The notes: generated by a model from the letters alone, not told the origin. Shown: positions 1 to 64,000, numbered from the stretch's first letter. The stretch: 64,000 nucleotides of DNA from Immundisolibacter sp. (GCF_050250495.1 NZ_JBFWOM010000004.1:22553-86552), one strand, 5' to 3'. Numbers and translations are program-made.

Positions 1-250
1 TGACCACGTAGCGTTCGAGCGCGGTGCGGGCGTGGCCGCCATACTCGCGCGGCAGGGTCATGCCGAGCCAGCCGTTGGCGGCCAGGCGCCGGCTGAAATC
101 GGGATCGAAACCACCAAGCCAGGCGTCGCAGTGCGGCGTGAAGCGGCCGGCGGCGAGTTCGTCCGCGATGAAGGCGCGCACCTTCGTGCGCAGCACCTCA
201 CATTCCGACGGCAACTGCGCCGGTTCGAGCTGGATGCCTGGAATCGACAA
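1..250 (-). CDS. Acyl-CoA dehydrogenase family protein, N-terminal part (runs off window start)
   Basis: Manual minus-strand translation from TTG at 250 (GGAGAAG RBS upstream): ...LRTKVRAFIADELAAG...FSRRLAANGWLGMTLPREYGGHARTALERYVV, the typical ACAD N-terminal GWLGxxxPxEYGG motif. Not in the ORF track. Confidence 0.85.
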   Translation of the reverse strand, partial: MSIPGIQLEPAQLPSECEVLRTKVRAFIADELAAGRFTPHCDAWLGGFDPDFSRRLAANGWLGMTLPREYGGHARTALERYVV

Positions 251-333
251 GAGCTTCTCCCCACAAGGCCCGGCCCGTGTAGACCGCGGCGAATCTGACT
301 GAACGCATGGTAAAGCACGGCACCTGTGCCGCG

Positions 334-600
334 TCAGCCGTGGCGCAGCTTCAGGATCAGGATCGCCCCTGCCAGCACCAGCGTCACGGCGTTCGCAGCG
401 ATCAACGGCAGGTCGCCCGTCAGCAGCCCGTAGACCAGCCACAGCGCGACGCCCGCCGTGAAGATCACGTACATGCGCAGCGAGATGCCGCGCGTGTCGC
501 GCGTGGCGAGCGTGTGCAGCACCTGCGGCAGGAAGGCGGCCGTGGTCAGCAGCGCCGCCAGCAGGCCGAGCGCGGTAATCATGGGCGGCACCGGGCGCAA
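334..600 (-). CDS. SemiSWEET / PQ-loop family transporter
   Basis: 88 aa with three hydrophobic helices, AFLPQV PQ motif and TRDTRGISLRMY...WLVYG signature. True start may be the Met of MITALG. Confidence 0.85.
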   Translation of the reverse strand: MRPVPPMITALGLLAALLTTAAFLPQVLHTLATRDTRGISLRMYVIFTAGVALWLVYGLLTGDLPLIAANAVTLVLAGAILILKLRHG

Positions 601-668
601 GCGTTGTTCGTTATCATCGGCGTTTCTCGCCTTCCGTTCGGGAAGGCGGTCCCCACGGAGGAGTCAGC

Positions 669-1580
669 ATGGCGAAGGTAACGGAATTCGGCTACTTGGG
701 CATTGGCGTCAAGGACGGCGACGCCTGGCGCGAATTCGCGAGCCAGGTGGTCGGCATGGAAGTGCTGGACGAAGGCGACGGTGATCGCTTCTACCTGCGC
801 ATGGACAACCAGCACCACCGCATCGTGGTGAACCTGCACGGCAACGACGACATGGATTTCATCGGCTGGCGCGTGGCCGGTCCCGAGGAATTCGACGAGA
901 TGAAGCGTCAGCTCGACGCCGCCGGCGTCGACTGGAAGCAGGCGGACGGCGAGGAGCGCAAGGAGCGCATGGTGCTCGACCTGCTGAAGTTCAACGACCC
1001 GGGCGGCAACCCGACCGAGATCTACCACGGCCCGCGCGTGGAAACCTTCCTGCCGTTCCATCCCGGTCGGCGCATGTACGGCCGTTTCCTGACCGGCGCC
1101 GGCGGCGTGGGTCACTGCATCCTGCGTCAGGACGACGTGCAGAAGGCGTACCGCTTCTACACCGACGTGCTCGGCATGCGCGGTTCGGTGGAGTACAACC
1201 TGCCGATCCCGGGCACGCCCATCATCGCCTCGCCGGTGTTCATGCACTGCAACGAGCGCGACCACTCGGTGGCGTTCCTGGGCGCGCCGATGGAAAAGCG
1301 CATCAACCACCTGATGATCGAGGTGGAGAACATGGATGACGTCGGCTACACGCTCGACATCGTGCGCAAGCGCAAGATTCCGGTCGCCATCCAGCCCGGC
1401 AAACACAGCAACGACCAGATGTGGTCCTTCTACATGGGCAACCCGTCCGGCTGGCTGTGGGAGTACGGCTGGGGCGCGCGCAAGTCGACCCACCAGTCCG
1501 AATACTACGTGGCCGACGTGTGGGGCCACGGCGTCGAGGCCACCGGCTTTGGCATGGACCTGGAGATGCAGGCCGGCTGA
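669..1580 (+). CDS. nahC: Type I extradiol ring-cleavage dioxygenase, 1,2-dihydroxynaphthalene dioxygenase (NahC/BphC) family
   Basis: GYLGIGVKD, DRFYLRMD-HHRIVV, DPGGNPTEI, PFHPGR, GHCILRQ, FMHCNERDHS, NHLMIE, FYMGNPSGW.EYGW, EYYVADVWGHGVEATG closely follow NahC. Fe-binding His/His/Glu are present. GGAGG RBS. Confidence 0.85.
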   Translation: MAKVTEFGYLGIGVKDGDAWREFASQVVGMEVLDEGDGDRFYLRMDNQHHRIVVNLHGNDDMDFIGWRVAGPEEFDEMKRQLDAAGVDWKQADGEERKERMVLDLLKFNDPGGNPTEIYHGPRVETFLPFHPGRRMYGRFLTGAGGVGHCILRQDDVQKAYRFYTDVLGMRGSVEYNLPIPGTPIIASPVFMHCNERDHSVAFLGAPMEKRINHLMIEVENMDDVGYTLDIVRKRKIPVAIQPGKHSNDQMWSFYMGNPSGWLWEYGWGARKSTHQSEYYVADVWGHGVEATGFGMDLEMQAG

Positions 1581-1620
1581 CCTACCGTCACGGCGACGCA
1601 GTCGCCGGGTGGTATATGTG

Positions 1621-1651
1621 CAAACGCCCCGCTAGTCGGGGCGTTTGTTTT
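1621..1651 (+). terminator. Rho-independent terminator after the dioxygenase
   Basis: CAAACGCCCCG-ctagt-CGGGGCGTTTG, an 11-bp stem followed by TTTT. Confidence 0.8.
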
Positions 1652-1663
1652 GGGGGATGGTGA

Positions 1664-2020
1664 ATGGGCCTGGCGAGGATTGCGCGCGCGACGGGGTACT
1701 CCTTCAAGGGCCTCCGGGCCGCCTTCGCGAACGAGGAAGCATTCCGACAAGAGGTGTTGATCGTCGTGATCCTGAGCCCGCTCGCGCTGTGGCTCGGCCG
1801 CACGGCGGTCGAGCGCGCGCTGCTCATCGGCAGCCTGCTGCTGCTGTTGATCGTGGAGCTGCTGAACTCCGCCGTCGAGGCGGCCATCGACCGAATTGGT
1901 CTGGAGCGGCACGAACTGTCGGGTCGCGCCAAGGACCTGGGCTCGGCGGCGGTGTTCGTGGCGCTGGTGCTCACCGGGACGGTGTGGTTGTTCATCGCCG
2001 CTGCCCACTGGTTTGCGTGA
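1664..2020 (+). CDS. dgkA: Prokaryotic diacylglycerol kinase
   Basis: RIARATGYSFKGLRAAFANEEAFRQE...VELLNSAVEAAIDRIG.E.HELSGRAKDLGSAAV is the canonical DgkA pattern. Confidence 0.95.
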   Translation: MGLARIARATGYSFKGLRAAFANEEAFRQEVLIVVILSPLALWLGRTAVERALLIGSLLLLLIVELLNSAVEAAIDRIGLERHELSGRAKDLGSAAVFVALVLTGTVWLFIAAAHWFA

Positions 2021-2134
2021 TATGGCGCAAAGGGACGATTTCGCACACGGCGCGTCGACTTGTGCCTACCATTCGCTAGCGATCATCGGCCAAGCCGGTC
2101 CAGACGACGGGCCTGGGCCAGAACGGGAGACGGC

Positions 2135-3022
2135 ATGACGACGGGATACGTGGGACTCGGCAGCATGGGCCTGCCGATGGCGCTCAACCTTCGGAAAGCC
2201 GGTTTCGACCTCGGCGTGGTCAGCCGCAGCCGTGGCCCGGTCGAACAGGCGCTGGCGGCCGGCGCCCACGAGGCGAGCAGCTATGCGGGGCTGGCCGCGG
2301 CGAGTGACGTGGTGTGCACGTGTCTGCCCATGCCGGCCGACGTCGAGCGCGTGTACCTGGAAGCCGACGGCCTGGTTGCTCATGCCCGACCGGGCACGAT
2401 CCTGATCGACCACAGCACCGTTGGCCCGGACACCTGCCGCAGGATCGACGCCGCCGCCCGGGCGCGCGGGGTGGATTTTCTGGACGCGCCGGTGTCGGGC
2501 GGCCCGGCCGGGGCGCAGGCCGGCACGCTCGGCATCATGGTCGGCGGCGAGCGGGACGTGTTCGAGCGCGCCCGCCCGGTGCTGGACGCCATGGGCAAGA
2601 CGGTGGTCTACATGGGCGCCACCGGCAGCGGCGCGGTGGCCAAGCTGATCAACAACCTGCTGGTCGGCGTGCACCAGCGCGCGCTGATCGAGATGCTGCT
2701 GGTCGGCCAGAAGGCGGGCGTGGATCTCGACGCGCTCTACCAGGTGCTGATGGGCAGCAGCGGGCGCAGCGCGATCCTCGAAATGATGTACCCGCGCCTG
2801 AAGGCCCGCGACATGGCGCCGCGATTTCGCACCGAACTTCTGCACAAGGACCTGCGACTGGCGCTCGAAACCGCCGCCGAGTGCGGCGTGCACAGCGCCA
2901 CCGGCGAGACGGCGCTCGCTGCCATCGAGGCCGCCATGAATGCCGGGCACGCGCGCGCCGACACGCTCGCCATGCTGCTGCCGCTGGAGCAGCAGGCGCA
3001 GATGCGGCTGTTCGACGCCTAG
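2135..3022 (+). CDS. NAD(P)-dependent beta-hydroxyacid dehydrogenase (3-hydroxyisobutyrate dehydrogenase family)
   Basis: GYVGLGSMG Rossmann motif, DAPVSGG, AKLINN catalytic Lys motif, KDL near the C-terminus. Confidence 0.9.
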   Translation: MTTGYVGLGSMGLPMALNLRKAGFDLGVVSRSRGPVEQALAAGAHEASSYAGLAAASDVVCTCLPMPADVERVYLEADGLVAHARPGTILIDHSTVGPDTCRRIDAAARARGVDFLDAPVSGGPAGAQAGTLGIMVGGERDVFERARPVLDAMGKTVVYMGATGSGAVAKLINNLLVGVHQRALIEMLLVGQKAGVDLDALYQVLMGSSGRSAILEMMYPRLKARDMAPRFRTELLHKDLRLALETAAECGVHSATGETALAAIEAAMNAGHARADTLAMLLPLEQQAQMRLFDA

Positions 3023-3050
3023 CGGTTCCCGGCGCGTCCCGCGATTGCGG

Positions 3051-4619
3051 CTAGCCGCTCGCCAGCTGCCGCAGCGCGCGCCGGTTGGTCTTGCCGCTGT
3101 TGCCGCGCGGCAGCTCGTCCAGGAACTGATACGCCCGCGGGCGCTGATAGCCCGGCAGGTCGGACGCGGCCACGTGCGCGTCGAGTGCCGCGGCGTCGAG
3201 CGCCGGGTGCTTCCGCACCACAAACGCCACAATGCGCTGCCCCCATTCCGGGTCCGGCAGGCCGACCACGGCGGCTTCCGCCACGTCCGGGTGCGCCAGC
3301 AGCGCGTTCTCGACCGGCCCCGGCATGACGTTGATGCCGCCGGAGATGATCATGTCGTCCACCCGGCCGCGGACGTAGAGATACCCGTCGGCGTCGAAGC
3401 TGCCAAGGTCACCGGAGCGCCACCACGGGCCGTGGAATTTCTCGCGCGACAGCGGCGGGTCGCACCAGAATTCCTGTGCGACCGATGGCCCGGCGATGAG
3501 GATTTCGCCTTCCTCGCCGGGCGGCAGCTCGTCGTCGGGGCTGCCGCCGACCGCCACCACGCGCACCTCGGAATTCAGCAGCGGCCTGCCGACGCTCTCG
3601 ATCTTGGCGGCATTCTGCAGGTCTTCCGGGAACATGGCCGTGCCGCCGGACACTGCCGTCTCGGTGGTCGAGTAGCAGTTGATCACGCGCGGGGAAATAC
3701 GCTTGCGGATAGCTTCGAGCGTCGGCAGGTCCATCACCTCGCCGGCGAAGCCCACCTGGCGTAGCGACGACAGGTCGTAGCTCTCCACGTCCTCGCGAAG
3801 CAGCAACCGCCACATGGTCGGCACCAGCAGCAGGTTGGTGAGGCGCTCCTCGGCGATGCTGCGCAGCACGCGCTTCGGGTTCCAGTGGTCGTGGAACACC
3901 TGCCGGGCGCCGATGTTGAAGTACGGCAGCGCCAGGTTCGACCAGCCCATGAAGGACGTGGTGAACATGTTGAGCGTGCTGCTGTGCGGCGTCAGCCCAA
4001 ACGGGTACACCGCGGCGCGGCAGCTTTCCACGAGCTTCGCGTGCGTGTGCAGCACGCCCTTCGGGATGCCGGTGGTGCCGGACGTGAGCACGATGGCGGC
4101 CAGATCGTGCCCCGCCAGCGCCATCGGCTCGAAGTCGAGCGGGTAGCGGTCGAGGTCGTCCGGGATCACCGGCTCGTTGCCCTCACGCACGAGCGGCGGC
4201 GGCGTGGCCTCGCTTCGCGCGCGCACGTAGCCGGTGATCAACGGCACCTCGGCGCGAATCTGCGCCACCTGCTCGGCGAACACGCCGTCGTAGATCAGCG
4301 CCCGCGGCGAGATGCGCTCCAGGGTCTTGACCAGAATCGGCAGCTTCTCGCGCACGTGCAGCGCCACCGGCACGGCGCCGAGCTCCCAGCAGCCGTAGAG
4401 CGCGATCGGGTGGATCGTCGACGGCAGCATCATCAGCGCCACCCGGTCGCCCTTGCGCACGCCCTGGCGGTACAGCAGCGACGCCGTCTGCTGCACACGC
4501 TCCAGCATCTGCCGGTAGGTGTAGCGGTGCTGGCTGTCGATCAGCGCTTCGTTGTCGGCGTGGTGGCGGGCGGTGCGGTGCAGCGCCTGGCGCAGGTTCG
4601 GGCCGCGGGACTCGGGCAT
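3051..4619 (-). CDS. Class I adenylate-forming enzyme (acyl/aryl-CoA ligase)
   Basis: LTSGTTGIPKG AMP-binding motif, YSTTE, WWRSGDLG, GRVDDMIISGG, SGK. Confidence 0.9.
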   Translation of the reverse strand: MPESRGPNLRQALHRTARHHADNEALIDSQHRYTYRQMLERVQQTASLLYRQGVRKGDRVALMMLPSTIHPIALYGCWELGAVPVALHVREKLPILVKTLERISPRALIYDGVFAEQVAQIRAEVPLITGYVRARSEATPPPLVREGNEPVIPDDLDRYPLDFEPMALAGHDLAAIVLTSGTTGIPKGVLHTHAKLVESCRAAVYPFGLTPHSSTLNMFTTSFMGWSNLALPYFNIGARQVFHDHWNPKRVLRSIAEERLTNLLLVPTMWRLLLREDVESYDLSSLRQVGFAGEVMDLPTLEAIRKRISPRVINCYSTTETAVSGGTAMFPEDLQNAAKIESVGRPLLNSEVRVVAVGGSPDDELPPGEEGEILIAGPSVAQEFWCDPPLSREKFHGPWWRSGDLGSFDADGYLYVRGRVDDMIISGGINVMPGPVENALLAHPDVAEAAVVGLPDPEWGQRIVAFVVRKHPALDAAALDAHVAASDLPGYQRPRAYQFLDELPRGNSGKTNRRALRQLASG

Positions 4620-4791
4620 GGAGGGTTCTCCTCGCAGGGCCGGGTTCGATCCGGCTCGGTGTTTGTGTAGGGGGAGTCATCCATGACGGGGCGCAGGTCC
4701 GTGCATGGACCGTAGCCAAGGATAGCCGTAGCCACAACTCTCGCACGAACTGCCCGCCCCGCGGCGGACAGAGGCAGTCCGACGATGCGCC

Positions 4792-5814
4792 TTATCCGCT
4801 GAGGCCGAACGCCTCGGCGATGAGCTGGTACGACCGCTCGCGGTCCGCGTAGTGGTAGGTCACGGTGACGATGCTGACCTCGTCCACGCCGTATTCCGCG
4901 ACCTGCGCCTCGATCTGCTGACGGCAGTCGTCCGGCGTGCCGATGATGGAGTGATCCAGCACCTGCTGGTACTGGGCGCGCTCGCCGGCGCTCATGCCGG
5001 CCAGCAGGCGATCCACCTCGTCCAGGCTCGGCAGGTCGATGATGCGTCCGCGGGCCAGCGCCTGGTGTATCCACATGCTGCGCGTGCCGGCGATGCGGTA
5101 CGCCTCCTCGCGCGTGGGGGCGCACACGGCGGCCACGGCGATCATGGCGCGCGGCTCACGCAGGCTCTTGGACGGCTGAAACGCCCGCCGGTAGGCCTCG
5201 ACGATGGCCGGCGAGCGCGCGTGGGTGCCGATGAACAGCGCCAGCACGAAGCCACTGCCGAGCTGGCCCGCAACCTCCGCGCTGCCGCCGCTCGAACCCA
5301 GCATCCAGAACTGCGGCACGCCGCCGTCTTCCGGCACCAGCCGGATGCCGTGGAACGGGTGCTGATCGGGCAGGTCGTTGTTCAGATACCCCATCAGGTC
5401 GAACACCTGGCGCGGGTACAGATCCGGGTTGATCGGCTGGCGCGGATAGGCCAGCGCGGCGGTTGCCATGCCGTCGCCGCCCGGCGCCCGGCCGAGGCCA
5501 AGATCAATGCGGCCGGGATAGAGCACCTCCAACATGCGGAAGGTCTCGGCCACCTTGTACGGCGGGTAGTGCGGCAGCATCACGCCGCCGCTGCCGACGC
5601 GGATGCGCCGCGTGTGGGCGGCGATGTGGCCGATCAGGATTTCCGGGCACGGGCCGGCGTAGCCCGGCGTGTTGTGGTGCTCGGCGAGCCAGTAACGGTG
5701 GTAGCCGAAGCGCTCGCAGGCCTGCGCCAGACGCAGGCTGTCGTGCGGGCCGCGCGACGGGCGGCCGCCGTCGTGGATGGGGGACTGGTCGGTGACGCTG
5801 AGTTTGAGGGTCAT
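4792..5814 (-). CDS. Luciferase-like (LLM) flavin-dependent oxidoreductase
   Basis: Start at MTLKLSVTDQSP. YWLAEHHN, RIRVGSGGVMLPHY, PGRIDLGLGRAPG. Confidence 0.9.
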   Translation of the reverse strand: MTLKLSVTDQSPIHDGGRPSRGPHDSLRLAQACERFGYHRYWLAEHHNTPGYAGPCPEILIGHIAAHTRRIRVGSGGVMLPHYPPYKVAETFRMLEVLYPGRIDLGLGRAPGGDGMATAALAYPRQPINPDLYPRQVFDLMGYLNNDLPDQHPFHGIRLVPEDGGVPQFWMLGSSGGSAEVAGQLGSGFVLALFIGTHARSPAIVEAYRRAFQPSKSLREPRAMIAVAAVCAPTREEAYRIAGTRSMWIHQALARGRIIDLPSLDEVDRLLAGMSAGERAQYQQVLDHSIIGTPDDCRQQIEAQVAEYGVDEVSIVTVTYHYADRERSYQLIAEAFGLSG

Positions 5815-5868
5815 GAGGGTGCTTCGTGCTTGAATGGCGGCCATTTTAACGCCCGCCCCTCCCGCCCC

Positions 5869-6309
5869 ATGCCGCCGTACACCGTCACGCAAGTCCGCTG
5901 GCCGCAGCACGCGGCAGCGCTGCTCGCCATCCGTCGCGCCGTGTTCGTGGACGAACAGGGCGTGCCGGAGGCGCTGGAAGTGGACGGCCGCGACGACGGC
6001 GCCTGGCATCTGCTGGCGCGGGATGCGGCCGGACTGCCGGTGGGCTGCGCGCGGGTGCTGGCGGACGCGCACATCGGGCGGCTCGCGGTGCTGCGGTCGG
6101 TGCGCGGGCAGGGTGTGGGCCGGGCGTTGCTGGATGCGGCGGTGGTGCTCGGCCGGCGCCTCGGCATGGGCGACCTGCACCTGCACGCGCAGGTGCGGGC
6201 GCGCGGGTTTTACGAGGCGGCCGGCTTCATCGCCGAGGGCGACGAGTTTCCCGAAGCCGGCATTGCGCATGTGGCGATGCGGTTACCAGCTGGTGCGACG
6301 GCGGACTGA
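5869..6309 (+). CDS. GNAT family N-acetyltransferase (YjcF/ElaA-like)
   Basis: IRRAVFVDEQGVP, IGRLAVL..VRGQGVG acetyl-CoA motif, LHAQ..A.GFYE..GF...G..F.EAGI.H. Confidence 0.9.
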   Translation: MPPYTVTQVRWPQHAAALLAIRRAVFVDEQGVPEALEVDGRDDGAWHLLARDAAGLPVGCARVLADAHIGRLAVLRSVRGQGVGRALLDAAVVLGRRLGMGDLHLHAQVRARGFYEAAGFIAEGDEFPEAGIAHVAMRLPAGATAD

Positions 6310-6315
6310 GCATCG

Positions 6316-6391
6316 TTCGGCCCGACGGCGGGCCTCCCACAAGGAAAGCAACCCCTGTGGGCGACTGTGGGAGCGGCGCCCTCGCCGCGAA
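6316..6391. repeat. REP-like palindrome pair (GTGG-tagged types A and B)
   Basis: 6316-6340 is the reverse complement of GTGGGAGGCCCGCCGTCGGGCCGAA; 6367-6391 is GTGGGAGCGGCGCCCTCGCCGCGAA. The same units recur at 19961-20034 and 46070-46191. Confidence 0.8.
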
Positions 6392-6444
6392 CGGGTCTTG
6401 CGAGGCCCCACGGCAGACACCGGTTTGAGGCAGGGATGCCGAGA

Positions 6445-6539
6445 CGCGGACGAGGGTTGAGTCCCTCGTCCGCGGAGCCTGTCGCGGACCCGTACCGCGA
6501 CAGGCGAGCTGAAAAATTCCACGGAAGGAATTTTTCAGC
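6445..6539. other. Three consecutive perfect hairpins in a convergent intergenic region
   Basis: Stems of 12 bp (6445-6474), 11 bp (6477-6505) and 13 bp (6508-6539), read directly from the sequence. Confidence 0.7.
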
Positions 6540-6545
6540 GTCAAC

Positions 6546-8024
6546 TCAAGCCTTTCGCAGCACTTCCTTGTTGATCTTGCCGGTGCGCGAGCGCGGCAGG
6601 TCCTCGGCGCGGATGTCCACCTGGCGCGGCACCTTGTAGTCCGCCAGCAGCGTCCGGCAATGCTCGATGACGTCGGCCGCGGTCAGCGCCGCGCCGGCCT
6701 TGGGCACCACCACCGCCTTCACCGCCTCACCCTTGAGGCCACCGGCGACGCCGATCACGGCCACCTCGGCCACGGCCGGGTGCTTGTAGATGGCGTCCTC
6801 CACTTCCGGCGCGTACACCTTGAGGCCGGCCACGTTGATGACGTCCTTCTTGCGGCCCTGGATCCACAGGTAGCCGTCGGCGTCGAATAGGCCGATGTCG
6901 CCGGTGCGGAACCAGCCGTCCGGCATCATTTCGGCGGTGAGTTCCGGGCGACGCCAGTAGCCCTGCATCAGGCTCGGGCCCGACAACCACACCTCGCCGC
7001 TGTCGCCGGCCGGCACGTCCTGCCCCTCGTCGTCCACGATGCGCACGCCGGCGTACGGCAGCCGATGGCCAACGGCGCCGTACTTCTCGGGCGGGAACAC
7101 CGCCGGCCCCAGCACCACCAGCGGGCCGGTCTCGGTGAGCCCGTAACCCGACGCCAGGCCGATATGCGGCCAACGCGCGTGGAACTGGTGCAGCATCTCC
7201 GGCGAGGCCGTCATGCCGAAGGTCAACAGAGACCTGAACGTCGGCAGCCGATGTTCACCGCGGCTGTGCAGCAAAGCGTGCGCCATTGGCGGCACCATGT
7301 GCGCCAGCGTCATGCCGTGCCGCTCGGCGGCATCCAGGAAACGCGACGGCACGAAACGGTCGAACAAGACGAGCGTCATACCCGAGCGCATGGCCGTGCC
7401 GAGCAGCATGGGACCCGAGATGTGCGACATCGGCACCGCGAGCCCGTACACGTCACCCGGCGTGATCGACAGCGCGTCGATCATGGCGAACATCGAGTGC
7501 GTCAGCGCATCGTGGCTGAGCGCCACGCCCTTGGGGCCGCCGACGGTGCCGGACGTGTACAGCACCACCGCCGTGGCGGTCAGTGCGTCGAGCGCCTGCG
7601 GCGCGAGGAGCGCCGCCTGACCAGTCCGCTCCACCTCGGCCACCGTGTGCACGGGCAACGCATCACCCTTGATGGCGAGCGCCTCGCGGGCTGCCGGCAG
7701 GCTGTCGTTGGCCACCACCAGCAGGCGTGGCTGAAGGTCCGCCAGGATCTCGGCCAGCTCGTCGGCCTTGAGCACCGGGTCGAGCGGCACGAATACCGCG
7801 CCGAGCGCCACGGTCGCGTAATAGCCGTAGGCGAAGTCCGGGCCGTTCGGCAACAGCATGGCGATGCGCTCACCGGCCTTCACGCCCAGGCGCGCCAGGC
7901 CGTCCTGCCAGTGCCCGGCGCGCTGCGCCAGCCCGGCAAAGCCGATGCGCTCCTCGTTGAACAGCAGCGCCGTGCCGTCCGGCCAGCGGGCGGCGGCGTC
8001 GGTCAGTTCGTGGGCGATGTTCAT
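6546..8024 (-). CDS. Long-chain fatty acid--CoA ligase family
   Basis: Start at MNIAHELTD. YTSGTVGGPKG, GYGLTET, WFRTGDIG, GRKKDVINVAG, RTGKI. Confidence 0.9.
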   Translation of the reverse strand: MNIAHELTDAAARWPDGTALLFNEERIGFAGLAQRAGHWQDGLARLGVKAGERIAMLLPNGPDFAYGYYATVALGAVFVPLDPVLKADELAEILADLQPRLLVVANDSLPAAREALAIKGDALPVHTVAEVERTGQAALLAPQALDALTATAVVLYTSGTVGGPKGVALSHDALTHSMFAMIDALSITPGDVYGLAVPMSHISGPMLLGTAMRSGMTLVLFDRFVPSRFLDAAERHGMTLAHMVPPMAHALLHSRGEHRLPTFRSLLTFGMTASPEMLHQFHARWPHIGLASGYGLTETGPLVVLGPAVFPPEKYGAVGHRLPYAGVRIVDDEGQDVPAGDSGEVWLSGPSLMQGYWRRPELTAEMMPDGWFRTGDIGLFDADGYLWIQGRKKDVINVAGLKVYAPEVEDAIYKHPAVAEVAVIGVAGGLKGEAVKAVVVPKAGAALTAADVIEHCRTLLADYKVPRQVDIRAEDLPRSRTGKINKEVLRKA

Positions 8025-8935
8025 TGCCGTGCCTCCTTCCTCATCTCGCTGCGGCGCGGCCGCCAGCGGTTGTGGTTCCACATCCATTGCTCGGGGTACT
8101 GGCGCACCCAGGCGCCGAAAATGCGGTGCAGCTCGGCCGTGATGGTCCGCTCATCGGCCTTGCGGTCGCCGCTCGCGACGGCATCGAGTGCCGGCTCGAA
8201 CACCAGCCGATGCCCGCTGCCGACGCGCACCGCGTACGCCGGCACGATGGCCGCGCGCGTGCGCAGGTGCAGCGACGCGGTGCCCGTGGCGCACCAGGCC
8301 GGCTGGCCCAAGAAATCCACCTTCACGTCTGCCGAGCGCCGGTCGGCGACGATAAACAGGATGCCATTGCCGCGCAGCAGCTTCAGGCACGCGTGCGCGT
8401 GCTCGCGGCTGAGCGGCGTGTTGTAGAAGGTGACTCCCATGCGCGTCACCGCCCCGGCCTCCGCGGCGTTCGCCACCGGGTTGCTCGGCAGGCGCAGCAG
8501 CGAGCCGGTGCTGTGGCCGCGCTCGTTGAGATAGCGCGGCAGCAGCGTCCAGCCGCCGAGGTGCGCGGTGGCCAGCAGCACGCCCTTGCCGGCGGCGAGT
8601 GCGGCGTCGAGGTGCTCGATGCCCTCAACCTCGCACCAGTCGGCAACGGTCATGCCGTGCGCCTGCGGCAGCCAGAACAGCTCGCCGAAGCCCCGCGCCG
8701 AGTGCTCGAACACGCCGCGCACGATGGCCCGGCGCTGTTCGACGGACAGCGTGTCGCCATAGACCAGACGCAAATTGCGGCGCACCAGGCGCCGCCAGCC
8801 GCCGCCGAACGGCCGCATCACCGCGGCCATGACAAGACACCAGCGGCGCAGCGCCGCGGGCGTGGGCTGGATGGCGATCAGCCACACCAGCGACGAGAAC
8901 AGCAGCCGCTGCACGGCAAGCAAAAACGGATTCAA
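8021..8935 (-). CDS. Lysophospholipid / lipid A (LpxL/HtrB-like) acyltransferase family
   Basis: GKGVLLATAHLGGW, LFIVAD, VDFLGQPA...TGTASL, IVPAYAVR, VRQYPEQWMWNHNRW. Probable TTG start at 8935 (uncertain). The stop overlaps the ligase ATG (ATGA). Confidence 0.8.
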   Translation of the reverse strand: MNPFLLAVQRLLFSSLVWLIAIQPTPAALRRWCLVMAAVMRPFGGGWRRLVRRNLRLVYGDTLSVEQRRAIVRGVFEHSARGFGELFWLPQAHGMTVADWCEVEGIEHLDAALAAGKGVLLATAHLGGWTLLPRYLNERGHSTGSLLRLPSNPVANAAEAGAVTRMGVTFYNTPLSREHAHACLKLLRGNGILFIVADRRSADVKVDFLGQPAWCATGTASLHLRTRAAIVPAYAVRVGSGHRLVFEPALDAVASGDRKADERTITAELHRIFGAWVRQYPEQWMWNHNRWRPRRSEMRKEARQ

Positions 8936-9063
8936 TGGACGATGGCCCGGATTGGCACGGGGGCGCCCGACCGGGCCGGGCCGCGGGGGCGATTTCGGTG
9001 CAATGATACCGGTCGATGCCCGGCGCCAAGACCGGCACGCACTACACCAGCGAGGAGAACGCG

Positions 9064-9918
9064 ATGCAGACACTCACGTCCGTGGTGTACCTGGAGGGCC
9101 TCGTGTTCGGCGAATGCCCGCGCTGGCGGGACGGCGCCCTGTGGCTGTCGGACATGTTCGGCGGGCGCGTGCTGCGCTCGACCGGCGCCGGCAAGGCCGA
9201 AACCGTGCTGGAGATCAAGGGCGGGCGGCCGTCGGGACTCGCGTTTCTCGACGACGGCAGCCTGCTCGTGGTGTCCATGCTCGACCGCAAGCTATTGCGC
9301 CGCTGGCCGGACGGGCGCGTCGAACCGTTTGCCGATCTCGCCCCGCACGTCGCCGGCGACATCAACGACATGGTGCGCGCGCCGGACGGCGGCGTGTTCG
9401 TCGGCAATTTCGGCTTTGATCTTTTCGCCGGCGCCGAGGGCCGACTGACCAACCTGCACCACGTCGATAGCGCAGGGAAGGTGCGCGAGGTGGCGACTGA
9501 ACTCAACTTCCCGAACGGCATGGTGATCACGCCCGACCGGCGCACGCTGATCGTGGCCGAGACCTTTGCACACCGCCTGACCGCGTTCGACCTCGACGGC
9601 GGACAGCTGCGCAACCGCCGCGTGTTCGCGCAGCTCGGCGACTACGCGCCGGACGGCATCTGTCTGGACGCCGCGGGCGCGGTGTGGGTCAGCGCCTTCG
9701 TCGGCGACGCGTACCTGCGTGTCGAGGAAGGCGGCAACATCACCCACCAGGTGCCGCTGTCCGGCCGGCGTGCGGTGGCCTGCAACCTCGGCGGCACGGA
9801 CGGGCGCACGCTGTTCATGGTCACCGCCGACACGGACGTGGAACGGCTCGCCCGGGGCGATTCCAGGGCGCGGGTGGAGACGACACGTGTCGAGGTGGCG
9901 GGAGCCGGATCGCCGTGA
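9064..9918 (+). CDS. SMP-30/gluconolactonase/LRE family protein
   Basis: FGECPRW...LWLSDM, INDM, FPNGMVIT, PDGICLDAAGAVWV. Confidence 0.9.
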   Translation: MQTLTSVVYLEGLVFGECPRWRDGALWLSDMFGGRVLRSTGAGKAETVLEIKGGRPSGLAFLDDGSLLVVSMLDRKLLRRWPDGRVEPFADLAPHVAGDINDMVRAPDGGVFVGNFGFDLFAGAEGRLTNLHHVDSAGKVREVATELNFPNGMVITPDRRTLIVAETFAHRLTAFDLDGGQLRNRRVFAQLGDYAPDGICLDAAGAVWVSAFVGDAYLRVEEGGNITHQVPLSGRRAVACNLGGTDGRTLFMVTADTDVERLARGDSRARVETTRVEVAGAGSP

Positions 9919-9963
9919 CGGCGCCCTGACGCACAGCACGCCCAGCGTCCGGAGGACGACCCG

Positions 9964-10761
9964 ATGAACCAGAAATTCATGATCGGCCTGCTGGTGGCCG
10001 GCGCGGCGCTGGCGGCCGTGTCATTTGGACTGCGCGCGGCGACAGGCGGCAGGCTCGAAGTCAAGACCATCGACCTCGCCTTCCTGATCGTGCCGGTGCT
10101 GCTGTTTGCACTCGCCAGCGGCAAGCTCACCGGCATCGATCTGTTCGGCGTCAAGGCGGACCTGAGCGCGCTGTGGGAGAAGGCGGCGACCACGCCCATC
10201 AAGGCGCAGATCAGCAAGTCTCAGTCCACCGGCGTGGCGGACGCGGTGCAAACCTTCGAGATGGCCGCCAAGGGCGGTCTGAGCGAATTGCCGCGCCTGG
10301 TGGATCGCAAGACCCAGGCGCTCGCTTTCACGCTGTCCGGCGGCGGCTACTACGGGCCGGCCATCCAGCGCTACTTCGAGGCCCTGTCGGGCAGCAACCA
10401 GTTGCGCGTGATCGTGATCAACGAACCCGACGGCCGCCTGTTTGGCGTGTTCGACGCGCCAGAGCTGGTGGCGGCGCTGCGCTTCTCTGGCGATGCCGGT
10501 TACGCGCAGTTCGAACAGCTGCTGAATGGCTCCGACCAGGCCTCGCGCGACGCACTGGCCCGCCTGCCGGGATTCATCGGCGCCGCGATGGCCACCTCCT
10601 CCGGCACGTCCAAGCATGAGGCGCTGCGCGGTATGGAACGGGCCGGCGTGGACATCCTGCCGGTGATCGACGACAAGCAGCGCTTCATCGGCACCGTCAG
10701 CCGCGCCGCGCTCACGGCCAGTCTGATCCTGTCGATCACCGAGCAGATCGGCGCCCGCTGA
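9964..10761 (+). CDS. Hypothetical membrane protein with C-terminal CBS-like region
   Basis: Two N-terminal hydrophobic segments; C-terminal EALRGMERAGVDILPVIDDKQRFIGTVSR matches a CBS repeat pattern. Confidence 0.65.
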   Translation: MNQKFMIGLLVAGAALAAVSFGLRAATGGRLEVKTIDLAFLIVPVLLFALASGKLTGIDLFGVKADLSALWEKAATTPIKAQISKSQSTGVADAVQTFEMAAKGGLSELPRLVDRKTQALAFTLSGGGYYGPAIQRYFEALSGSNQLRVIVINEPDGRLFGVFDAPELVAALRFSGDAGYAQFEQLLNGSDQASRDALARLPGFIGAAMATSSGTSKHEALRGMERAGVDILPVIDDKQRFIGTVSRAALTASLILSITEQIGAR

Positions 10762-10858
10762 GCATTGCAGGGGCGGTTGCGCAGTACGGGCAACGCGCGC
10801 TACCGTCGCGCACAAGAACGAACGTTCGGCCATTCACGTTTGCGAGGAGAACGCACAC

Positions 10859-11941
10859 ATGGACGCCACCGCCCTGCGCCCGGCCGTCGACGCCGACGGC
10901 CACATCATGGAATCGCTGGCCGAGATGGCCGAGTACGCGCACCCGGCGGTGCGCGAGCTGTGCGTGAACCCGCAGAATTTCTTTCGCACGCCGTTCCCGA
11001 CGCTGGATGGCGTGCACTGGCCGAAGCCGTCGGTATTCAAGGCCGAAGAAGGCGTGATGGGCGACCAGGAGCTCGCCAGCAAGCACCGCAAGGGTTCCGC
11101 CGAGGACTGGCTGGAGTTCCTGAAGAACGCCAACGTCGAGTACTCGATCATGTACACCAGCGAGGGCCTGACGGTCGGCCAGATTCGTGAGGAGGAATAC
11201 GCGATCGCGGTCTGCCAGGCCTACAACGACTACGTGGCCGATCGCTACCGGCGCGTGAGTCCGAAGCTGCTGCCGATGGCGCTGATCCCGATGCAGAAGC
11301 CGGCTGCGGCAGTGGAAGAACTGCGCCGCGTAGTCAAGGAGCTGAAGCTGCCCGGCGCCATGCTGCCATCCACCGGCCTGCCGCTCGACCTTGGCCACGA
11401 GTACTACTGGCCGATCTACAAGGAGGCAGCGGACCTTGGCTGCGCGCTTGGCGTGCACGGCGGCTCGAACGTCGGGCTTGGTCTCGGCTCGGTCAACTCG
11501 ATCCTGCCCTCGCACGTCATCCACCACCCGATGGGGCTGATGATCGCGGCCGTGTCCATGATCCACAACGGCCTGTTCGAGAAGTACCCCGGCCTGCGCG
11601 TCGCCTTCACCGAGGGCGGCTGCGGCTGGACCACCGTGCTGCTCGATCGCATGGCGCGCAACGCCGAACTCGGCATGATGGGCGCCTACCGCACCTTCGA
11701 GCACTACTGCCAGAACGGCCAGATCCTGATCGGCTGCGAGCCCGGCGAGGGCACGCTGCCGTATCTCATCAAGCGGGTCGGACCGGACGCATTTGCCTTC
11801 TCGACCGACTACCCGCACGAGGTAGACTTCCGCGCCGTGCGCAAGGAAATCGAGGCCGCCTACGCCCAGCCCGACCTCACGCTGGAAGAAAAGAACAAGC
11901 TGCTTGGCGACAACGCGCGGCGGTTCTTCAACCTGAACTGA
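10859..11941 (+). CDS. Amidohydrolase_2 family protein (ACMSD/LigW/LigY-like)
   Basis: VDADGHI, AYNDY, LGVHGG, LRVAFTEGGCGW, FSTDYPH, LLGDNARRFF. Confidence 0.85.
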   Translation: MDATALRPAVDADGHIMESLAEMAEYAHPAVRELCVNPQNFFRTPFPTLDGVHWPKPSVFKAEEGVMGDQELASKHRKGSAEDWLEFLKNANVEYSIMYTSEGLTVGQIREEEYAIAVCQAYNDYVADRYRRVSPKLLPMALIPMQKPAAAVEELRRVVKELKLPGAMLPSTGLPLDLGHEYYWPIYKEAADLGCALGVHGGSNVGLGLGSVNSILPSHVIHHPMGLMIAAVSMIHNGLFEKYPGLRVAFTEGGCGWTTVLLDRMARNAELGMMGAYRTFEHYCQNGQILIGCEPGEGTLPYLIKRVGPDAFAFSTDYPHEVDFRAVRKEIEAAYAQPDLTLEEKNKLLGDNARRFFNLN

Positions 11942-11993
11942 CCGCGCCGGTCAACGCGCCATCGCGCTTGCCGCGCCTCGGGAGCACCAAGCC

Positions 11994-13211
11994 ATGAAAC
12001 CCGACGACAGCTTCGCCGCCTCGCTGCCGCGCTGGCCCGCGGCCTTCAACGAAGTGCCCAAGTGGGTCTTCGAGGACGCCGACGTGTTCGCCCTGGAGCT
12101 CGACCGCATCTTCCGCGGCCCGGTCTGGCACCCGGTGGCGCACGAGGTCGAATTGCCGAACCCCGGCGACTACAAGACCGTTACCGTCGGACGCACGCCG
12201 CTGCTGGTGATACGCGGCGATGACGGCGTGGTCAGGGCGTTTCACAACGCGTGCACACACCGCAGCACCAAGCTGGCGATGAATTTCCGTGGCCACACCG
12301 GCGACATCGAGTGCCCCTACCACCGCTGGGTGTTCGACACCCAGGGTCAGTTGCGCGCCTGCCCCGGCGAGGCGGAGTTCCCGCCCGACTTCAAGCGCGC
12401 CGACTACAACCTCGCCGAGGCGCGCAGCGCAAGCTACGTCGGGCTGCTGTTCGTCAGCCTGCACGCCAGTCCCCCACCGCTCATGGACTGGATGGGCGCC
12501 ATGGCGGGCCCGGTGCGGGACGCGCTCGGCGGTGACGGGCGCCTGAAACTGCTCGGCTACCAGAAGGTGCGCTATCAATCGAACTGGAAGATCTACATCG
12601 ACAACGACGCCTTCCATGCCCCGTTGCTGCACGCGGCCTTTCGCATCCTGCGCTGGCAACGGCCCACCGGCCGCCAAAGCCGCCTGCCGGCCGGACACAT
12701 GATGATCCTGTCCGCGGTGGACGAGGCGCCAGACCACGGCGGGCTGCTGCGCGACCCGAGCGTCATCGAATACCAGGGCGGCGCCGCGCCGCGCAACAAG
12801 GCCGCCGAGCAGGGGCCAGGATCGAGCCTGCTGGCGTTCTGGCCGCTCACCGCCATCGCCAACCATCTCGACATTTTCAACATCCGCTATGCCAATCCCG
12901 TGGGACTGGACCAGGTCGAGGTCCACTACGCCTACTTCGCCCATGCCGACGACGACGCGGACCTCGTGCGCCACCGCCTGCGCCAGTCGTCGAACATGAT
13001 CGGCCCGAGCGGCTTCGTGAGCCTGGAAGACGCCACCGTGTTCATGCGCATCCAGCAGGCACTGGAAACCGATCCTTCGCGAACCTTCTTCCTGAAGGGT
13101 TACCGCGAGGGTGCGGACCTGACTGAAACCAAGCAGAACGACGAAGCCCCGAACGCGCTGTGGTGGGAGCACTACCGGCAGATGATGGGGTTCACCCGAG
13201 AAGCGGGATGA
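11994..13211 (+). CDS. Rieske aromatic ring-hydroxylating oxygenase alpha subunit (salicylate hydroxylase NagG-like branch)
   Basis: Rieske motif NACTHR...ECPYHRW; mononuclear Fe motif DAFHAPLLH and EDATVF; N-terminus resembles NagG-type proteins. Confidence 0.9.
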   Translation: MKPDDSFAASLPRWPAAFNEVPKWVFEDADVFALELDRIFRGPVWHPVAHEVELPNPGDYKTVTVGRTPLLVIRGDDGVVRAFHNACTHRSTKLAMNFRGHTGDIECPYHRWVFDTQGQLRACPGEAEFPPDFKRADYNLAEARSASYVGLLFVSLHASPPPLMDWMGAMAGPVRDALGGDGRLKLLGYQKVRYQSNWKIYIDNDAFHAPLLHAAFRILRWQRPTGRQSRLPAGHMMILSAVDEAPDHGGLLRDPSVIEYQGGAAPRNKAAEQGPGSSLLAFWPLTAIANHLDIFNIRYANPVGLDQVEVHYAYFAHADDDADLVRHRLRQSSNMIGPSGFVSLEDATVFMRIQQALETDPSRTFFLKGYREGADLTETKQNDEAPNALWWEHYRQMMGFTREAG

Positions 13212-13248
13212 AATACAAGCCTTACCGCACTCCGCTCCTTGGCTTTGT

Positions 13249-15786
13249 TCATGAGAGCCCCGCGAACAGCCTCCGCTTGGCGAGCTCCGTACACATCACG
13301 TAGCCGGCGGTAATCGCCAGCACCGCCGCCAGCACGTTCGCCGGCAGCGGCGTGAACTCGAACAGCGCGTGGCTCGCCGGCAGGTAGGGCAGCGCGATCG
13401 CAACGCCGGTCAGCGCCAGCGTCAGACTCCACAGCAGCGTGCCCGGCCGGCTGCGCCAGGCGGGGCGGGCGGTGCGCACCACCAGCAGCACCCACAGCTC
13501 GGTCAGCAGCGACTCCACGAACCAGCCGGTGCGAAAGAGGGCCGGTGCGCCATCGGTCAGCCACAGCAGCAGCGCAAAGGTGAGGCCGTCGAACAGCGAG
13601 CTGATGAGGCCAAAGGTGAGCATGAAGCGGCGGATGGCGGCCACGTTCCAGCGGTGCGGCGTCTGCACGGCCTCCGCGTCCACCCGGTCGGTGGCGATGC
13701 CCATCGCCGGCAGGTCCGAGAGGAAATTGTTCAGCAGGATCTGCTTCGGCAGCAGTGGCAAAAACGGCAGAAACAGGCTCGCCGCCGCCATACTGATCAT
13801 GTTGCCGAAGTTGGCGCTGGTGGTGGTGTAGATGTACTTGAGCGTGTTGGCGAAGGTGCTGCGGCCGAACTCGATGCCGCGGCACAGCACGTCAAGATCG
13901 TGCTGCAGCAGCACGAAATCGGCCGCCTGCTTGGCGACGTCCACCGCCTGATCGACCGAGATGCCGGCATCGGCGGCGTGCAGCGCCGGCGCGTCGTTGA
14001 TGCCGTCGCCCAGATACCCCACCACGTGGCCGGAGCGCTTCAAGGCCAGGATCAGGCGCTCCTTCTGGTTCGGGTCGACCTCGGCGAACAGGTCGGTGTC
14101 GACCACCCGCTGCCACAGCGCCTCGTCGCGCATGTCGTCGATCTGCGCGCCGGTCAGCACCACCGGTTCCGCGATGCCCACCTCGCGCGCCAGGTGCGCC
14201 GCCACCAGGCGGTTGTCGCCGGTGATGATCTTGACCGCCACGCCCAGACGCCCGAGGTCGGCCAGCGTGCGCTCGATGCCGGGCTTGGGCGGGTCGAAGA
14301 ACAGCAGAAAGCCCTCGAAGCAGAGGCCGGTCTCGTCGCTGGCGTGGTAGGCGGGTTTGACTTCGAGCGGGCGGCTGGCGACGCCGAGCACGCGGTAGCC
14401 CTGTTCGCTCCACGCGGCAAAGCGCTGTTCGAGGACGGCGGTTTGCGCGTCGTCCAGCGGAATTTCGGCCGCACCGACGCGCAGGCGCTCGCATACCGCC
14501 AGCACGCTGGCGAAGGCGCCCTTGGTCAGCAGCGTCGACGTGCCGTCCGGCCCGGCGGCGACGATGGACAGGCGCTTGCGCAGAAAGTCGTAGGGGATTT
14601 CGTCGAGCTTGCGCCAGGCGGCCGGGTTCAAGCCGGCCGGCACGCCGGCCGCCTCGATGGCGGCGTCGAGCGGGTTGTCGATGCCGGTCTCGAAGTGGGC
14701 GTTGAGGTAGGTGAGCTGCGCCACCCGCGCCGAGGGCTGCCCATCGCCACCCAGTGCGCCGTCGAGCTTGATCACCCCCACCGTCAGCGTGCCGGTCTTG
14801 TCGGTGCACAGCACATCCATGCTGCCGAGGTTCTCGATGGCGGCGAGCCGGCGCACGATCACGCCCTGACGGGCCATGGCCCGCGCCCCGTGCGACAGCG
14901 TGAGGGTCATGATGGCCGGCAGCAGCTCCGGCGACAGCCCCACCGCCAGCGCCACCGAGAACAGCAGCGCCTCCACCACCGGCCGCTCGAAGTGGACGTT
15001 GATGGCAAACACCGCCAGCGTCAGCGCCACCATCACCTGCGTCAGCAGCGCGCCGAAGCGGCGGATGCCAAGCTCGAACTCGGTCGGCGGCGCGCGCCGG
15101 CGCAGGCGGTGGGCGATGGCGCCGAACGCCGTGCCGGCACCGGTCTCGACGATCAACGCCCGGGCCGTGCCGCTGCGCACCGAGGTGCCCATGAATACGC
15201 AGCCGTGGCGCTCGGCGAGGCCGGCCTGCGGCGGCGCCGTGCCGGGGGTTTTCTCGACCGGGAAGGTCTCGCCGGTCAGCACCGCCTCGGTGACGAAAAA
15301 GTCCTTCGCCTCCAGCAGCACGCCGTCGGCCGGGATCAGGCTGCCGGCGGCCAGCTGCACCACGTCGCCCGGCACCACTGCCTCGGCCGGCAGGCTCACC
15401 GTCGCGCGGTCGCGCAGCACCGTCACCCGCGCCGCGACCTGTTCGCGCAGCGCCGCCACCGCCGCCGAGGCGCGGTACTCCTGCACGAAGCCGAGCCCGC
15501 CGCTGCCGAGCACGATGCCGAGCACAATGGCGGCGTCGAGCCACTCGTGCAGGTAGAGCGACAGCAGGCCGGCGAACAGCAGGATCAGCACCAGCGGATC
15601 GGTGAACTGCTTCAGCAGCAGCGCCAGCGGCGCCAGCGCCGGGCCTTCCGGCAGGCGGTTCGGGCCGTGCTCGGCAAGGCGGCGGGCGGCTTCGGTGGCG
15701 CTCAGGCCGCCCGCTGTGCTGCGCAGCGCTTGCAGCAGGTCGTCCGGCGACCGGGACCAGTAGGCTTCGCGCGCGGCGTCGGGCAT
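13249..15786 (-). CDS. mgtA: Magnesium-translocating P-type ATPase
   Basis: Start at MPDAAREAYW. TGETFPVEK, PELLP, DKTGTLT phosphorylation motif, EIPYDFLRKR, TGDN, GDGINDAP, SANFGNM.S, QILLNNFLSD, FRTGWFVES. Confidence 0.9.
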   Translation of the reverse strand: MPDAAREAYWSRSPDDLLQALRSTAGGLSATEAARRLAEHGPNRLPEGPALAPLALLLKQFTDPLVLILLFAGLLSLYLHEWLDAAIVLGIVLGSGGLGFVQEYRASAAVAALREQVAARVTVLRDRATVSLPAEAVVPGDVVQLAAGSLIPADGVLLEAKDFFVTEAVLTGETFPVEKTPGTAPPQAGLAERHGCVFMGTSVRSGTARALIVETGAGTAFGAIAHRLRRRAPPTEFELGIRRFGALLTQVMVALTLAVFAINVHFERPVVEALLFSVALAVGLSPELLPAIMTLTLSHGARAMARQGVIVRRLAAIENLGSMDVLCTDKTGTLTVGVIKLDGALGGDGQPSARVAQLTYLNAHFETGIDNPLDAAIEAAGVPAGLNPAAWRKLDEIPYDFLRKRLSIVAAGPDGTSTLLTKGAFASVLAVCERLRVGAAEIPLDDAQTAVLEQRFAAWSEQGYRVLGVASRPLEVKPAYHASDETGLCFEGFLLFFDPPKPGIERTLADLGRLGVAVKIITGDNRLVAAHLAREVGIAEPVVLTGAQIDDMRDEALWQRVVDTDLFAEVDPNQKERLILALKRSGHVVGYLGDGINDAPALHAADAGISVDQAVDVAKQAADFVLLQHDLDVLCRGIEFGRSTFANTLKYIYTTTSANFGNMISMAAASLFLPFLPLLPKQILLNNFLSDLPAMGIATDRVDAEAVQTPHRWNVAAIRRFMLTFGLISSLFDGLTFALLLWLTDGAPALFRTGWFVESLLTELWVLLVVRTARPAWRSRPGTLLWSLTLALTGVAIALPYLPASHALFEFTPLPANVLAAVLAITAGYVMCTELAKRRLFAGLS

Positions 15787-15839
15787 GGCTCGGGGCGGCG
15801 GTCGGGTGGGCAGGGCGTGGGCAGTATAGTGACGGCGCC

Positions 15840-16886
15840 TTGCCGCCACGCCCCGCGCCGACTGCGTTCGTGCCCGCAACCGCTCCGCCCGCCGTGACCC
15901 GCCCGCCGGCCGACCGCGCACGGCGTCTCGCTCGTGCCGCCTGGCTGTTCGGCGCGCTGCTGTTGCTGGCGGTGCTGGGCGTTGGCCTGCACCTTGGCGA
16001 ACTGCACGAGGTGCTCGCCCTGCTCGCCGAGTTGCGCTGGCCGTGGCTCGCTGCGGCGCTGGCGCTGCAGGCGATGACCTATGTCTGCGCCGCCGGCGTC
16101 TGGCAGCGGGTATTGGCGCGCCTTGGCGAGACACGACCGCTGGCGGGCCTGGTGCCGCTCAGCCTGGCCAAGCTGTTCACCGATCAGGCCATGCCGAGTG
16201 GGGGGCTGAGCGGCAACATCCTGTTCGTGCATGCCATGCGCCGGCGCGGTGTCGCGGCGCCAGCGGCGATGGCCGCACTGGTCGTGAGCATGATCGGCCA
16301 CTACCTCGCCAACCTGCTGCTGGCGGCGCTGAGCGGCCTCGCCTTGGCGCAGTACGACCTGCTGCACCCGGCGTTGACCGCGTTGCTGCTGGCCTACGGC
16401 GCCTTCGCGGTGCTTCTGATCGGGGCCGTGTGGGCGGTGGCGGGCGGCCGCGGCCTGCCGCGCTGGCTGCCGGGGCGTCGCTCGCCGCGCGTGGCGCGCC
16501 TGCTGGATGCGCTCGCGCGCACCGCCCCCGGCGTGCTGCGCGGGCGGGTGCTGCTGGCGGTGGGACCACTGCAGGCCGCAATCGTGCTTTTGGACGCCGC
16601 CACGCTGTGGGTCATGCTGTGGGCGCTCGGTCAGGCGGTGGCGCCGGCGTTGGTGCTGGCGGCGTTCGTGTGCGCCAGCCTGGTGATGGAGATGGGGCCG
16701 ATCCCGCTCGGTCTTGGCAGCTTCGAGGCCACCTGCGTCACCGTGCTGGGGCTTGCCGGCGTGCCGCTGGCGGCGGCGCTCCCGGCCACGGTGCTGCTGC
16801 GTGGCTTCACGCTGTGGCTGCCGATGCTGCCCGGGCTTTGGCTGACGCGCCGCGAGCGGCGGCGCACCACCGCGCCCACGACCTGA
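15840..16886 (+). CDS. Lysylphosphatidylglycerol synthase-like TM protein (UPF0104/YbhN flippase-like domain)
   Basis: Multi-TM protein with PSGGLSG and PIPLGLGSFEA...LLRGFTLWLP motifs. Start uncertain (alternative GTG at 15894). Confidence 0.75.
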   Translation: MPPRPAPTAFVPATAPPAVTRPPADRARRLARAAWLFGALLLLAVLGVGLHLGELHEVLALLAELRWPWLAAALALQAMTYVCAAGVWQRVLARLGETRPLAGLVPLSLAKLFTDQAMPSGGLSGNILFVHAMRRRGVAAPAAMAALVVSMIGHYLANLLLAALSGLALAQYDLLHPALTALLLAYGAFAVLLIGAVWAVAGGRGLPRWLPGRRSPRVARLLDALARTAPGVLRGRVLLAVGPLQAAIVLLDAATLWVMLWALGQAVAPALVLAAFVCASLVMEMGPIPLGLGSFEATCVTVLGLAGVPLAAALPATVLLRGFTLWLPMLPGLWLTRRERRRTTAPTT

Positions 16887-16904
16887 CTTGCCGAACCCCG
16901 GCGC

Positions 16905-16926
16905 GGGCCCGGTTTCCGGGCCCTAC
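16905..16926 (-). repeat. Single GTAG-tagged REP-like palindrome
   Basis: The minus strand reads GTAG-GGCCCGG-AAA-CCGGGCC. Only one copy was seen. Confidence 0.4.
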
Positions 16927-16997
16927 AATCGCTGCCCGCAGCGCAAGTCCCCTTGCACAAACCGCCAATCGCGACCGAGAACCACTGGAGAAACCCC

Positions 16998-17912
16998 ATG
17001 CCCGGCATGCTCGACAACAAGGTCATCATCGTCACCGGCGGCGGTGGCGCCATCGGCGGCGGCATTGCGCGTCTCGCCGCCGCGCAGGGCGCGCGGGTGG
17101 TGGTCAACGACATCGGCGGCTCGGTGGGCGGCGATGGCGCCGACGCCGGACCCGCCCAGCGCATGGTGGACGAGATTCGCGCCGCCGGCGGGCAGGCCGT
17201 GGCCAGCACCGCGAGCGTCGCCTCCTGGGACGGCGCGCAGGCCATGGTGCAGACGGCGCTCGACGCCTACGGCCGCGTGGACGGCGTGGTCAACAACGCT
17301 GGCATCCTGCGCGACGGCATCTTCCACAAGATGTCGCCCGAGGACTTCGAGGCGGTGATCCAGGTGCACCTGTTCGGCTCGTTTTATCTCAGCCGCGCCG
17401 TGGCGCCGCTGTTTCGCGAGCAGGGTGCGGGCGCCCTGGTGCACATGACGTCCACGTCCGGCCTCGTCGGCAACGTCGGCCAGGCCAACTACGCGGCGGC
17501 CAAACTCGGCATCGTCGGACTGTCGAAGTCGATCGCGCTCGACATGCAGCGCTTTGGCGTGCGCAGCAACTGCATCTCGCCGTTCGCCTGGAGCCGCATG
17601 ATCGGCGCCATCCCCACCGACACGCCCGAGCAACAGGCGCGCGTCGAGCGCCTGAAGCGCATGACGCCCGACAAGATCGCGCCGGTGGCGGTGTTCCTGC
17701 TGTCGGACGCGGCCACCAAGGTCAACGGCCAGATCTTCGCCGTGCGCGCCAACGAAGTGTTCCTGATGTCGCAGTCGCGCCCGCTGCGCTCCATCCACCG
17801 CGACGGCGGCTGGACGCCCGAGCAGCTGGCCGAGCGCCTGCCGGCGGCGTTCGCCGAGCAGTTCTACCCGCTCGCCGTGTCGGCCGACGTGTTCGCCTGG
17901 GATCCCATCTGA
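16998..17912 (+). CDS. SDR oxidoreductase (MFE-2-type (3R)-hydroxyacyl-CoA dehydrogenase-like)
   Basis: TGGGGAIG, VVVNDIGG, NNAGILRD, GNVGQANYAAAK (YxxxK). Confidence 0.9.
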   Translation: MPGMLDNKVIIVTGGGGAIGGGIARLAAAQGARVVVNDIGGSVGGDGADAGPAQRMVDEIRAAGGQAVASTASVASWDGAQAMVQTALDAYGRVDGVVNNAGILRDGIFHKMSPEDFEAVIQVHLFGSFYLSRAVAPLFREQGAGALVHMTSTSGLVGNVGQANYAAAKLGIVGLSKSIALDMQRFGVRSNCISPFAWSRMIGAIPTDTPEQQARVERLKRMTPDKIAPVAVFLLSDAATKVNGQIFAVRANEVFLMSQSRPLRSIHRDGGWTPEQLAERLPAAFAEQFYPLAVSADVFAWDPI

Positions 17913-18775
17913 TGGCCATCGACTACGGGCGCCTGCTCGCCTGGCCGGTGCCGGAAATCCGCCAGGCCTACAGCGTGCGCGACAGCCAGCTCTACGCGCT
18001 CGCCGTGGGCCTCGGCGCCGACCCGACCGACACCCGCCAACTGCCCTTCGTCTACGAGCAGTCCCCCCAGGCGCTGCCCACGCAGGCCGTGGTGCTGGGC
18101 TACCCCGGCTTCTGGATGAAGGATCCGGGCACCGGCGTCGACTGGGTGCGCCTGGTGCACGCCGAGCAGGGCCTGACGCTGCACCAGCCGCTGCCGGCCA
18201 GCGGCGAGGTGATCGGCCGCACCCGCGTCATCGGCATCAACGACAAGGGCCCGGGCAAGGGCGCCATCGTCTACAGCCGGCGCACCCTGCACGACGCCAC
18301 CAGCGACGCACTCATCGCCACGCTCGACAGCAGCACGTTTTGCCGCGGCGATGGCGGCTGCGGCGGCAGCGATGCGCCGCCGATGACGCTGACCGCCACG
18401 CCGGAGCGCGCGCCGGACGCCGTGTGCGCACTCCCTACCCTGCCGCAGCAGGCGCTGCTGTATCGGCTGTGCGGGGACTTCAACCCGCTGCACGCGGACC
18501 CCGCGGTGGCGCGCGCCGCCGGCTTCGACCGGCCCATCCTGCACGGCCTGTGTACCTTCGCCGTGGCCGGCCACGCGCTGCTGCGCGAGGCGTGCGGTTA
18601 CGACCCGGCGCGGCTCACCTCAATGCAGGCGCGCTTCTCGGCGCCGGTCTACCCCGGCGAGACGCTGCGCACGGAAATCTGGCGCGAGGCGGACGACGTC
18701 GCGTTTCGCACGTGGGCGGTGGAGCGCGACATCGTGGTGCTGAGTCACGGCCGGGCCGGGATCAAACCTGCCTGA
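17912..18775 (+). CDS. MaoC family (R)-specific enoyl-CoA hydratase 2
   Basis: LYALAVG, LVHAEQ, YRLCGDFNPLHADP..A..AGFDRPILHGLCT hydratase-2 motif, PVYPGETL. TGATG overlap with the SDR stop. Confidence 0.9.
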   Translation: MAIDYGRLLAWPVPEIRQAYSVRDSQLYALAVGLGADPTDTRQLPFVYEQSPQALPTQAVVLGYPGFWMKDPGTGVDWVRLVHAEQGLTLHQPLPASGEVIGRTRVIGINDKGPGKGAIVYSRRTLHDATSDALIATLDSSTFCRGDGGCGGSDAPPMTLTATPERAPDAVCALPTLPQQALLYRLCGDFNPLHADPAVARAAGFDRPILHGLCTFAVAGHALLREACGYDPARLTSMQARFSAPVYPGETLRTEIWREADDVAFRTWAVERDIVVLSHGRAGIKPA

Positions 18776-18784
18776 GCCTGACGC

Positions 18785-19852
18785 TCAGGCGTCTCCCGCA
18801 GACTGCAATTTCTGCCGGCGGGTGAAGTCGAGCATCCGCTCGATCGGCAGCCGGGCGCGGGCGCCGATGGCGGGATCGACGTGAATCTCTCCAGCGCCGG
18901 TTTCGAGCGCGTGCAGCAGTGCCGTCAGGCTGTTCATGGCCATCCACGGGCAGTGCGCGCAGCTGCGGCAGGTGGCGCTCTTGCCGGCGGTCGGCGCCTC
19001 GATTAGGCGCTTGCCGGGCGCGAGCTGGCGCATCTTGTGGAAGATGCCGCGATCGGTGGCGACGATGAACTCGTCGGCGTCCATGTCGCGCACCGCCTGC
19101 ACCATGCGGCTGGTGGAGCCGACCACGTCGGCCTGGGCGATGACGCTCGCCGGCGATTCCGGGTGCACCAGCACCTTGGCTCTGGGGTGCTCGCGGCGCA
19201 GCGCTTCGAGCTCCGTGCCCTTGAACTCCTCGTGCACGATGCAGGCGCCGTCCCACAGCAGCATGTCGGCGCCGGTCTGCTCGCGGATGTAGGCGCCAAG
19301 ATGCTTGTCCGGCGCCCACAGAATCTTCTGCCCCTTCGCGTGCAGGTGGTTCACGATGTCCACCGCGCAGGACGAGGTGACCATCCAGTCGGCGCGCGCC
19401 TTCACCGCCGCCGAGGTGTTGGCATACACGACCACGGTGCGGTCCGGGTGCTGGTCGCAGAACGCGCTGAAACGATCCACCGGGCAGCCGAGATCGAGCG
19501 AGCAGGTCGCCTCCAGTTCCGGCATCAGCACGCGCTTTTCCGGGTTCAGGATCTTGGCCGTCTCGCCCATGAAGCGCACGCCCGCCACCACCAGCGTCGA
19601 GGCCGGGTGTTCATTGCCGAAACGGGCCATGTCGAGCGAGTCCGACACGTAGCCGCCGGACGATTCGGCCAGCGCCTGCAGCGCGTCATCCACGTAGTAG
19701 TGCGCCACCAGCACGGCGTCCTGCGCCTTCAGCAGCGCTCGAATGCGCGCTTCGAGCGCCGCGCGCGCGGCGCCGGCAGGCTCCGGGCGCTCCACGTCCG
19801 CGGTGCGCGGGTAGTCGTTGACCGGGGTGGCGTACTGGGTGTCGGCGGGCAT
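18785..19852 (-). CDS. nadA: Quinolinate synthase
   Basis: [54 protein letters not shown]. Confidence 0.97.
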
Positions 19853-19960
19853 GGGGGCTCCGGGCGCAGCGGAAATCGGTGCCTAGATTGGCATTCGGCG
19901 GCGCGATTGCAAGGCCGGCGCGGGAGGCGCCGGTTCATATCCGGACCGTAGCATCCATGT

Positions 19961-20034
19961 GTGGGAGGCCCGCCCTCGGGCCGAATGACGTGGCGCGGAG
20001 CTACGAAGATTCGCGGCGGGGGCGCCGCTCCCAC
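19961..20034. repeat. REP-like pair (A forward, B reverse)
   Basis: 19961-19985 GTGGGAGGCCCGCCCTCGGGCCGAA; 20010-20034 is the reverse complement of GTGGGAGCGGCGCCCCCGCCGCGAA. Confidence 0.8.
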
Positions 20035-20071
20035 AGCGATATCGCGGGCTGGTGCATCACTGAGCGCCGAG

Positions 20072-21292
20072 CTACGCGGCGACGGGGTCGAACAGCTCGA
20101 TCCAGTGCCGCACCGGCACCGGCGCCGCGGCCTCCAGGTGATGCAGGCAGCCGATGTTGGCGGTGGCGATCAGATCCGGCCCAGCCGCAGCGAGGTTGTC
20201 GAGCTTGCGCCCGCGCAGTTCGTGCGACAGCTCGCGCTGCAAGAGTGCGTAGGTGCCGGCCGCGCCGCAGCACAGATGGCCATCGGCGACCGGCAGCAGC
20301 TCGAATCCCGCCCGCCGCAGCAGGCCCTCCACCACGCCCGACAGGCGCTGGCCGTGCTGGAGCGTGCAGGGGCTCTGGAAGGCAATGCGGCGCGGCGCGT
20401 CCCGTGCTGGCGTGAGGCCGGCGACATCCTCGGCGGCGATGACCTGCGACAGATCGCGCGCCAGCGCCGAAACCCGCGCTGCGCGGTCCGCGTAGACGGG
20501 GTCGTCCGCCAGCAGGCGGCCGTAGTCCTTCACCTGCACGGCGCAGCCGCTGGCGGTGACGACGATCGCCTCGGCGCCCGCCGCGATCTGCGGCCACCAG
20601 GCGTCGATGTTGCGGCGCATGAAATCGCGCGCTTCGCCGGTGGCGGTGAGGTGGTGGCTGATGGCGCCGCAGCAGCCGGCAGCGGGGGCGGTTTCCAGCG
20701 TGATGCCGAGCTGGTCGAGCACACGTTGCGCGGCGGCGTTGATGCGCGGTGCCAGGGCGTCCTGCACGCAGCCGGCAAGCAGCAGCATGCGGCGCGTGTG
20801 ACGCGCGGTCGGACGCGGCCCCGCGGCCTGCGCAGACGGGATCATTGCCTTGAGTGTTGCCGGCAGCAGCGGACGCAGCGTGCGACCTACGCCAAGCAGG
20901 GCCCCGAAGCGGCCCGGGTGGGGCAATACGGCCCGCAGCGCGCGGCGTAACAGGCGTTCGGGCGCGCCACGCGGCACCGCCCGCTCGGCAAGCTCCCGGC
21001 CAAAGTCGAGCACGCGCCCGTACTCGACGCCGGCCGGGCAGGTGGTCTCGCAGGCCCGGCAGGTGAGGCAACGGTCGAGGTGGGATTGCAGGCTCGCCGG
21101 CACGGCGCCGGTCTCGATGGCGCCCTTGATCTGGTAGATGCGCCCGCGCGGGCCGTCGAGCTCGTCCCGGCGCACCTGGAACGTGGGGCAGGTAACGTTG
21201 CAGAACCCGCAGTGCACGCACTTGCGCACGATGCGCTCGACGGCTGCACCCTCGGCGCTGGCGCGCACGTGTGCCGGAAATCGCGTCTGCAT
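20072..21292 (-). CDS. glcF: Glycolate oxidase iron-sulfur subunit
   Basis: CVHCGFCNVTCPT, DGPRGRIY, CLTCRACETTCP, two CCG domains (GCCGAISHH, LCCGAAGTY), TANIGC. Confidence 0.92.
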   Translation of the reverse strand: MQTRFPAHVRASAEGAAVERIVRKCVHCGFCNVTCPTFQVRRDELDGPRGRIYQIKGAIETGAVPASLQSHLDRCLTCRACETTCPAGVEYGRVLDFGRELAERAVPRGAPERLLRRALRAVLPHPGRFGALLGVGRTLRPLLPATLKAMIPSAQAAGPRPTARHTRRMLLLAGCVQDALAPRINAAAQRVLDQLGITLETAPAAGCCGAISHHLTATGEARDFMRRNIDAWWPQIAAGAEAIVVTASGCAVQVKDYGRLLADDPVYADRAARVSALARDLSQVIAAEDVAGLTPARDAPRRIAFQSPCTLQHGQRLSGVVEGLLRRAGFELLPVADGHLCCGAAGTYALLQRELSHELRGRKLDNLAAAGPDLIATANIGCLHHLEAAAPVPVRHWIELFDPVAA

Positions 21293-21362
21293 GAACTCCC
21301 CAGGGACTGGCTCGCCGCGCGGCGGGCGCCAACCTTAGCAGCTTGCCGCAGCGCGTTCCGGG

Positions 21363-22394
21363 CTATAGCGCAGGCGCCACCTGCGGCAGCATGGGCGCCG
21401 GCACGAACGACGGCACCTCGCCCGCGGCGCGGCGCTCGGCCGGCCAGCGTGCACTCACGTGAAAGGACGGTGCGGTGCCCTGCCCTGCGTCGGCGCTGGG
21501 TGCGCTGGCGGACATGATGCCGAGCGCGCTCGGCAGCTCGTGCGGCAGGCGCAGGCCAACGTCGTCCGGGCCCTGCCTGGCCCGCGTCAGGTACTGCTCA
21601 CGGGCGGCGCCCGCGTCCGGCGTGGCGAGCACCACCAGCACCACTCGCCGGTTGCGCGTGCGGCCGTCCTCGCTGGCGTTGTCGGCAATCGGCCTGTACT
21701 CGCCGTAGCCCGCCAGCGACAGGCGCAGCGGGTCGATGCCGCGCTCCAGCAGGCGGTGCACCATGCTGCCGGCGCGCGCGGCCGACAGGTCCCAGTTGGA
21801 CCGGAACTGGCTGGTGCTGATGGGCACGTTGTCGGTGTAGCCCTCGACGCGCATGGCGTTCGGCACCGTGGACAGGATGTCGACCACCCGGTCGACGATC
21901 GGCAGCGCGTCGGTGCGCACCTCGGCCCGGCCGGAGTCGAACAACACCGCCGAGCGGATTTCGAGTTCCAGCCACTGGCGGCCCTCGCGAATGCTGACCA
22001 GCTCCTCGGCGATCAGCGGCCCGAAGGCCTGCGCCAGCTCGTTGGCCACCTGTTCCAGGGCTGCCTTCCCGTCGCCATCGCCCCCACCGGCGCCACTCTG
22101 GGCCTTCTTGCGGGACGCTTCGATCACGCGGTTCTGCGCCATCGGCGGCAGCTCGACCGCCATGCCGGACGGGCTCTTGACGATGTTGCCGATCTGGATC
22201 GGCATCAGCGACTTGGTCGGCGAGCGAAACGCCGCGATCATCGAGTCCGACAGCACGCGGTACTTGCCCTCGTTGACCGACGACACGGAGTACATCACGA
22301 CGAAGAACGCGAACAGCAGCGTGATGAAGTCGGCGTACGAGACCAGCCACCGTTCGTGGTTCTCGTGCTCCTCGTGCTTTTTCTTGCGGGCCAC
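21363..22394 (-). CDS. motD: Flagellar motor stator protein MotD/MotB (OmpA-like domain)
   Basis: HEEHENHERWLVSYADFITLLFAFFVVMY, VEGYTD, NWDLSAARA, NRRV. Confidence 0.92.
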   Translation of the reverse strand: MARKKKHEEHENHERWLVSYADFITLLFAFFVVMYSVSSVNEGKYRVLSDSMIAAFRSPTKSLMPIQIGNIVKSPSGMAVELPPMAQNRVIEASRKKAQSGAGGGDGDGKAALEQVANELAQAFGPLIAEELVSIREGRQWLELEIRSAVLFDSGRAEVRTDALPIVDRVVDILSTVPNAMRVEGYTDNVPISTSQFRSNWDLSAARAGSMVHRLLERGIDPLRLSLAGYGEYRPIADNASEDGRTRNRRVVLVVLATPDAGAAREQYLTRARQGPDDVGLRLPHELPSALGIMSASAPSADAGQGTAPSFHVSARWPAERRAAGEVPSFVPAPMLPQVAPAL

Positions 22395-22404
22395 GGCGGC
22401 AGGC

Positions 22405-23145
22405 TCAGTGCAGGTAGCCGTGCAGCTTCATTTCGATGTTGCGCGGGTTCTCGCCGGCGGCGATGGCCGCCAGCCCTTCGATGGTCAGCTCCTTGAACTG
22501 GCTGCGGTGGTGCACCACGCCCTTGATCTTGGTGGCCATCGGCAGGAAGAACAGGTTGGCGAGCGCCACGCCGTAGATGGTGGCGACGAAGGCCACCGCG
22601 ATGCCGCCGCCGAGCTTGCTCGGGTCCGACAGGTTCTCCATCACGTGGATGAGACCCATCACGGCGCCGATGATGCCGATGGTCGGCGAGTAACCGCCGA
22701 AGCCGTCGTACACCTTGGCGGCAGTGTTCTCCTGGTGCTCGGCCGCGGACAGCTCCACTTCCAGCACGCCGCGGATGGTATCCGGCTCGCTGCCGTCGAC
22801 CAGCAGTTGCAGGCCCTTCTTCAGGAAGGGATCGGTCTCGGCCTCGGATGCAGTTTCGAGCCCCAGCAGGCCCTCGCGGCGGGCCACATTGCCCCACTCG
22901 ACGATCTTGTCTATGGCGCCCTTGAAATCGAGCTTGGGCGGCATGAACACCCAGCCCGCCATCTTGAGCGCATTCAAGAAAATCGGCAGCGGGGTTTGCA
23001 CCATCACCGCGCCGACCGTACCGCCGCCGACGATCAGGAACGCCGTCGGCTGCACCAGCGAGCTCAGGTGCCCGCCTTCGAGCGCGTTGCCGCCGATGAT
23101 GGCCAGGAACGCCATCACCACACCGGCGAAACTCAAAATGTCCAT
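22405..23145 (-). CDS. motC: Flagellar motor stator protein MotC/MotA
   Basis: MDILS...GGNALEGGH, ARREGLLGLE, GGYSPTIGIIGAVMGLI, AFVATIYG. Confidence 0.92.
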   Translation of the reverse strand: MDILSFAGVVMAFLAIIGGNALEGGHLSSLVQPTAFLIVGGGTVGAVMVQTPLPIFLNALKMAGWVFMPPKLDFKGAIDKIVEWGNVARREGLLGLETASEAETDPFLKKGLQLLVDGSEPDTIRGVLEVELSAAEHQENTAAKVYDGFGGYSPTIGIIGAVMGLIHVMENLSDPSKLGGGIAVAFVATIYGVALANLFFLPMATKIKGVVHHRSQFKELTIEGLAAIAAGENPRNIEMKLHGYLH

Positions 23146-23171
23146 GGGTCAGACCTCGTGCCGCCGGGCGC

Positions 23172-23912
23172 TCAGGCGCCGCCGCCCAGGCGCGCGCGCA
23201 GCCGCACCAATGCCTGACCGTGGATCTGGCACACGCGCGACTCGCTCACGCCGAGCACCTCGCCGATCTCGCGCAGGTTCAGCTCCTGCTCGTAGTAGAG
23301 CGACATCACCAGCTTCTCGCGGGGCGGCAGCAGGTCCACGGCGGCGGCGATGCTGGCGCGCAGGTTGTCTTCCTCCACCTGCGCCTGCGGGCCGGGCCCG
23401 CTGTCGGCAATGCCGTTCTCCCACGGCTCGTCTTCTTCGTTGCCGAGGTCGGCAAAGCGCACCACGCCGAACTCGGACGCCTCGCGCACCAGCGTGTAGT
23501 AGCTGTCGAGATCCATGCCGAGGTGCCGGGCGATCGCCTCCGGCGAAGCCTCGCCGCCGAGTTCGCGCTCGGCCGCGCGCGTCGCCTCGGTGAGCTGACG
23601 CAGCTTGCGCAGCGCCGTGCGCGGCAGCCAGCCGCCGCGGCGCAGCTCGTCGAGCATGGTGCCGCGGATGCGGATGCCGGCGTAGGTCTCGAAGCTCGCG
23701 CCCTGGCTGTCGTCGAAACGCCGGGCGGCCTCCATCAGGCCGATCATGCCGGCCTGGATGAGATCGTCCACCAGCACGCTCGCCGGCAGGCGCGCCAGCA
23801 GGTGATAGGCGATGCGCTTGACCAGCGGCGCGTGCAGGTGCACCAGGCGGTCCACCTCCTTGGCCGAAACCTCCGGGCTGGCGGTTTTCTTGTAAGCCAG
23901 AACTGCGCTCAT
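23172..23912 (-). CDS. fliA: RNA polymerase sigma-28 factor
   Basis: PLVKRIAYHL, DDLIQAGMIGL, FETYAGIRIRG.MLDELR, LYYEQELNLREIGEVLGVSESRVCQIH. Confidence 0.97.
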   Translation of the reverse strand: MSAVLAYKKTASPEVSAKEVDRLVHLHAPLVKRIAYHLLARLPASVLVDDLIQAGMIGLMEAARRFDDSQGASFETYAGIRIRGTMLDELRRGGWLPRTALRKLRQLTEATRAAERELGGEASPEAIARHLGMDLDSYYTLVREASEFGVVRFADLGNEEDEPWENGIADSGPGPQAQVEEDNLRASIAAAVDLLPPREKLVMSLYYEQELNLREIGEVLGVSESRVCQIHGQALVRLRARLGGGA

Positions 23913-24790
23913 GCCGAACCTCCCAACGCAACCTCACGGGGCTGCACCACACGCTCGAAGAAGAACTCCAGATGTCCACTCGCGCCGCGCGGGCGCGGCC
24001 AGCGCTCCACCTGCTCCGCCAGCTGGCGCAGCGCGAACGCCGCCGGGCTGCGCGGGTAGGCCTCCAGCACCGACGCGCGCTGTTGCACGGCCCGGCGCAG
24101 GTAGTCGTCGAACGGCACCACGCCGGCGAACTCCAGCACCACGTCGAGGTACTGGTCGCACACGGCGAGCAGCTTGCCGAACAGCTCGCGCCCGTCGCGG
24201 GCGCGACGGACCATGTTGGCGAGCACTCGGAACCGGCTCACACCGTGCTGGGTGCTCAGCAGCTTGATCAGGGCGTAGGCGTCGGTCAGCGAGGCCGGCT
24301 CGTCGCACACCACCACCAGCACCTCCTGCGCGGCGCGGGCGAAGCTCATCACCTGTTCCGATACGCCGGCCGCGGTATCCACCAGCAGCACGTCAAGATC
24401 GGCCGCCAGTTGCCCGAAGGCGTGGATGAGGCCGCCGTACGCCGCCGGCGGCAGGTCCGCCATGCCGGGCACGCCGGACGCCGCCGGCACGATGCGAAGT
24501 CCGGCCGGGCCATCGAGGATGATCTCGTCGAGCTCGCGCTCGCCGCGCAGCACGTGCTCCAGCGTGTAGCGCGGCTTCAGGCCCAGCAGCACGTCCACGT
24601 TGGCGAGGCTGAGATCGGCGTCCAGCAGCATCACGCCGCGCCCGCGCTGGGCGAGCGCCACGCCAAGGTTGACGGACACATTGGTCTTGCCGACGCCGCC
24701 CTTGCCGCCGGTGACGGCGATCACCTGCACCGGGCGGGCCGCGCGCAGGCCGCGCAGTCCCTGCGCCTGATCGAAAGCGGCCTCAAGCAT
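23909..24790 (-). CDS. flhG: MinD-like flagellar number regulator FlhG/FleN
   Basis: VTGGKGGVGKTN, DADLSLANVDVLLG, DEPASLTDAYALIK. Confidence 0.93.
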   Translation of the reverse strand: MLEAAFDQAQGLRGLRAARPVQVIAVTGGKGGVGKTNVSVNLGVALAQRGRGVMLLDADLSLANVDVLLGLKPRYTLEHVLRGERELDEIILDGPAGLRIVPAASGVPGMADLPPAAYGGLIHAFGQLAADLDVLLVDTAAGVSEQVMSFARAAQEVLVVVCDEPASLTDAYALIKLLSTQHGVSRFRVLANMVRRARDGRELFGKLLAVCDQYLDVVLEFAGVVPFDDYLRRAVQQRASVLEAYPRSPAAFALRQLAEQVERWPRPRGASGHLEFFFERVVQPREVALGGSA

Positions 24791-25985
24791 GGGCAGCCAC
24801 CCGCTGCGGCCGGACGATCGGCGCCGGACTGACCTGCGGTGAGCGCACCGTGCGTGCCTGCACGCGCTGTGCGGCGAGGCTCACCAGATCCCGCGCCCGC
24901 GCCGGGCGCAGATCCTCCGGCACGCGCTGGCCGTCGGTGACACAGGCAATCGGCAGGCCGTGGCGAATCACCGCCGACAGCGTGCCGCCGAGGCTCGGGC
25001 ACTCGTCGAGCTTGGTCAGCACGCAGCCGGCGAGCGGCAGCGCGCCGAACGTGGTGATGGTTTCGTCCAGCATGGTCTCGTGGGCGTTACTCGCCAGCGT
25101 GAGGTAGCCGCGCAGGCCCTCGCGGCGCAGGCTCGCCAGCGCCTCGCCCAGGCGCAGGTCGCGCTGGCTCATGCCGGCGGTGTCGACCAGCACCAGGCGC
25201 TTGTTGGCGAGCGCCGCGAGTGCCGTCGCCAGATCGTCTGCCGAGTCGACCATCTGCACCGGCACGCCGAGCAGGCGGCCGTAGTTCTGAAGCTGTTCGT
25301 GGGCACCGACGCGGTAGTTGTCGGTGGTCAGCAGGCCAAGATGCCGGGCGCCGTGCTCACGCACGAAGCGCGCGGCGAGCTTGGCTACCGTGGTGGTCTT
25401 GCCGACGCCGGTCGGCCCGAGCAGCGCCACCACACCCCCTTCGGCCAGCATGTCGTCGCTCGCGATCGGGATGCGGGCGACCAGATGCTGGCCCAGCAAC
25501 TCGCGCCAGGCAGCGCCCATGTCCTGTGTGTCGCCAAGCTGGCCAAGCAACTCGCCGATCAGCGCCGGGGCGAGACCGAGCTGTTCCAGGTGCTGCGCGA
25601 GCTGCGCCTCAAGCGGCGTGCGCCGCAGCGCCGCCGACTGCCGCAATTCCGCCTCCAGCAGCGCGCGCAGGTTGGTGAGCTCGCTGCGCAGTTGCGAGAT
25701 GGCCGGGTCGACCGCCCAGGCGAGGCGGTCGAGATCGGCCGGAGCCCGCAGCTCGTCGCTCGCCGCGCGCGGCAATTCCCGGCCGGTGCCGGCCGGCAAG
25801 GCGTCGCCGTCGCCGGCCGCCGCCAGGCGCTCCACCAACGCCGCGTCGTAGTCGTCCGCCGCGATCACCTCGACGCCGTCCGGCAGGCGGCGGCTCGACA
25901 GGATCACCGCCTGCGCACCCTGCGCCTGACGCACCTGGTGCAGGGCCCGGCGCATGTCCGGGGCGCTGTAGCGCTTGATCTGCAT
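24783..25985 (-). CDS. flhF: Flagellar SRP-like GTPase
   Basis: Start at MQIKRY. GPTGVGKTTT, TTDNYRVGA.EQL, DTAG, TKLDE, GQRVPEDL. Confidence 0.95.
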   Translation of the reverse strand: MQIKRYSAPDMRRALHQVRQAQGAQAVILSSRRLPDGVEVIAADDYDAALVERLAAAGDGDALPAGTGRELPRAASDELRAPADLDRLAWAVDPAISQLRSELTNLRALLEAELRQSAALRRTPLEAQLAQHLEQLGLAPALIGELLGQLGDTQDMGAAWRELLGQHLVARIPIASDDMLAEGGVVALLGPTGVGKTTTVAKLAARFVREHGARHLGLLTTDNYRVGAHEQLQNYGRLLGVPVQMVDSADDLATALAALANKRLVLVDTAGMSQRDLRLGEALASLRREGLRGYLTLASNAHETMLDETITTFGALPLAGCVLTKLDECPSLGGTLSAVIRHGLPIACVTDGQRVPEDLRPARARDLVSLAAQRVQARTVRSPQVSPAPIVRPQRVAAHA

Positions 25986-26013
25986 ACCCGTATCTCCGTG
26001 TCGTGGTGGACGC

Positions 26014-28101
26014 TCAGCGTCCACCGATGTTCGCGACCACCCGCACCTGGCGGTTCTCCGGCAGCTCCTCGTAGGCCAGCACCTTGAGGTCCACCGCCAG
26101 GTGCCGCACGAAGCGCGCCAGCCACAGCCGCAGCGCGTTCGGCGCCACCAGCACCGCCGGCTGGCCCAGCAGTTCCTGGCGCTGCGCCGCGTCGGCCAGC
26201 AGGCCCCGCAGGCGCTCGGCAAGTCCAGGCTCCAGTCCCAGCGCGCCGTCGCCGCCCTGCACGGCTTTTAGCAACAGGCGTTCCAGATCGGGGTCAAGCG
26301 TCATCAGTGCTAGCTCTGCGGCCATTCCGAAGATCTCCTGCACGATGCCGCGGCCGATCGCCACCCGCACCAGCGCCGTCAGAACGTCGGGATCCTGACT
26401 GCGCGCGCCGTGCTCCGCCAAAGACTCGGCGATGGTCCGCAGATCGCGGATCGGCACGCCCTCTTGGAGGAGATTCCGCAGCACGCGCAGCACCGTGCCG
26501 AGCGGCAGCACCTTCGGCGTGAGGTTCTCGACCAGCTTCGGCGCCTGCGCGGCGAGCCGATCGAGCAGCTGCTGCACTTCCTCGTGGCCGAGGAGTTCAT
26601 GGGCTGATTTGGTCAGCACCTGCGACAGGTGCGTCGCCACTACGGTGGCGGCGTCGACCACGGTGTAGCCCGCCATCTGCGCCTGCTCGCGAAGACCCCT
26701 CTCGATCCACAGCGCGTCGAGGCCGAAGCTCGGGTCCTTGGTGGCGATGCCCGGCACCGGCGTCGTGACGTGCCCCGGGTTGATGGCCAGATCCCGCTCC
26801 GGCATCAGCTCGCCCTGCCCGGCCGTGGCGCCCATCAGCGTGATGCGGTAACCGCCCGGCGGCAGGTCCAGGTTGTCGCGGATGTGCACCGGCTGCAGCA
26901 GGAAGCCGAGTTCCTTCGACAGCTTCTTGCGCACGCCCTTGATGCGCGCCAGCAGCTCGCCGCCCTGCGCCTTGTCGACCATCGGGATCAGTCGATAGCC
27001 GACTTCGAGGCCCACCAGGTCCACGCCGGCCACCTCGTCCCAGCCGAGTTCCTTGTGCTCCTCGGGCGCCGGCAGGGCCTGACCGTCGGCGGTCTTGTCC
27101 GCCGCAGGCGCGGCCGTGCGACGCTGGTGCAGCCGCCAGGCCGCCCAGCCAAGACCACCGCCCAGGCTCAGAAACGCGAAGTGCGGCATGCCCGGCACCA
27201 GCCCCAGCACGCCAACCAGGCCGCCCGCGATGCCGAGCGCGGTCGGGTTCGCCAGCAACTGGTTGCTGACCTGCGTGGAGACGTTGGCCGACTGCGACAC
27301 GCGCGTCACCAGGATCGCCGCCGCCACCGACAGCAGCAGCGACGGCACCTGCGCCACCAAACCATCGCCGATGGTCAGCAGGCTGAACACGCGCAGCGCA
27401 TCGCCGGCCGCCATGCCGTGCTGGCCCATGCCGATGGCGATGCCGCCCAGGATGTTGATGACCAGAATCAGCACGCCGGCCATGGCGTCGCCGCGCACGA
27501 ATTTGCTCGCGCCGTCCATGGCGCCGTAGAAGTCGGCTTCCTGGCGCACTTCCTCGCGCCGTGTCTGCGCCTGCTGCTGGTTGATGATGCCGGCCGAAAG
27601 GTCCGCATCGATCGCCATCTGCTTGCCGGGCATGGCGTCCAGCGTGAAGCGGGCGTTGACTTCCGACACGCGCCCGGCGCCCTTGGTGACCACCGCGAAG
27701 TTGATGATCATGAGGATGATGAACACGATCAGACCGACCGCGTAGTTGCCGCCCATCACGAACGCGCCAAACGCCTCGATCACATGCCCGGCCGCCCCCG
27801 GCCCGGTGTGGCCGTGCAGCAACACCAGACGCGTGGAGGCGACGTTGAGCGCCAGGCGCAGCAATGTGGCGACCAGCAGCAGCGTCGGGAACACCGCAAA
27901 GTCGAGCGGGCGCAGCGCGTACACCGCCACCAGCAGCACCACCAGCGACAGCGCGATGTTGAACGTGAACAGCAGGTCCAGCAGCAGCGGCGGCAGCGGG
28001 ATCAGCATCATGCCGAGCAGCGTCAGCACCAGCAGCGGCGTGCCGAGGCCAAGCCCCGCCAGCGCGCGCCAGTTGCCCATGCGAAGCGTTGCAGTCGTCA
28101 C
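26014..28101 (-). CDS. flhA: Flagellar export protein FlhA
   Basis: GTG start with GAGGAG RBS. RFTLDAMPGKQMAIDADL, FYGAMDGASKFVRGDA, TIGDGLVAQ.P. Confidence 0.97.
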   Translation of the reverse strand: MTTATLRMGNWRALAGLGLGTPLLVLTLLGMMLIPLPPLLLDLLFTFNIALSLVVLLVAVYALRPLDFAVFPTLLLVATLLRLALNVASTRLVLLHGHTGPGAAGHVIEAFGAFVMGGNYAVGLIVFIILMIINFAVVTKGAGRVSEVNARFTLDAMPGKQMAIDADLSAGIINQQQAQTRREEVRQEADFYGAMDGASKFVRGDAMAGVLILVINILGGIAIGMGQHGMAAGDALRVFSLLTIGDGLVAQVPSLLLSVAAAILVTRVSQSANVSTQVSNQLLANPTALGIAGGLVGVLGLVPGMPHFAFLSLGGGLGWAAWRLHQRRTAAPAADKTADGQALPAPEEHKELGWDEVAGVDLVGLEVGYRLIPMVDKAQGGELLARIKGVRKKLSKELGFLLQPVHIRDNLDLPPGGYRITLMGATAGQGELMPERDLAINPGHVTTPVPGIATKDPSFGLDALWIERGLREQAQMAGYTVVDAATVVATHLSQVLTKSAHELLGHEEVQQLLDRLAAQAPKLVENLTPKVLPLGTVLRVLRNLLQEGVPIRDLRTIAESLAEHGARSQDPDVLTALVRVAIGRGIVQEIFGMAAELALMTLDPDLERLLLKAVQGGDGALGLEPGLAERLRGLLADAAQRQELLGQPAVLVAPNALRLWLARFVRHLAVDLKVLAYEELPENRQVRVVANIGGR

Positions 28102-28122
28102 GTCAGGTTCTCCTCAAGACCG

Positions 28123-29259
28123 TCAATGCGCCACGCCGCCGCGTGGACGTTGCAGTTCGTCCGGCACGGCGAGCGCCGGCAGGTCGCCAAGGCCGTGCTG
28201 GCCGGCGCGCAGCTGGTACACCCAGGCCAGCACCTGCGCCACCACGGTGTACAGCTCGCGCGGCACCTCGGCGCCGAGCTTTGTCGTGTAGAACAGCGCG
28301 CGCGCCAGCGGCGGCTGCTCCAGGATCGGCACGCCGTGCTCCCTGGCCGCGGCGCGAATCTGCTGCGCGACAAGATCCGCGCCCTTGGCGACCAGCCGCG
28401 GCGCGCCGTCGGCGCCCACGTCGTAGCGCAGCGCCACCGCGTAGTGGGTGGGGTTGGTGATGACGACGGACGCCTTCGGGATGTCCTGCATCATCCGGCG
28501 GCGGGACAGCTCCTGCTGGCGCTGGCGGATGCGCCCGCGCACCTCCGGCCGGCCCTCGGATTCCTTCATCTCGTCCTTGATGTCCTGGCGCGTCATGCGC
28601 AGCTGCTTGGCGTGGTTCCAGAGCTGGAACGGCACGTCCACGGCGGCGATCAGCAACAGGCCCAGCGCGGTCACAAAAAACGCCTTCGCGGACAGACCGA
28701 GCGCGTGCACGATGGCGCCCGGCATCGGCTCGCTGCCGAGCGCGAGCAGCGCCGGCGCCATCTGCCGCACCACCAGCCACGCGATGCCGCCCAGCACCAC
28801 AAACTTGGCGAGCGCCTTGCCCGTCTCGACCGCACCCTGCGCCGAGAACACGCGCTTGAGGCCCTTGGCCGGGTCCAGGCGCTCGAACTTCGGCGCGAGG
28901 TTCTCGGCCGACAGCAGAAAGCCACCCAGCAGCATCGGCGCCGCCGTGGCGATCACCAATGCCAGCAACAGCCACGGCGCGAGCGCCCACAGCGCCTGCC
29001 CGCTGGCGGCGCCGAGGTGCGACACGAGCGCCGCCGGGTCGAGCGCCGCGGCGCGATCGATGGTGAAACCGCCGCGCATCAGGTCGATGAATACCGACCC
29101 CAGATGCCCGCCGAGCGCCCACAGGCCGCCCGCGCCCAGCAGCACCAGCGCGGCGGAGTTCAGTTCCCGCGAGCGGGCGATCTGGCCCTTGTCCCGCGCG
29201 TCCTTAAGACGCTTGGGCGTGGCCTTTTCTGTGCGTTCCTGCCCGGTCTCTTCGGCCAT
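28123..29259 (-). CDS. flhB: Flagellar export protein FlhB
   Basis: QERTEKATPKRL, SEGRPEVR, NPTH autocleavage motif, AKGAD. Confidence 0.97.
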   Translation of the reverse strand: MAEETGQERTEKATPKRLKDARDKGQIARSRELNSAALVLLGAGGLWALGGHLGSVFIDLMRGGFTIDRAAALDPAALVSHLGAASGQALWALAPWLLLALVIATAAPMLLGGFLLSAENLAPKFERLDPAKGLKRVFSAQGAVETGKALAKFVVLGGIAWLVVRQMAPALLALGSEPMPGAIVHALGLSAKAFFVTALGLLLIAAVDVPFQLWNHAKQLRMTRQDIKDEMKESEGRPEVRGRIRQRQQELSRRRMMQDIPKASVVITNPTHYAVALRYDVGADGAPRLVAKGADLVAQQIRAAAREHGVPILEQPPLARALFYTTKLGAEVPRELYTVVAQVLAWVYQLRAGQHGLGDLPALAVPDELQRPRGGVAH

Positions 29260-29260
29260 C

Positions 29261-30037
29261 TCAGCGGCCTCCGAACACGCCGGCCAGGCGTTGCGTCGCC
29301 TGCCCGAATATGCCGTCCCACTGGCCGGTCAACGCGGGCAGGGTCATCAGCACCACCAGCAGCCCCACCAGCAGCGACACCGGAAAGCCGACCGCGAACA
29401 GGTTCAGCTGCGGCGCGGCGCGGCTGACCACCGCGAACACCAGGTTCACCACCAGCAGCACCGTCACCGCCGGCAGCGCCACCAGCAGACCGAGCGCGAA
29501 CATGTCGGTGATGAAGCCGGCTACGGCGCGAAAGTCCGAAAATACGAGCCCCACCGGCCCCACCGGCAGCGTGGTGAAGCTGCGTGCCAGCAGCTCCAGC
29601 AACAGCAGATGGCCGTTGCCGGCCAGCATCAGCAGCAGCGCCAGCATCACGTAGAGCTGGGACAGGATCGGCACGCTGACGCCGTTTTGCGGGTCCACCA
29701 TGGACGCGAACCCGAGCCCCATGCCGAGCGACACCATCTCGCCGGCAAAGGTGAGCGCGGCCAGGAACAGTTGCAGCAGAAAGCCGCCCAGCACGCCGAT
29801 GCCGACCTGCTGAAGCGCAGTCATAAGCCCGAGCGGCGACAGAAAATCGACCGCCGGCATGGGCGGCAGGGTCGGCACCAGCAGCGCGGCCAGCGCCACG
29901 GCAATCGTGATGCGCACGCGCACCGGCACGCTGCGCGCGCCGAACAGCGGCGCCGCCAGCAAGAACGCCGACAGGCGCAGGAACGGCCACACGAACTGGC
30001 CGACCCAGGCACCGATGGCGGCGCTGTCGACGTCCAT
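29261..30037 (-). CDS. fliR: Flagellar export protein FliR
   Basis: Start at MDVDSAAIG. GLGFASMVDP, RAAPQLNLFAVGFP. Confidence 0.93.
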   Translation of the reverse strand: MDVDSAAIGAWVGQFVWPFLRLSAFLLAAPLFGARSVPVRVRITIAVALAALLVPTLPPMPAVDFLSPLGLMTALQQVGIGVLGGFLLQLFLAALTFAGEMVSLGMGLGFASMVDPQNGVSVPILSQLYVMLALLLMLAGNGHLLLLELLARSFTTLPVGPVGLVFSDFRAVAGFITDMFALGLLVALPAVTVLLVVNLVFAVVSRAAPQLNLFAVGFPVSLLVGLLVVLMTLPALTGQWDGIFGQATQRLAGVFGGR

Positions 30038-30306
30038 CAGCCGATCATTCCCGGAATGGAGGTCACCAGACGCTGCGTGTAGTCGACCAGCGTCTGCAGC
30101 AGCCACGGGCCGGTGATTACGAGAAGCACCGCCATCGCCGCGAGCTTCGGCACGAAGCTCAGCGTCATTTCGTTGATCTGCGTCGCCGCCTGCAGCATGC
30201 CGATCACGAGGCCCACCACCAGCATCGCCAGCAGCGGCCCACCGGCCAGCAGCAGACACATCCACAGCGCCTCGCGGCCGACGTCGAGCACGGTTTGCGG
30301 GGTCAT
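30037..30306 (-). CDS. fliQ: Flagellar export protein FliQ
   Basis: MTPQTV, GLVIGMLQAATQINEMTLSFVPK. Confidence 0.96.
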   Translation of the reverse strand: MTPQTVLDVGREALWMCLLLAGGPLLAMLVVGLVIGMLQAATQINEMTLSFVPKLAAMAVLLVITGPWLLQTLVDYTQRLVTSIPGMIG

Positions 30307-30313
30307 CGCGCGC

Positions 30314-31051
30314 TCACCGGTAAAAGCTGCCGGCGAGCGTGCCGAGCACCAGCGACCAGCCGTCGACCAGCACGAACAGCATGATCTTGAACGGCAGCGA
30401 GATGATCATCGGCGACAGCATCATCATGCCGAGCGACATCAGGACGCTGGCGACCACCAGATCGATGACCACGAACGGCACGAACAGCAGAAAGCCGATC
30501 TGAAAGGCGGTCTTGAGTTCGCTGGTCACGAACGCCGCCACCAGCAGCGTGAACGGCACCGCGTCCGGGCTCTCGAAGCTCGCGTCCTTGCCGGCGATGC
30601 GGGCAAAGGTGGCGATGTCGCTCTCGCGCGTCTGCGCGAGCATGAACTGCCGCAGCGGCGCGGCGGCCTTTTGCGCCGCGTCCGGCAGCGCGAGTTCTTC
30701 TTTCAGGTACGGCTGCAGCGCGTCGGTGTTGATGCGCTCCAGCACCGGCCCCATCACGAACAGCGTCAGCAGCAGCGCCAAGCCGGCCAGAATCTGCGCC
30801 GAGGGCGTCTGGCCGGTGCCGAGCGCCTGACGCAGGATGGCGAGCACGATCACGATGCGCGTGAACGACGTCATCGCCAGCAGCACGCCCGGCAGCAGCG
30901 TCAGGAACGTCATCACCGCCAGCACCTGCAGGCTCACGCTCCAGGTCTGGCCGCCACCGGCGGCCTGCGTCAGCGTGAGCGCCGGCAGGCCGGTCGCGGC
31001 GAGCGCCGACAGCGGCGCCAGCAAAATCAATCCGAGCGCGAGGCGCTTCAT
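30314..31051 (-). CDS. fliP: Flagellar export protein FliP
   Basis: [37 protein letters not shown]. Confidence 0.97.
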
Positions 31052-31422
31052 GCCGCCCCCTGCGCGTTGCGGGCGTCGTCGAGCGCGGCGGCGAACGGCG
31101 CGGCATCCGCCTGCTCACCGATCACCAGCAGCGTCTGCACTCGGCCGGGCGCAACGCCGACCAGCACCTGCCGGCCGGCCACTTCCACCAGCACTGCCCG
31201 TTCGCGCGTGCCGAGGCTCTGCGCCGCCAGCACGCGGATGGCGCCGCTCGCCCCGCCGCGCACCTGCAGGCGCTTCAGCACCACGAACAGGCCGCCGATC
31301 AGCCCCACCACCAACAGCAGGCTGACCAGCATCTGCCCGCTCGCGGCCAGCGCTGCCGACCCCGACGGCACCGCCGCGATGGCCGGCAGCGGCGCGAACA
31401 GCAGGAGCGCCGCTGCGCGCAT
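31048..31422 (-). CDS. fliO: Flagellar protein FliO
   Basis: Start at MRAAALLL. One TM segment, then [20 protein letters not shown]; located between fliN and fliP. Confidence 0.88.
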
Positions 31423-31742
31423 CAAACAGCTCCCGCCGCGCGCGCCGCCGGGCTCACCACCTCGGTGAGGCGAATGCCGAACTTGTCCTCGACCACCACC
31501 ACTTCGCCGCGCGCCACCAGCGTTCCGTTGGCCAGCACGTCGAGCGGCTCGCCGGCCACGCGGTCGAGTTCCACCACCGCGCCCTGGCCGAGCGCCAGCA
31601 GGCGGCCGATGCTCATGCGCGCCTGGCCGACTTCCACCGTCAGCGTGATCGGGATGTCCATGATCATGCCAAGACCCATGTCGGCGCCGCCGCCCGGCAG
31701 CGCGGACGGGGCGTTCGCCCGTTGTTCCAGTTCGAGTTCCAT
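31422..31742 (-). CDS. fliN: Flagellar motor switch protein FliN
   Basis: IMDIPITLTVEVG, GEPLDVLANGTLVARGEVVVVEDKFGIR. Confidence 0.93.
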   Translation of the reverse strand: MELELEQRANAPSALPGGGADMGLGMIMDIPITLTVEVGQARMSIGRLLALGQGAVVELDRVAGEPLDVLANGTLVARGEVVVVEDKFGIRLTEVVSPAARAAGAV

Positions 31743-32734
31743 CAGACCCGCTCTCCTTCGTTGCCCGGCGCACCCTCAGCCGCGGGACGGCGCACGCGGC
31801 CCGTCACCGACACGGCGTTGTTGCCGTTGAAAACTCCAAATTCGCCCGCGAACAGCGGCTTGCCGGCGGCTTCGAGCAGGGCGCCGTCGCCGCGCTCGAA
31901 GGTCAGCACCTCGCCCACTTCCAGCGCCAGCACGCGCCGCAGCGTGGACTGCCGGCGCGCCACCACGGCCTTGAGCGGCAGCGGCGCGTCCATCACCCGC
32001 CCGCGCAATGCGGCGCGCCAGCCGCTGTCGTCCGGCACCGCCGCCGGAGTGCCCGCGCGCAGCGCCGGCCACACGCCCTGCAGGGCCGACATCGGCAGCG
32101 CCAGATGAAAATCGCCGCCGCCGCCGAGCAGCGCCACCTCGTAGCTCTGCACCAGCACCAGCTCGGCCGGGTCGATCAGGGACACCAGCAGCGGGTCCAC
32201 GTCGCTTGCCGCCACGGCCGGGGCGAGCGGCAGCACCGGCGCCCAGGCGGCCTGCAGCTCCGGCAGCAGCAGGTCGACCAGGTTGCCGAGCATGCGCCGC
32301 TCGGTCGGCGTCAAATCGCGGCTACCGGGCGGCGGCGACGCGCGCCCGCCGCCGAAAAAGCTCTCCACCACCGTGAACAGCAGCGCCGGCTCCAGCACCA
32401 GCACGCCAGACCCCGCCAGCGGGGCGATGTCGAGACCGCGCACGCTGGCGCGCTCCGGCAGGGAATGCACGAGATCCCGGTACTCGCGCGCCCGCGAGCC
32501 GCGCAGCGACACCAGCGTGTCGCGGCCGAGGTAGCGGGTCAGAGTGCGGGTGAGGCCTTCGCAGAAGTACTCGGTGATGCGCGTCAGCGCCGGCAGGTCG
32601 GCGCCATCCAGCACCGGCACGCGGCAGGTCAGGTCGTAGGGTTCGGCCGCGGCGCCGGTGGACGTGCGCGCCGCCGGCGCGGCATCCAGCAGCGCGCTCA
32701 GCTCGTCCTGCGACAGCAGCTCGTCGCGCGCCAT
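31742..32734 (-). CDS. fliM: Flagellar motor switch protein FliM
   Basis: Start at MARDELLSQDELSALL (LSQxE motif). YDL, VESFFGG, C-terminal SpoA-like domain. Confidence 0.9.
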   Translation of the reverse strand: MARDELLSQDELSALLDAAPAARTSTGAAAEPYDLTCRVPVLDGADLPALTRITEYFCEGLTRTLTRYLGRDTLVSLRGSRAREYRDLVHSLPERASVRGLDIAPLAGSGVLVLEPALLFTVVESFFGGGRASPPPGSRDLTPTERRMLGNLVDLLLPELQAAWAPVLPLAPAVAASDVDPLLVSLIDPAELVLVQSYEVALLGGGGDFHLALPMSALQGVWPALRAGTPAAVPDDSGWRAALRGRVMDAPLPLKAVVARRQSTLRRVLALEVGEVLTFERGDGALLEAAGKPLFAGEFGVFNGNNAVSVTGRVRRPAAEGAPGNEGERV

Positions 32735-33243
32735 CACTGCATCACGAAATTGGTGAAGTACAGGCCGTCGATCTTGCTCGAACCGCCCTGCTTCTTGAGG
32801 ATGCCCTTGACAGTGTCGAGCGCCTTGGCACGCAGCGCGTCCTTGCCCTCTCGGCTGCTGAGCGTGGCGTAGTCGACGTCGCTGAACAACATGATCAGCT
32901 GGTCGCGGATGGCTGGCATGTGCAACTTGATGGCTTCCGCCACCTTCGGGTCGCGGCTGCTCACCTCGACCGAGACTTGCAGAAAGCGGATGGTGCCGTC
33001 GTCCTCGAAATTGACCACGAAGGGCGGTTCGAGGGGCGTGTAGACGGGTGGCGCCACCACCTTCTCGGCCTTGGCGTGCTTGGCGTCGGCCGGCTCGGCC
33101 TTGCCGCCCAGCAGGTACACCGTACCGCCGATGGTGGCGGCGATCAGGGCCAGCGCACCGCCGCCGATCATCAGCCAGGGTTTCTTGCCGCCCTTCTTCG
33201 GCGCGTCGCCGCCGAGGTCCAGATCCGCTTCCCGAGTCGCCAT
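32734..33243 (-). CDS. fliL: Flagellar basal body protein FliL
   Basis: N-terminal TM, PFVVNF, RFLQVSV, IRDQLIMLFS, LYFTNFVMQ. Confidence 0.93.
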   Translation of the reverse strand: MATREADLDLGGDAPKKGGKKPWLMIGGGALALIAATIGGTVYLLGGKAEPADAKHAKAEKVVAPPVYTPLEPPFVVNFEDDGTIRFLQVSVEVSSRDPKVAEAIKLHMPAIRDQLIMLFSDVDYATLSSREGKDALRAKALDTVKGILKKQGGSSKIDGLYFTNFVMQ

Positions 33244-33281
33244 GCCTGATCCGCTCCTGTGTGAGGATTCGGCGGGGCCAA

Positions 33282-33297
33282 AGCAAGCGGGATGCCA
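33282..33297 (-). promoter_or_regulatory. Sigma54 (-24/-12) promoter of the fliL operon
   Basis: The minus strand reads TGGCATCCCGCTTGCT (GG-N10-GC), 38 nt upstream of fliL, with an AT-rich tract at 33298-33340 just upstream. Confidence 0.8.
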
Positions 33298-33425
33298 GAT
33301 TATTTTTAGCTTTATTTCATGATGTTAGAAATAAATGACGCGGCATTTGCCATTTCGCAGGCACGTCACGGCCCGGAACGGCGGCGGATCGACGGGAATT
33401 TGACGGCGTGCCCGGCCGCCGCCCG

Positions 33426-35381
33426 TCAGCTTCGCCGCCGCTCGCGCGCGGCCGGAAACAGACCCGCGAATTGCCCGACGGCGTCCGGGTTGGCGAGCGC
33501 GTCCAGGTTCTTCACCGGCCGGCCGTGGATGGCCTCGCGCACGGCCAGTTCCGCGATCTTGCCGCTGATGGTGCGCGGGATGTCCGGCACGGCAATGATG
33601 TGCGCCGGCACGTGACGCGGGCTGACGTTGCTGCGGATGGCGTCGCGAAGACGCTTTTGCAGCGCCTCGTCCAGCGCCACGCCCGCGGCGAGGCGCACGA
33701 ACAGCACCACCTCCACGTCGTCGCCGATGTCGTGGCCGACGGCCACCGCCTCCAGCACCTCCGGGTGACGTTCGACCTCCCGGTACAGCTCGGCGGTGCC
33801 GATGCGCACCCCGCCGGGATTGAGCACCGCGTCCGAGCGGCCGTACACCACCATGCCGCCGCGGGCGTTCAGCGCCACGTAGTCACCGTGGCACCACACG
33901 CCGGGGAATTTCTCGAAGTACGCCGCCCGGTAACGGGCACCGTCCGGGTCGTTCCAGAACCCGACCGGCATGGACGGGAACGGCTGCACACACACGAGCT
34001 CGCCCTTCTCGCCGAGCAGCTCGCGGCCGGCCTCGTCGTACACGCGCACCGCCATGCCGAGCGCGCGCGCCTGCAACTCGCCGCGGTACACCGGGCCGAT
34101 CGGGTTGCCGGCGATGAAGCAGCCGCAGATGTCCGTGCCGCCGCTGACGGACGCCAGCAGCAGGTCGGCCTTGATGTCGCGGTACACGTAGTCGAAGCCC
34201 TCCGGCGCCAGCGGCGAACCGGTCGACAGCAGCGTGCGCACGGCGGTGAGATCGTGGCTGCGCATGGGCCGCACGCCGGCCTTCTCGGCCGCCGCCAGAT
34301 ACTTGGCGCTGGTGCCGAACACCGTCACCCGCTCCTGCTCTGCGATGTCGAACAGCTCCGCCGGGCGCACGAACGGCGCGCCGTCGTACAGCACCAGCGT
34401 GCAGCCCACGGCGAGCGCGCTCGCCAGCCAGTTCCACATCATCCAGCCGGTGGTGGTGAAGTAGATGAGGCGATCGTCGCGCTTCAGGTCCGTGTGCAGC
34501 ACGTGCTCCTTCTGATGCTGCAACAGCGTGCCGCCGGCGCCGTGCACGATGCCCTTCGGCACGCCCGTGGTGCCGGACGAATACAGCACGTACAGCGGGT
34601 GGTCGAACGGCAGCGGCGTGAAGGCCGGCGCCGTACCAGCGTGCTGCGCCAGCAGCGCATCCCAGTCGTGCAGCAGGACCGGAGCGTCCACGACGCGCCA
34701 CGGCCCGTACGGCACCGCCACCACGTGCTCGGCCGTCGGGAGACCCGCCAGGATTTCCGCCACCGCCGCGCGGCGGTCCTGCGGCTTGCCGTTGTAGTGA
34801 TACCCGCCGCACACGAACACCACCTTGGGCGCGATCTGCCCGAAGCGGTCCAGCACTGCCCGCGCGCCGAAATCCGGCGAGCAGGACGACCACACCGCAC
34901 CCAGACTCGCCGCCGCCAGCATGGCGACCATCGCCTCCGGAATGTTCGGCAGGTAACCCGCCACCCGGTCGCCCGGCTGCACGCCGAAAGCGCGCAGCGC
35001 CGCCGTCATGGCACCCACCTGCGCCGCGAGCTCGGCATAACTCAGCTCGCGCCGCGTGCCGGTCTCGTCGCGGAACACCAGCGCCGGGTGGTCGTCCCGG
35101 TACCGCAGCAGGTTCTCGGCAAAGTTGAGCGTGGCGCCCACGAACCAGCGCGCGCCCGGCATCCGGCGCGCATCCTCCAGCACCGCCCGCGGCGGGGCGT
35201 GGTGCACGATGCCGCAGAACTCCCACACCGCCTGCCAGAACGCCGCCGGCTGCGCCACCGACCAGTCGTAGAGCTGCGCGTAATCCGCCCCCGGCCGGTA
35301 GCGGGCGATGAAAGCACTGAGATTCGCGTCCGCAATGCGTTGTGCGGACGGCTGCCACAGGGGGGTGTCGGTGTCGGTCAT
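33426..35381 (-). CDS. Acetoacetate--CoA ligase
   Basis: Start at [74 protein letters not shown]. Confidence 0.92.
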
Positions 35382-35453
35382 AAAGAGATCCAGAAACGAC
35401 AACGCCCGCGCTTTCAACCGAAAACGCGGGCGCCGGGTGTCAGCGGGAAAGCG

Positions 35454-35690
35454 TCAAAGCGCGCGGTGCGAACCGTCGCAGAACGGCGGCGTCTTGGTGT
35501 GCTTGCAGCCGCACCAGGCCAGCGTCGCCTTCTCCGTCACCGCGTGCTCCAACGGCACGAACGCCGTGCCCTTGTGCGCGCCGTCGCAGAACGGCTGGTC
35601 GCCGGACTTGCCGCAGGCGCACCACCAGTAGGTGCCGGGCTCGGTTTCCTCGACGAAAGGGCTCTTCTGGGCAATCTGCGGATCGGCCAT
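35454..35690 (-). CDS. CDGSH iron-sulfur domain protein (two CDGSH motifs)
   Basis: [17 protein letters not shown] and [17 protein letters not shown]. Confidence 0.92.
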
Positions 35691-35826
35691 CGGTTTCTCC
35701 TTCTGGTGGCGTTGTGCCGCGCGGCGCGCGCGGCGGCCATCAAACACCGCGCCGCGCGGGCGTGTCAACGTGAGGCGCTGGCACAATCCCGGCCCGCATC
35801 GTCTTGAAAAAGGCAGCCCCTCGAAG

Positions 35827-39177
<3,351 letters not shown>

Positions 39178-39178
<1 letters not shown>

Positions 39179-40587
39179 TGAGCACGACGCCGCAACAGAT
39201 CGACCTCTGGCGGCAGACTCCGTCCGAGCACCAACGGCTGGAGTTCAAGGAGGCAAAGCAGCAGTTCGACACCCGCAAGCTGAACGAATACTGCGTTGCG
39301 CTCGCCAACGAGGGCGGGGGCGTACTGCTGCTCGGCGTGGCCGACAAGCCGCCGCGCCCGGTCGTGGGCACGCAGGCGTTTCCGAACATCGTCGATGCCG
39401 CCGAGAAGCTCTTCCAGGCGGTCGGTTTCCGGGTGGACATCGAGGCGGTGGCGCATCCTGACGGGCGCGTGCTCGTCTTCCACATTCCTTCGCGGCCCCG
39501 CGGTACGGCCTACCACTGCGACGGCAAGTACCTGATGCGTGCCGGTGAGGCGCTGGTTCCGATGAGCGAGGACCAGTTGCGCCGCATCTTCGCCGAGGGC
39601 CAGCCCGACTGGCTCGAGGAGCCTTCGCGCACCGGCCTCGACGGGCAGCAGGTCGTGGAGCTACTGGATACGCAGACATTCTTCGAGCTGCTAAAGCTGC
39701 CGTACCCGACCGAACGGACTGGAGTGCTGGACCGCCTGGTGCGCGAACGGCTCGTGGACGAGGCTGCCGGTACCTACACCGTCCGCCGGCTCGGCGCGCT
39801 GCTGCTGGCGCGGCGCCTGGAGGACTTTCCGGATGTTTCGCGCAAGGCGCCCCGCGTGATTGTGTACACCGGCACGTCCAAGCTGGCGACGAAGCTGGAC
39901 CAGACGGGCACCCGCGGCTACGCGGTGGGCTTCCAGGGGCTTGTGCGCTTTGTCATGGCGCAGTTGCCGCAGAACGAGGTGATCGAGGACGCGCTGCGCA
40001 AAGAGGTCAAGCTGGTGCCGGACGTGGTGATCCGTGAACTGGTAGCCAACGCGCTGATCCACCAGGATTTTATGGTGGTCGGTGCGTCGGCGATGATCGA
40101 GGTCTACAGCAACCGCGTCGAGATTTCGAACCCCGGCGAACCGCTGGTGCCGCTTGAACGCTTCATCGACGGCTACCAGTCGCGGAACGAACGGCTAGCG
40201 GACGTGATGCGCCGCATGGGCATTTGCGAGGAAAAGAGCAGCGGCATTGACCGCGTGGTGCAGGCGGCCGAGGTGTACCAGTTGCCGGCGCCGGACTTCC
40301 GTTCGGGCTTTCGACGCACGACGGTGACGATCTATGGGCCGCGCCCGTTTGAGGAGATGGACCGGAACGACCGAGTGCGCGCCTGCTACCAGCACTGCGC
40401 GCTCAAGTGGGTGATGTCGGAGCGCATGACCAACCAGTCGCTGCGTGAACGGTTTCACCTCGGCGACGACAAGGCGGCCATTGCCTCCCAAGTGATCGCC
40501 GCCACGACCGAAGCCGGGCTGATCAAGGCGGACGAGAGCGTCGGCGGCTCCCGTAAGTTCGCCCGCTACCTGCCGTTCTGGGCATGA
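39178..40587 (+). CDS. Schlafen/AlbA_2 domain + ATP-binding (HATPase_c_4-like) protein
   Basis: EHQRLEFKEAK, YCVALANEGGGVLLLGVAD (AlbA_2), RELVANALIHQDF, IEVYSNRVEISNPG, SRNERLA..MRRMGICEEKSSGID; C-terminal HTH-like region. Confidence 0.85.
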
Positions 40588-40697
40588 GGTTTATTTAATG
40601 GACAGGTCGGCGAGCCGGCATTCAGTCGGTCTTAAAGTCTGTGAATCAGATGGTTATTTATTTAAGGCTTTCCCCATCCGAGGAGGCCGATAAGCCG

Positions 40698-40828
40698 ATG
40701 AGCCCGTTTGTCGGCTGCGTTTTTGAACAGGCTGCGTCGACCTCGTTTGAGGCGACAGGCTGGCGAGTTCGCTGCGCCGCCGAGGGCGCCCTCGGCGGCG
40801 GCGCCGCGAGCCTGGTCGGGAGAAACGT

Positions 40829-40832
<4 letters not shown>
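40698..40832 (+). pseudogene. Degenerate duplicate of the hsdR 5' end (44-codon relic)
   Basis: MSPFVGCVFEQAASTSFEATGWRVRCAAEGALGGGAA versus Hsd[38 protein letters not shown]: 20/37 identical by hand alignment, no gaps. AGGAGG RBS at 40681. Confidence 0.7.
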
Positions 40833-45009
<4,177 letters not shown>

Positions 45010-45037
45010 CCCCACCCAGCCGGCACAATGCCGCGCC

Positions 45038-46060
45038 ATGAACGCCGCCTGCGCCTCACCCTCCCCCGCCCCGCTGTCGCGCCGTCTGTCCGTAGCGCCG
45101 ATGATGGACTGGACCGACCGCCACGCGCGGTTTCTGCATCGGCTGATTTCGCGCTGCACGCTGCTGTACACGGAGATGGTCACCGCCCAGGCGCTGCTGC
45201 GCGGCGACCCGGATTACCTGCTCGCCTACAGCCCGGCCGAGCACCCGGTTGCGCTGCAACTGGGCGGCAGTGACCCCGCGCAGTTGGCGCAGGCGGCGCG
45301 CATCGGGGTGGACTTCGGCTATGACGAGATCAACCTCAACGTCGGCTGCCCGTCGGACCGGGTGCAGTCCGGCCGCTTCGGAGCGTGCCTGATGGCGGAA
45401 CCCGCGCTGGTCGGCGACTGCGTGGCGGCCATGCAGGCGGCAGTCGCGGTGCCCGTGACGGTGAAATGCCGCATCGGTATCGACCGCACGGACCGCGACG
45501 AGGATTTGTTCGACTTTGTCGATATTGTCGCCGCGGCCGGCGCCCGGCACTTCACCGTGCACGCGCGCAAGGCCTGGCTGGATGGGCTGTCGCCGCGGGA
45601 GAACCGCGAGATTCCGCCGCTGCGGTACGAAACGGTGTATCGCCTGAAGCGCCTGCGGCCGGAACTCGAAATCGTCATCAACGGCGGCGTTACCGATCTC
45701 GACCAGGCGCTGGCGCACCTCCGGCACGTGGACGGCGTGATGATCGGCCGCGCGGCGTATCACTCGCCCTGGCTGCTGGCGGATGTAGACCGGCGCGTCT
45801 TTGGCGCTGCCACGCCGCTACCCGAGCGCGCGCAGGTGCTCTCACAGTATGTCGAGTACATGGACCGCGAGCTCGCCGCCGGCACGCCGATCACGGCATT
45901 GGTGCGGCCATTGCTCGGGCTGTTCCAGGGCGAGCCCGGCGCGCGCGCATGGCGGCGCACGCTGAGCACGCCGGACGCGGCGCGCGATCTGGAGCGCGTG
46001 CGCGCCGCCGCGCGGCACGTGCTGGAGCACGGCGAGCCGGCGCGGGCGCCGGCCGCCTGA
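45038..46060 (+). CDS. dusA: tRNA-dihydrouridine(20/20a) synthase
   Basis: [76 protein letters not shown]. Confidence 0.96.
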
Positions 46061-46069
46061 GGCAAATCC

Positions 46070-46191
46070 TTCGGCCCGAGGGCGGGCCTCCCACAGCAGG
46101 CTCCGCACCGTATTCGGCGCCCCGTGGGAGCGGCGCCCTCGCCGCGAATGGTTCTGCCCACACGATTCGGCCCCGGGGGCGGGCCTCCCAC
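46070..46191. repeat. BIME-like cluster of three alternating REP units (A-rev, B-fwd, A-rev)
   Basis: 46070-46094, 46124-46148 and 46166-46191 match the units at 6316 and 19961. Confidence 0.82.
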
Positions 46192-46214
46192 AAGGAGGCC
46201 GATGTAGCCGCGCC

Positions 46215-47408
46215 TCAGATCAGGCCGTGCTCGATGTCCTGCCCCAGGCGAATCTGGCCGTACAGCTCGCCCATGTTGTCGAGGTTCATGCCGGCGTGGC
46301 TGTTGACGGCGTGCACGTCGCGCCAGCAGCGCTGGATGACGTTGCCCTCGTGCAGGGCGCTGCCGCCGCTGGCCACGATCAGGCGCTCGACCGCGCGCGT
46401 CAGCAGCGTGGTGGCATAGGCGCCCTCGAACAGCGGGCGGGCGCGCAGTGACTTGGTGGTCGGCTGGCCGGCGACAGCGAGCTCCTTGAAGGCGTCGCAG
46501 TTGCGCTTCAGCAGCAAGCCGGCGGCGTCGATCTCGGCGGATGCTTCCACCAGCCGCAGCAGCGCGGTCGATTTCTCGCCCTGCTTGCCGCCGCCGAACA
46601 CCATCATGCGCGACTTCATGCGCTCTTCGAAGCCGTCGAGCGCGGCCTGCGCGGCGCCCCAGGCGGGCGCGATCAGTGAGCACACCGAGGCCGGAAAAAA
46701 CGGCTGCCGGTACAGCGGACCTGAGTTGATCTCGCGCCCCGGCGCGATGTCCTGCGACACCTTGGTCAGCGAGAACATGCGGTGCGTCGGCACGAAGCAG
46801 TGCTCGATGCTGATGTCCTTGCTGCCGGTGCCCTTGAGCGCCACCACGTCCCAGCTGTCGTGGTGAATGCGGTAATCGCCCTGCGGCACCACGCACTGGA
46901 AGTACTCCGGCGGGCCGCCGGCCGCGTCCGGCACCAGCACGCCGACCAGCGCGAAGCGCGCGTGATCGCAGCCGCTCGCAAACGGCCAGCGGCCGTCGCG
47001 AATCTCGATGCCGCCCGCCACCTGCGTGACCGTGCCGGACGGCACGAACGGCGTGCAGGTCTGCGTGTTGTCGTCCTCGCCCCAGATGTCCTGCTGCGCC
47101 TGCGGCGGGAAGTAGCCCAGATAAAAATTGTGGATCGCCAGGATGGCCAGCACCCAGGCGCTGGAACAACAGCCGCTGCGGCCGATCTCGCGCGTGACTT
47201 CGAGCAGCGTGTACATGTCGTGCTCGTAGCCGCCAAAGCGCTTCGGCTGCAGGATGCGGAAGAAGCCGGCGTCGCGGAACTCGGCAAAGCTCGCGTCCGG
47301 CAGGCGGCCCAGGCGCTCGCAGTCGAGCGCGCGTTTGGCGATCACCGGGGCGAGATCACGGGCGCGGCCGACGAGTTCCTCGGCGCTCGGGATGGGGGAA
47401 TTGGACAT
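46215..47408 (-). CDS. Flavin-dependent monooxygenase oxygenase component, acyl-CoA dehydrogenase fold (HsaA / HpaH-C2-like)
   Basis: RILQPKRFGGYE, SSAWV, GRWPFASGCDHA, WDVVALKGTGSKDI, IQRCWRDVHA...H. Confidence 0.88.
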   Translation of the reverse strand: MSNSPIPSAEELVGRARDLAPVIAKRALDCERLGRLPDASFAEFRDAGFFRILQPKRFGGYEHDMYTLLEVTREIGRSGCCSSAWVLAILAIHNFYLGYFPPQAQQDIWGEDDNTQTCTPFVPSGTVTQVAGGIEIRDGRWPFASGCDHARFALVGVLVPDAAGGPPEYFQCVVPQGDYRIHHDSWDVVALKGTGSKDISIEHCFVPTHRMFSLTKVSQDIAPGREINSGPLYRQPFFPASVCSLIAPAWGAAQAALDGFEERMKSRMMVFGGGKQGEKSTALLRLVEASAEIDAAGLLLKRNCDAFKELAVAGQPTTKSLRARPLFEGAYATTLLTRAVERLIVASGGSALHEGNVIQRCWRDVHAVNSHAGMNLDNMGELYGQIRLGQDIEHGLI

Positions 47409-47479
47409 GCAAGTCTCCGTGCGGGCCGCCGTACCGGCGGCCGAAAGTTGAATCGATAAAGCGCCCGACCGGCGGCCGC

Positions 47480-48985
47480 TCAGGCGCCGCTCTCGCGCAG
47501 CAGCCGGTCGACCATGGCCTGGTATTGGCCGCGGCGGGGCGTGAAGTAGTGCAGCTGGCGCGACAGGAACGGGTCGCCGGCAAAGAAGATCTCGTAGATC
47601 TCCTGCCGGCCGCCGAACTCGCCGGCCACGGCGTCCCAGGCGAGCTTCATCACCTGCACCCGCTCGCGGGCGCTGGCCTGCTCGTTGCCGAGGAACTGTT
47701 CGAGGTCGCCGGCGGTGGCCGGGTTGTCGAAATCGGCCGCGGTTGCGGTCATCACCAGGCTCGAACTGCCCATCAGGCGGATCAGCTCGTTGACCTTGGT
47801 GTTCACCTCGGGCAGGAAGAACCGCAGCATCGAGATGCCGACCATGCCGCGGCTTGGCGAGGCAAACAGCGAGGCCGTCTCGCGCGCCACGTCCTCCAGC
47901 ACGAAGCCGGGGTCGGTCTGCTTGGCGAACTCTTCCTGCGCGTGGACCACGAGCTCCCGGGCGCTCGCCTCGACCAGGCCGTCGGCGATCTCGTTCAGCG
48001 CCAGGAACTCGCCCAGCAGCTCCTGGTAGCGCGGCAGCGCACTGCGCCCCAACACGTCCGCCATCTTGCAGGCGAGCCCGGTCATGAAGCGCAGCTTGGC
48101 GCGCCCGCGGGCGTTGGCCTGCAGCAGCAGGTAGCCCGGAAAGCTCGGCGCCATCATGTTGTAGGCGACGATGTCGCGGTAGATGAAGACCCGCTCCCAG
48201 GGCACCAGCACGTCCTCGAACACGGCCAGCGCGTCGCCCTCGTCGAAACGCTCGGCGAGCGGGCGGTCGTAGCGGCTGCCACCGCGGGCGTAGCTCTCGC
48301 GGGCGATGAACTTCAGGCCCGGCGTTGCCACCGGCACGGCGAAGCAGAGCGCGTAGTCCTCCTCGCCCGGCCGGCGCGGCATGAACGGACCGACCCAGAT
48401 CTCGTTGCTGACCGGCGCCAGCGTGGACAGCATGCGCGCGCCGCTGACGACGATGCCGGCGTCGGTCTCGCGCACCACTTTCAGCGCCCGCTGCGCGGAC
48501 AGGTCCTTGCCGTAATCGCGCTTGGGATCGACCAGCGTGTGGGTGAGGCAGATGTCCTCGTCGCGGCAGTATTCCCAGTAGCGGATGGCGTTGTCGGCAA
48601 ACGCCTTGTCCCTGTGCCCCAGCACGTGCGGGGCGATCACCGCCGCGTCGGTGACGAAGGCGTTCATGAAATCCGGCAGGCGGCCCATCAGGCCGTAGGT
48701 CGCTTCCTTGCGCAGCGACTCGCCACGCAGGCGCTGCTGCACCTCATCCCAGGTGCGCGCGGGCAGGAAGGAATTGCTGACCGGCCGGCCGTCCTTGGGC
48801 GACGCGTAGGTGTAGTCGGCTTGCAGGTCCGGCCGGTGGAAGGCGTCGTAGTGCTCGCCGATGCTGGCGAGGATGCCGGCGAGCGGCGCGTACTGGGTGA
48901 CATCTCCCACGCGCTGGCCGGCGATGTACAGCGCCCGGTCGTCCTTGAGGCTCGCGATGTACTGCGCGCCTGTCCTGATACCCAT
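47480..48985 (-). CDS. 4-hydroxyphenylacetate 3-hydroxylase (HpaB/TcpA-like) family oxygenase
   Basis: RTGAQYIASLKDDR..YI.G..V, GRLPDFMN, VVRETDAGIVVSGARMLSTLA, RFDEGDA..VFEDVLVPWERVF, FGGRQEIYEIF. Confidence 0.88.
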   Translation of the reverse strand: MGIRTGAQYIASLKDDRALYIAGQRVGDVTQYAPLAGILASIGEHYDAFHRPDLQADYTYASPKDGRPVSNSFLPARTWDEVQQRLRGESLRKEATYGLMGRLPDFMNAFVTDAAVIAPHVLGHRDKAFADNAIRYWEYCRDEDICLTHTLVDPKRDYGKDLSAQRALKVVRETDAGIVVSGARMLSTLAPVSNEIWVGPFMPRRPGEEDYALCFAVPVATPGLKFIARESYARGGSRYDRPLAERFDEGDALAVFEDVLVPWERVFIYRDIVAYNMMAPSFPGYLLLQANARGRAKLRFMTGLACKMADVLGRSALPRYQELLGEFLALNEIADGLVEASARELVVHAQEEFAKQTDPGFVLEDVARETASLFASPSRGMVGISMLRFFLPEVNTKVNELIRLMGSSSLVMTATAADFDNPATAGDLEQFLGNEQASARERVQVMKLAWDAVAGEFGGRQEIYEIFFAGDPFLSRQLHYFTPRRGQYQAMVDRLLRESGA

Positions 48986-49076
48986 GAACGGCTCCTCCCC
49001 GTGTTATCGACCATCGTGGTGATGGTTCGGGAGCCGTTTTAGCCCGCCGTGCGACAGCCGGCAAGCGGCGCGGGCG

Positions 49077-50963
49077 TCAGGCGCCGAGCGCCAGCGCCGC
49101 GCGGTAGGTGATGAACGACGCCAGGTACGCGAGCGCGAACAGGTAACCCGCCGTCAGCGCCGCCCAGCGCCAGCCGCCGGTCTCGCGGCGGATCACGGCC
49201 AGCGTGCTCAGGCACTGCGGCGCGAACACGTACCAGACCAGCAGCGACAGCGCGGTGGCGAGACCCCAGTCCTGCGCGATCAGCGGCGCGAGCGCGCCGG
49301 CGGTGTCCTCGCCGGTGGCCGACAGCGCGTAGACGGTGCCGAGCGCACCGACCGCCACCTCGCGCGCCGCGAGACCCGGCACCAGCGCGATGCTGATCTG
49401 CCAGTTGAAGCCGATCGGCTCGAAGATCACCGCGAGCCACCGGCCGAGAATGCCGGCCAGGCTGTACTCGATGGCGGGTCCGGTCGCGCCCGGCGGCGGC
49501 GCCGGGAAGCTGGCCAGAAACCACATCGCCACCGTCAGCACGAGGATGATGCCGCCCACCCGGCGCACGAAAATCGCCACCCGCTGCCATAGGCCAATCG
49601 CCACGTTGCGCAGCGCCGGCAGGTGGTACATGGGCAGTTCCATCATCAGCGTGCGCACCTGGCGCCGGGCCGTGAGGCGCTTGAGCACCCAGGCCACCGC
49701 CAGCGCGCCGGCAATCCCGGCCACGTACAGCGCCAGCAGCACCAGACCCTGCAACTCCAGCCCACCCCACACCTGCCGCCGCGGGATGAAGGCGCCGATC
49801 AGCAGCGCGTACACGGGAAGGCGCGCCGAGCAGGTCATCAGCGGCGCGATCAGGATGGTCACCAGCCGGTCGCGCGGGTTGGCGATGGTGCGCGCGGCCA
49901 TGATGCCCGGGATGGCGCAGGCAAAGCTCGACAGCAGCGGGATGAACGAGCGGCCCGACAGGCCGACGCCGCCCATCAGCCGGTCCAGCAGAAACGCCGC
50001 CCGCGGCAGGTAGCCGGATTCCTCCAGCACCAGGATGAAGAAAAACAGAATCACGATCTGCGGCAGGAACACCAGCACCCCGCCTGCACCGGCGATGACG
50101 CCGTCCACCAGCAGGCTGCGCAGCCAGTTGTCCGGCAGCAGCGCGGTCACAAAGTTGCCGGCTGAGGCAGTGGCGGCCTCGATCCAGCCCATCGGCGCCT
50201 CGGCCCAGGCGAACACGGCCTGGAACACCAGAAACAGCACCGCCGTCAGCAGCAGCGGGCCGAACACGGGGTGCAGCACCACGCGGTCGATGCGGTCGCT
50301 GGCCAGGTGCGGCACGGCCTCGTCGAGACCCAAGCGCTCCAGGATGGCGCGCACGGCGGCGTGGTCGCCGCGCGGGTCGGCTTCCGCGCCGGCTTCAATC
50401 TCGCCGGCGTAGTCGTGCCGGGGCCAGGTCGCGGGATCGCCCAGCAGCTCGCGCAAATCCACCGCACCGTCGCTCTTCACCGCCACGGTCGGGATGACCG
50501 GCACGCCGAGTTCGCGCGACAGCGCGCTGGGGTCGATCTTCAGCCCACGCCGGGCGGCCAGGTCCATCATGTTCAGCGCCACCACGCACGGCAGGCGCAG
50601 GCGCTTGGCGGCCAGCACCAGGCGCAGGTTGCGCCGCAGGTTCGTGGCGTCGACCACGCAGACCACGAGATCCGGCCGCTTCTCGCCCGCGGCGCGGCCG
50701 AGCAGCACGTCAGCCGTTACCCGCTCGTCGGGCGAGCGCGGGTGCAGGCTATAGGCGCCCGGCAGGTCCAGCACGCGCACGTCCTTGCCGGCGGAGGTGA
50801 AGCGGCCTTCCTTGCGCTCCACCGTCACGCCGGCGTAGTTGGCCACCTTCTGGCGGCTGCCGGTCAGCAGGTTGAACAGCGCCGTCTTGCCGCAGTTGGG
50901 GTTGCCGAGCAGCGCCACCAGCGGCTCCGCGCGCTGGAAGTGGATGACCGCCTCGCGGTTCAC
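49077..50963 (-). CDS. feoB: Ferrous iron transporter B
   Basis: GTG start at 50963. GNPNCGKT, NYAGVTVE, DLPGAY, EESGYLPRAAF, MTCSARLPVY. Confidence 0.95.
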   Translation of the reverse strand: MNREAVIHFQRAEPLVALLGNPNCGKTALFNLLTGSRQKVANYAGVTVERKEGRFTSAGKDVRVLDLPGAYSLHPRSPDERVTADVLLGRAAGEKRPDLVVCVVDATNLRRNLRLVLAAKRLRLPCVVALNMMDLAARRGLKIDPSALSRELGVPVIPTVAVKSDGAVDLRELLGDPATWPRHDYAGEIEAGAEADPRGDHAAVRAILERLGLDEAVPHLASDRIDRVVLHPVFGPLLLTAVLFLVFQAVFAWAEAPMGWIEAATASAGNFVTALLPDNWLRSLLVDGVIAGAGGVLVFLPQIVILFFFILVLEESGYLPRAAFLLDRLMGGVGLSGRSFIPLLSSFACAIPGIMAARTIANPRDRLVTILIAPLMTCSARLPVYALLIGAFIPRRQVWGGLELQGLVLLALYVAGIAGALAVAWVLKRLTARRQVRTLMMELPMYHLPALRNVAIGLWQRVAIFVRRVGGIILVLTVAMWFLASFPAPPPGATGPAIEYSLAGILGRWLAVIFEPIGFNWQISIALVPGLAAREVAVGALGTVYALSATGEDTAGALAPLIAQDWGLATALSLLVWYVFAPQCLSTLAVIRRETGGWRWAALTAGYLFALAYLASFITYRAALALGA

Positions 50964-51229
50964 GCCGCGGTCTCGACCAGCACGCAGGCGGCCTCGGCCC
51001 GGCGCAGCGCAAACGTGGAGCTGCCGATGCGCACCACCAGCGGATCGCCGCCCGGCAGCGCGCGCGCCAGCAGGCACACCGGCTCGCCGGGAATGAAACC
51101 GATCTCCTCCAGCCAGCGGCGCCACTCCGGCATGGCCTCCGGCACCCGCACGTCTACCACCAGCAGCGGCCGGTGCAGTTCCTGCCGGTCCAGCGTCGCT
51201 GGCGGCAACACGCGCGCGTTATCTGTCAT
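50960..51229 (-). CDS. feoA: Ferrous iron transport protein A
   Basis: RWLEEIGFIPGE...GGDPLVVRIGSSTFALRRAEA; overlaps the feoB start. Confidence 0.92.
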   Translation of the reverse strand: MTDNARVLPPATLDRQELHRPLLVVDVRVPEAMPEWRRWLEEIGFIPGEPVCLLARALPGGDPLVVRIGSSTFALRRAEAACVLVETAA

Positions 51230-51294
51230 GACCGATTCGGTGTGGCACAACCCAAGGGCAACCGCGCCGCATCCGGATGGACGCAGCGCCTTAA

Positions 51295-51309
51295 TGATAA
51301 CGATTATCA
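51295..51309. promoter_or_regulatory. Fur box upstream of feoAB
   Basis: TGATAACGATTATCA, one mismatch from the 7-1-7 consensus TGATAATnATTATCA, 65 nt upstream of feoA. Confidence 0.85.
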
Positions 51310-51432
51310 GGAACGCCCGTCGCGCCGCACGTCGGTCTGCGGCGAAACGGGCACATCGAGGGCTCGGATGATCCGGCGCCACGGCTTGCCGACATTGACC
51401 GGCAGCAAGCCACGCGCCCGGTGTCGATCGAC

Positions 51433-52503
51433 TCAGGCTACCTTGGCGGCGCGCACCAGCGGCAGCAGCTTGCCGTGCATGCCACGCAGCAGCGACTCGG
51501 TGGTCGGCCAGTCGATGCATGGGTCCGTTACCGACACGCCGTACCGCAGCTGCGAGAGGTCCGCCGGGATCGGCTGGTTGCCGGCTTCGAGGTTGCTCTC
51601 CAGCATCAGGCCGACGATGGAGCGGTTGCCTTCCAGCATCTGGTTGACGCAGTTTTCCAGCACCAGCGCCTGCAGCTCGGGCTGCTTGTTGCAGTTGGCG
51701 TGGCTGCAATCGACCACGATGTTCTGTGGCAGCTTCGCCTTGGCGAGCGCCTGCTCGCACAGCGCCACGGCCACGGAGTCGTAATTCGGCCGGTCGTGGC
51801 CCCCGCGCAGCACCAGGTGCCCGTGCGGATTTCCGCGGGTGCGGATCACCGCCGACTGACCCTGCAGGTTGATGCCGAGAAAACTGTGCGGGCTCGCCGC
51901 CGACTTCATGGCGTTGACGGCGACATCAATGCCGCCGTCGGTGCCGTTCTTGAAACCGACCGCGGTCGACAGCCCACTCGACATCTCGCGGTGCGTCTGG
52001 GACTCGGTAGTGCGGGCGCCGATGGCGGTCCAGGTAATGAGGTCATGCAGGTACTGCGGCATGATCGGGTCGAGCGCCTCGGTGCCGGCTGGCAGGCCCA
52101 TCTCGGCGAGTTCCAGCAGCAGCTCGCGCGCCTTGATGACACCTTCCTCGATGTGGAAGGAATCGTCCATGCGCGGGTCGTTGATGAGGCCCTTCCAGCC
52201 GGTCGACGTGCGCGGCTTCTCGAAGTACACGCGCATGATGATGAGCAGCGTGTCCTTGACCTCCTGCGAGAGCGCGTGCAGACGGCGCGCGTAGTCGCGG
52301 GCAGCGTCGAGGTCGTGAATCGAGCACGGACCGACCACCACAAAGCGGCGCGGGTCGCGCCGATCGAGAATCGCCTCGACCGCGGCGCGACCTTCCAGCA
52401 CCGCGCGCTCGGCGGCCGGCGTCAGTGGCAGGCGCCCGCGCACCTCGGCCGGGGTCGGCATGAGCTGCTGCTCGACGACGTTGATATTGGTCAGCTTGTC
52501 CAT
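51433..52503 (-). CDS. Class I DAHP synthase (AroF/G/H family)
   Basis: VVVGPCSIHD, MRVYFEKPRT..GWKGLINDP, IGARTTESQTHRE, GFKNGTDG, DCSHAN, SVTDPC. Confidence 0.96.
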   Translation of the reverse strand: MDKLTNINVVEQQLMPTPAEVRGRLPLTPAAERAVLEGRAAVEAILDRRDPRRFVVVGPCSIHDLDAARDYARRLHALSQEVKDTLLIIMRVYFEKPRTSTGWKGLINDPRMDDSFHIEEGVIKARELLLELAEMGLPAGTEALDPIMPQYLHDLITWTAIGARTTESQTHREMSSGLSTAVGFKNGTDGGIDVAVNAMKSAASPHSFLGINLQGQSAVIRTRGNPHGHLVLRGGHDRPNYDSVAVALCEQALAKAKLPQNIVVDCSHANCNKQPELQALVLENCVNQMLEGNRSIVGLMLESNLEAGNQPIPADLSQLRYGVSVTDPCIDWPTTESLLRGMHGKLLPLVRAAKVA

Positions 52504-52586
52504 GGGCGGCACGGCCTGGCGGCAGATCGAAACGGGGTGCGGATTGTAGCGACTGGGTCGCGGCGCGGCTTGGCCGGCCCGAAACG

Positions 52587-52616
52587 CAAAACGCCCGGCA
52601 GGGCCCGGGCGTTTTG
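52587..52616 (-). terminator. Terminator-like hairpin downstream of tRNA-Val
   Basis: CAAAACGCCCGG-N6-CCGGGCGTTTTG, a 12-bp stem with A/T tails. Confidence 0.7.
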
Positions 52617-52625
52617 TTCGAAGAC

Positions 52626-52700
52626 TGGTGGGCGATGCTGGGATCGAACCAGCGACCCCTACCGTGTGAAGGTAGTGCTCTACCGCTGAGCTAATCGCCC
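52626..52700 (-). tRNA. tRNA-Val(CAC)
   Basis: Reverse complement GGGCGATTAGCTCAGCGGTAGAGCA-CTACC-TTCACAC-GGTAG-GGGTCGCTGGTTCGATCCCAGCATCGCCCACCA. Confidence 0.95.
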
Positions 52701-52846
52701 CGGGGGGTGTCCCGCCCGGGTATGCCTGGCGGGCCGCGCATTCTAGGCGGCGCCCCGGGCAGGGTCAAACGCCGCGCCTGCAACGGCGGGCTTGCGAATC
52801 GGCGTCGCTACAATACCCGCCCCGCCCGCTTCGTCCCGGCTTACGC

Positions 52847-54262
52847 ATGACCGTTCGCAGCCGCTTCGCCCCAAGTCCCACCGGCTACCTGCACATCGGC
52901 GGCGCGCGCACGGCGCTGTTCGCCTGGCTGCACGCGCGCCACCACGGCGGCACGTTCATCCTGCGCATCGAGGACACCGACCGCGAGCGCTCCACCGAGG
53001 AATCGGTCAACGCCATCCTGGAAGGCATGGCCTGGCTCGGTCTCAACTACGACGAGGGGCCGTTCTACCAGACCCAGCGCTTCGACCGGTACCGGCAGGT
53101 GCTGGATCACCTGCTCGACGCCGGCCACGCCTACCGCTGCTACTGCACGCCCGACGATCTCGCCGCCCGGCGCGAGGCGCAGCTCGCGCGCAAGGAAAAG
53201 CCGCGCTACGACGGCCGCTGCCGGAATCTCGCCGCGCCGCCGGCGGGCAACCCGCCGTCGGTGGTCCGCTTTCGGAATCCGCAGGACGGCGACGTGGTGG
53301 TGGACGACCTCATCCGCGGCCGCGTCGCCTTCAGCAACACCGAACTCGACGACCTGGTGCTCGCGCGCAGCGACGGCACGCCCACCTACAACTTCACCGT
53401 GGTGGTGGACGACATGGACATGGGCGTGAGCTGCGTCATCCGCGGCGACGACCACCTCAACAACACGCCCCGGCAGATCAACATCCTGCGCGCGCTCGGC
53501 GCGCCGCTGCCGCAGTACGCGCACGTGCCGATGATCCTGGGTCCGGACGGCGCGCGGCTGTCGAAGCGCCACGGCGCGGTCAGCGTGCTGCAGTACCGCG
53601 ACGACGGCATCCTGCCCGAGGCGCTGCTGAATTACCTGGTGCGCCTGGGCTGGTCGCACGGCGACCAGGAAGTGTTCTCGCTCGACGAGCTGGTGACGAA
53701 GTTCGACGTGGAGCAGGTCAACCGCGCCGCGGCGGCGGTGAATCCTGAAAAGCTGCTGTGGCTGAACCAGCATTACCTGAAGACCGCCGACCCGGACCAT
53801 ATCGCCCGCCACCTCAGCCCCTTCATCGGCCGCCACGGCGTCGATCCGGCGCTGGATGGCCCACCGCTGCCCGCGGTGGTCGTGGCGCTGCGCGAGCGGT
53901 GCAAGACGCTGGTCGAGATGGCCGACAAGGCGCTGTTGTTCTATCGCGAGTTCGATGGCTACGACCCCGCGGCCGTGGCCAAGCACTTCAGCGCCGCTGT
54001 TCTCGAACCGCTGATCGGCCTGCACACGCGCCTTGAGCAGCTCGCCGACTGGCAAGCGCCGGCGCTGCACGCCGTGGTGGAAGAGGTCGCAGCGCAGCAC
54101 GGCCTCAAGTTCGGTCAGCTCGCCCAGCCGCTGCGCGTCGCCCTGTGCGGCAACGCCGTGTCGCCTGCCATCGACGTGACGCTGCAACTGATCGGCCGCG
54201 GCCGGGTGCTCGGGCGGCTTGAACGCGCCGTGCAGTGGCTGCAAAGCCAAGCCGGCGCTTGA
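52847..54262 (+). CDS. gltX: Glutamate--tRNA ligase
   Basis: RFAPSPTGYLHIGG, LRIEDTD, IRGDDHLNNT, RLSKRHG. Confidence 0.97.
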   Translation: MTVRSRFAPSPTGYLHIGGARTALFAWLHARHHGGTFILRIEDTDRERSTEESVNAILEGMAWLGLNYDEGPFYQTQRFDRYRQVLDHLLDAGHAYRCYCTPDDLAARREAQLARKEKPRYDGRCRNLAAPPAGNPPSVVRFRNPQDGDVVVDDLIRGRVAFSNTELDDLVLARSDGTPTYNFTVVVDDMDMGVSCVIRGDDHLNNTPRQINILRALGAPLPQYAHVPMILGPDGARLSKRHGAVSVLQYRDDGILPEALLNYLVRLGWSHGDQEVFSLDELVTKFDVEQVNRAAAAVNPEKLLWLNQHYLKTADPDHIARHLSPFIGRHGVDPALDGPPLPAVVVALRERCKTLVEMADKALLFYREFDGYDPAAVAKHFSAAVLEPLIGLHTRLEQLADWQAPALHAVVEEVAAQHGLKFGQLAQPLRVALCGNAVSPAIDVTLQLIGRGRVLGRLERAVQWLQSQAGA

Positions 54263-54303
54263 CACTGCGCCGGCCGGATCAGTAAAGTTCGCGCCCCTTG
54301 CAT

Positions 54304-54379
54304 GGGGCCATAGCTCAGCTGGGAGAGCGCAACACTGGCAGTGTTGAGGTCGGCGGTTCGATCCCGCCTGGCTCCACCA
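54304..54379 (+). tRNA. tRNA-Ala(GGC)
   Basis: GGGGCCATAGCTCAGCTGGGAGAGCG-CAACA-CTGGCAG-TGTTG-AGGTCGGCGGTTCGATCCCGCCTGGCTCCACCA. Confidence 0.95.
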
Positions 54380-54423
54380 AATCCCCCGCGCGGCGGGCGC
54401 GAGCCCGCCCGATCGATCTGCAA

Positions 54424-54499
54424 GTCCCCATCGTCTAGAGGCCTAGGACACTGCCCTTTCACGGCGGCAACAGGGGTTCGAATCCCCTTGGGGACGCCA
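54424..54499 (+). tRNA. tRNA-Glu(TTC)
   Basis: GTCCCCATCGTCTAGAGGCCTAGGACA-CTGCC-CTTTCAC-GGCGG-CAACAGGGGTTCGAATCCCCTTGGGGACGCCA. Confidence 0.95.
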
Positions 54500-55290
54500 T
54501 TCATGCAAATCGCGCGCTTGGCCGGCCAGCACGCCGACCGACGCCAGCGATCCCCGGAGCAATCCGGGCTTCGATGCTTGCCCCCCGGCGAACTCAAGCG
54601 CCAGAACCCCCTACCGTCGGCCCTGCGCCGTAGCAATGCGGCGCGGCGGGCACACCCGGGGCTGTCCATGGTTCCAGGCGTCGTCTACGTCCTGCCCTAC
54701 CGTCTCATCGAAGACAGCAAAAAAGCTGGGCAAAGCTGAACAAAAAAATGAGCGTTCAACCCTAACGAGTCAAACGTATTAGCAAAATTTAATATATGGT
54801 GTCTCACGCAAACCGTGAGGCGCCGCAGGGAGGGGCCAGATGCGTGGGGACGACCAGTTGCTGGCGGCCAATAGGTCTTTTGGCGTGGATCACTTTGATT
54901 CGCGTTTAGCCATGCTGTCCCGACGCCAACGAGGCATCCGTCTCGACTCGATAGACCGCGCCGAAAAACGCTCATGGGCGCAACCGGAACAAGGGATCGA
55001 CCAAGCGGTTGCGGCACGAAGCCGGGCCCTGCCCGAGCACCGACATCAGCGCGCTCCCCGCATTCCCCCGGTAAACGGCTCCCGCGCTCGGCATACGCCC
55101 GGCCCAGGCGCGCCGGCCCGCTCAGCACGGGATGGCTTGGCCGCCACCGCAGCCCGCGAATCAAACACAGCCGGTCCTCAAACCCAAGCCAGGATTGGCT
55201 TCGAAGCGTCCCAAAGGACGCCGCACAGTTCTCGGTGACCGTTACGGTCGCCTCTCCACAGCCCTGCACGTGTCAACGAGGAAGGTAGAC

Positions 55291-57186
55291 ATGCGCCCGA
55301 CGAATCCCCCCCAGTCGCCACTTGCAACGCCGCAGGCCGAGGCCGAGACCACCCTTGAAGGGGGTGAACTGATCGTCCACTACCTGCGCCAGATCGGCGT
55401 CGAGTACGTCTTCGGCGTGCTGGGCGGGGCCATCGAGCCGCTGGTGAACGCCCTCGCGCGCGACATGCGCCGCGGCGGGCCGGAGCTGATCGTCGCCCGG
55501 CACGAGGCCGGCGCGGCCTTCATGGCCGACGGTTACGCGCGGGAAACCGGCAAGCTCGGCGTGTGCTTCGCCACTACCGGGCCTGGCGCCACCAACATGA
55601 TTACCGGCGTCGCCGCGGCTTATCACAACCGCAACCCGGTACTCGCCATCACCGCCCAGACGCGGCTGGAAACCTTCGGCCGTGGCGCCATGCAGGAATG
55701 CAGCGACACTGCCATCGACACAGTGGGCATGTACCAGCACTGCACCCGCTACAACACGCTGGTGTCACACCCGAAGCAACTCGAAAACAAGCTGATCGCC
55801 GCCGTCCTCAACACGGCCCGTGATCCCCATGGTCCAAGCCACCTGGCGGTGCCGCTGGATGTGATGCGCACCCGCATCGACGTCGATCGCGCGGTCGATC
55901 TGAACGCCATCTTGCGCAGCCGCCCCGGCATCGATGAGGACGCCACGGCAGCCCTGGCGCAGACGCTGCTAAACGCCCGCCAGCCGGTGTTCTTGATCGG
56001 CGAGGGCGCCCGTGGGGCGTGCGGCCGCGTCCTGGCCCTCGCCATGGCGCTGCAGGCGCCGGTACTCGTCACTCCCCATTCGAAAGGCTTTGTCAGCTCG
56101 TTTCACCCGTGTTTCCGGGGCGTTTTCGGTTTATCTGGGCACCAAAGTGCCGAACAGGTTCTCGCGGACCCGGCGGTCGATTGCGTCGTGGCTATAGGGT
56201 GCAGTCTTGGCGAATGGGCTACGGCAGGTTGGGACCGCACTGCGCTGCTGAACCCCCGCCTGATCCATGTGGACAGCAATCCGGAGAATTTCCGCAATTC
56301 GGCCATGGCCCGGCTTCATGTGCTCGGCGATCCAGGCGCGGTGTTTGAGCGTATCGATGCGCTCACCGGAGATGCGGCAGGGGCGCGCAGGGGCAGCGTC
56401 GCGCCCCCCAAAGCGGTCAAGCCCACCCTGCACCTCATCGCCGATAAACCCGTACACCCGCTCCCGAATTGCACCTTGGACGACCCGGCCGAGTGGCACT
56501 CCGATGCGACGCCGATCAAGCCACAGCGGTTGATGCGCGATCTGCCGGCACTGCTGCCAGCCGGCACCCGTTACATCACGGACGGCACCGCGGCCAAAGG
56601 CTGGGCGTTGCACTACCTCCACATTCCGGACCGGCGCGTCGCCGAACGGCGCGCGGCCAGCGGCGCGCTGCAATCCGCGGCCGCGCCCGCGGCCGCGCAG
56701 CGCATGGCAGACCGCCGGAAAGAAGCCGCCGGACTGGTCCGAACCTCGATGGAATTCAGCTGTATGGGCTGGGCCATCGGCCACACCCTGGGGGCCGCTT
56801 GCGCCCGCCGCGACACGCCGGTGGTGTGCCTGACCGGTGACGGCAGCATGCTCATGAACAGCCAGGAAATCACCGTCGCGGCCGAACATCGGCTGCCGGT
56901 GTTTTTCGTCGTGCTGAACGATTCCGCGCTCGGCACCATCCGGCATGGGCAGGTGCTGGGCGGTGCAGAGCAGATCGGCTGGGAGTTGCCTGAGGTCGAC
57001 TTTGCCCTCATGGCCAAAGCGATGGGCGTCAAAGGCTACGTCGTTCGAACGCCACAGGATCTGCAAGATATTGACTGGCATGGCCTCTGGCAGCGCGGGG
57101 AACCGGCCGTGATAGACGTGCGGATCGACCGCGATGCGGTGCCGCCGATCAAACAGCGGATGAAGTCCCTGGGTGTCGGACATTGA
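55291..57186 (+). CDS. Thiamine diphosphate-dependent enzyme (acetolactate synthase-like superfamily)
   Basis: Start ATG 55291 after GAGGAAGG. VEYVFGVLGG, ARHEAGAAFMADG catalytic Glu, TTGPGATN, LTGDGSMLMN...VVLNDSALG ThDP motif. Confidence 0.9.
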   Translation: MRPTNPPQSPLATPQAEAETTLEGGELIVHYLRQIGVEYVFGVLGGAIEPLVNALARDMRRGGPELIVARHEAGAAFMADGYARETGKLGVCFATTGPGATNMITGVAAAYHNRNPVLAITAQTRLETFGRGAMQECSDTAIDTVGMYQHCTRYNTLVSHPKQLENKLIAAVLNTARDPHGPSHLAVPLDVMRTRIDVDRAVDLNAILRSRPGIDEDATAALAQTLLNARQPVFLIGEGARGACGRVLALAMALQAPVLVTPHSKGFVSSFHPCFRGVFGLSGHQSAEQVLADPAVDCVVAIGCSLGEWATAGWDRTALLNPRLIHVDSNPENFRNSAMARLHVLGDPGAVFERIDALTGDAAGARRGSVAPPKAVKPTLHLIADKPVHPLPNCTLDDPAEWHSDATPIKPQRLMRDLPALLPAGTRYITDGTAAKGWALHYLHIPDRRVAERRAASGALQSAAAPAAAQRMADRRKEAAGLVRTSMEFSCMGWAIGHTLGAACARRDTPVVCLTGDGSMLMNSQEITVAAEHRLPVFFVVLNDSALGTIRHGQVLGGAEQIGWELPEVDFALMAKAMGVKGYVVRTPQDLQDIDWHGLWQRGEPAVIDVRIDRDAVPPIKQRMKSLGVGH

Positions 57187-57992
57187 CCACTCCCCCCAAA
57201 GAGGTCATCCACACCCGCATCTGGGAAGAGACCGCCGAGGCCGACAACCCGTTCGCGGCCGTCGCCTGCCATTGCCGCGGGTACGACGTATACGGCGACC
57301 TGCTGCACAAGGCAAGCTTCATCGAATACCTATATCTGCTGTTAGTGGGGGAACGCCCGACGCCCATGCAAGCGCAGTTGCTGGAGCGGCTCGCGATCGC
57401 GCTCGCCAACCCCGGCCCGCGCGAGGCAAGCGTGCATGCCGCCATGTGCGCCGGCGTCGGCGGCTCACCGGCGGCCGCCATGTTGATGGCGGCGCTCGGC
57501 GTCGGTGCCGGCAACCTCGGCGGCGGCCACGAGGTGCGGGTGGCGCTGGAAGCATGGGAGCAGTTCGGCTGCGATATCGCGGCCTGGCAGACATTCTTCA
57601 ATGACCCGCCCAAGCCACAGCGCGCAGACATCTGGACCCCAATGGAACATGCGCCGGGGTTCGATCCACATGGCGTAGGTTGCGCCACACCGGTACTGCA
57701 AACATTGCAGGCACTTGCTGCGCTTGCGGCGGGCCCGCACCTGCCCTGGCTAGCCGAACACCGACTCACGCTGGAAGCCGTCGCCAAGGCACCGCTCGCC
57801 ATGTCCGGCGTCGCCGCGGCGGCTTGTCGGGACATGGGCCTCGACGCCGACCAGGGCGAAATGCTCTACCTGTTGCTGCGCCTGCCCGGCGCCGCAGCTC
57901 ACGCGCTGGAGCAGAAGCACTCCGGCTTCAAGCGCTTTCCGTTCTTTCACGGCGCGGTCAAGTACGTCGGGGCACGCGCCGATAACCCGTGA
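57183..57992 (+). CDS. Citrate synthase / citryl-CoA lyase-fold protein A (divergent)
   Basis: CRGYDVYGDLL, SFIEYLYLLLVGERPT, GNLGGG, PGF, LYLLLRLPGAAAHALEQ follow the citrate synthase fold. TTG start overlaps the upstream TGA. Confidence 0.7.
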   Translation: MTTPPKEVIHTRIWEETAEADNPFAAVACHCRGYDVYGDLLHKASFIEYLYLLLVGERPTPMQAQLLERLAIALANPGPREASVHAAMCAGVGGSPAAAMLMAALGVGAGNLGGGHEVRVALEAWEQFGCDIAAWQTFFNDPPKPQRADIWTPMEHAPGFDPHGVGCATPVLQTLQALAALAAGPHLPWLAEHRLTLEAVAKAPLAMSGVAAAACRDMGLDADQGEMLYLLLRLPGAAAHALEQKHSGFKRFPFFHGAVKYVGARADNP

Positions 57993-58005
57993 CGGGGACC
58001 GTGCC

Positions 58006-58800
58006 ATGACCAACGCCACACTTCTTGAGTACGAAGACCACTGGCCGACCGAGCTCGGCGGCGTTTCTGTCGTCGATGGAACGGTCACGTTCCGCGGGCA
58101 CGACCTGCTGAACGCGCTCGAAGACCTGAGCTGGATGGACCTGCTGATGTATGGCATCACCGGACGCCGCTTCAGCCAGGCCCAGCTCGAACTGTTTCAG
58201 GGCTTGTGGAAAATCTCCGTCAGCTACCCGGAGCCGCGCATCTGGAACAACCGGGTCGCAGCGCTGGGCGGAAGTACGCGCAGCCCGGGTGGATTGTCAC
58301 TGGGCGCAGCGATTGCAGTGACCGACGCCGCCATCTATGGCCAGCGGCCAATGATCGGGGCTTTCGATTTCCTGCAACGGGCACACGCGGCCCATGAACA
58401 CGGCACAGTACTTGAGGATTTTATTACTCGCGAGCTGAAAACCCATCGCACCATCCCCGGCTACGGCAGACCCATCCGCAGCGTGGATGAACGTTTGGCG
58501 CCTGCCGAGCGTTTGGCAAAGCGACTCAGTCTGTGGGGTGGGCCCTACACGCAACTGTCTGTTGAGGTCGCCGAGGTACTGAAGGATTACCGCATGGGCA
58601 TGAACGTCGCGGCGATCGCAGCGGCGCTTTATGCCGACCAAGGCCTCACGACCACCGAATACAACTACGCGACTCTGCTCGCGTTCAGCGCCGGTCAGAT
58701 TGTTTGCCACATGGACGCGCGCGCTCACCCACCGGGAGCATTATTCCCATTGCGGTGTGATCGCATCGCTTACCAAGGCCCGTCTCGGCGCGGCTGGTAA
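58006..58800 (+). CDS. Citrate synthase / citryl-CoA lyase-fold protein B (divergent)
   Basis: VTFRGHDLL, SWMDLLMYGITGRR, IPGYGRP...DERL, MNVAA, IAYQGPSRRGW C-terminus typical of the fold. Confidence 0.75.
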   Translation: MTNATLLEYEDHWPTELGGVSVVDGTVTFRGHDLLNALEDLSWMDLLMYGITGRRFSQAQLELFQGLWKISVSYPEPRIWNNRVAALGGSTRSPGGLSLGAAIAVTDAAIYGQRPMIGAFDFLQRAHAAHEHGTVLEDFITRELKTHRTIPGYGRPIRSVDERLAPAERLAKRLSLWGGPYTQLSVEVAEVLKDYRMGMNVAAIAAALYADQGLTTTEYNYATLLAFSAGQIVCHMDARAHPPGALFPLRCDRIAYQGPSRRGW

Positions 58801-58829
58801 CACTGCCAAGCTTTTCATGGAGTCCGGTT

Positions 58830-60971
58830 ATGCCGCTGGAAAATGTACTGAAGCGACGCGGTCACTACATTGTCGCGACTTTATTTTCTACGCTCGGCGG
58901 CTTCGCCAGCTTCTACGTCAGTGCGCAGACCGATGACGAAGCGGCGCTCGCCGAAATTTACGGCAGTGCCGAGATGGTGAGCATTGCTACCGGCATTACG
59001 CAACCACTGCGCCAAAGCCCCGCCATTGCAAGCGTTGTCACAGCGGAAGACATGGCGGCCATCGGCGCCACGGAACTGAACGAAGTGCTGGAAACCATTC
59101 CTGGACTGCACGTGGGCGTGTCTGGTGTCGGATACAAGCCGATTTTCTCGGTCAGAGGCATTCATACCCAGAGCAATCCGCAGATCCTCGTATTGATCAA
59201 CGGCCTGCCGATCAAGAACGTATTTGACGGCTCGCTGGGTTCCTCATGGGGCCGCATGCCGGTGACCGGCATCGCGCGTATCGAGGTCATCCGAGGCCCT
59301 GGCTCGGCGTTGTACGGCGCGGACGCCTTTTCGGGCGTGATCAACATCATCACCAAGACAGCGGCCGACGTGCGGGGCCTGGAAGTCGGCGCCCGGGCAG
59401 GCTCGTTCGACCGAAATGACCAATACACGCAATGGGGCGGCGATGTGGGCGGCTTCGCCTCCTATTTTTATCTCGAACGCCAACGCAGCGATGGCCAGAG
59501 CCGCACCATCACTGCTGATGCTCAAACTTTTCTGGATGGCGTGTTGGGGTCAAACGCATCTGTCGCCCCGGCGGCAGTTAATCTCAACGCAGACAATATC
59601 GAAGCACGGGCTGACATCAGTCGCGGATTCTGGCGACTTCGCGGGGGCTATCAGGAAGTTAATGACATCGGGGTTGGCGCTGGTGTTGCCCAAGCACTGG
59701 ATCCGACGGGGCGTGGGGACGGACGGCGCTTGAGCGCCGACCTGAGCTATGACAACGCATCGTTCGGAAAAAGCCTTGGCCTGACTGGTACTCTGAGCTA
59801 CTACAATGTCGAAAATGTTGCGCGACTGACCTTATTCCCGCCAGGTGCCTTCGGAACGGTATTCCCCGGCGGCTTCCCCAACGGGGTGATTGGCAATCCC
59901 GACGTCTACGAGCGTCACTACCGGGGTGAGTTGAGCGCCCTGTACACTGGCATCGACAAACATCGGCTGCGTCTCGGCGGTGGATATCGCAAGGAAGACC
60001 TGTACAAAGTAGAAGAAAGTCGAAACTACACCGTGGTTGATCTTGGCCCTCCGTTTGGCACGGTACCCTTCCCGCTCGGCGGACTTGTCGACGTCACCGA
60101 TGTTGCCGCCTTTGTGCGCGAGGAAAACCGCACGGTTGCGTACGCCTTTCTGCAGGACGAATGGAACTTCCGCCGCGACTGGACGCTGACTGCCGGTCTG
60201 CGGATGGATGATTACTCCGACTTTGGCACCACGCTGAATCCCCGATTGGCGCTGGTCTGGCAGACGAGCTATACCCTGACGACCAAGCTGCTCTATGGCC
60301 GCGCCTTCCGCGCGCCGTCTTTCGGCGAGCTTTACAACGTCAACAACCCTGCCAATATCGGCAATCCCTCCCTGGACCCCGAAACCATCGACACAGTTGA
60401 ACTCGGCTTCGACTGGGATGCCGGCCGCGGCGTCCGCGCGGCGGTGAACGTTTTCTACTACCGCATGGACGACATCATCCGCTTTTCGACCGATCCGGCG
60501 CCGGCCACCAGCGCCACCGCCCAAAACACCGGCAAACAAACCGGCTACGGCCTGGAAGCGGAGCTGTCCTGGCAGGCGTCGCGGCGCCTGCGCCTGTCCG
60601 GCAATTACGCCTATCAGAAATCTACCGACGAAGCGGCCGACGACGACGTGGGTTTCGCGCCGACCCACCTGGCGTACGCGCGGGCGGACTGGACCTTCAC
60701 GCCGCAGTGGGGCGTGTCGAGTCAGGCGGTTGGAGTGTTCGACCGCAAGCGTGCGCCGGGGGACACCCGATCCAAAGTCGACGATTACGTATCGTTCGAC
60801 CTCACGCTGCGCGGGCAGCGGCTGTTCGGCGACGACTGGGGCATGCGATTATCTGCCCGCAACCTTTTCAACAGCGACGTGCGCGAACCCAGCGCCTCGG
60901 CGCTCATCCCGAACGATCTGCCGATGGCCGGGCGCAACGTGTTTTTAGAACTCAGCAAGGCGTTTCCTTGA
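58830..60971 (+). CDS. TonB-dependent receptor (plug + beta-barrel)
   Basis: SVVTAEDM...LNEVLETIPG, ILVLINGLP, RIEVIRGPGSALYGADAFSGVINIITK plug motif; LTAGLRMDDY, YGRAFRAPS, LDPETI, RNLFN barrel motifs. Confidence 0.93.
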   Translation: MPLENVLKRRGHYIVATLFSTLGGFASFYVSAQTDDEAALAEIYGSAEMVSIATGITQPLRQSPAIASVVTAEDMAAIGATELNEVLETIPGLHVGVSGVGYKPIFSVRGIHTQSNPQILVLINGLPIKNVFDGSLGSSWGRMPVTGIARIEVIRGPGSALYGADAFSGVINIITKTAADVRGLEVGARAGSFDRNDQYTQWGGDVGGFASYFYLERQRSDGQSRTITADAQTFLDGVLGSNASVAPAAVNLNADNIEARADISRGFWRLRGGYQEVNDIGVGAGVAQALDPTGRGDGRRLSADLSYDNASFGKSLGLTGTLSYYNVENVARLTLFPPGAFGTVFPGGFPNGVIGNPDVYERHYRGELSALYTGIDKHRLRLGGGYRKEDLYKVEESRNYTVVDLGPPFGTVPFPLGGLVDVTDVAAFVREENRTVAYAFLQDEWNFRRDWTLTAGLRMDDYSDFGTTLNPRLALVWQTSYTLTTKLLYGRAFRAPSFGELYNVNNPANIGNPSLDPETIDTVELGFDWDAGRGVRAAVNVFYYRMDDIIRFSTDPAPATSATAQNTGKQTGYGLEAELSWQASRRLRLSGNYAYQKSTDEAADDDVGFAPTHLAYARADWTFTPQWGVSSQAVGVFDRKRAPGDTRSKVDDYVSFDLTLRGQRLFGDDWGMRLSARNLFNSDVREPSASALIPNDLPMAGRNVFLELSKAFP

Positions 60972-61004
60972 TCGCTCCGGCCTGCCCTTGGCTCGGTTGA
61001 ACGA

Positions 61005-61943
61005 ATGCACCTCATGGCGCAGCGGATTGCCGGGGGCTTGCGCGGGCGGGGTTTGCCTGGCCGGCTGATCGCGTTCGCCGCGCTTCTCGCGACCGGACTG
61101 TCCGCGGCGGCGGCGGACGTGCTTGCCATCGTCCCGGACGTGAGTGAACCGTACCGGGCGGTGCTGTATCAGATTGTCGATGGCATGCGCCGCAGCGCCT
61201 CCGTGCGCCTGGTGCAGATTCCATCCGGGGCCGACCCGGGCCAGCCGGCGCTGACAGTGGAGGGAGAACGGGTGGTGATCGCGCTGGGCGGCACCGCTGC
61301 ACAGGCAGCCGACGCGCTGCGCACACGCCTGCCCGTGGTGGCGGGCGCGGTGGTGGCGCCGACCGGAATGCCGCCGCTACCGGGAGTGAGCCTGGAGACC
61401 GACCCGGAAGCGCTGTTCAAGCATCTGACCGCCCTGCTGCCGACCATCCGTACGGTGCACTGGCTGTACCGCCCGGAGCGCAGCGGCTGGATGCTCGATC
61501 GTGCGCAGGCGGCCGCCCGCCACTCCAGGCTGAAGCTGGTTGTCGTGGCCGTCGACAACGCCCGCTCGGCCGCGCAGCGCTATCAAGAAATTCTCGACCG
61601 CGCCGATAGCCAGACTGACGCGGTGTGGCTGAGTCAGGATCCGGCGCTGATCGGGGCTGATTCGACCCTGCCGGATATTCTTGGCCGGGCCTGGGCGCGC
61701 AATATCGTGGTTTTTTCGGGGTCAGTGCAGCACGTGTCGCACGGGGTGCTGTTCGCGCTTTATCCGGACAACACGGCAATGGGTGAGAACCTGGCGCGCC
61801 TGGCGCTTGCCCATGCCGGCGGAGCGCCGTTCACCTTCGAGCCCAACCGTGAGCTACAGAGCGCAATCAACCGACGCACCGCGGAACATCTTGGCATCGC
61901 GCCCGAACTCGCGCGGTATGACCTTGTGCTGCCGGCCCGCTGA
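61005..61943 (+). CDS. Periplasmic substrate-binding-like protein (ABC_sub_bind / YfiR-like)
   Basis: Signal-peptide-like N-terminus; VIALG, GVSL..DP...F..L..LLP.IR.V..LY, DAVW...DP, GVLFALYPDN.AMG..LA..A, IN.RTA.HLG pattern. No cognate ABC permease or ATPase nearby. Confidence 0.7.
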   Translation: MHLMAQRIAGGLRGRGLPGRLIAFAALLATGLSAAAADVLAIVPDVSEPYRAVLYQIVDGMRRSASVRLVQIPSGADPGQPALTVEGERVVIALGGTAAQAADALRTRLPVVAGAVVAPTGMPPLPGVSLETDPEALFKHLTALLPTIRTVHWLYRPERSGWMLDRAQAAARHSRLKLVVVAVDNARSAAQRYQEILDRADSQTDAVWLSQDPALIGADSTLPDILGRAWARNIVVFSGSVQHVSHGVLFALYPDNTAMGENLARLALAHAGGAPFTFEPNRELQSAINRRTAEHLGIAPELARYDLVLPAR

Positions 61944-61966
61944 GCCCCACTGCGACCATTGACCCC

Positions 61967-64000
61967 ATGAACCCGCTGCGCCCGCTGATCGATCGAGTCG
62001 CCGCCCTGCGCAGCGACGTGCTGATCATGTTGGTGTCAGCGGCCGGCGTATTGCTGCTGGCCGCACTGGCCGCGGGTGGCATTTCGTGGATTTCCGTCAA
62101 CCGTGCACGCGGCGACCTGCTGAACCAGGGACGCTTGCTGGCGGAGCGGTACGCCGCGCAGTCCACCCTCGCCTTGCTGTACGGTGCCCCGGACAATGCT
62201 CGGACGGCGAGCGACGGCTTGCTGCGATTCCCGAATGTGGTCGGCGTCGCCATCTATGACGCCGACGGCTCGACGCTGCTGCAGGAAGGCAACGTCGGCG
62301 CCGCCCGTCCGCAGCCGCAAGGAGCGTGGTCCAGCACCACGGCCGCGCGCATGGTCGAGGACGGTAGCGAGCGCTGGCTGTTCCAGGCACCGGTGTTTGT
62401 GGGTGCCGCCAGCGCGGAGTTGACGGCGTTCGGCGAACCCGCCTCGCCCCCCCAGTATCAGGGGCAGGTGACGGTCGCCGTGAGCAAGGCGGCGCTGCGG
62501 CAAATTGCCCGCGACATCATCGTATCCGCGGCAACCATGAGCGCGCTGACAGCGCTGGTGCTGCTGCCGGCGCTGCTGTACATCCTGCAACACATCTCGC
62601 AACCGATTCAGGCTCTCGCACGGGTGATGGCGAGGACCGAGACCGGCGACCTCACGGCGCGGGCAAGGCTTGCCGGCCCAGAGGACGTGCGCCGCATGGA
62701 GCACGCCTTCAACAGCATGATGGACAGGCTGCAAGAGCGCGACCGTGAGCTGGTCGAGGCCCGCGACGTCGCCCTCAGCGCCGCGCGTCTTAAGGCGCAG
62801 TTCACCGCCAACGTGAGCCACGAAATCCGCACGCCGCTCAACGGCCTGCTCGGCATGCTGACCCTGCTGCGTGAGACGCAGCTCACGGCCAAGCAGCGCG
62901 AGCGCCTGACCATCGCCGAGGCATCCGGCCACACGCTGCTGACCCTCATCAACGACATTCTGGATTTTTCGCGCCTGGAATCGGGCCGGGTCGATCTCGA
63001 AGCCATTCCGTTCGACCTGCCCACCAAAATTGGCGAAGTGGCCGCCCTGTTCGAGCTGCAAACCCGCAACAAGCAGATCAGCCTCGACGTCGTCATCGCG
63101 CCCGACGTGCCGCAGTTCGTGACGGGCGACCCGGTGCGCCTGGGCCAGGTGGTGACCAACCTCATCGGCAACGCCGTCAAGTTCACCAACGCGGGCGGTG
63201 TCACGGTCGAGGTCGACTGCGTGCCGGACGTCGGCAGCCGCGTGCGCTTTCGGGTGACGGACACCGGCATCGGCATCGCCGAACAGGACATTGGCCGAAT
63301 CTTCCAGTCCTTCACCCAGGCCGACAGCTCCACCACGCGCCAGTTCGGTGGCTCGGGTCTTGGCCTGACCATCACCCGCCAGTTGGTGGAACTGATGGGT
63401 GGTGAGATCGACGTGCACAGCACCCCGGGACAGGGCAGCACGTTCAGTTTCTCGATGCCGCTTGAGCGCGCGCAGATCCCGGACGACTTCGACACGAACA
63501 GGGGCGTCGAGACGGCGGCTCTGGAGCCGGCGGACAGCCTGCACGTGCTGGTGGCCGAAGACAACGCCACCAATCAACTCGTCGCCAAGGGCCTGCTCGA
63601 AGCCTGCGGCTGCGAGGTGACGGTGGTCGCGGACGGCCAGGCGGCGGTCGACGCGTGGGCCCGGGGCCGCTACGACATGATCCTGATGGACTGCAACATG
63701 CCCGGCATGGACGGGCTTGAGGCAACCCGCCAAATCCGCGCCCAGGAGGCGCCCGGCGCGCGGCTCCCCATCGTGGCCATGACCGCCAATGTCGACGCCG
63801 AGCTGATCCAGCAGTGCTACGCGGCCGGCATGGACGACGCCCTGCCCAAGCCCATGCAGCTGCGCACCGTGCGCTTGCTGTTGGCGCGGTGGACAGGGCC
63901 GGAGACGCTGCCGGCACCGGCCGAGCCGGAGCCCGCCGACACACTCGACGCGGCCCACGCAGCCGCCGTGGTGAACACGGCGCTGCTTGGCGAATTGCAA
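61967..64000 (+). CDS. Hybrid sensor histidine kinase (periplasmic sensor, HAMP, HisKA, HATPase, REC), truncated by window end
   Basis: Manual translation from ATG 61967 (missing from the ORF track because there is no stop in the window): two TM segments, FTANVSHEIRTPLNG H-box, TNLIGNAVKFT, DTGIGI, GGSGLGL, VLVAEDN, ILMDCNMPGMDG, MTAN, LPKP. Confidence 0.93.
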   Translation, partial: MNPLRPLIDRVAALRSDVLIMLVSAAGVLLLAALAAGGISWISVNRARGDLLNQGRLLAERYAAQSTLALLYGAPDNARTASDGLLRFPNVVGVAIYDADGSTLLQEGNVGAARPQPQGAWSSTTAARMVEDGSERWLFQAPVFVGAASAELTAFGEPASPPQYQGQVTVAVSKAALRQIARDIIVSAATMSALTALVLLPALLYILQHISQPIQALARVMARTETGDLTARARLAGPEDVRRMEHAFNSMMDRLQERDRELVEARDVALSAARLKAQFTANVSHEIRTPLNGLLGMLTLLRETQLTAKQRERLTIAEASGHTLLTLINDILDFSRLESGRVDLEAIPFDLPTKIGEVAALFELQTRNKQISLDVVIAPDVPQFVTGDPVRLGQVVTNLIGNAVKFTNAGGVTVEVDCVPDVGSRVRFRVTDTGIGIAEQDIGRIFQSFTQADSSTTRQFGGSGLGLTITRQLVELMGGEIDVHSTPGQGSTFSFSMPLERAQIPDDFDTNRGVETAALEPADSLHVLVAEDNATNQLVAKGLLEACGCEVTVVADGQAAVDAWARGRYDMILMDCNMPGMDGLEATRQIRAQEAPGARLPIVAMTANVDAELIQQCYAAGMDDALPKPMQLRTVRLLLARWTGPETLPAPAEPEPADTLDAAHAAAVVNTALLGELQ

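Follow-up and report, generated by a model that had tools for sequence, protein, structure and literature searches.

A conserved six-gene cluster in Proteobacteria that may couple small-molecule synthesis to c-di-GMP control

Six consecutive genes of an Immundisolibacter sp. may form one functional unit, in which a small-molecule synthase module is combined with a dedicated receptor and a sensor that controls c-di-GMP. This reading, to which we give an about even chance of being correct, builds on the observed gene content, gene order, coupling, domain integrity, conserved co-occurrence and natural gene fusions. The genes lie at the end of a 64,000-nucleotide stretch of DNA (the window), and the cluster that they represent recurs in at least 80 species-level genomes. 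No published description of it was found in a literature search.

Layout and expression of the six genes

A sequence-only reading of the window had described six co-directional, tightly packed genes. The open reading frames and junctions that we obtained agree with this description, with one overlap of 4 nt and gaps of 13–33 nt.

54500..55290, + strand: upstream untranslated stretch, between tRNA-Glu and the ThDP gene
55291-57186, + strand: ThDP gene, 631 aa, ATG start
57183-57992, + strand: citrate-synthase (CS)-like A gene, 269 aa, TTG start inside ATTGA
58006-58800, + strand: CS-like B gene, 264 aa, 13-nt gap after CS-like A
58830-60971, + strand: TonB-dependent receptor (TBDR) gene, 713 aa, 29-nt gap after CS-like B
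61005-61943, + strand: PF04392 binder gene, 312 aa, 33-nt gap after the TBDR gene
61967 to beyond the window end (64000), + strand: hybrid kinase gene, 23-nt gap after the binder gene, first 678 of 1364 aa inside the window
61967..64000, + strand: kinase part in the window, comprising TM, periplasmic domain (about aa 45-182), TM, HAMP, HisKA (H285, nt 62819), HATPase and REC (D575)
Beyond the window: remaining kinase part, comprising Hpt (H720), REC (D843), GGDEF (here GSDEF) and EAL

The ATG of the ThDP gene is preceded by a ribosome-binding site (GAGGAAGG, 55277-55284), and gene callers on identical contigs also give a protein of 631 aa. The start of the CS-like A gene overlaps the ThDP stop by 4 nt, and the two genes are predicted to be translationally coupled. 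An opposite-strand gene comes next after the kinase, and thus the six-gene block ends there. Upstream of the ThDP gene, Rfam shows the two tRNAs and no other RNA element, and the upstream stretch holds no Fur, Zur, sigma-54, lux or Pho box.

The earlier observation that no terminator separates the genes also stands. All terminator-like matches in 54000-64000 fall inside coding sequence, and they are no commoner than in shuffled sequence (11 versus 7.4 ± 3.2). Metatranscriptomes contain exact-match transcript fragments from the three enzyme genes and one contig that crosses the binder/kinase junction, all of which could include DNA carry-over. Co-transcription of the six genes is weakly supported by this one contig.

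Predicted functions of the encoded proteins

Domain searches agree with the initial identification of a ThDP enzyme, two CS-fold proteins, a TBDR and a periplasmic binder. The product of 55291-57186 is a putative ThDP-dependent enzyme of the carboligase type. It matches TPP_enzyme_N, TPP_enzyme_M and TPP_enzyme_C, all above cut-off (E values of 4e-38, 2e-27 and 3e-28), and alignment with PDB relatives reveals the cofactor motif GDGS...LND and the catalytic-Glu region HE(A)GA. These three domains and the GDG...NN-type cofactor motif are those of the acetolactate-synthase/pyruvate-oxidase type. However, the protein does not classify as a biosynthetic acetolactate synthase large subunit, at 259.8 bits against the TIGR00118 cut-off of 538, and it is below the cut-off of each of the other NCBIfam equivalogs. 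Its best PDB matches are BbmA and CsmA (8x3x, E 8e-79; 8x3z, E 3e-67), ahead of E. coli AHAS I (E 1e-54); closeness to CybE, BbmA and CsmA is here a rank among PDB matches, judged without any family threshold. These closest solved relatives are biosynthetic carboligases, namely alpha-hydroxy-beta-keto-acid synthases (PMC12395478).

The two proteins encoded next, CS-A and CS-B, belong to the citrate-synthase superfamily by profile matches (down to E 7e-10) and, for CS-A, by AF2 fold comparison. CS-A scores 29.4 bits on PF00285, whose cut-off is 27 bits; NCBIfam citryl-CoA-lyase models match CS-A and CS-B alike, with scores well below the cut-offs. The AF2 model of CS-A (pLDDT 87) has 6hxp as its best fold match, with TM values of 0.66-0.69 for 6hxp and the ACLY CCL module (0.65-0.69 across 6hxp, 6hxn and 6qcl); CS-A is modelled with the fold of a citryl-CoA-lyase module. 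CS-B is a distant paralogue of CS-A (hhalign probability 96%, 21% identity) that carries the motifs SYPDPR, GYG-RP...DER and MNxAA.

The active site of this pair has changed. At the position of the first catalytic His (H274 of pig citrate synthase), CS-A carries the family motif ANPGPR and CS-B carries SYPDPR, and the catalytic Asp (pig citrate synthase D375; ACLY D1026) is replaced by Ser in CS-A and by Ala in CS-B. The second catalytic His (H320) is absent from CS-B (GYG-RP); in CS-A, the invariant H156 may fill this position in one of two conflicting alignments. Each protein lacks the Asp and one or more of the catalytic His residues, so neither is an ordinary citrate synthase or citryl-CoA lyase, and the pair may be something other than condensing enzymes, perhaps pseudoenzymes. 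Citryl-CoA lyase and the ATP-citrate lyase CCL module (6hxp, 6hxn, 6qcl) have the same fold and size, but identity is only 15-18%, the catalytic Asp (mutated in the ACLY D1026A entries) and first His are replaced in both CS-A and CS-B, and the cluster has a pair of diverged paralogues where those enzymes form a homo-oligomer. Possible pseudoenzymes that lack the Asp, and in CS-B both His residues as well, count against the circuit proposed below.

The TBDR has a signal peptide, a plug and a 22-strand TonB barrel domain, and its closest solved relatives are CirA, BtuB, PirA and FepA. A domain search gave no match to an STN signalling domain. We rejected a TonB-dependent transducer of the FecA/FpvA type, given the missing STN domain and the lack of sigma or anti-sigma genes nearby or in the conserved families. 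A small acyloin would have no obvious need of a TBDR to cross the outer membrane, which is a further point against the circuit.

The binder matches PF04392 at 32.3 bits (cut-off 25.9), has 3lft as a structural relative and carries a Sec signal peptide without a lipobox. PF04392 binders of solved structure hold L-Trp, L-Tyr or L-Phe (PMC10443332), in keeping with an aromatic ligand here. As noted at the outset, the binder has no ABC permease nearby (identical-contig neighbourhood of the window organism), and a permease and ATPase partner is absent both from the window organism and from the conserved families of 83 loci. The signal peptide, along with the absence of an inner-membrane transporter among the conserved families, leads us to infer that the binder serves periplasmic sensing rather than uptake.

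The kinase had been described as a HAMP-HisKA-HATPase-REC protein. These domains are present, but the description was incomplete, as the full protein of 1364 aa on an identical contig (L001) continues beyond the window and ends in Hpt-REC-GGDEF-EAL. The periplasmic domain of the kinase orthologues matches sCache_4, and the residues expected of a hybrid kinase with a phosphorelay (H285, D575, H720 and D843) are all intact. Since the protein ends in Hpt-REC-GGDEF-EAL, its predicted output is c-di-GMP turnover. The GG[DE]EF active-site motif reads GSDEF in the window lineage and GGDEF in 32 of 33 long orthologues, whereas the phosphodiesterase motifs EAL, DDFGTG and EGVE are intact; the output in this organism is therefore probably a change in hydrolysis. 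A LuxQ or LuxPQ sensor of AI-2 was rejected, with the kinase at 331 bits against a LuxQ cut-off of 1200 and a binder of the PF04392 family.

Conservation and module exchange

A scan of one genome per species yielded 233 matched stretches that encode CS-A relatives. Nitrosococcus halophilus and Methylogaea oryzae carry all six genes as well, and gene order and orientation are kept across Gamma- and Betaproteobacteria with unrelated flanks. Across 83 loci, the six families are the only ones in common and flanking genes are not conserved, which suggests that the unit moves together. The sequence-only reading had called for a survey of whether the enzyme trio co-occurs with the TBDR, binder and kinase. 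They do co-occur, across classes: among the 57 species loci with at least 8.5 kb downstream, the TBDR directly follows the enzymes in 55, and TBDR, binder and kinase all lie downstream in 46. Carriers include Nitrosococcus, Methylococcaceae, Gallionella, Dechloromonas, Porticoccaceae, Marinobacter, Hahella, Collimonas and Immundisolibacter, and many are hydrocarbon or C1 degraders.

The sensor portion is exchanged in some lineages. In Hahella, Marinobacter and Oleiphilaceae, the enzymes and the TBDR are retained, but the binder and kinase give way to a CHASE8 kinase with a YfiR-like protein, a REC protein and a REC-GGDEF-EAL protein. In a distant family with fused CS-A/B, this fusion is found beside a ThDP enzyme, an SBP_bac_5 binder and dCache/GAF/PAS kinases. 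Fusions in predicted proteins, ThDP+CS-A (P0203) and CS-A+CS-B (P0274, P0279 and P0302), tie the ThDP enzyme, CS-A and CS-B together. Genes for an SDR, an O-methyltransferase, sulfotransferases and an SRPBCC cyclase are located inside the cluster in other species, which suggests biosynthesis. Such tailoring genes favour the original view of three biosynthetic enzymes.

The conserved gene set includes neither an exporter nor a transcription factor, and no inner-membrane transporter, permease or reductase is present among the conserved families. Fur and Zur boxes show no enrichment upstream in 71 loci and are absent from the window. Four of the 57 loci (L027, L051, L056 and L069) have no sensor within reach, and another locus, L086, has a TBDR, binder, kinase and REC-GGDEF-EAL protein without the enzymes; the sensorless and receiver-only loci both speak against the circuit.

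A proposed circuit and its alternatives

If the six genes act as one unit, the ThDP enzyme would join two 2-oxo acids in the cytoplasm to yield an alpha-hydroxy-beta-keto-acid or acyloin-type product, probably with an aromatic group. A CS-A/CS-B heterodimer with its changed active site would form a complex with the ThDP enzyme, either to process the product or as a non-catalytic partner, and in other species the SDR, O-methyltransferase, sulfotransferases or SRPBCC cyclase could tailor it. The compound would leave the cell and be recaptured into the periplasm by the cluster's own TBDR, where the permease-less PF04392 protein would bind it and dock on the kinase's periplasmic domain. The relay would then run from H285 to D575, H720 and D843 and on to the REC-GGDEF-EAL end, altering c-di-GMP turnover. 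Such a circuit would let the cell gauge how much of a self-made, shared compound is present outside, as a measure of cell density, confinement or neighbours, and would pass this on to biofilm-versus-motility control. With no exporter and no transcription factor in the conserved set, neither release nor autoinduction follows from gene content. The quorum-sensing-like circuit of the sequence-only reading is thus supported in part, by the co-occurrence of enzymes and sensors even with non-homologous binder/kinase types, but the tie to the TBDR fits a siderophore-like public good equally well.

The closest match in logic is ScrABC of Vibrio parahaemolyticus, in which one operon encodes an enzyme for a putative extracellular S-signal (ScrA, of the PLP aminotransferase type), a transporter-less periplasmic binder and a membrane GGDEF-EAL protein with a c-di-GMP activity that is switched by the binder. 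ScrB is an SBP_bac_3 protein and ScrC a direct GGDEF-EAL sensor (PMC8050422). A ScrABC-type operon was nonetheless rejected, because the parts differ: the window lacks a PLP synthase, an SBP_bac_3 binder and a direct membrane sensor, and has instead a ThDP enzyme with two CS-fold proteins, a PF04392 binder, an added TBDR and a full His-Asp-His-Asp relay before GGDEF-EAL. LuxS/LuxP-LuxQ (AI-2) and CqsA/CqsS of Vibrio also detect a self-made small molecule with a hybrid kinase, which in LuxPQ relies on a periplasmic binder, but with another binder family, sensor domain and synthase class, no TBDR, and LuxU/LuxO rather than c-di-GMP domains as output.

In YfiBNR/HmsCDE and NspS-MbaA, the c-di-GMP or kinase sensor in the membrane is under the control of a periplasmic protein, as would be the case here, and variant loci of the present cluster carry a YfiR-like DUF4154 protein. 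However, the window has PF04392 rather than YfiR and a TBDR in place of the YfiB lipoprotein, and those systems have no linked synthase. In FecA-FecR-FecI and FpvA-FpvR-PvdS, recognition of a self-made or scavenged compound by a dedicated TBDR becomes a cellular signal, which is similar logic. FecA and FpvA have a signalling domain at the N terminus and work via anti-sigma factors and ECF sigma factors, whereas the TBDR here has no STN and the relay would run from binder to kinase to c-di-GMP. The CybE/CybF furanolide pathway (CybE homologues BbmA and CsmA; PMC12395478, PMC8777810) has the solved ThDP enzymes that rank closest to ours among PDB matches, and its products are small, aromatic and signal-like; the related nostoclides are cell-density mediators in Nostoc (PMC9324945). 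CybF is ketosynthase-like rather than CS-fold (PMC8777810). Descriptions of cyb clusters report neither receptor nor sensor genes, and the remaining cyb genes are missing from the present cluster; we rejected a cyb-type furanolide cluster, as neither a CybF-type furanolide synthase nor an acyl-CoA ligase is present in the window or the conserved families.

The same genes might instead provide a metallophore-type public good, which we regard as unlikely. A small alpha-hydroxy-carboxylate chelator would be made, the TBDR would take up its metal complex, and the binder and kinase would report uptake to c-di-GMP, much like siderophore signalling except that a two-component relay takes the place of an anti-sigma factor. 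The TBDR is the tightest partner of the enzymes (55 of 57 loci), an arrangement also seen in siderophore clusters; CirA, BtuB, PirA and FepA are its closest solved relatives, the CS fold suggests citrate-like ligands, and an alpha-hydroxy-beta-keto acid bears an Fe(III)-binding group of the classical kind. Yet Fur and Zur boxes are unenriched in the 71 loci and missing from the window, the conserved families lack an inner-membrane permease, reductase and exporter, NIS and NRPS genes are absent, no STN domain is present in the TBDR, and the O-methyltransferase and sulfotransferases would block groups that might otherwise serve as ligands. The want of an inner-membrane transporter also bears on catabolism of a foreign compound, in which the TBDR would import a substrate, the binder and kinase would sense it, and the ThDP enzyme and CS-like pair would break it down in the cytoplasm through lyase or decarboxylase chemistry: nothing conserved would carry the substrate to the cytoplasmic enzymes. 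ThDP enzymes do act as lyases and decarboxylases too, benzaldehyde lyase and 2-hydroxyacyl-CoA lyase are among the PDB matches, the citryl-CoA-lyase fold is a cleavage fold, many carriers degrade hydrocarbons or C1 compounds, and one locus is receiver-only. Nevertheless, the closest ThDP relatives are carboligases, the lyase catalytic Asp is missing from CS-A and CS-B, accessory genes of the O-methyltransferase, sulfotransferase and SRPBCC-cyclase kinds are characteristic of biosynthesis, and the output is c-di-GMP with no transcription factor for catabolic genes, so we rate this explanation as very improbable.

It is also rather improbable, in our estimation, that the enzymes' product stays in the cell or its envelope while the sensor reads another ligand, with the genes linked only through one shared physiological programme, such as biofilm matrix or stress response. 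No exporter is encoded, and the sensor set of L086 exists without enzymes. Acetohydroxyacid synthase has regulatory small subunits, and the CS-like pair may be pseudoenzyme regulatory subunits of the ThDP enzyme, with the ThDP+CS-A fusion fitting a stable complex. However, three non-homologous binder/kinase types each adjoin the same enzymes, which is hard to explain unless the sensor reads their product, and the tailoring genes vary by lineage, as expected of product-receptor pairs. Chance adjacency of unrelated neighbours, or an annotation artefact, has a negligible probability and is contradicted by gene order and orientation kept amid unrelated flanks, by overlap or close spacing, and by the gene fusions.

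Returning to the self-made, sensed compound, we tentatively propose, with somewhat less than even confidence, that the cluster represents an undescribed class of extracellular signal. It would comprise a ThDP carboligase with a re-tooled citryl-CoA-lyase-fold heterodimer, recapture by a TBDR, readout by an orphan PF04392 (or YfiR-like or SBP_bac_5) protein and a phosphorelay into GGDEF-EAL. The cluster is present in nitrifiers, methanotrophs, iron oxidisers and hydrocarbon degraders but absent from the usual model organisms. If this model is correct, bacterial cell-cell signalling would gain a synthase class and a chemical family new to it, and both the orphan PF04392 binder and the CS-fold pair with its changed active site would acquire a function. 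To our knowledge, it would also be the first instance of a TBDR with input into a two-component/c-di-GMP pathway instead of an anti-sigma factor. The carrier groups are environmentally important, and how they regulate biofilms and aggregation bears on nitrification, methane oxidation and hydrocarbon clean-up.

Gene layout, kinase output and upstream region

The six ORFs that the sequence-only reading had described are present at exactly the positions it gave:

55291–57186, + strand, ThDP enzyme
57183–57992, + strand, CS-like A (CS-A), a citrate-synthase-fold protein
58006–58800, + strand, CS-like B (CS-B), a second citrate-synthase-fold protein
58830–60971, + strand, TonB-dependent outer-membrane receptor (TBDR)
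61005–61943, + strand, PF04392 periplasmic binding protein without an ABC permease (binder)
61967 to beyond 64000, + strand, hybrid sensor kinase

The ThDP gene begins at ATG 55291 behind a ribosome-binding site (GAGGAAGG), and gene callers on identical contigs likewise give a 631-aa protein. The TTG start codon of CS-A at 57183 lies inside ATTGA, so that CS-A and the ThDP gene share 4 nt at the ThDP stop codon; the remaining gaps are, in order, 13, 29, 33 and 23 nt. Terminator-like matches in 54000–64000 fall solely within coding sequence and are not commoner there (11) than in shuffled sequence (7.4 ± 3.2). Searches of Pfam and NCBIfam recovered TPP_enzyme_N/M/C, Plug plus TonB barrel, PF04392 and HAMP-HisKA-HATPase-REC. 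CS-A gives a weak citrate-synthase match, at 29.4 bits where the cut-off is 27; its matches to citryl-CoA-lyase models, like those of CS-B, fall far under the cut-offs.

The full-length kinase, read from a contig identical to the window sequence (locus L001), has 1364 aa arranged as TM, periplasmic domain, TM, HAMP, HisKA, HATPase, REC, Hpt, REC, GGDEF and EAL. All four relay residues (H285, D575, H720 and D843) are present, as are intact EAL motifs (EAL, DDFGTG and EGVE). In place of GGDEF, which 32 of 33 long orthologues have, this kinase has GSDEF. Because the kinase ends in GGDEF-EAL, the output of the system is c-di-GMP turnover. The gene after the kinase lies on the opposite strand, and thus the block ends there; no ABC permease, exporter or transcription factor was found near the cluster in the L001 flank.

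On its 5′ side the cluster is preceded by gltX, tRNA-Ala and tRNA-Glu and then a 790-nt stretch. The two tRNAs are the sole Rfam matches in 54200–55400, where no riboswitch was detected. In 71 loci plus the window, the sequence ahead of the ThDP gene shows no enrichment of Fur, Zur, sigma-54, lux-box or Pho-box motifs over controls. A 132-aa ORF in this gap (54840–55238, + strand), called on locus L002 and not on L001, is probably not a real gene.

Third-position GC of the cluster genes (55291–61943) is 0.71–0.80, below the 0.91 of adjacent gltX (52847–54262), and the cluster starts immediately 3′ of the two tRNA genes. Searches for genomic-island signs found neither an att-like repeat of the tRNA end (at least 12 nt) in L001 nor an integrase, and tblastn with CS-A gave no match in 72,556 plasmids. 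Farther upstream, a 422-aa ORF without a Pfam match (51421–52689, + strand) overlaps an opposite-strand tRNA-Val (52626–52700, − strand); FeoB (49077–51125, − strand) and an HpaB-type hydroxylase (47480–48985, − strand) precede it. The region 37424–45009 looks like a small defence island: it is a type I restriction-modification locus whose specificity and restriction subunits are separated by additional genes. An hsdS-like ORF bearing a DUF559/MTES_1575 endonuclease-like domain comes first, then the genes for a Schlafen AlbA_2 plus HATPase_c_4 protein and for a RhuM+Fic protein, and last hsdR.

In a sequence-archive search, the cluster sequence was present only in metagenomes and metatranscriptomes. 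For each of the three enzyme genes, exact-match metatranscriptome contigs cover short pieces; one RNA contig (61847–62045) crosses the binder stop and kinase start. These contigs indicate low-level expression at best and do not prove a single transcript.

Conservation of the cluster and exchange of its sensors

Close homologues of CS-A occur in Immundisolibacter (78–83% identity), Methylococcaceae and Nitrosococcus. N. halophilus Nc4 and Methylogaea oryzae carry the six genes in identical order plus an SDR, which in M. oryzae is accompanied by an O-methyltransferase. With each species represented by one genome, a scan turned up at least 233 stretches encoding a CS-A relative among the first 600 candidates, and the best 80 of these 233 were compared. 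They include gammaproteobacterial loci (Porticoccaceae, Hahella, Marinobacter, Oleiphilus, SAR92, Chromatiales and Thiotrichales), betaproteobacterial loci (Collimonas, Gallionella, Dechloromonas, Rhodocyclaceae and Nitrosomonadales) and one locus each from Planctomycetota, Dongiaceae and Geobacterales. Downstream genes were counted by tblastn with the window proteins.

Genes following the enzymes in the 57 loci having at least 8.5 kb after CS-B
TBDR immediately after the enzymes: 55 of 57
TBDR, binder and kinase: 46 of 57
TBDR, binder and kinase, all on one strand: 44 of 57

One result that the sequence-only reading had named as refuting its proposal was that the three enzyme genes and the receptor, binder and kinase genes do not occur together in other genomes; these counts show that they do. 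When all locus ORFs were clustered, the six cluster families were the only ones common to the loci, and thus the flanks differ. The CS-A family is small, comprising 100 clusters at 50% identity (E ≤ 1e-30) among 1.84 billion representatives. No description of the cluster was found in a literature search that covered subscription journals thinly, so an earlier account is possible; two Caulobacter ‘citryl-CoA lyase’ matches concern CitE-type genes and are irrelevant. The cluster is a widely conserved and apparently uncharacterised operon.

Variant loci retain the enzymes with other sensors. Hahella, Marinobacter, an Oleiphilaceae MAG and a Thiotrichaceae MAG still have the enzymes and TBDR, but instead of the binder and kinase they encode a YfiR-like DUF4154 protein, a CHASE8-HAMP kinase, a stand-alone REC and a REC-GGDEF-EAL protein. 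In two further loci (L009 and L011), the binder and a short kinase are encoded on the opposite strand, and the ThDP gene is preceded by one for a REC-REC-PAS-GGDEF-EAL protein. A distant branch, in which CS-A and CS-B are fused in one protein (L088, 1056–3037; L090, 4139–13189), adjoins a ThDP enzyme (32% identical), an SBP_bac_5 binder and dCache/GAF/PAS kinases, and has no TBDR. Three unrelated binder/kinase solutions thus adjoin one enzyme set, a pattern that is hard to account for if the sensors do not read the product of the enzymes. The distant branch also encodes a conserved 121–124-aa protein with the motif CGSHGG...FNDAGxGK; one homologous protein (P0288) is a fusion of this protein with a CS-A-like domain.

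Locus L086 (4016–12426) encodes REC, REC-GGDEF-EAL, two TBDRs (46–49% identical to the window TBDR), a PF04392 binder and a kinase. ThDP and CS-like genes are absent within 10 kb, and the locus may represent a receiver-only genome. This set directly precedes a bioA-bioF-bioH-bioC-bioD-like gene row. In Nitrosococcus-type loci (L003, 5343–7778; L087, 1987–3571), the genes immediately preceding the ThDP gene encode a Phos_pyr_kin (ThiD/PdxK-like) kinase and a family-3 methyltransferase; L003 additionally has a ThiS-rhodanese-ThiF fusion.

The enzyme trio

The ThDP enzyme keeps its cofactor motifs, and its nearest solved relatives are BbmA (E = 8e-79) and CsmA (3e-67), followed by E. coli AHAS I (1e-54). 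BbmA and CsmA are homologues of CybE, which condenses two 2-oxo acids, one aromatic, to an α-hydroxy-β-keto acid in furanolide biosynthesis (PMC12395478). The CybF partner in furanolide pathways is ketosynthase-like (PMC8777810), whereas the partners here are a citrate-synthase-fold pair; therefore, we rejected a furanolide cluster identity.

CS-A is distantly paralogous to CS-B, with 21% identity and an hhalign probability of 96%. An AF2 model of CS-A from an 87-sequence alignment (pLDDT 87, used in preference to a discarded 12-sequence version with pLDDT 54) has its best structural matches in citryl-CoA lyase and in the CCL module of ATP-citrate lyase (TM 0.65–0.69, 15–18% identity). At the citrate-synthase catalytic positions, the first His gives way to ANPGPR in CS-A and to SYPDPR in CS-B, and the Asp to Ser in CS-A and to Ala in CS-B; CS-B also lacks the second His (GYG-RP). 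An invariant His156 of CS-A falls at the second-catalytic-His position in one of two conflicting alignments. Arg is kept in the DPR motif of CS-B and the RLPG motif of CS-A, and these residues could belong to one composite site of a CS-A/CS-B heterodimer. Natural fusions of ThDP enzyme with CS-A (P0203, 885 aa) and of CS-A with CS-B (P0274, P0279 and P0302) support a putative physical complex.

Several loci carry inserted tailoring-type genes, including an SDR in 10 and a PF00891 O-methyltransferase in 5. Also of tailoring type are two sulfotransferase genes, which follow CS-B along with three TBDR genes in a Rhodocyclaceae locus (L051, 11396–14126), and the C-terminal SRPBCC (Polyketide_cyc2) domain of a Planctomycetota CS-B (L027, 10837–12123). 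All three enzymes lack a signal peptide, and no conserved inner-membrane transporter is among the shared families of the loci, so imported material has no cluster-encoded route to the enzymes. Together with the tailoring genes, this favours a biosynthetic rather than a catabolic role. Solved PF04392 binders carry L-Trp, L-Tyr or L-Phe (PMC10443332). From these ligands, the kinship with CybE and the methyl- and sulfo-transferases of phenol type, we guess that the product is aromatic.

A candidate circuit and its relation to known systems

The model that we rank first, and to which we give about an even chance, is that a self-made compound is sensed periplasmically to set c-di-GMP. The enzymes would make a ThDP-derived small molecule that the TBDR would recapture via TonB, and the recaptured molecule would be sensed in the periplasm, controlling c-di-GMP. 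The sequence-only reading, which had the block make, import and sense a diffusible small molecule, is partly supported: it holds in its pairing of enzymes with receptor and sensor genes, and it could not see the c-di-GMP output, which is encoded outside the window.

Ranked second, and in our view unlikely, is a metal-centred version in which the product is a siderophore-like public good. The very tight enzyme–TBDR link and the CirA/BtuB/FepA-like receptor would also suit such a metallophore. However, upstream Fur and Zur boxes show no enrichment, permease, reductase and exporter genes are absent, and the TBDR lacks a signalling domain. The two explanations overlap, because a recaptured public good can double as a signal.

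Among known systems, ScrABC is nearest in logic, with an enzyme, an orphan binder and GGDEF-EAL, followed by LuxS/LuxPQ, NspS-MbaA, YfiBNR and siderophore-TBDR signalling. Membership in each was rejected because the defining parts differ (PMC8050422 among the comparisons). PMC8050422, which reviews signalling through binding proteins, contains no PF04392 system and no mention of TonB. Most likely, the operon links production of a ThDP-derived small molecule with its TonB-dependent recapture and with periplasmic sensing that controls c-di-GMP; it would be a circuit of known type that is made of new parts.
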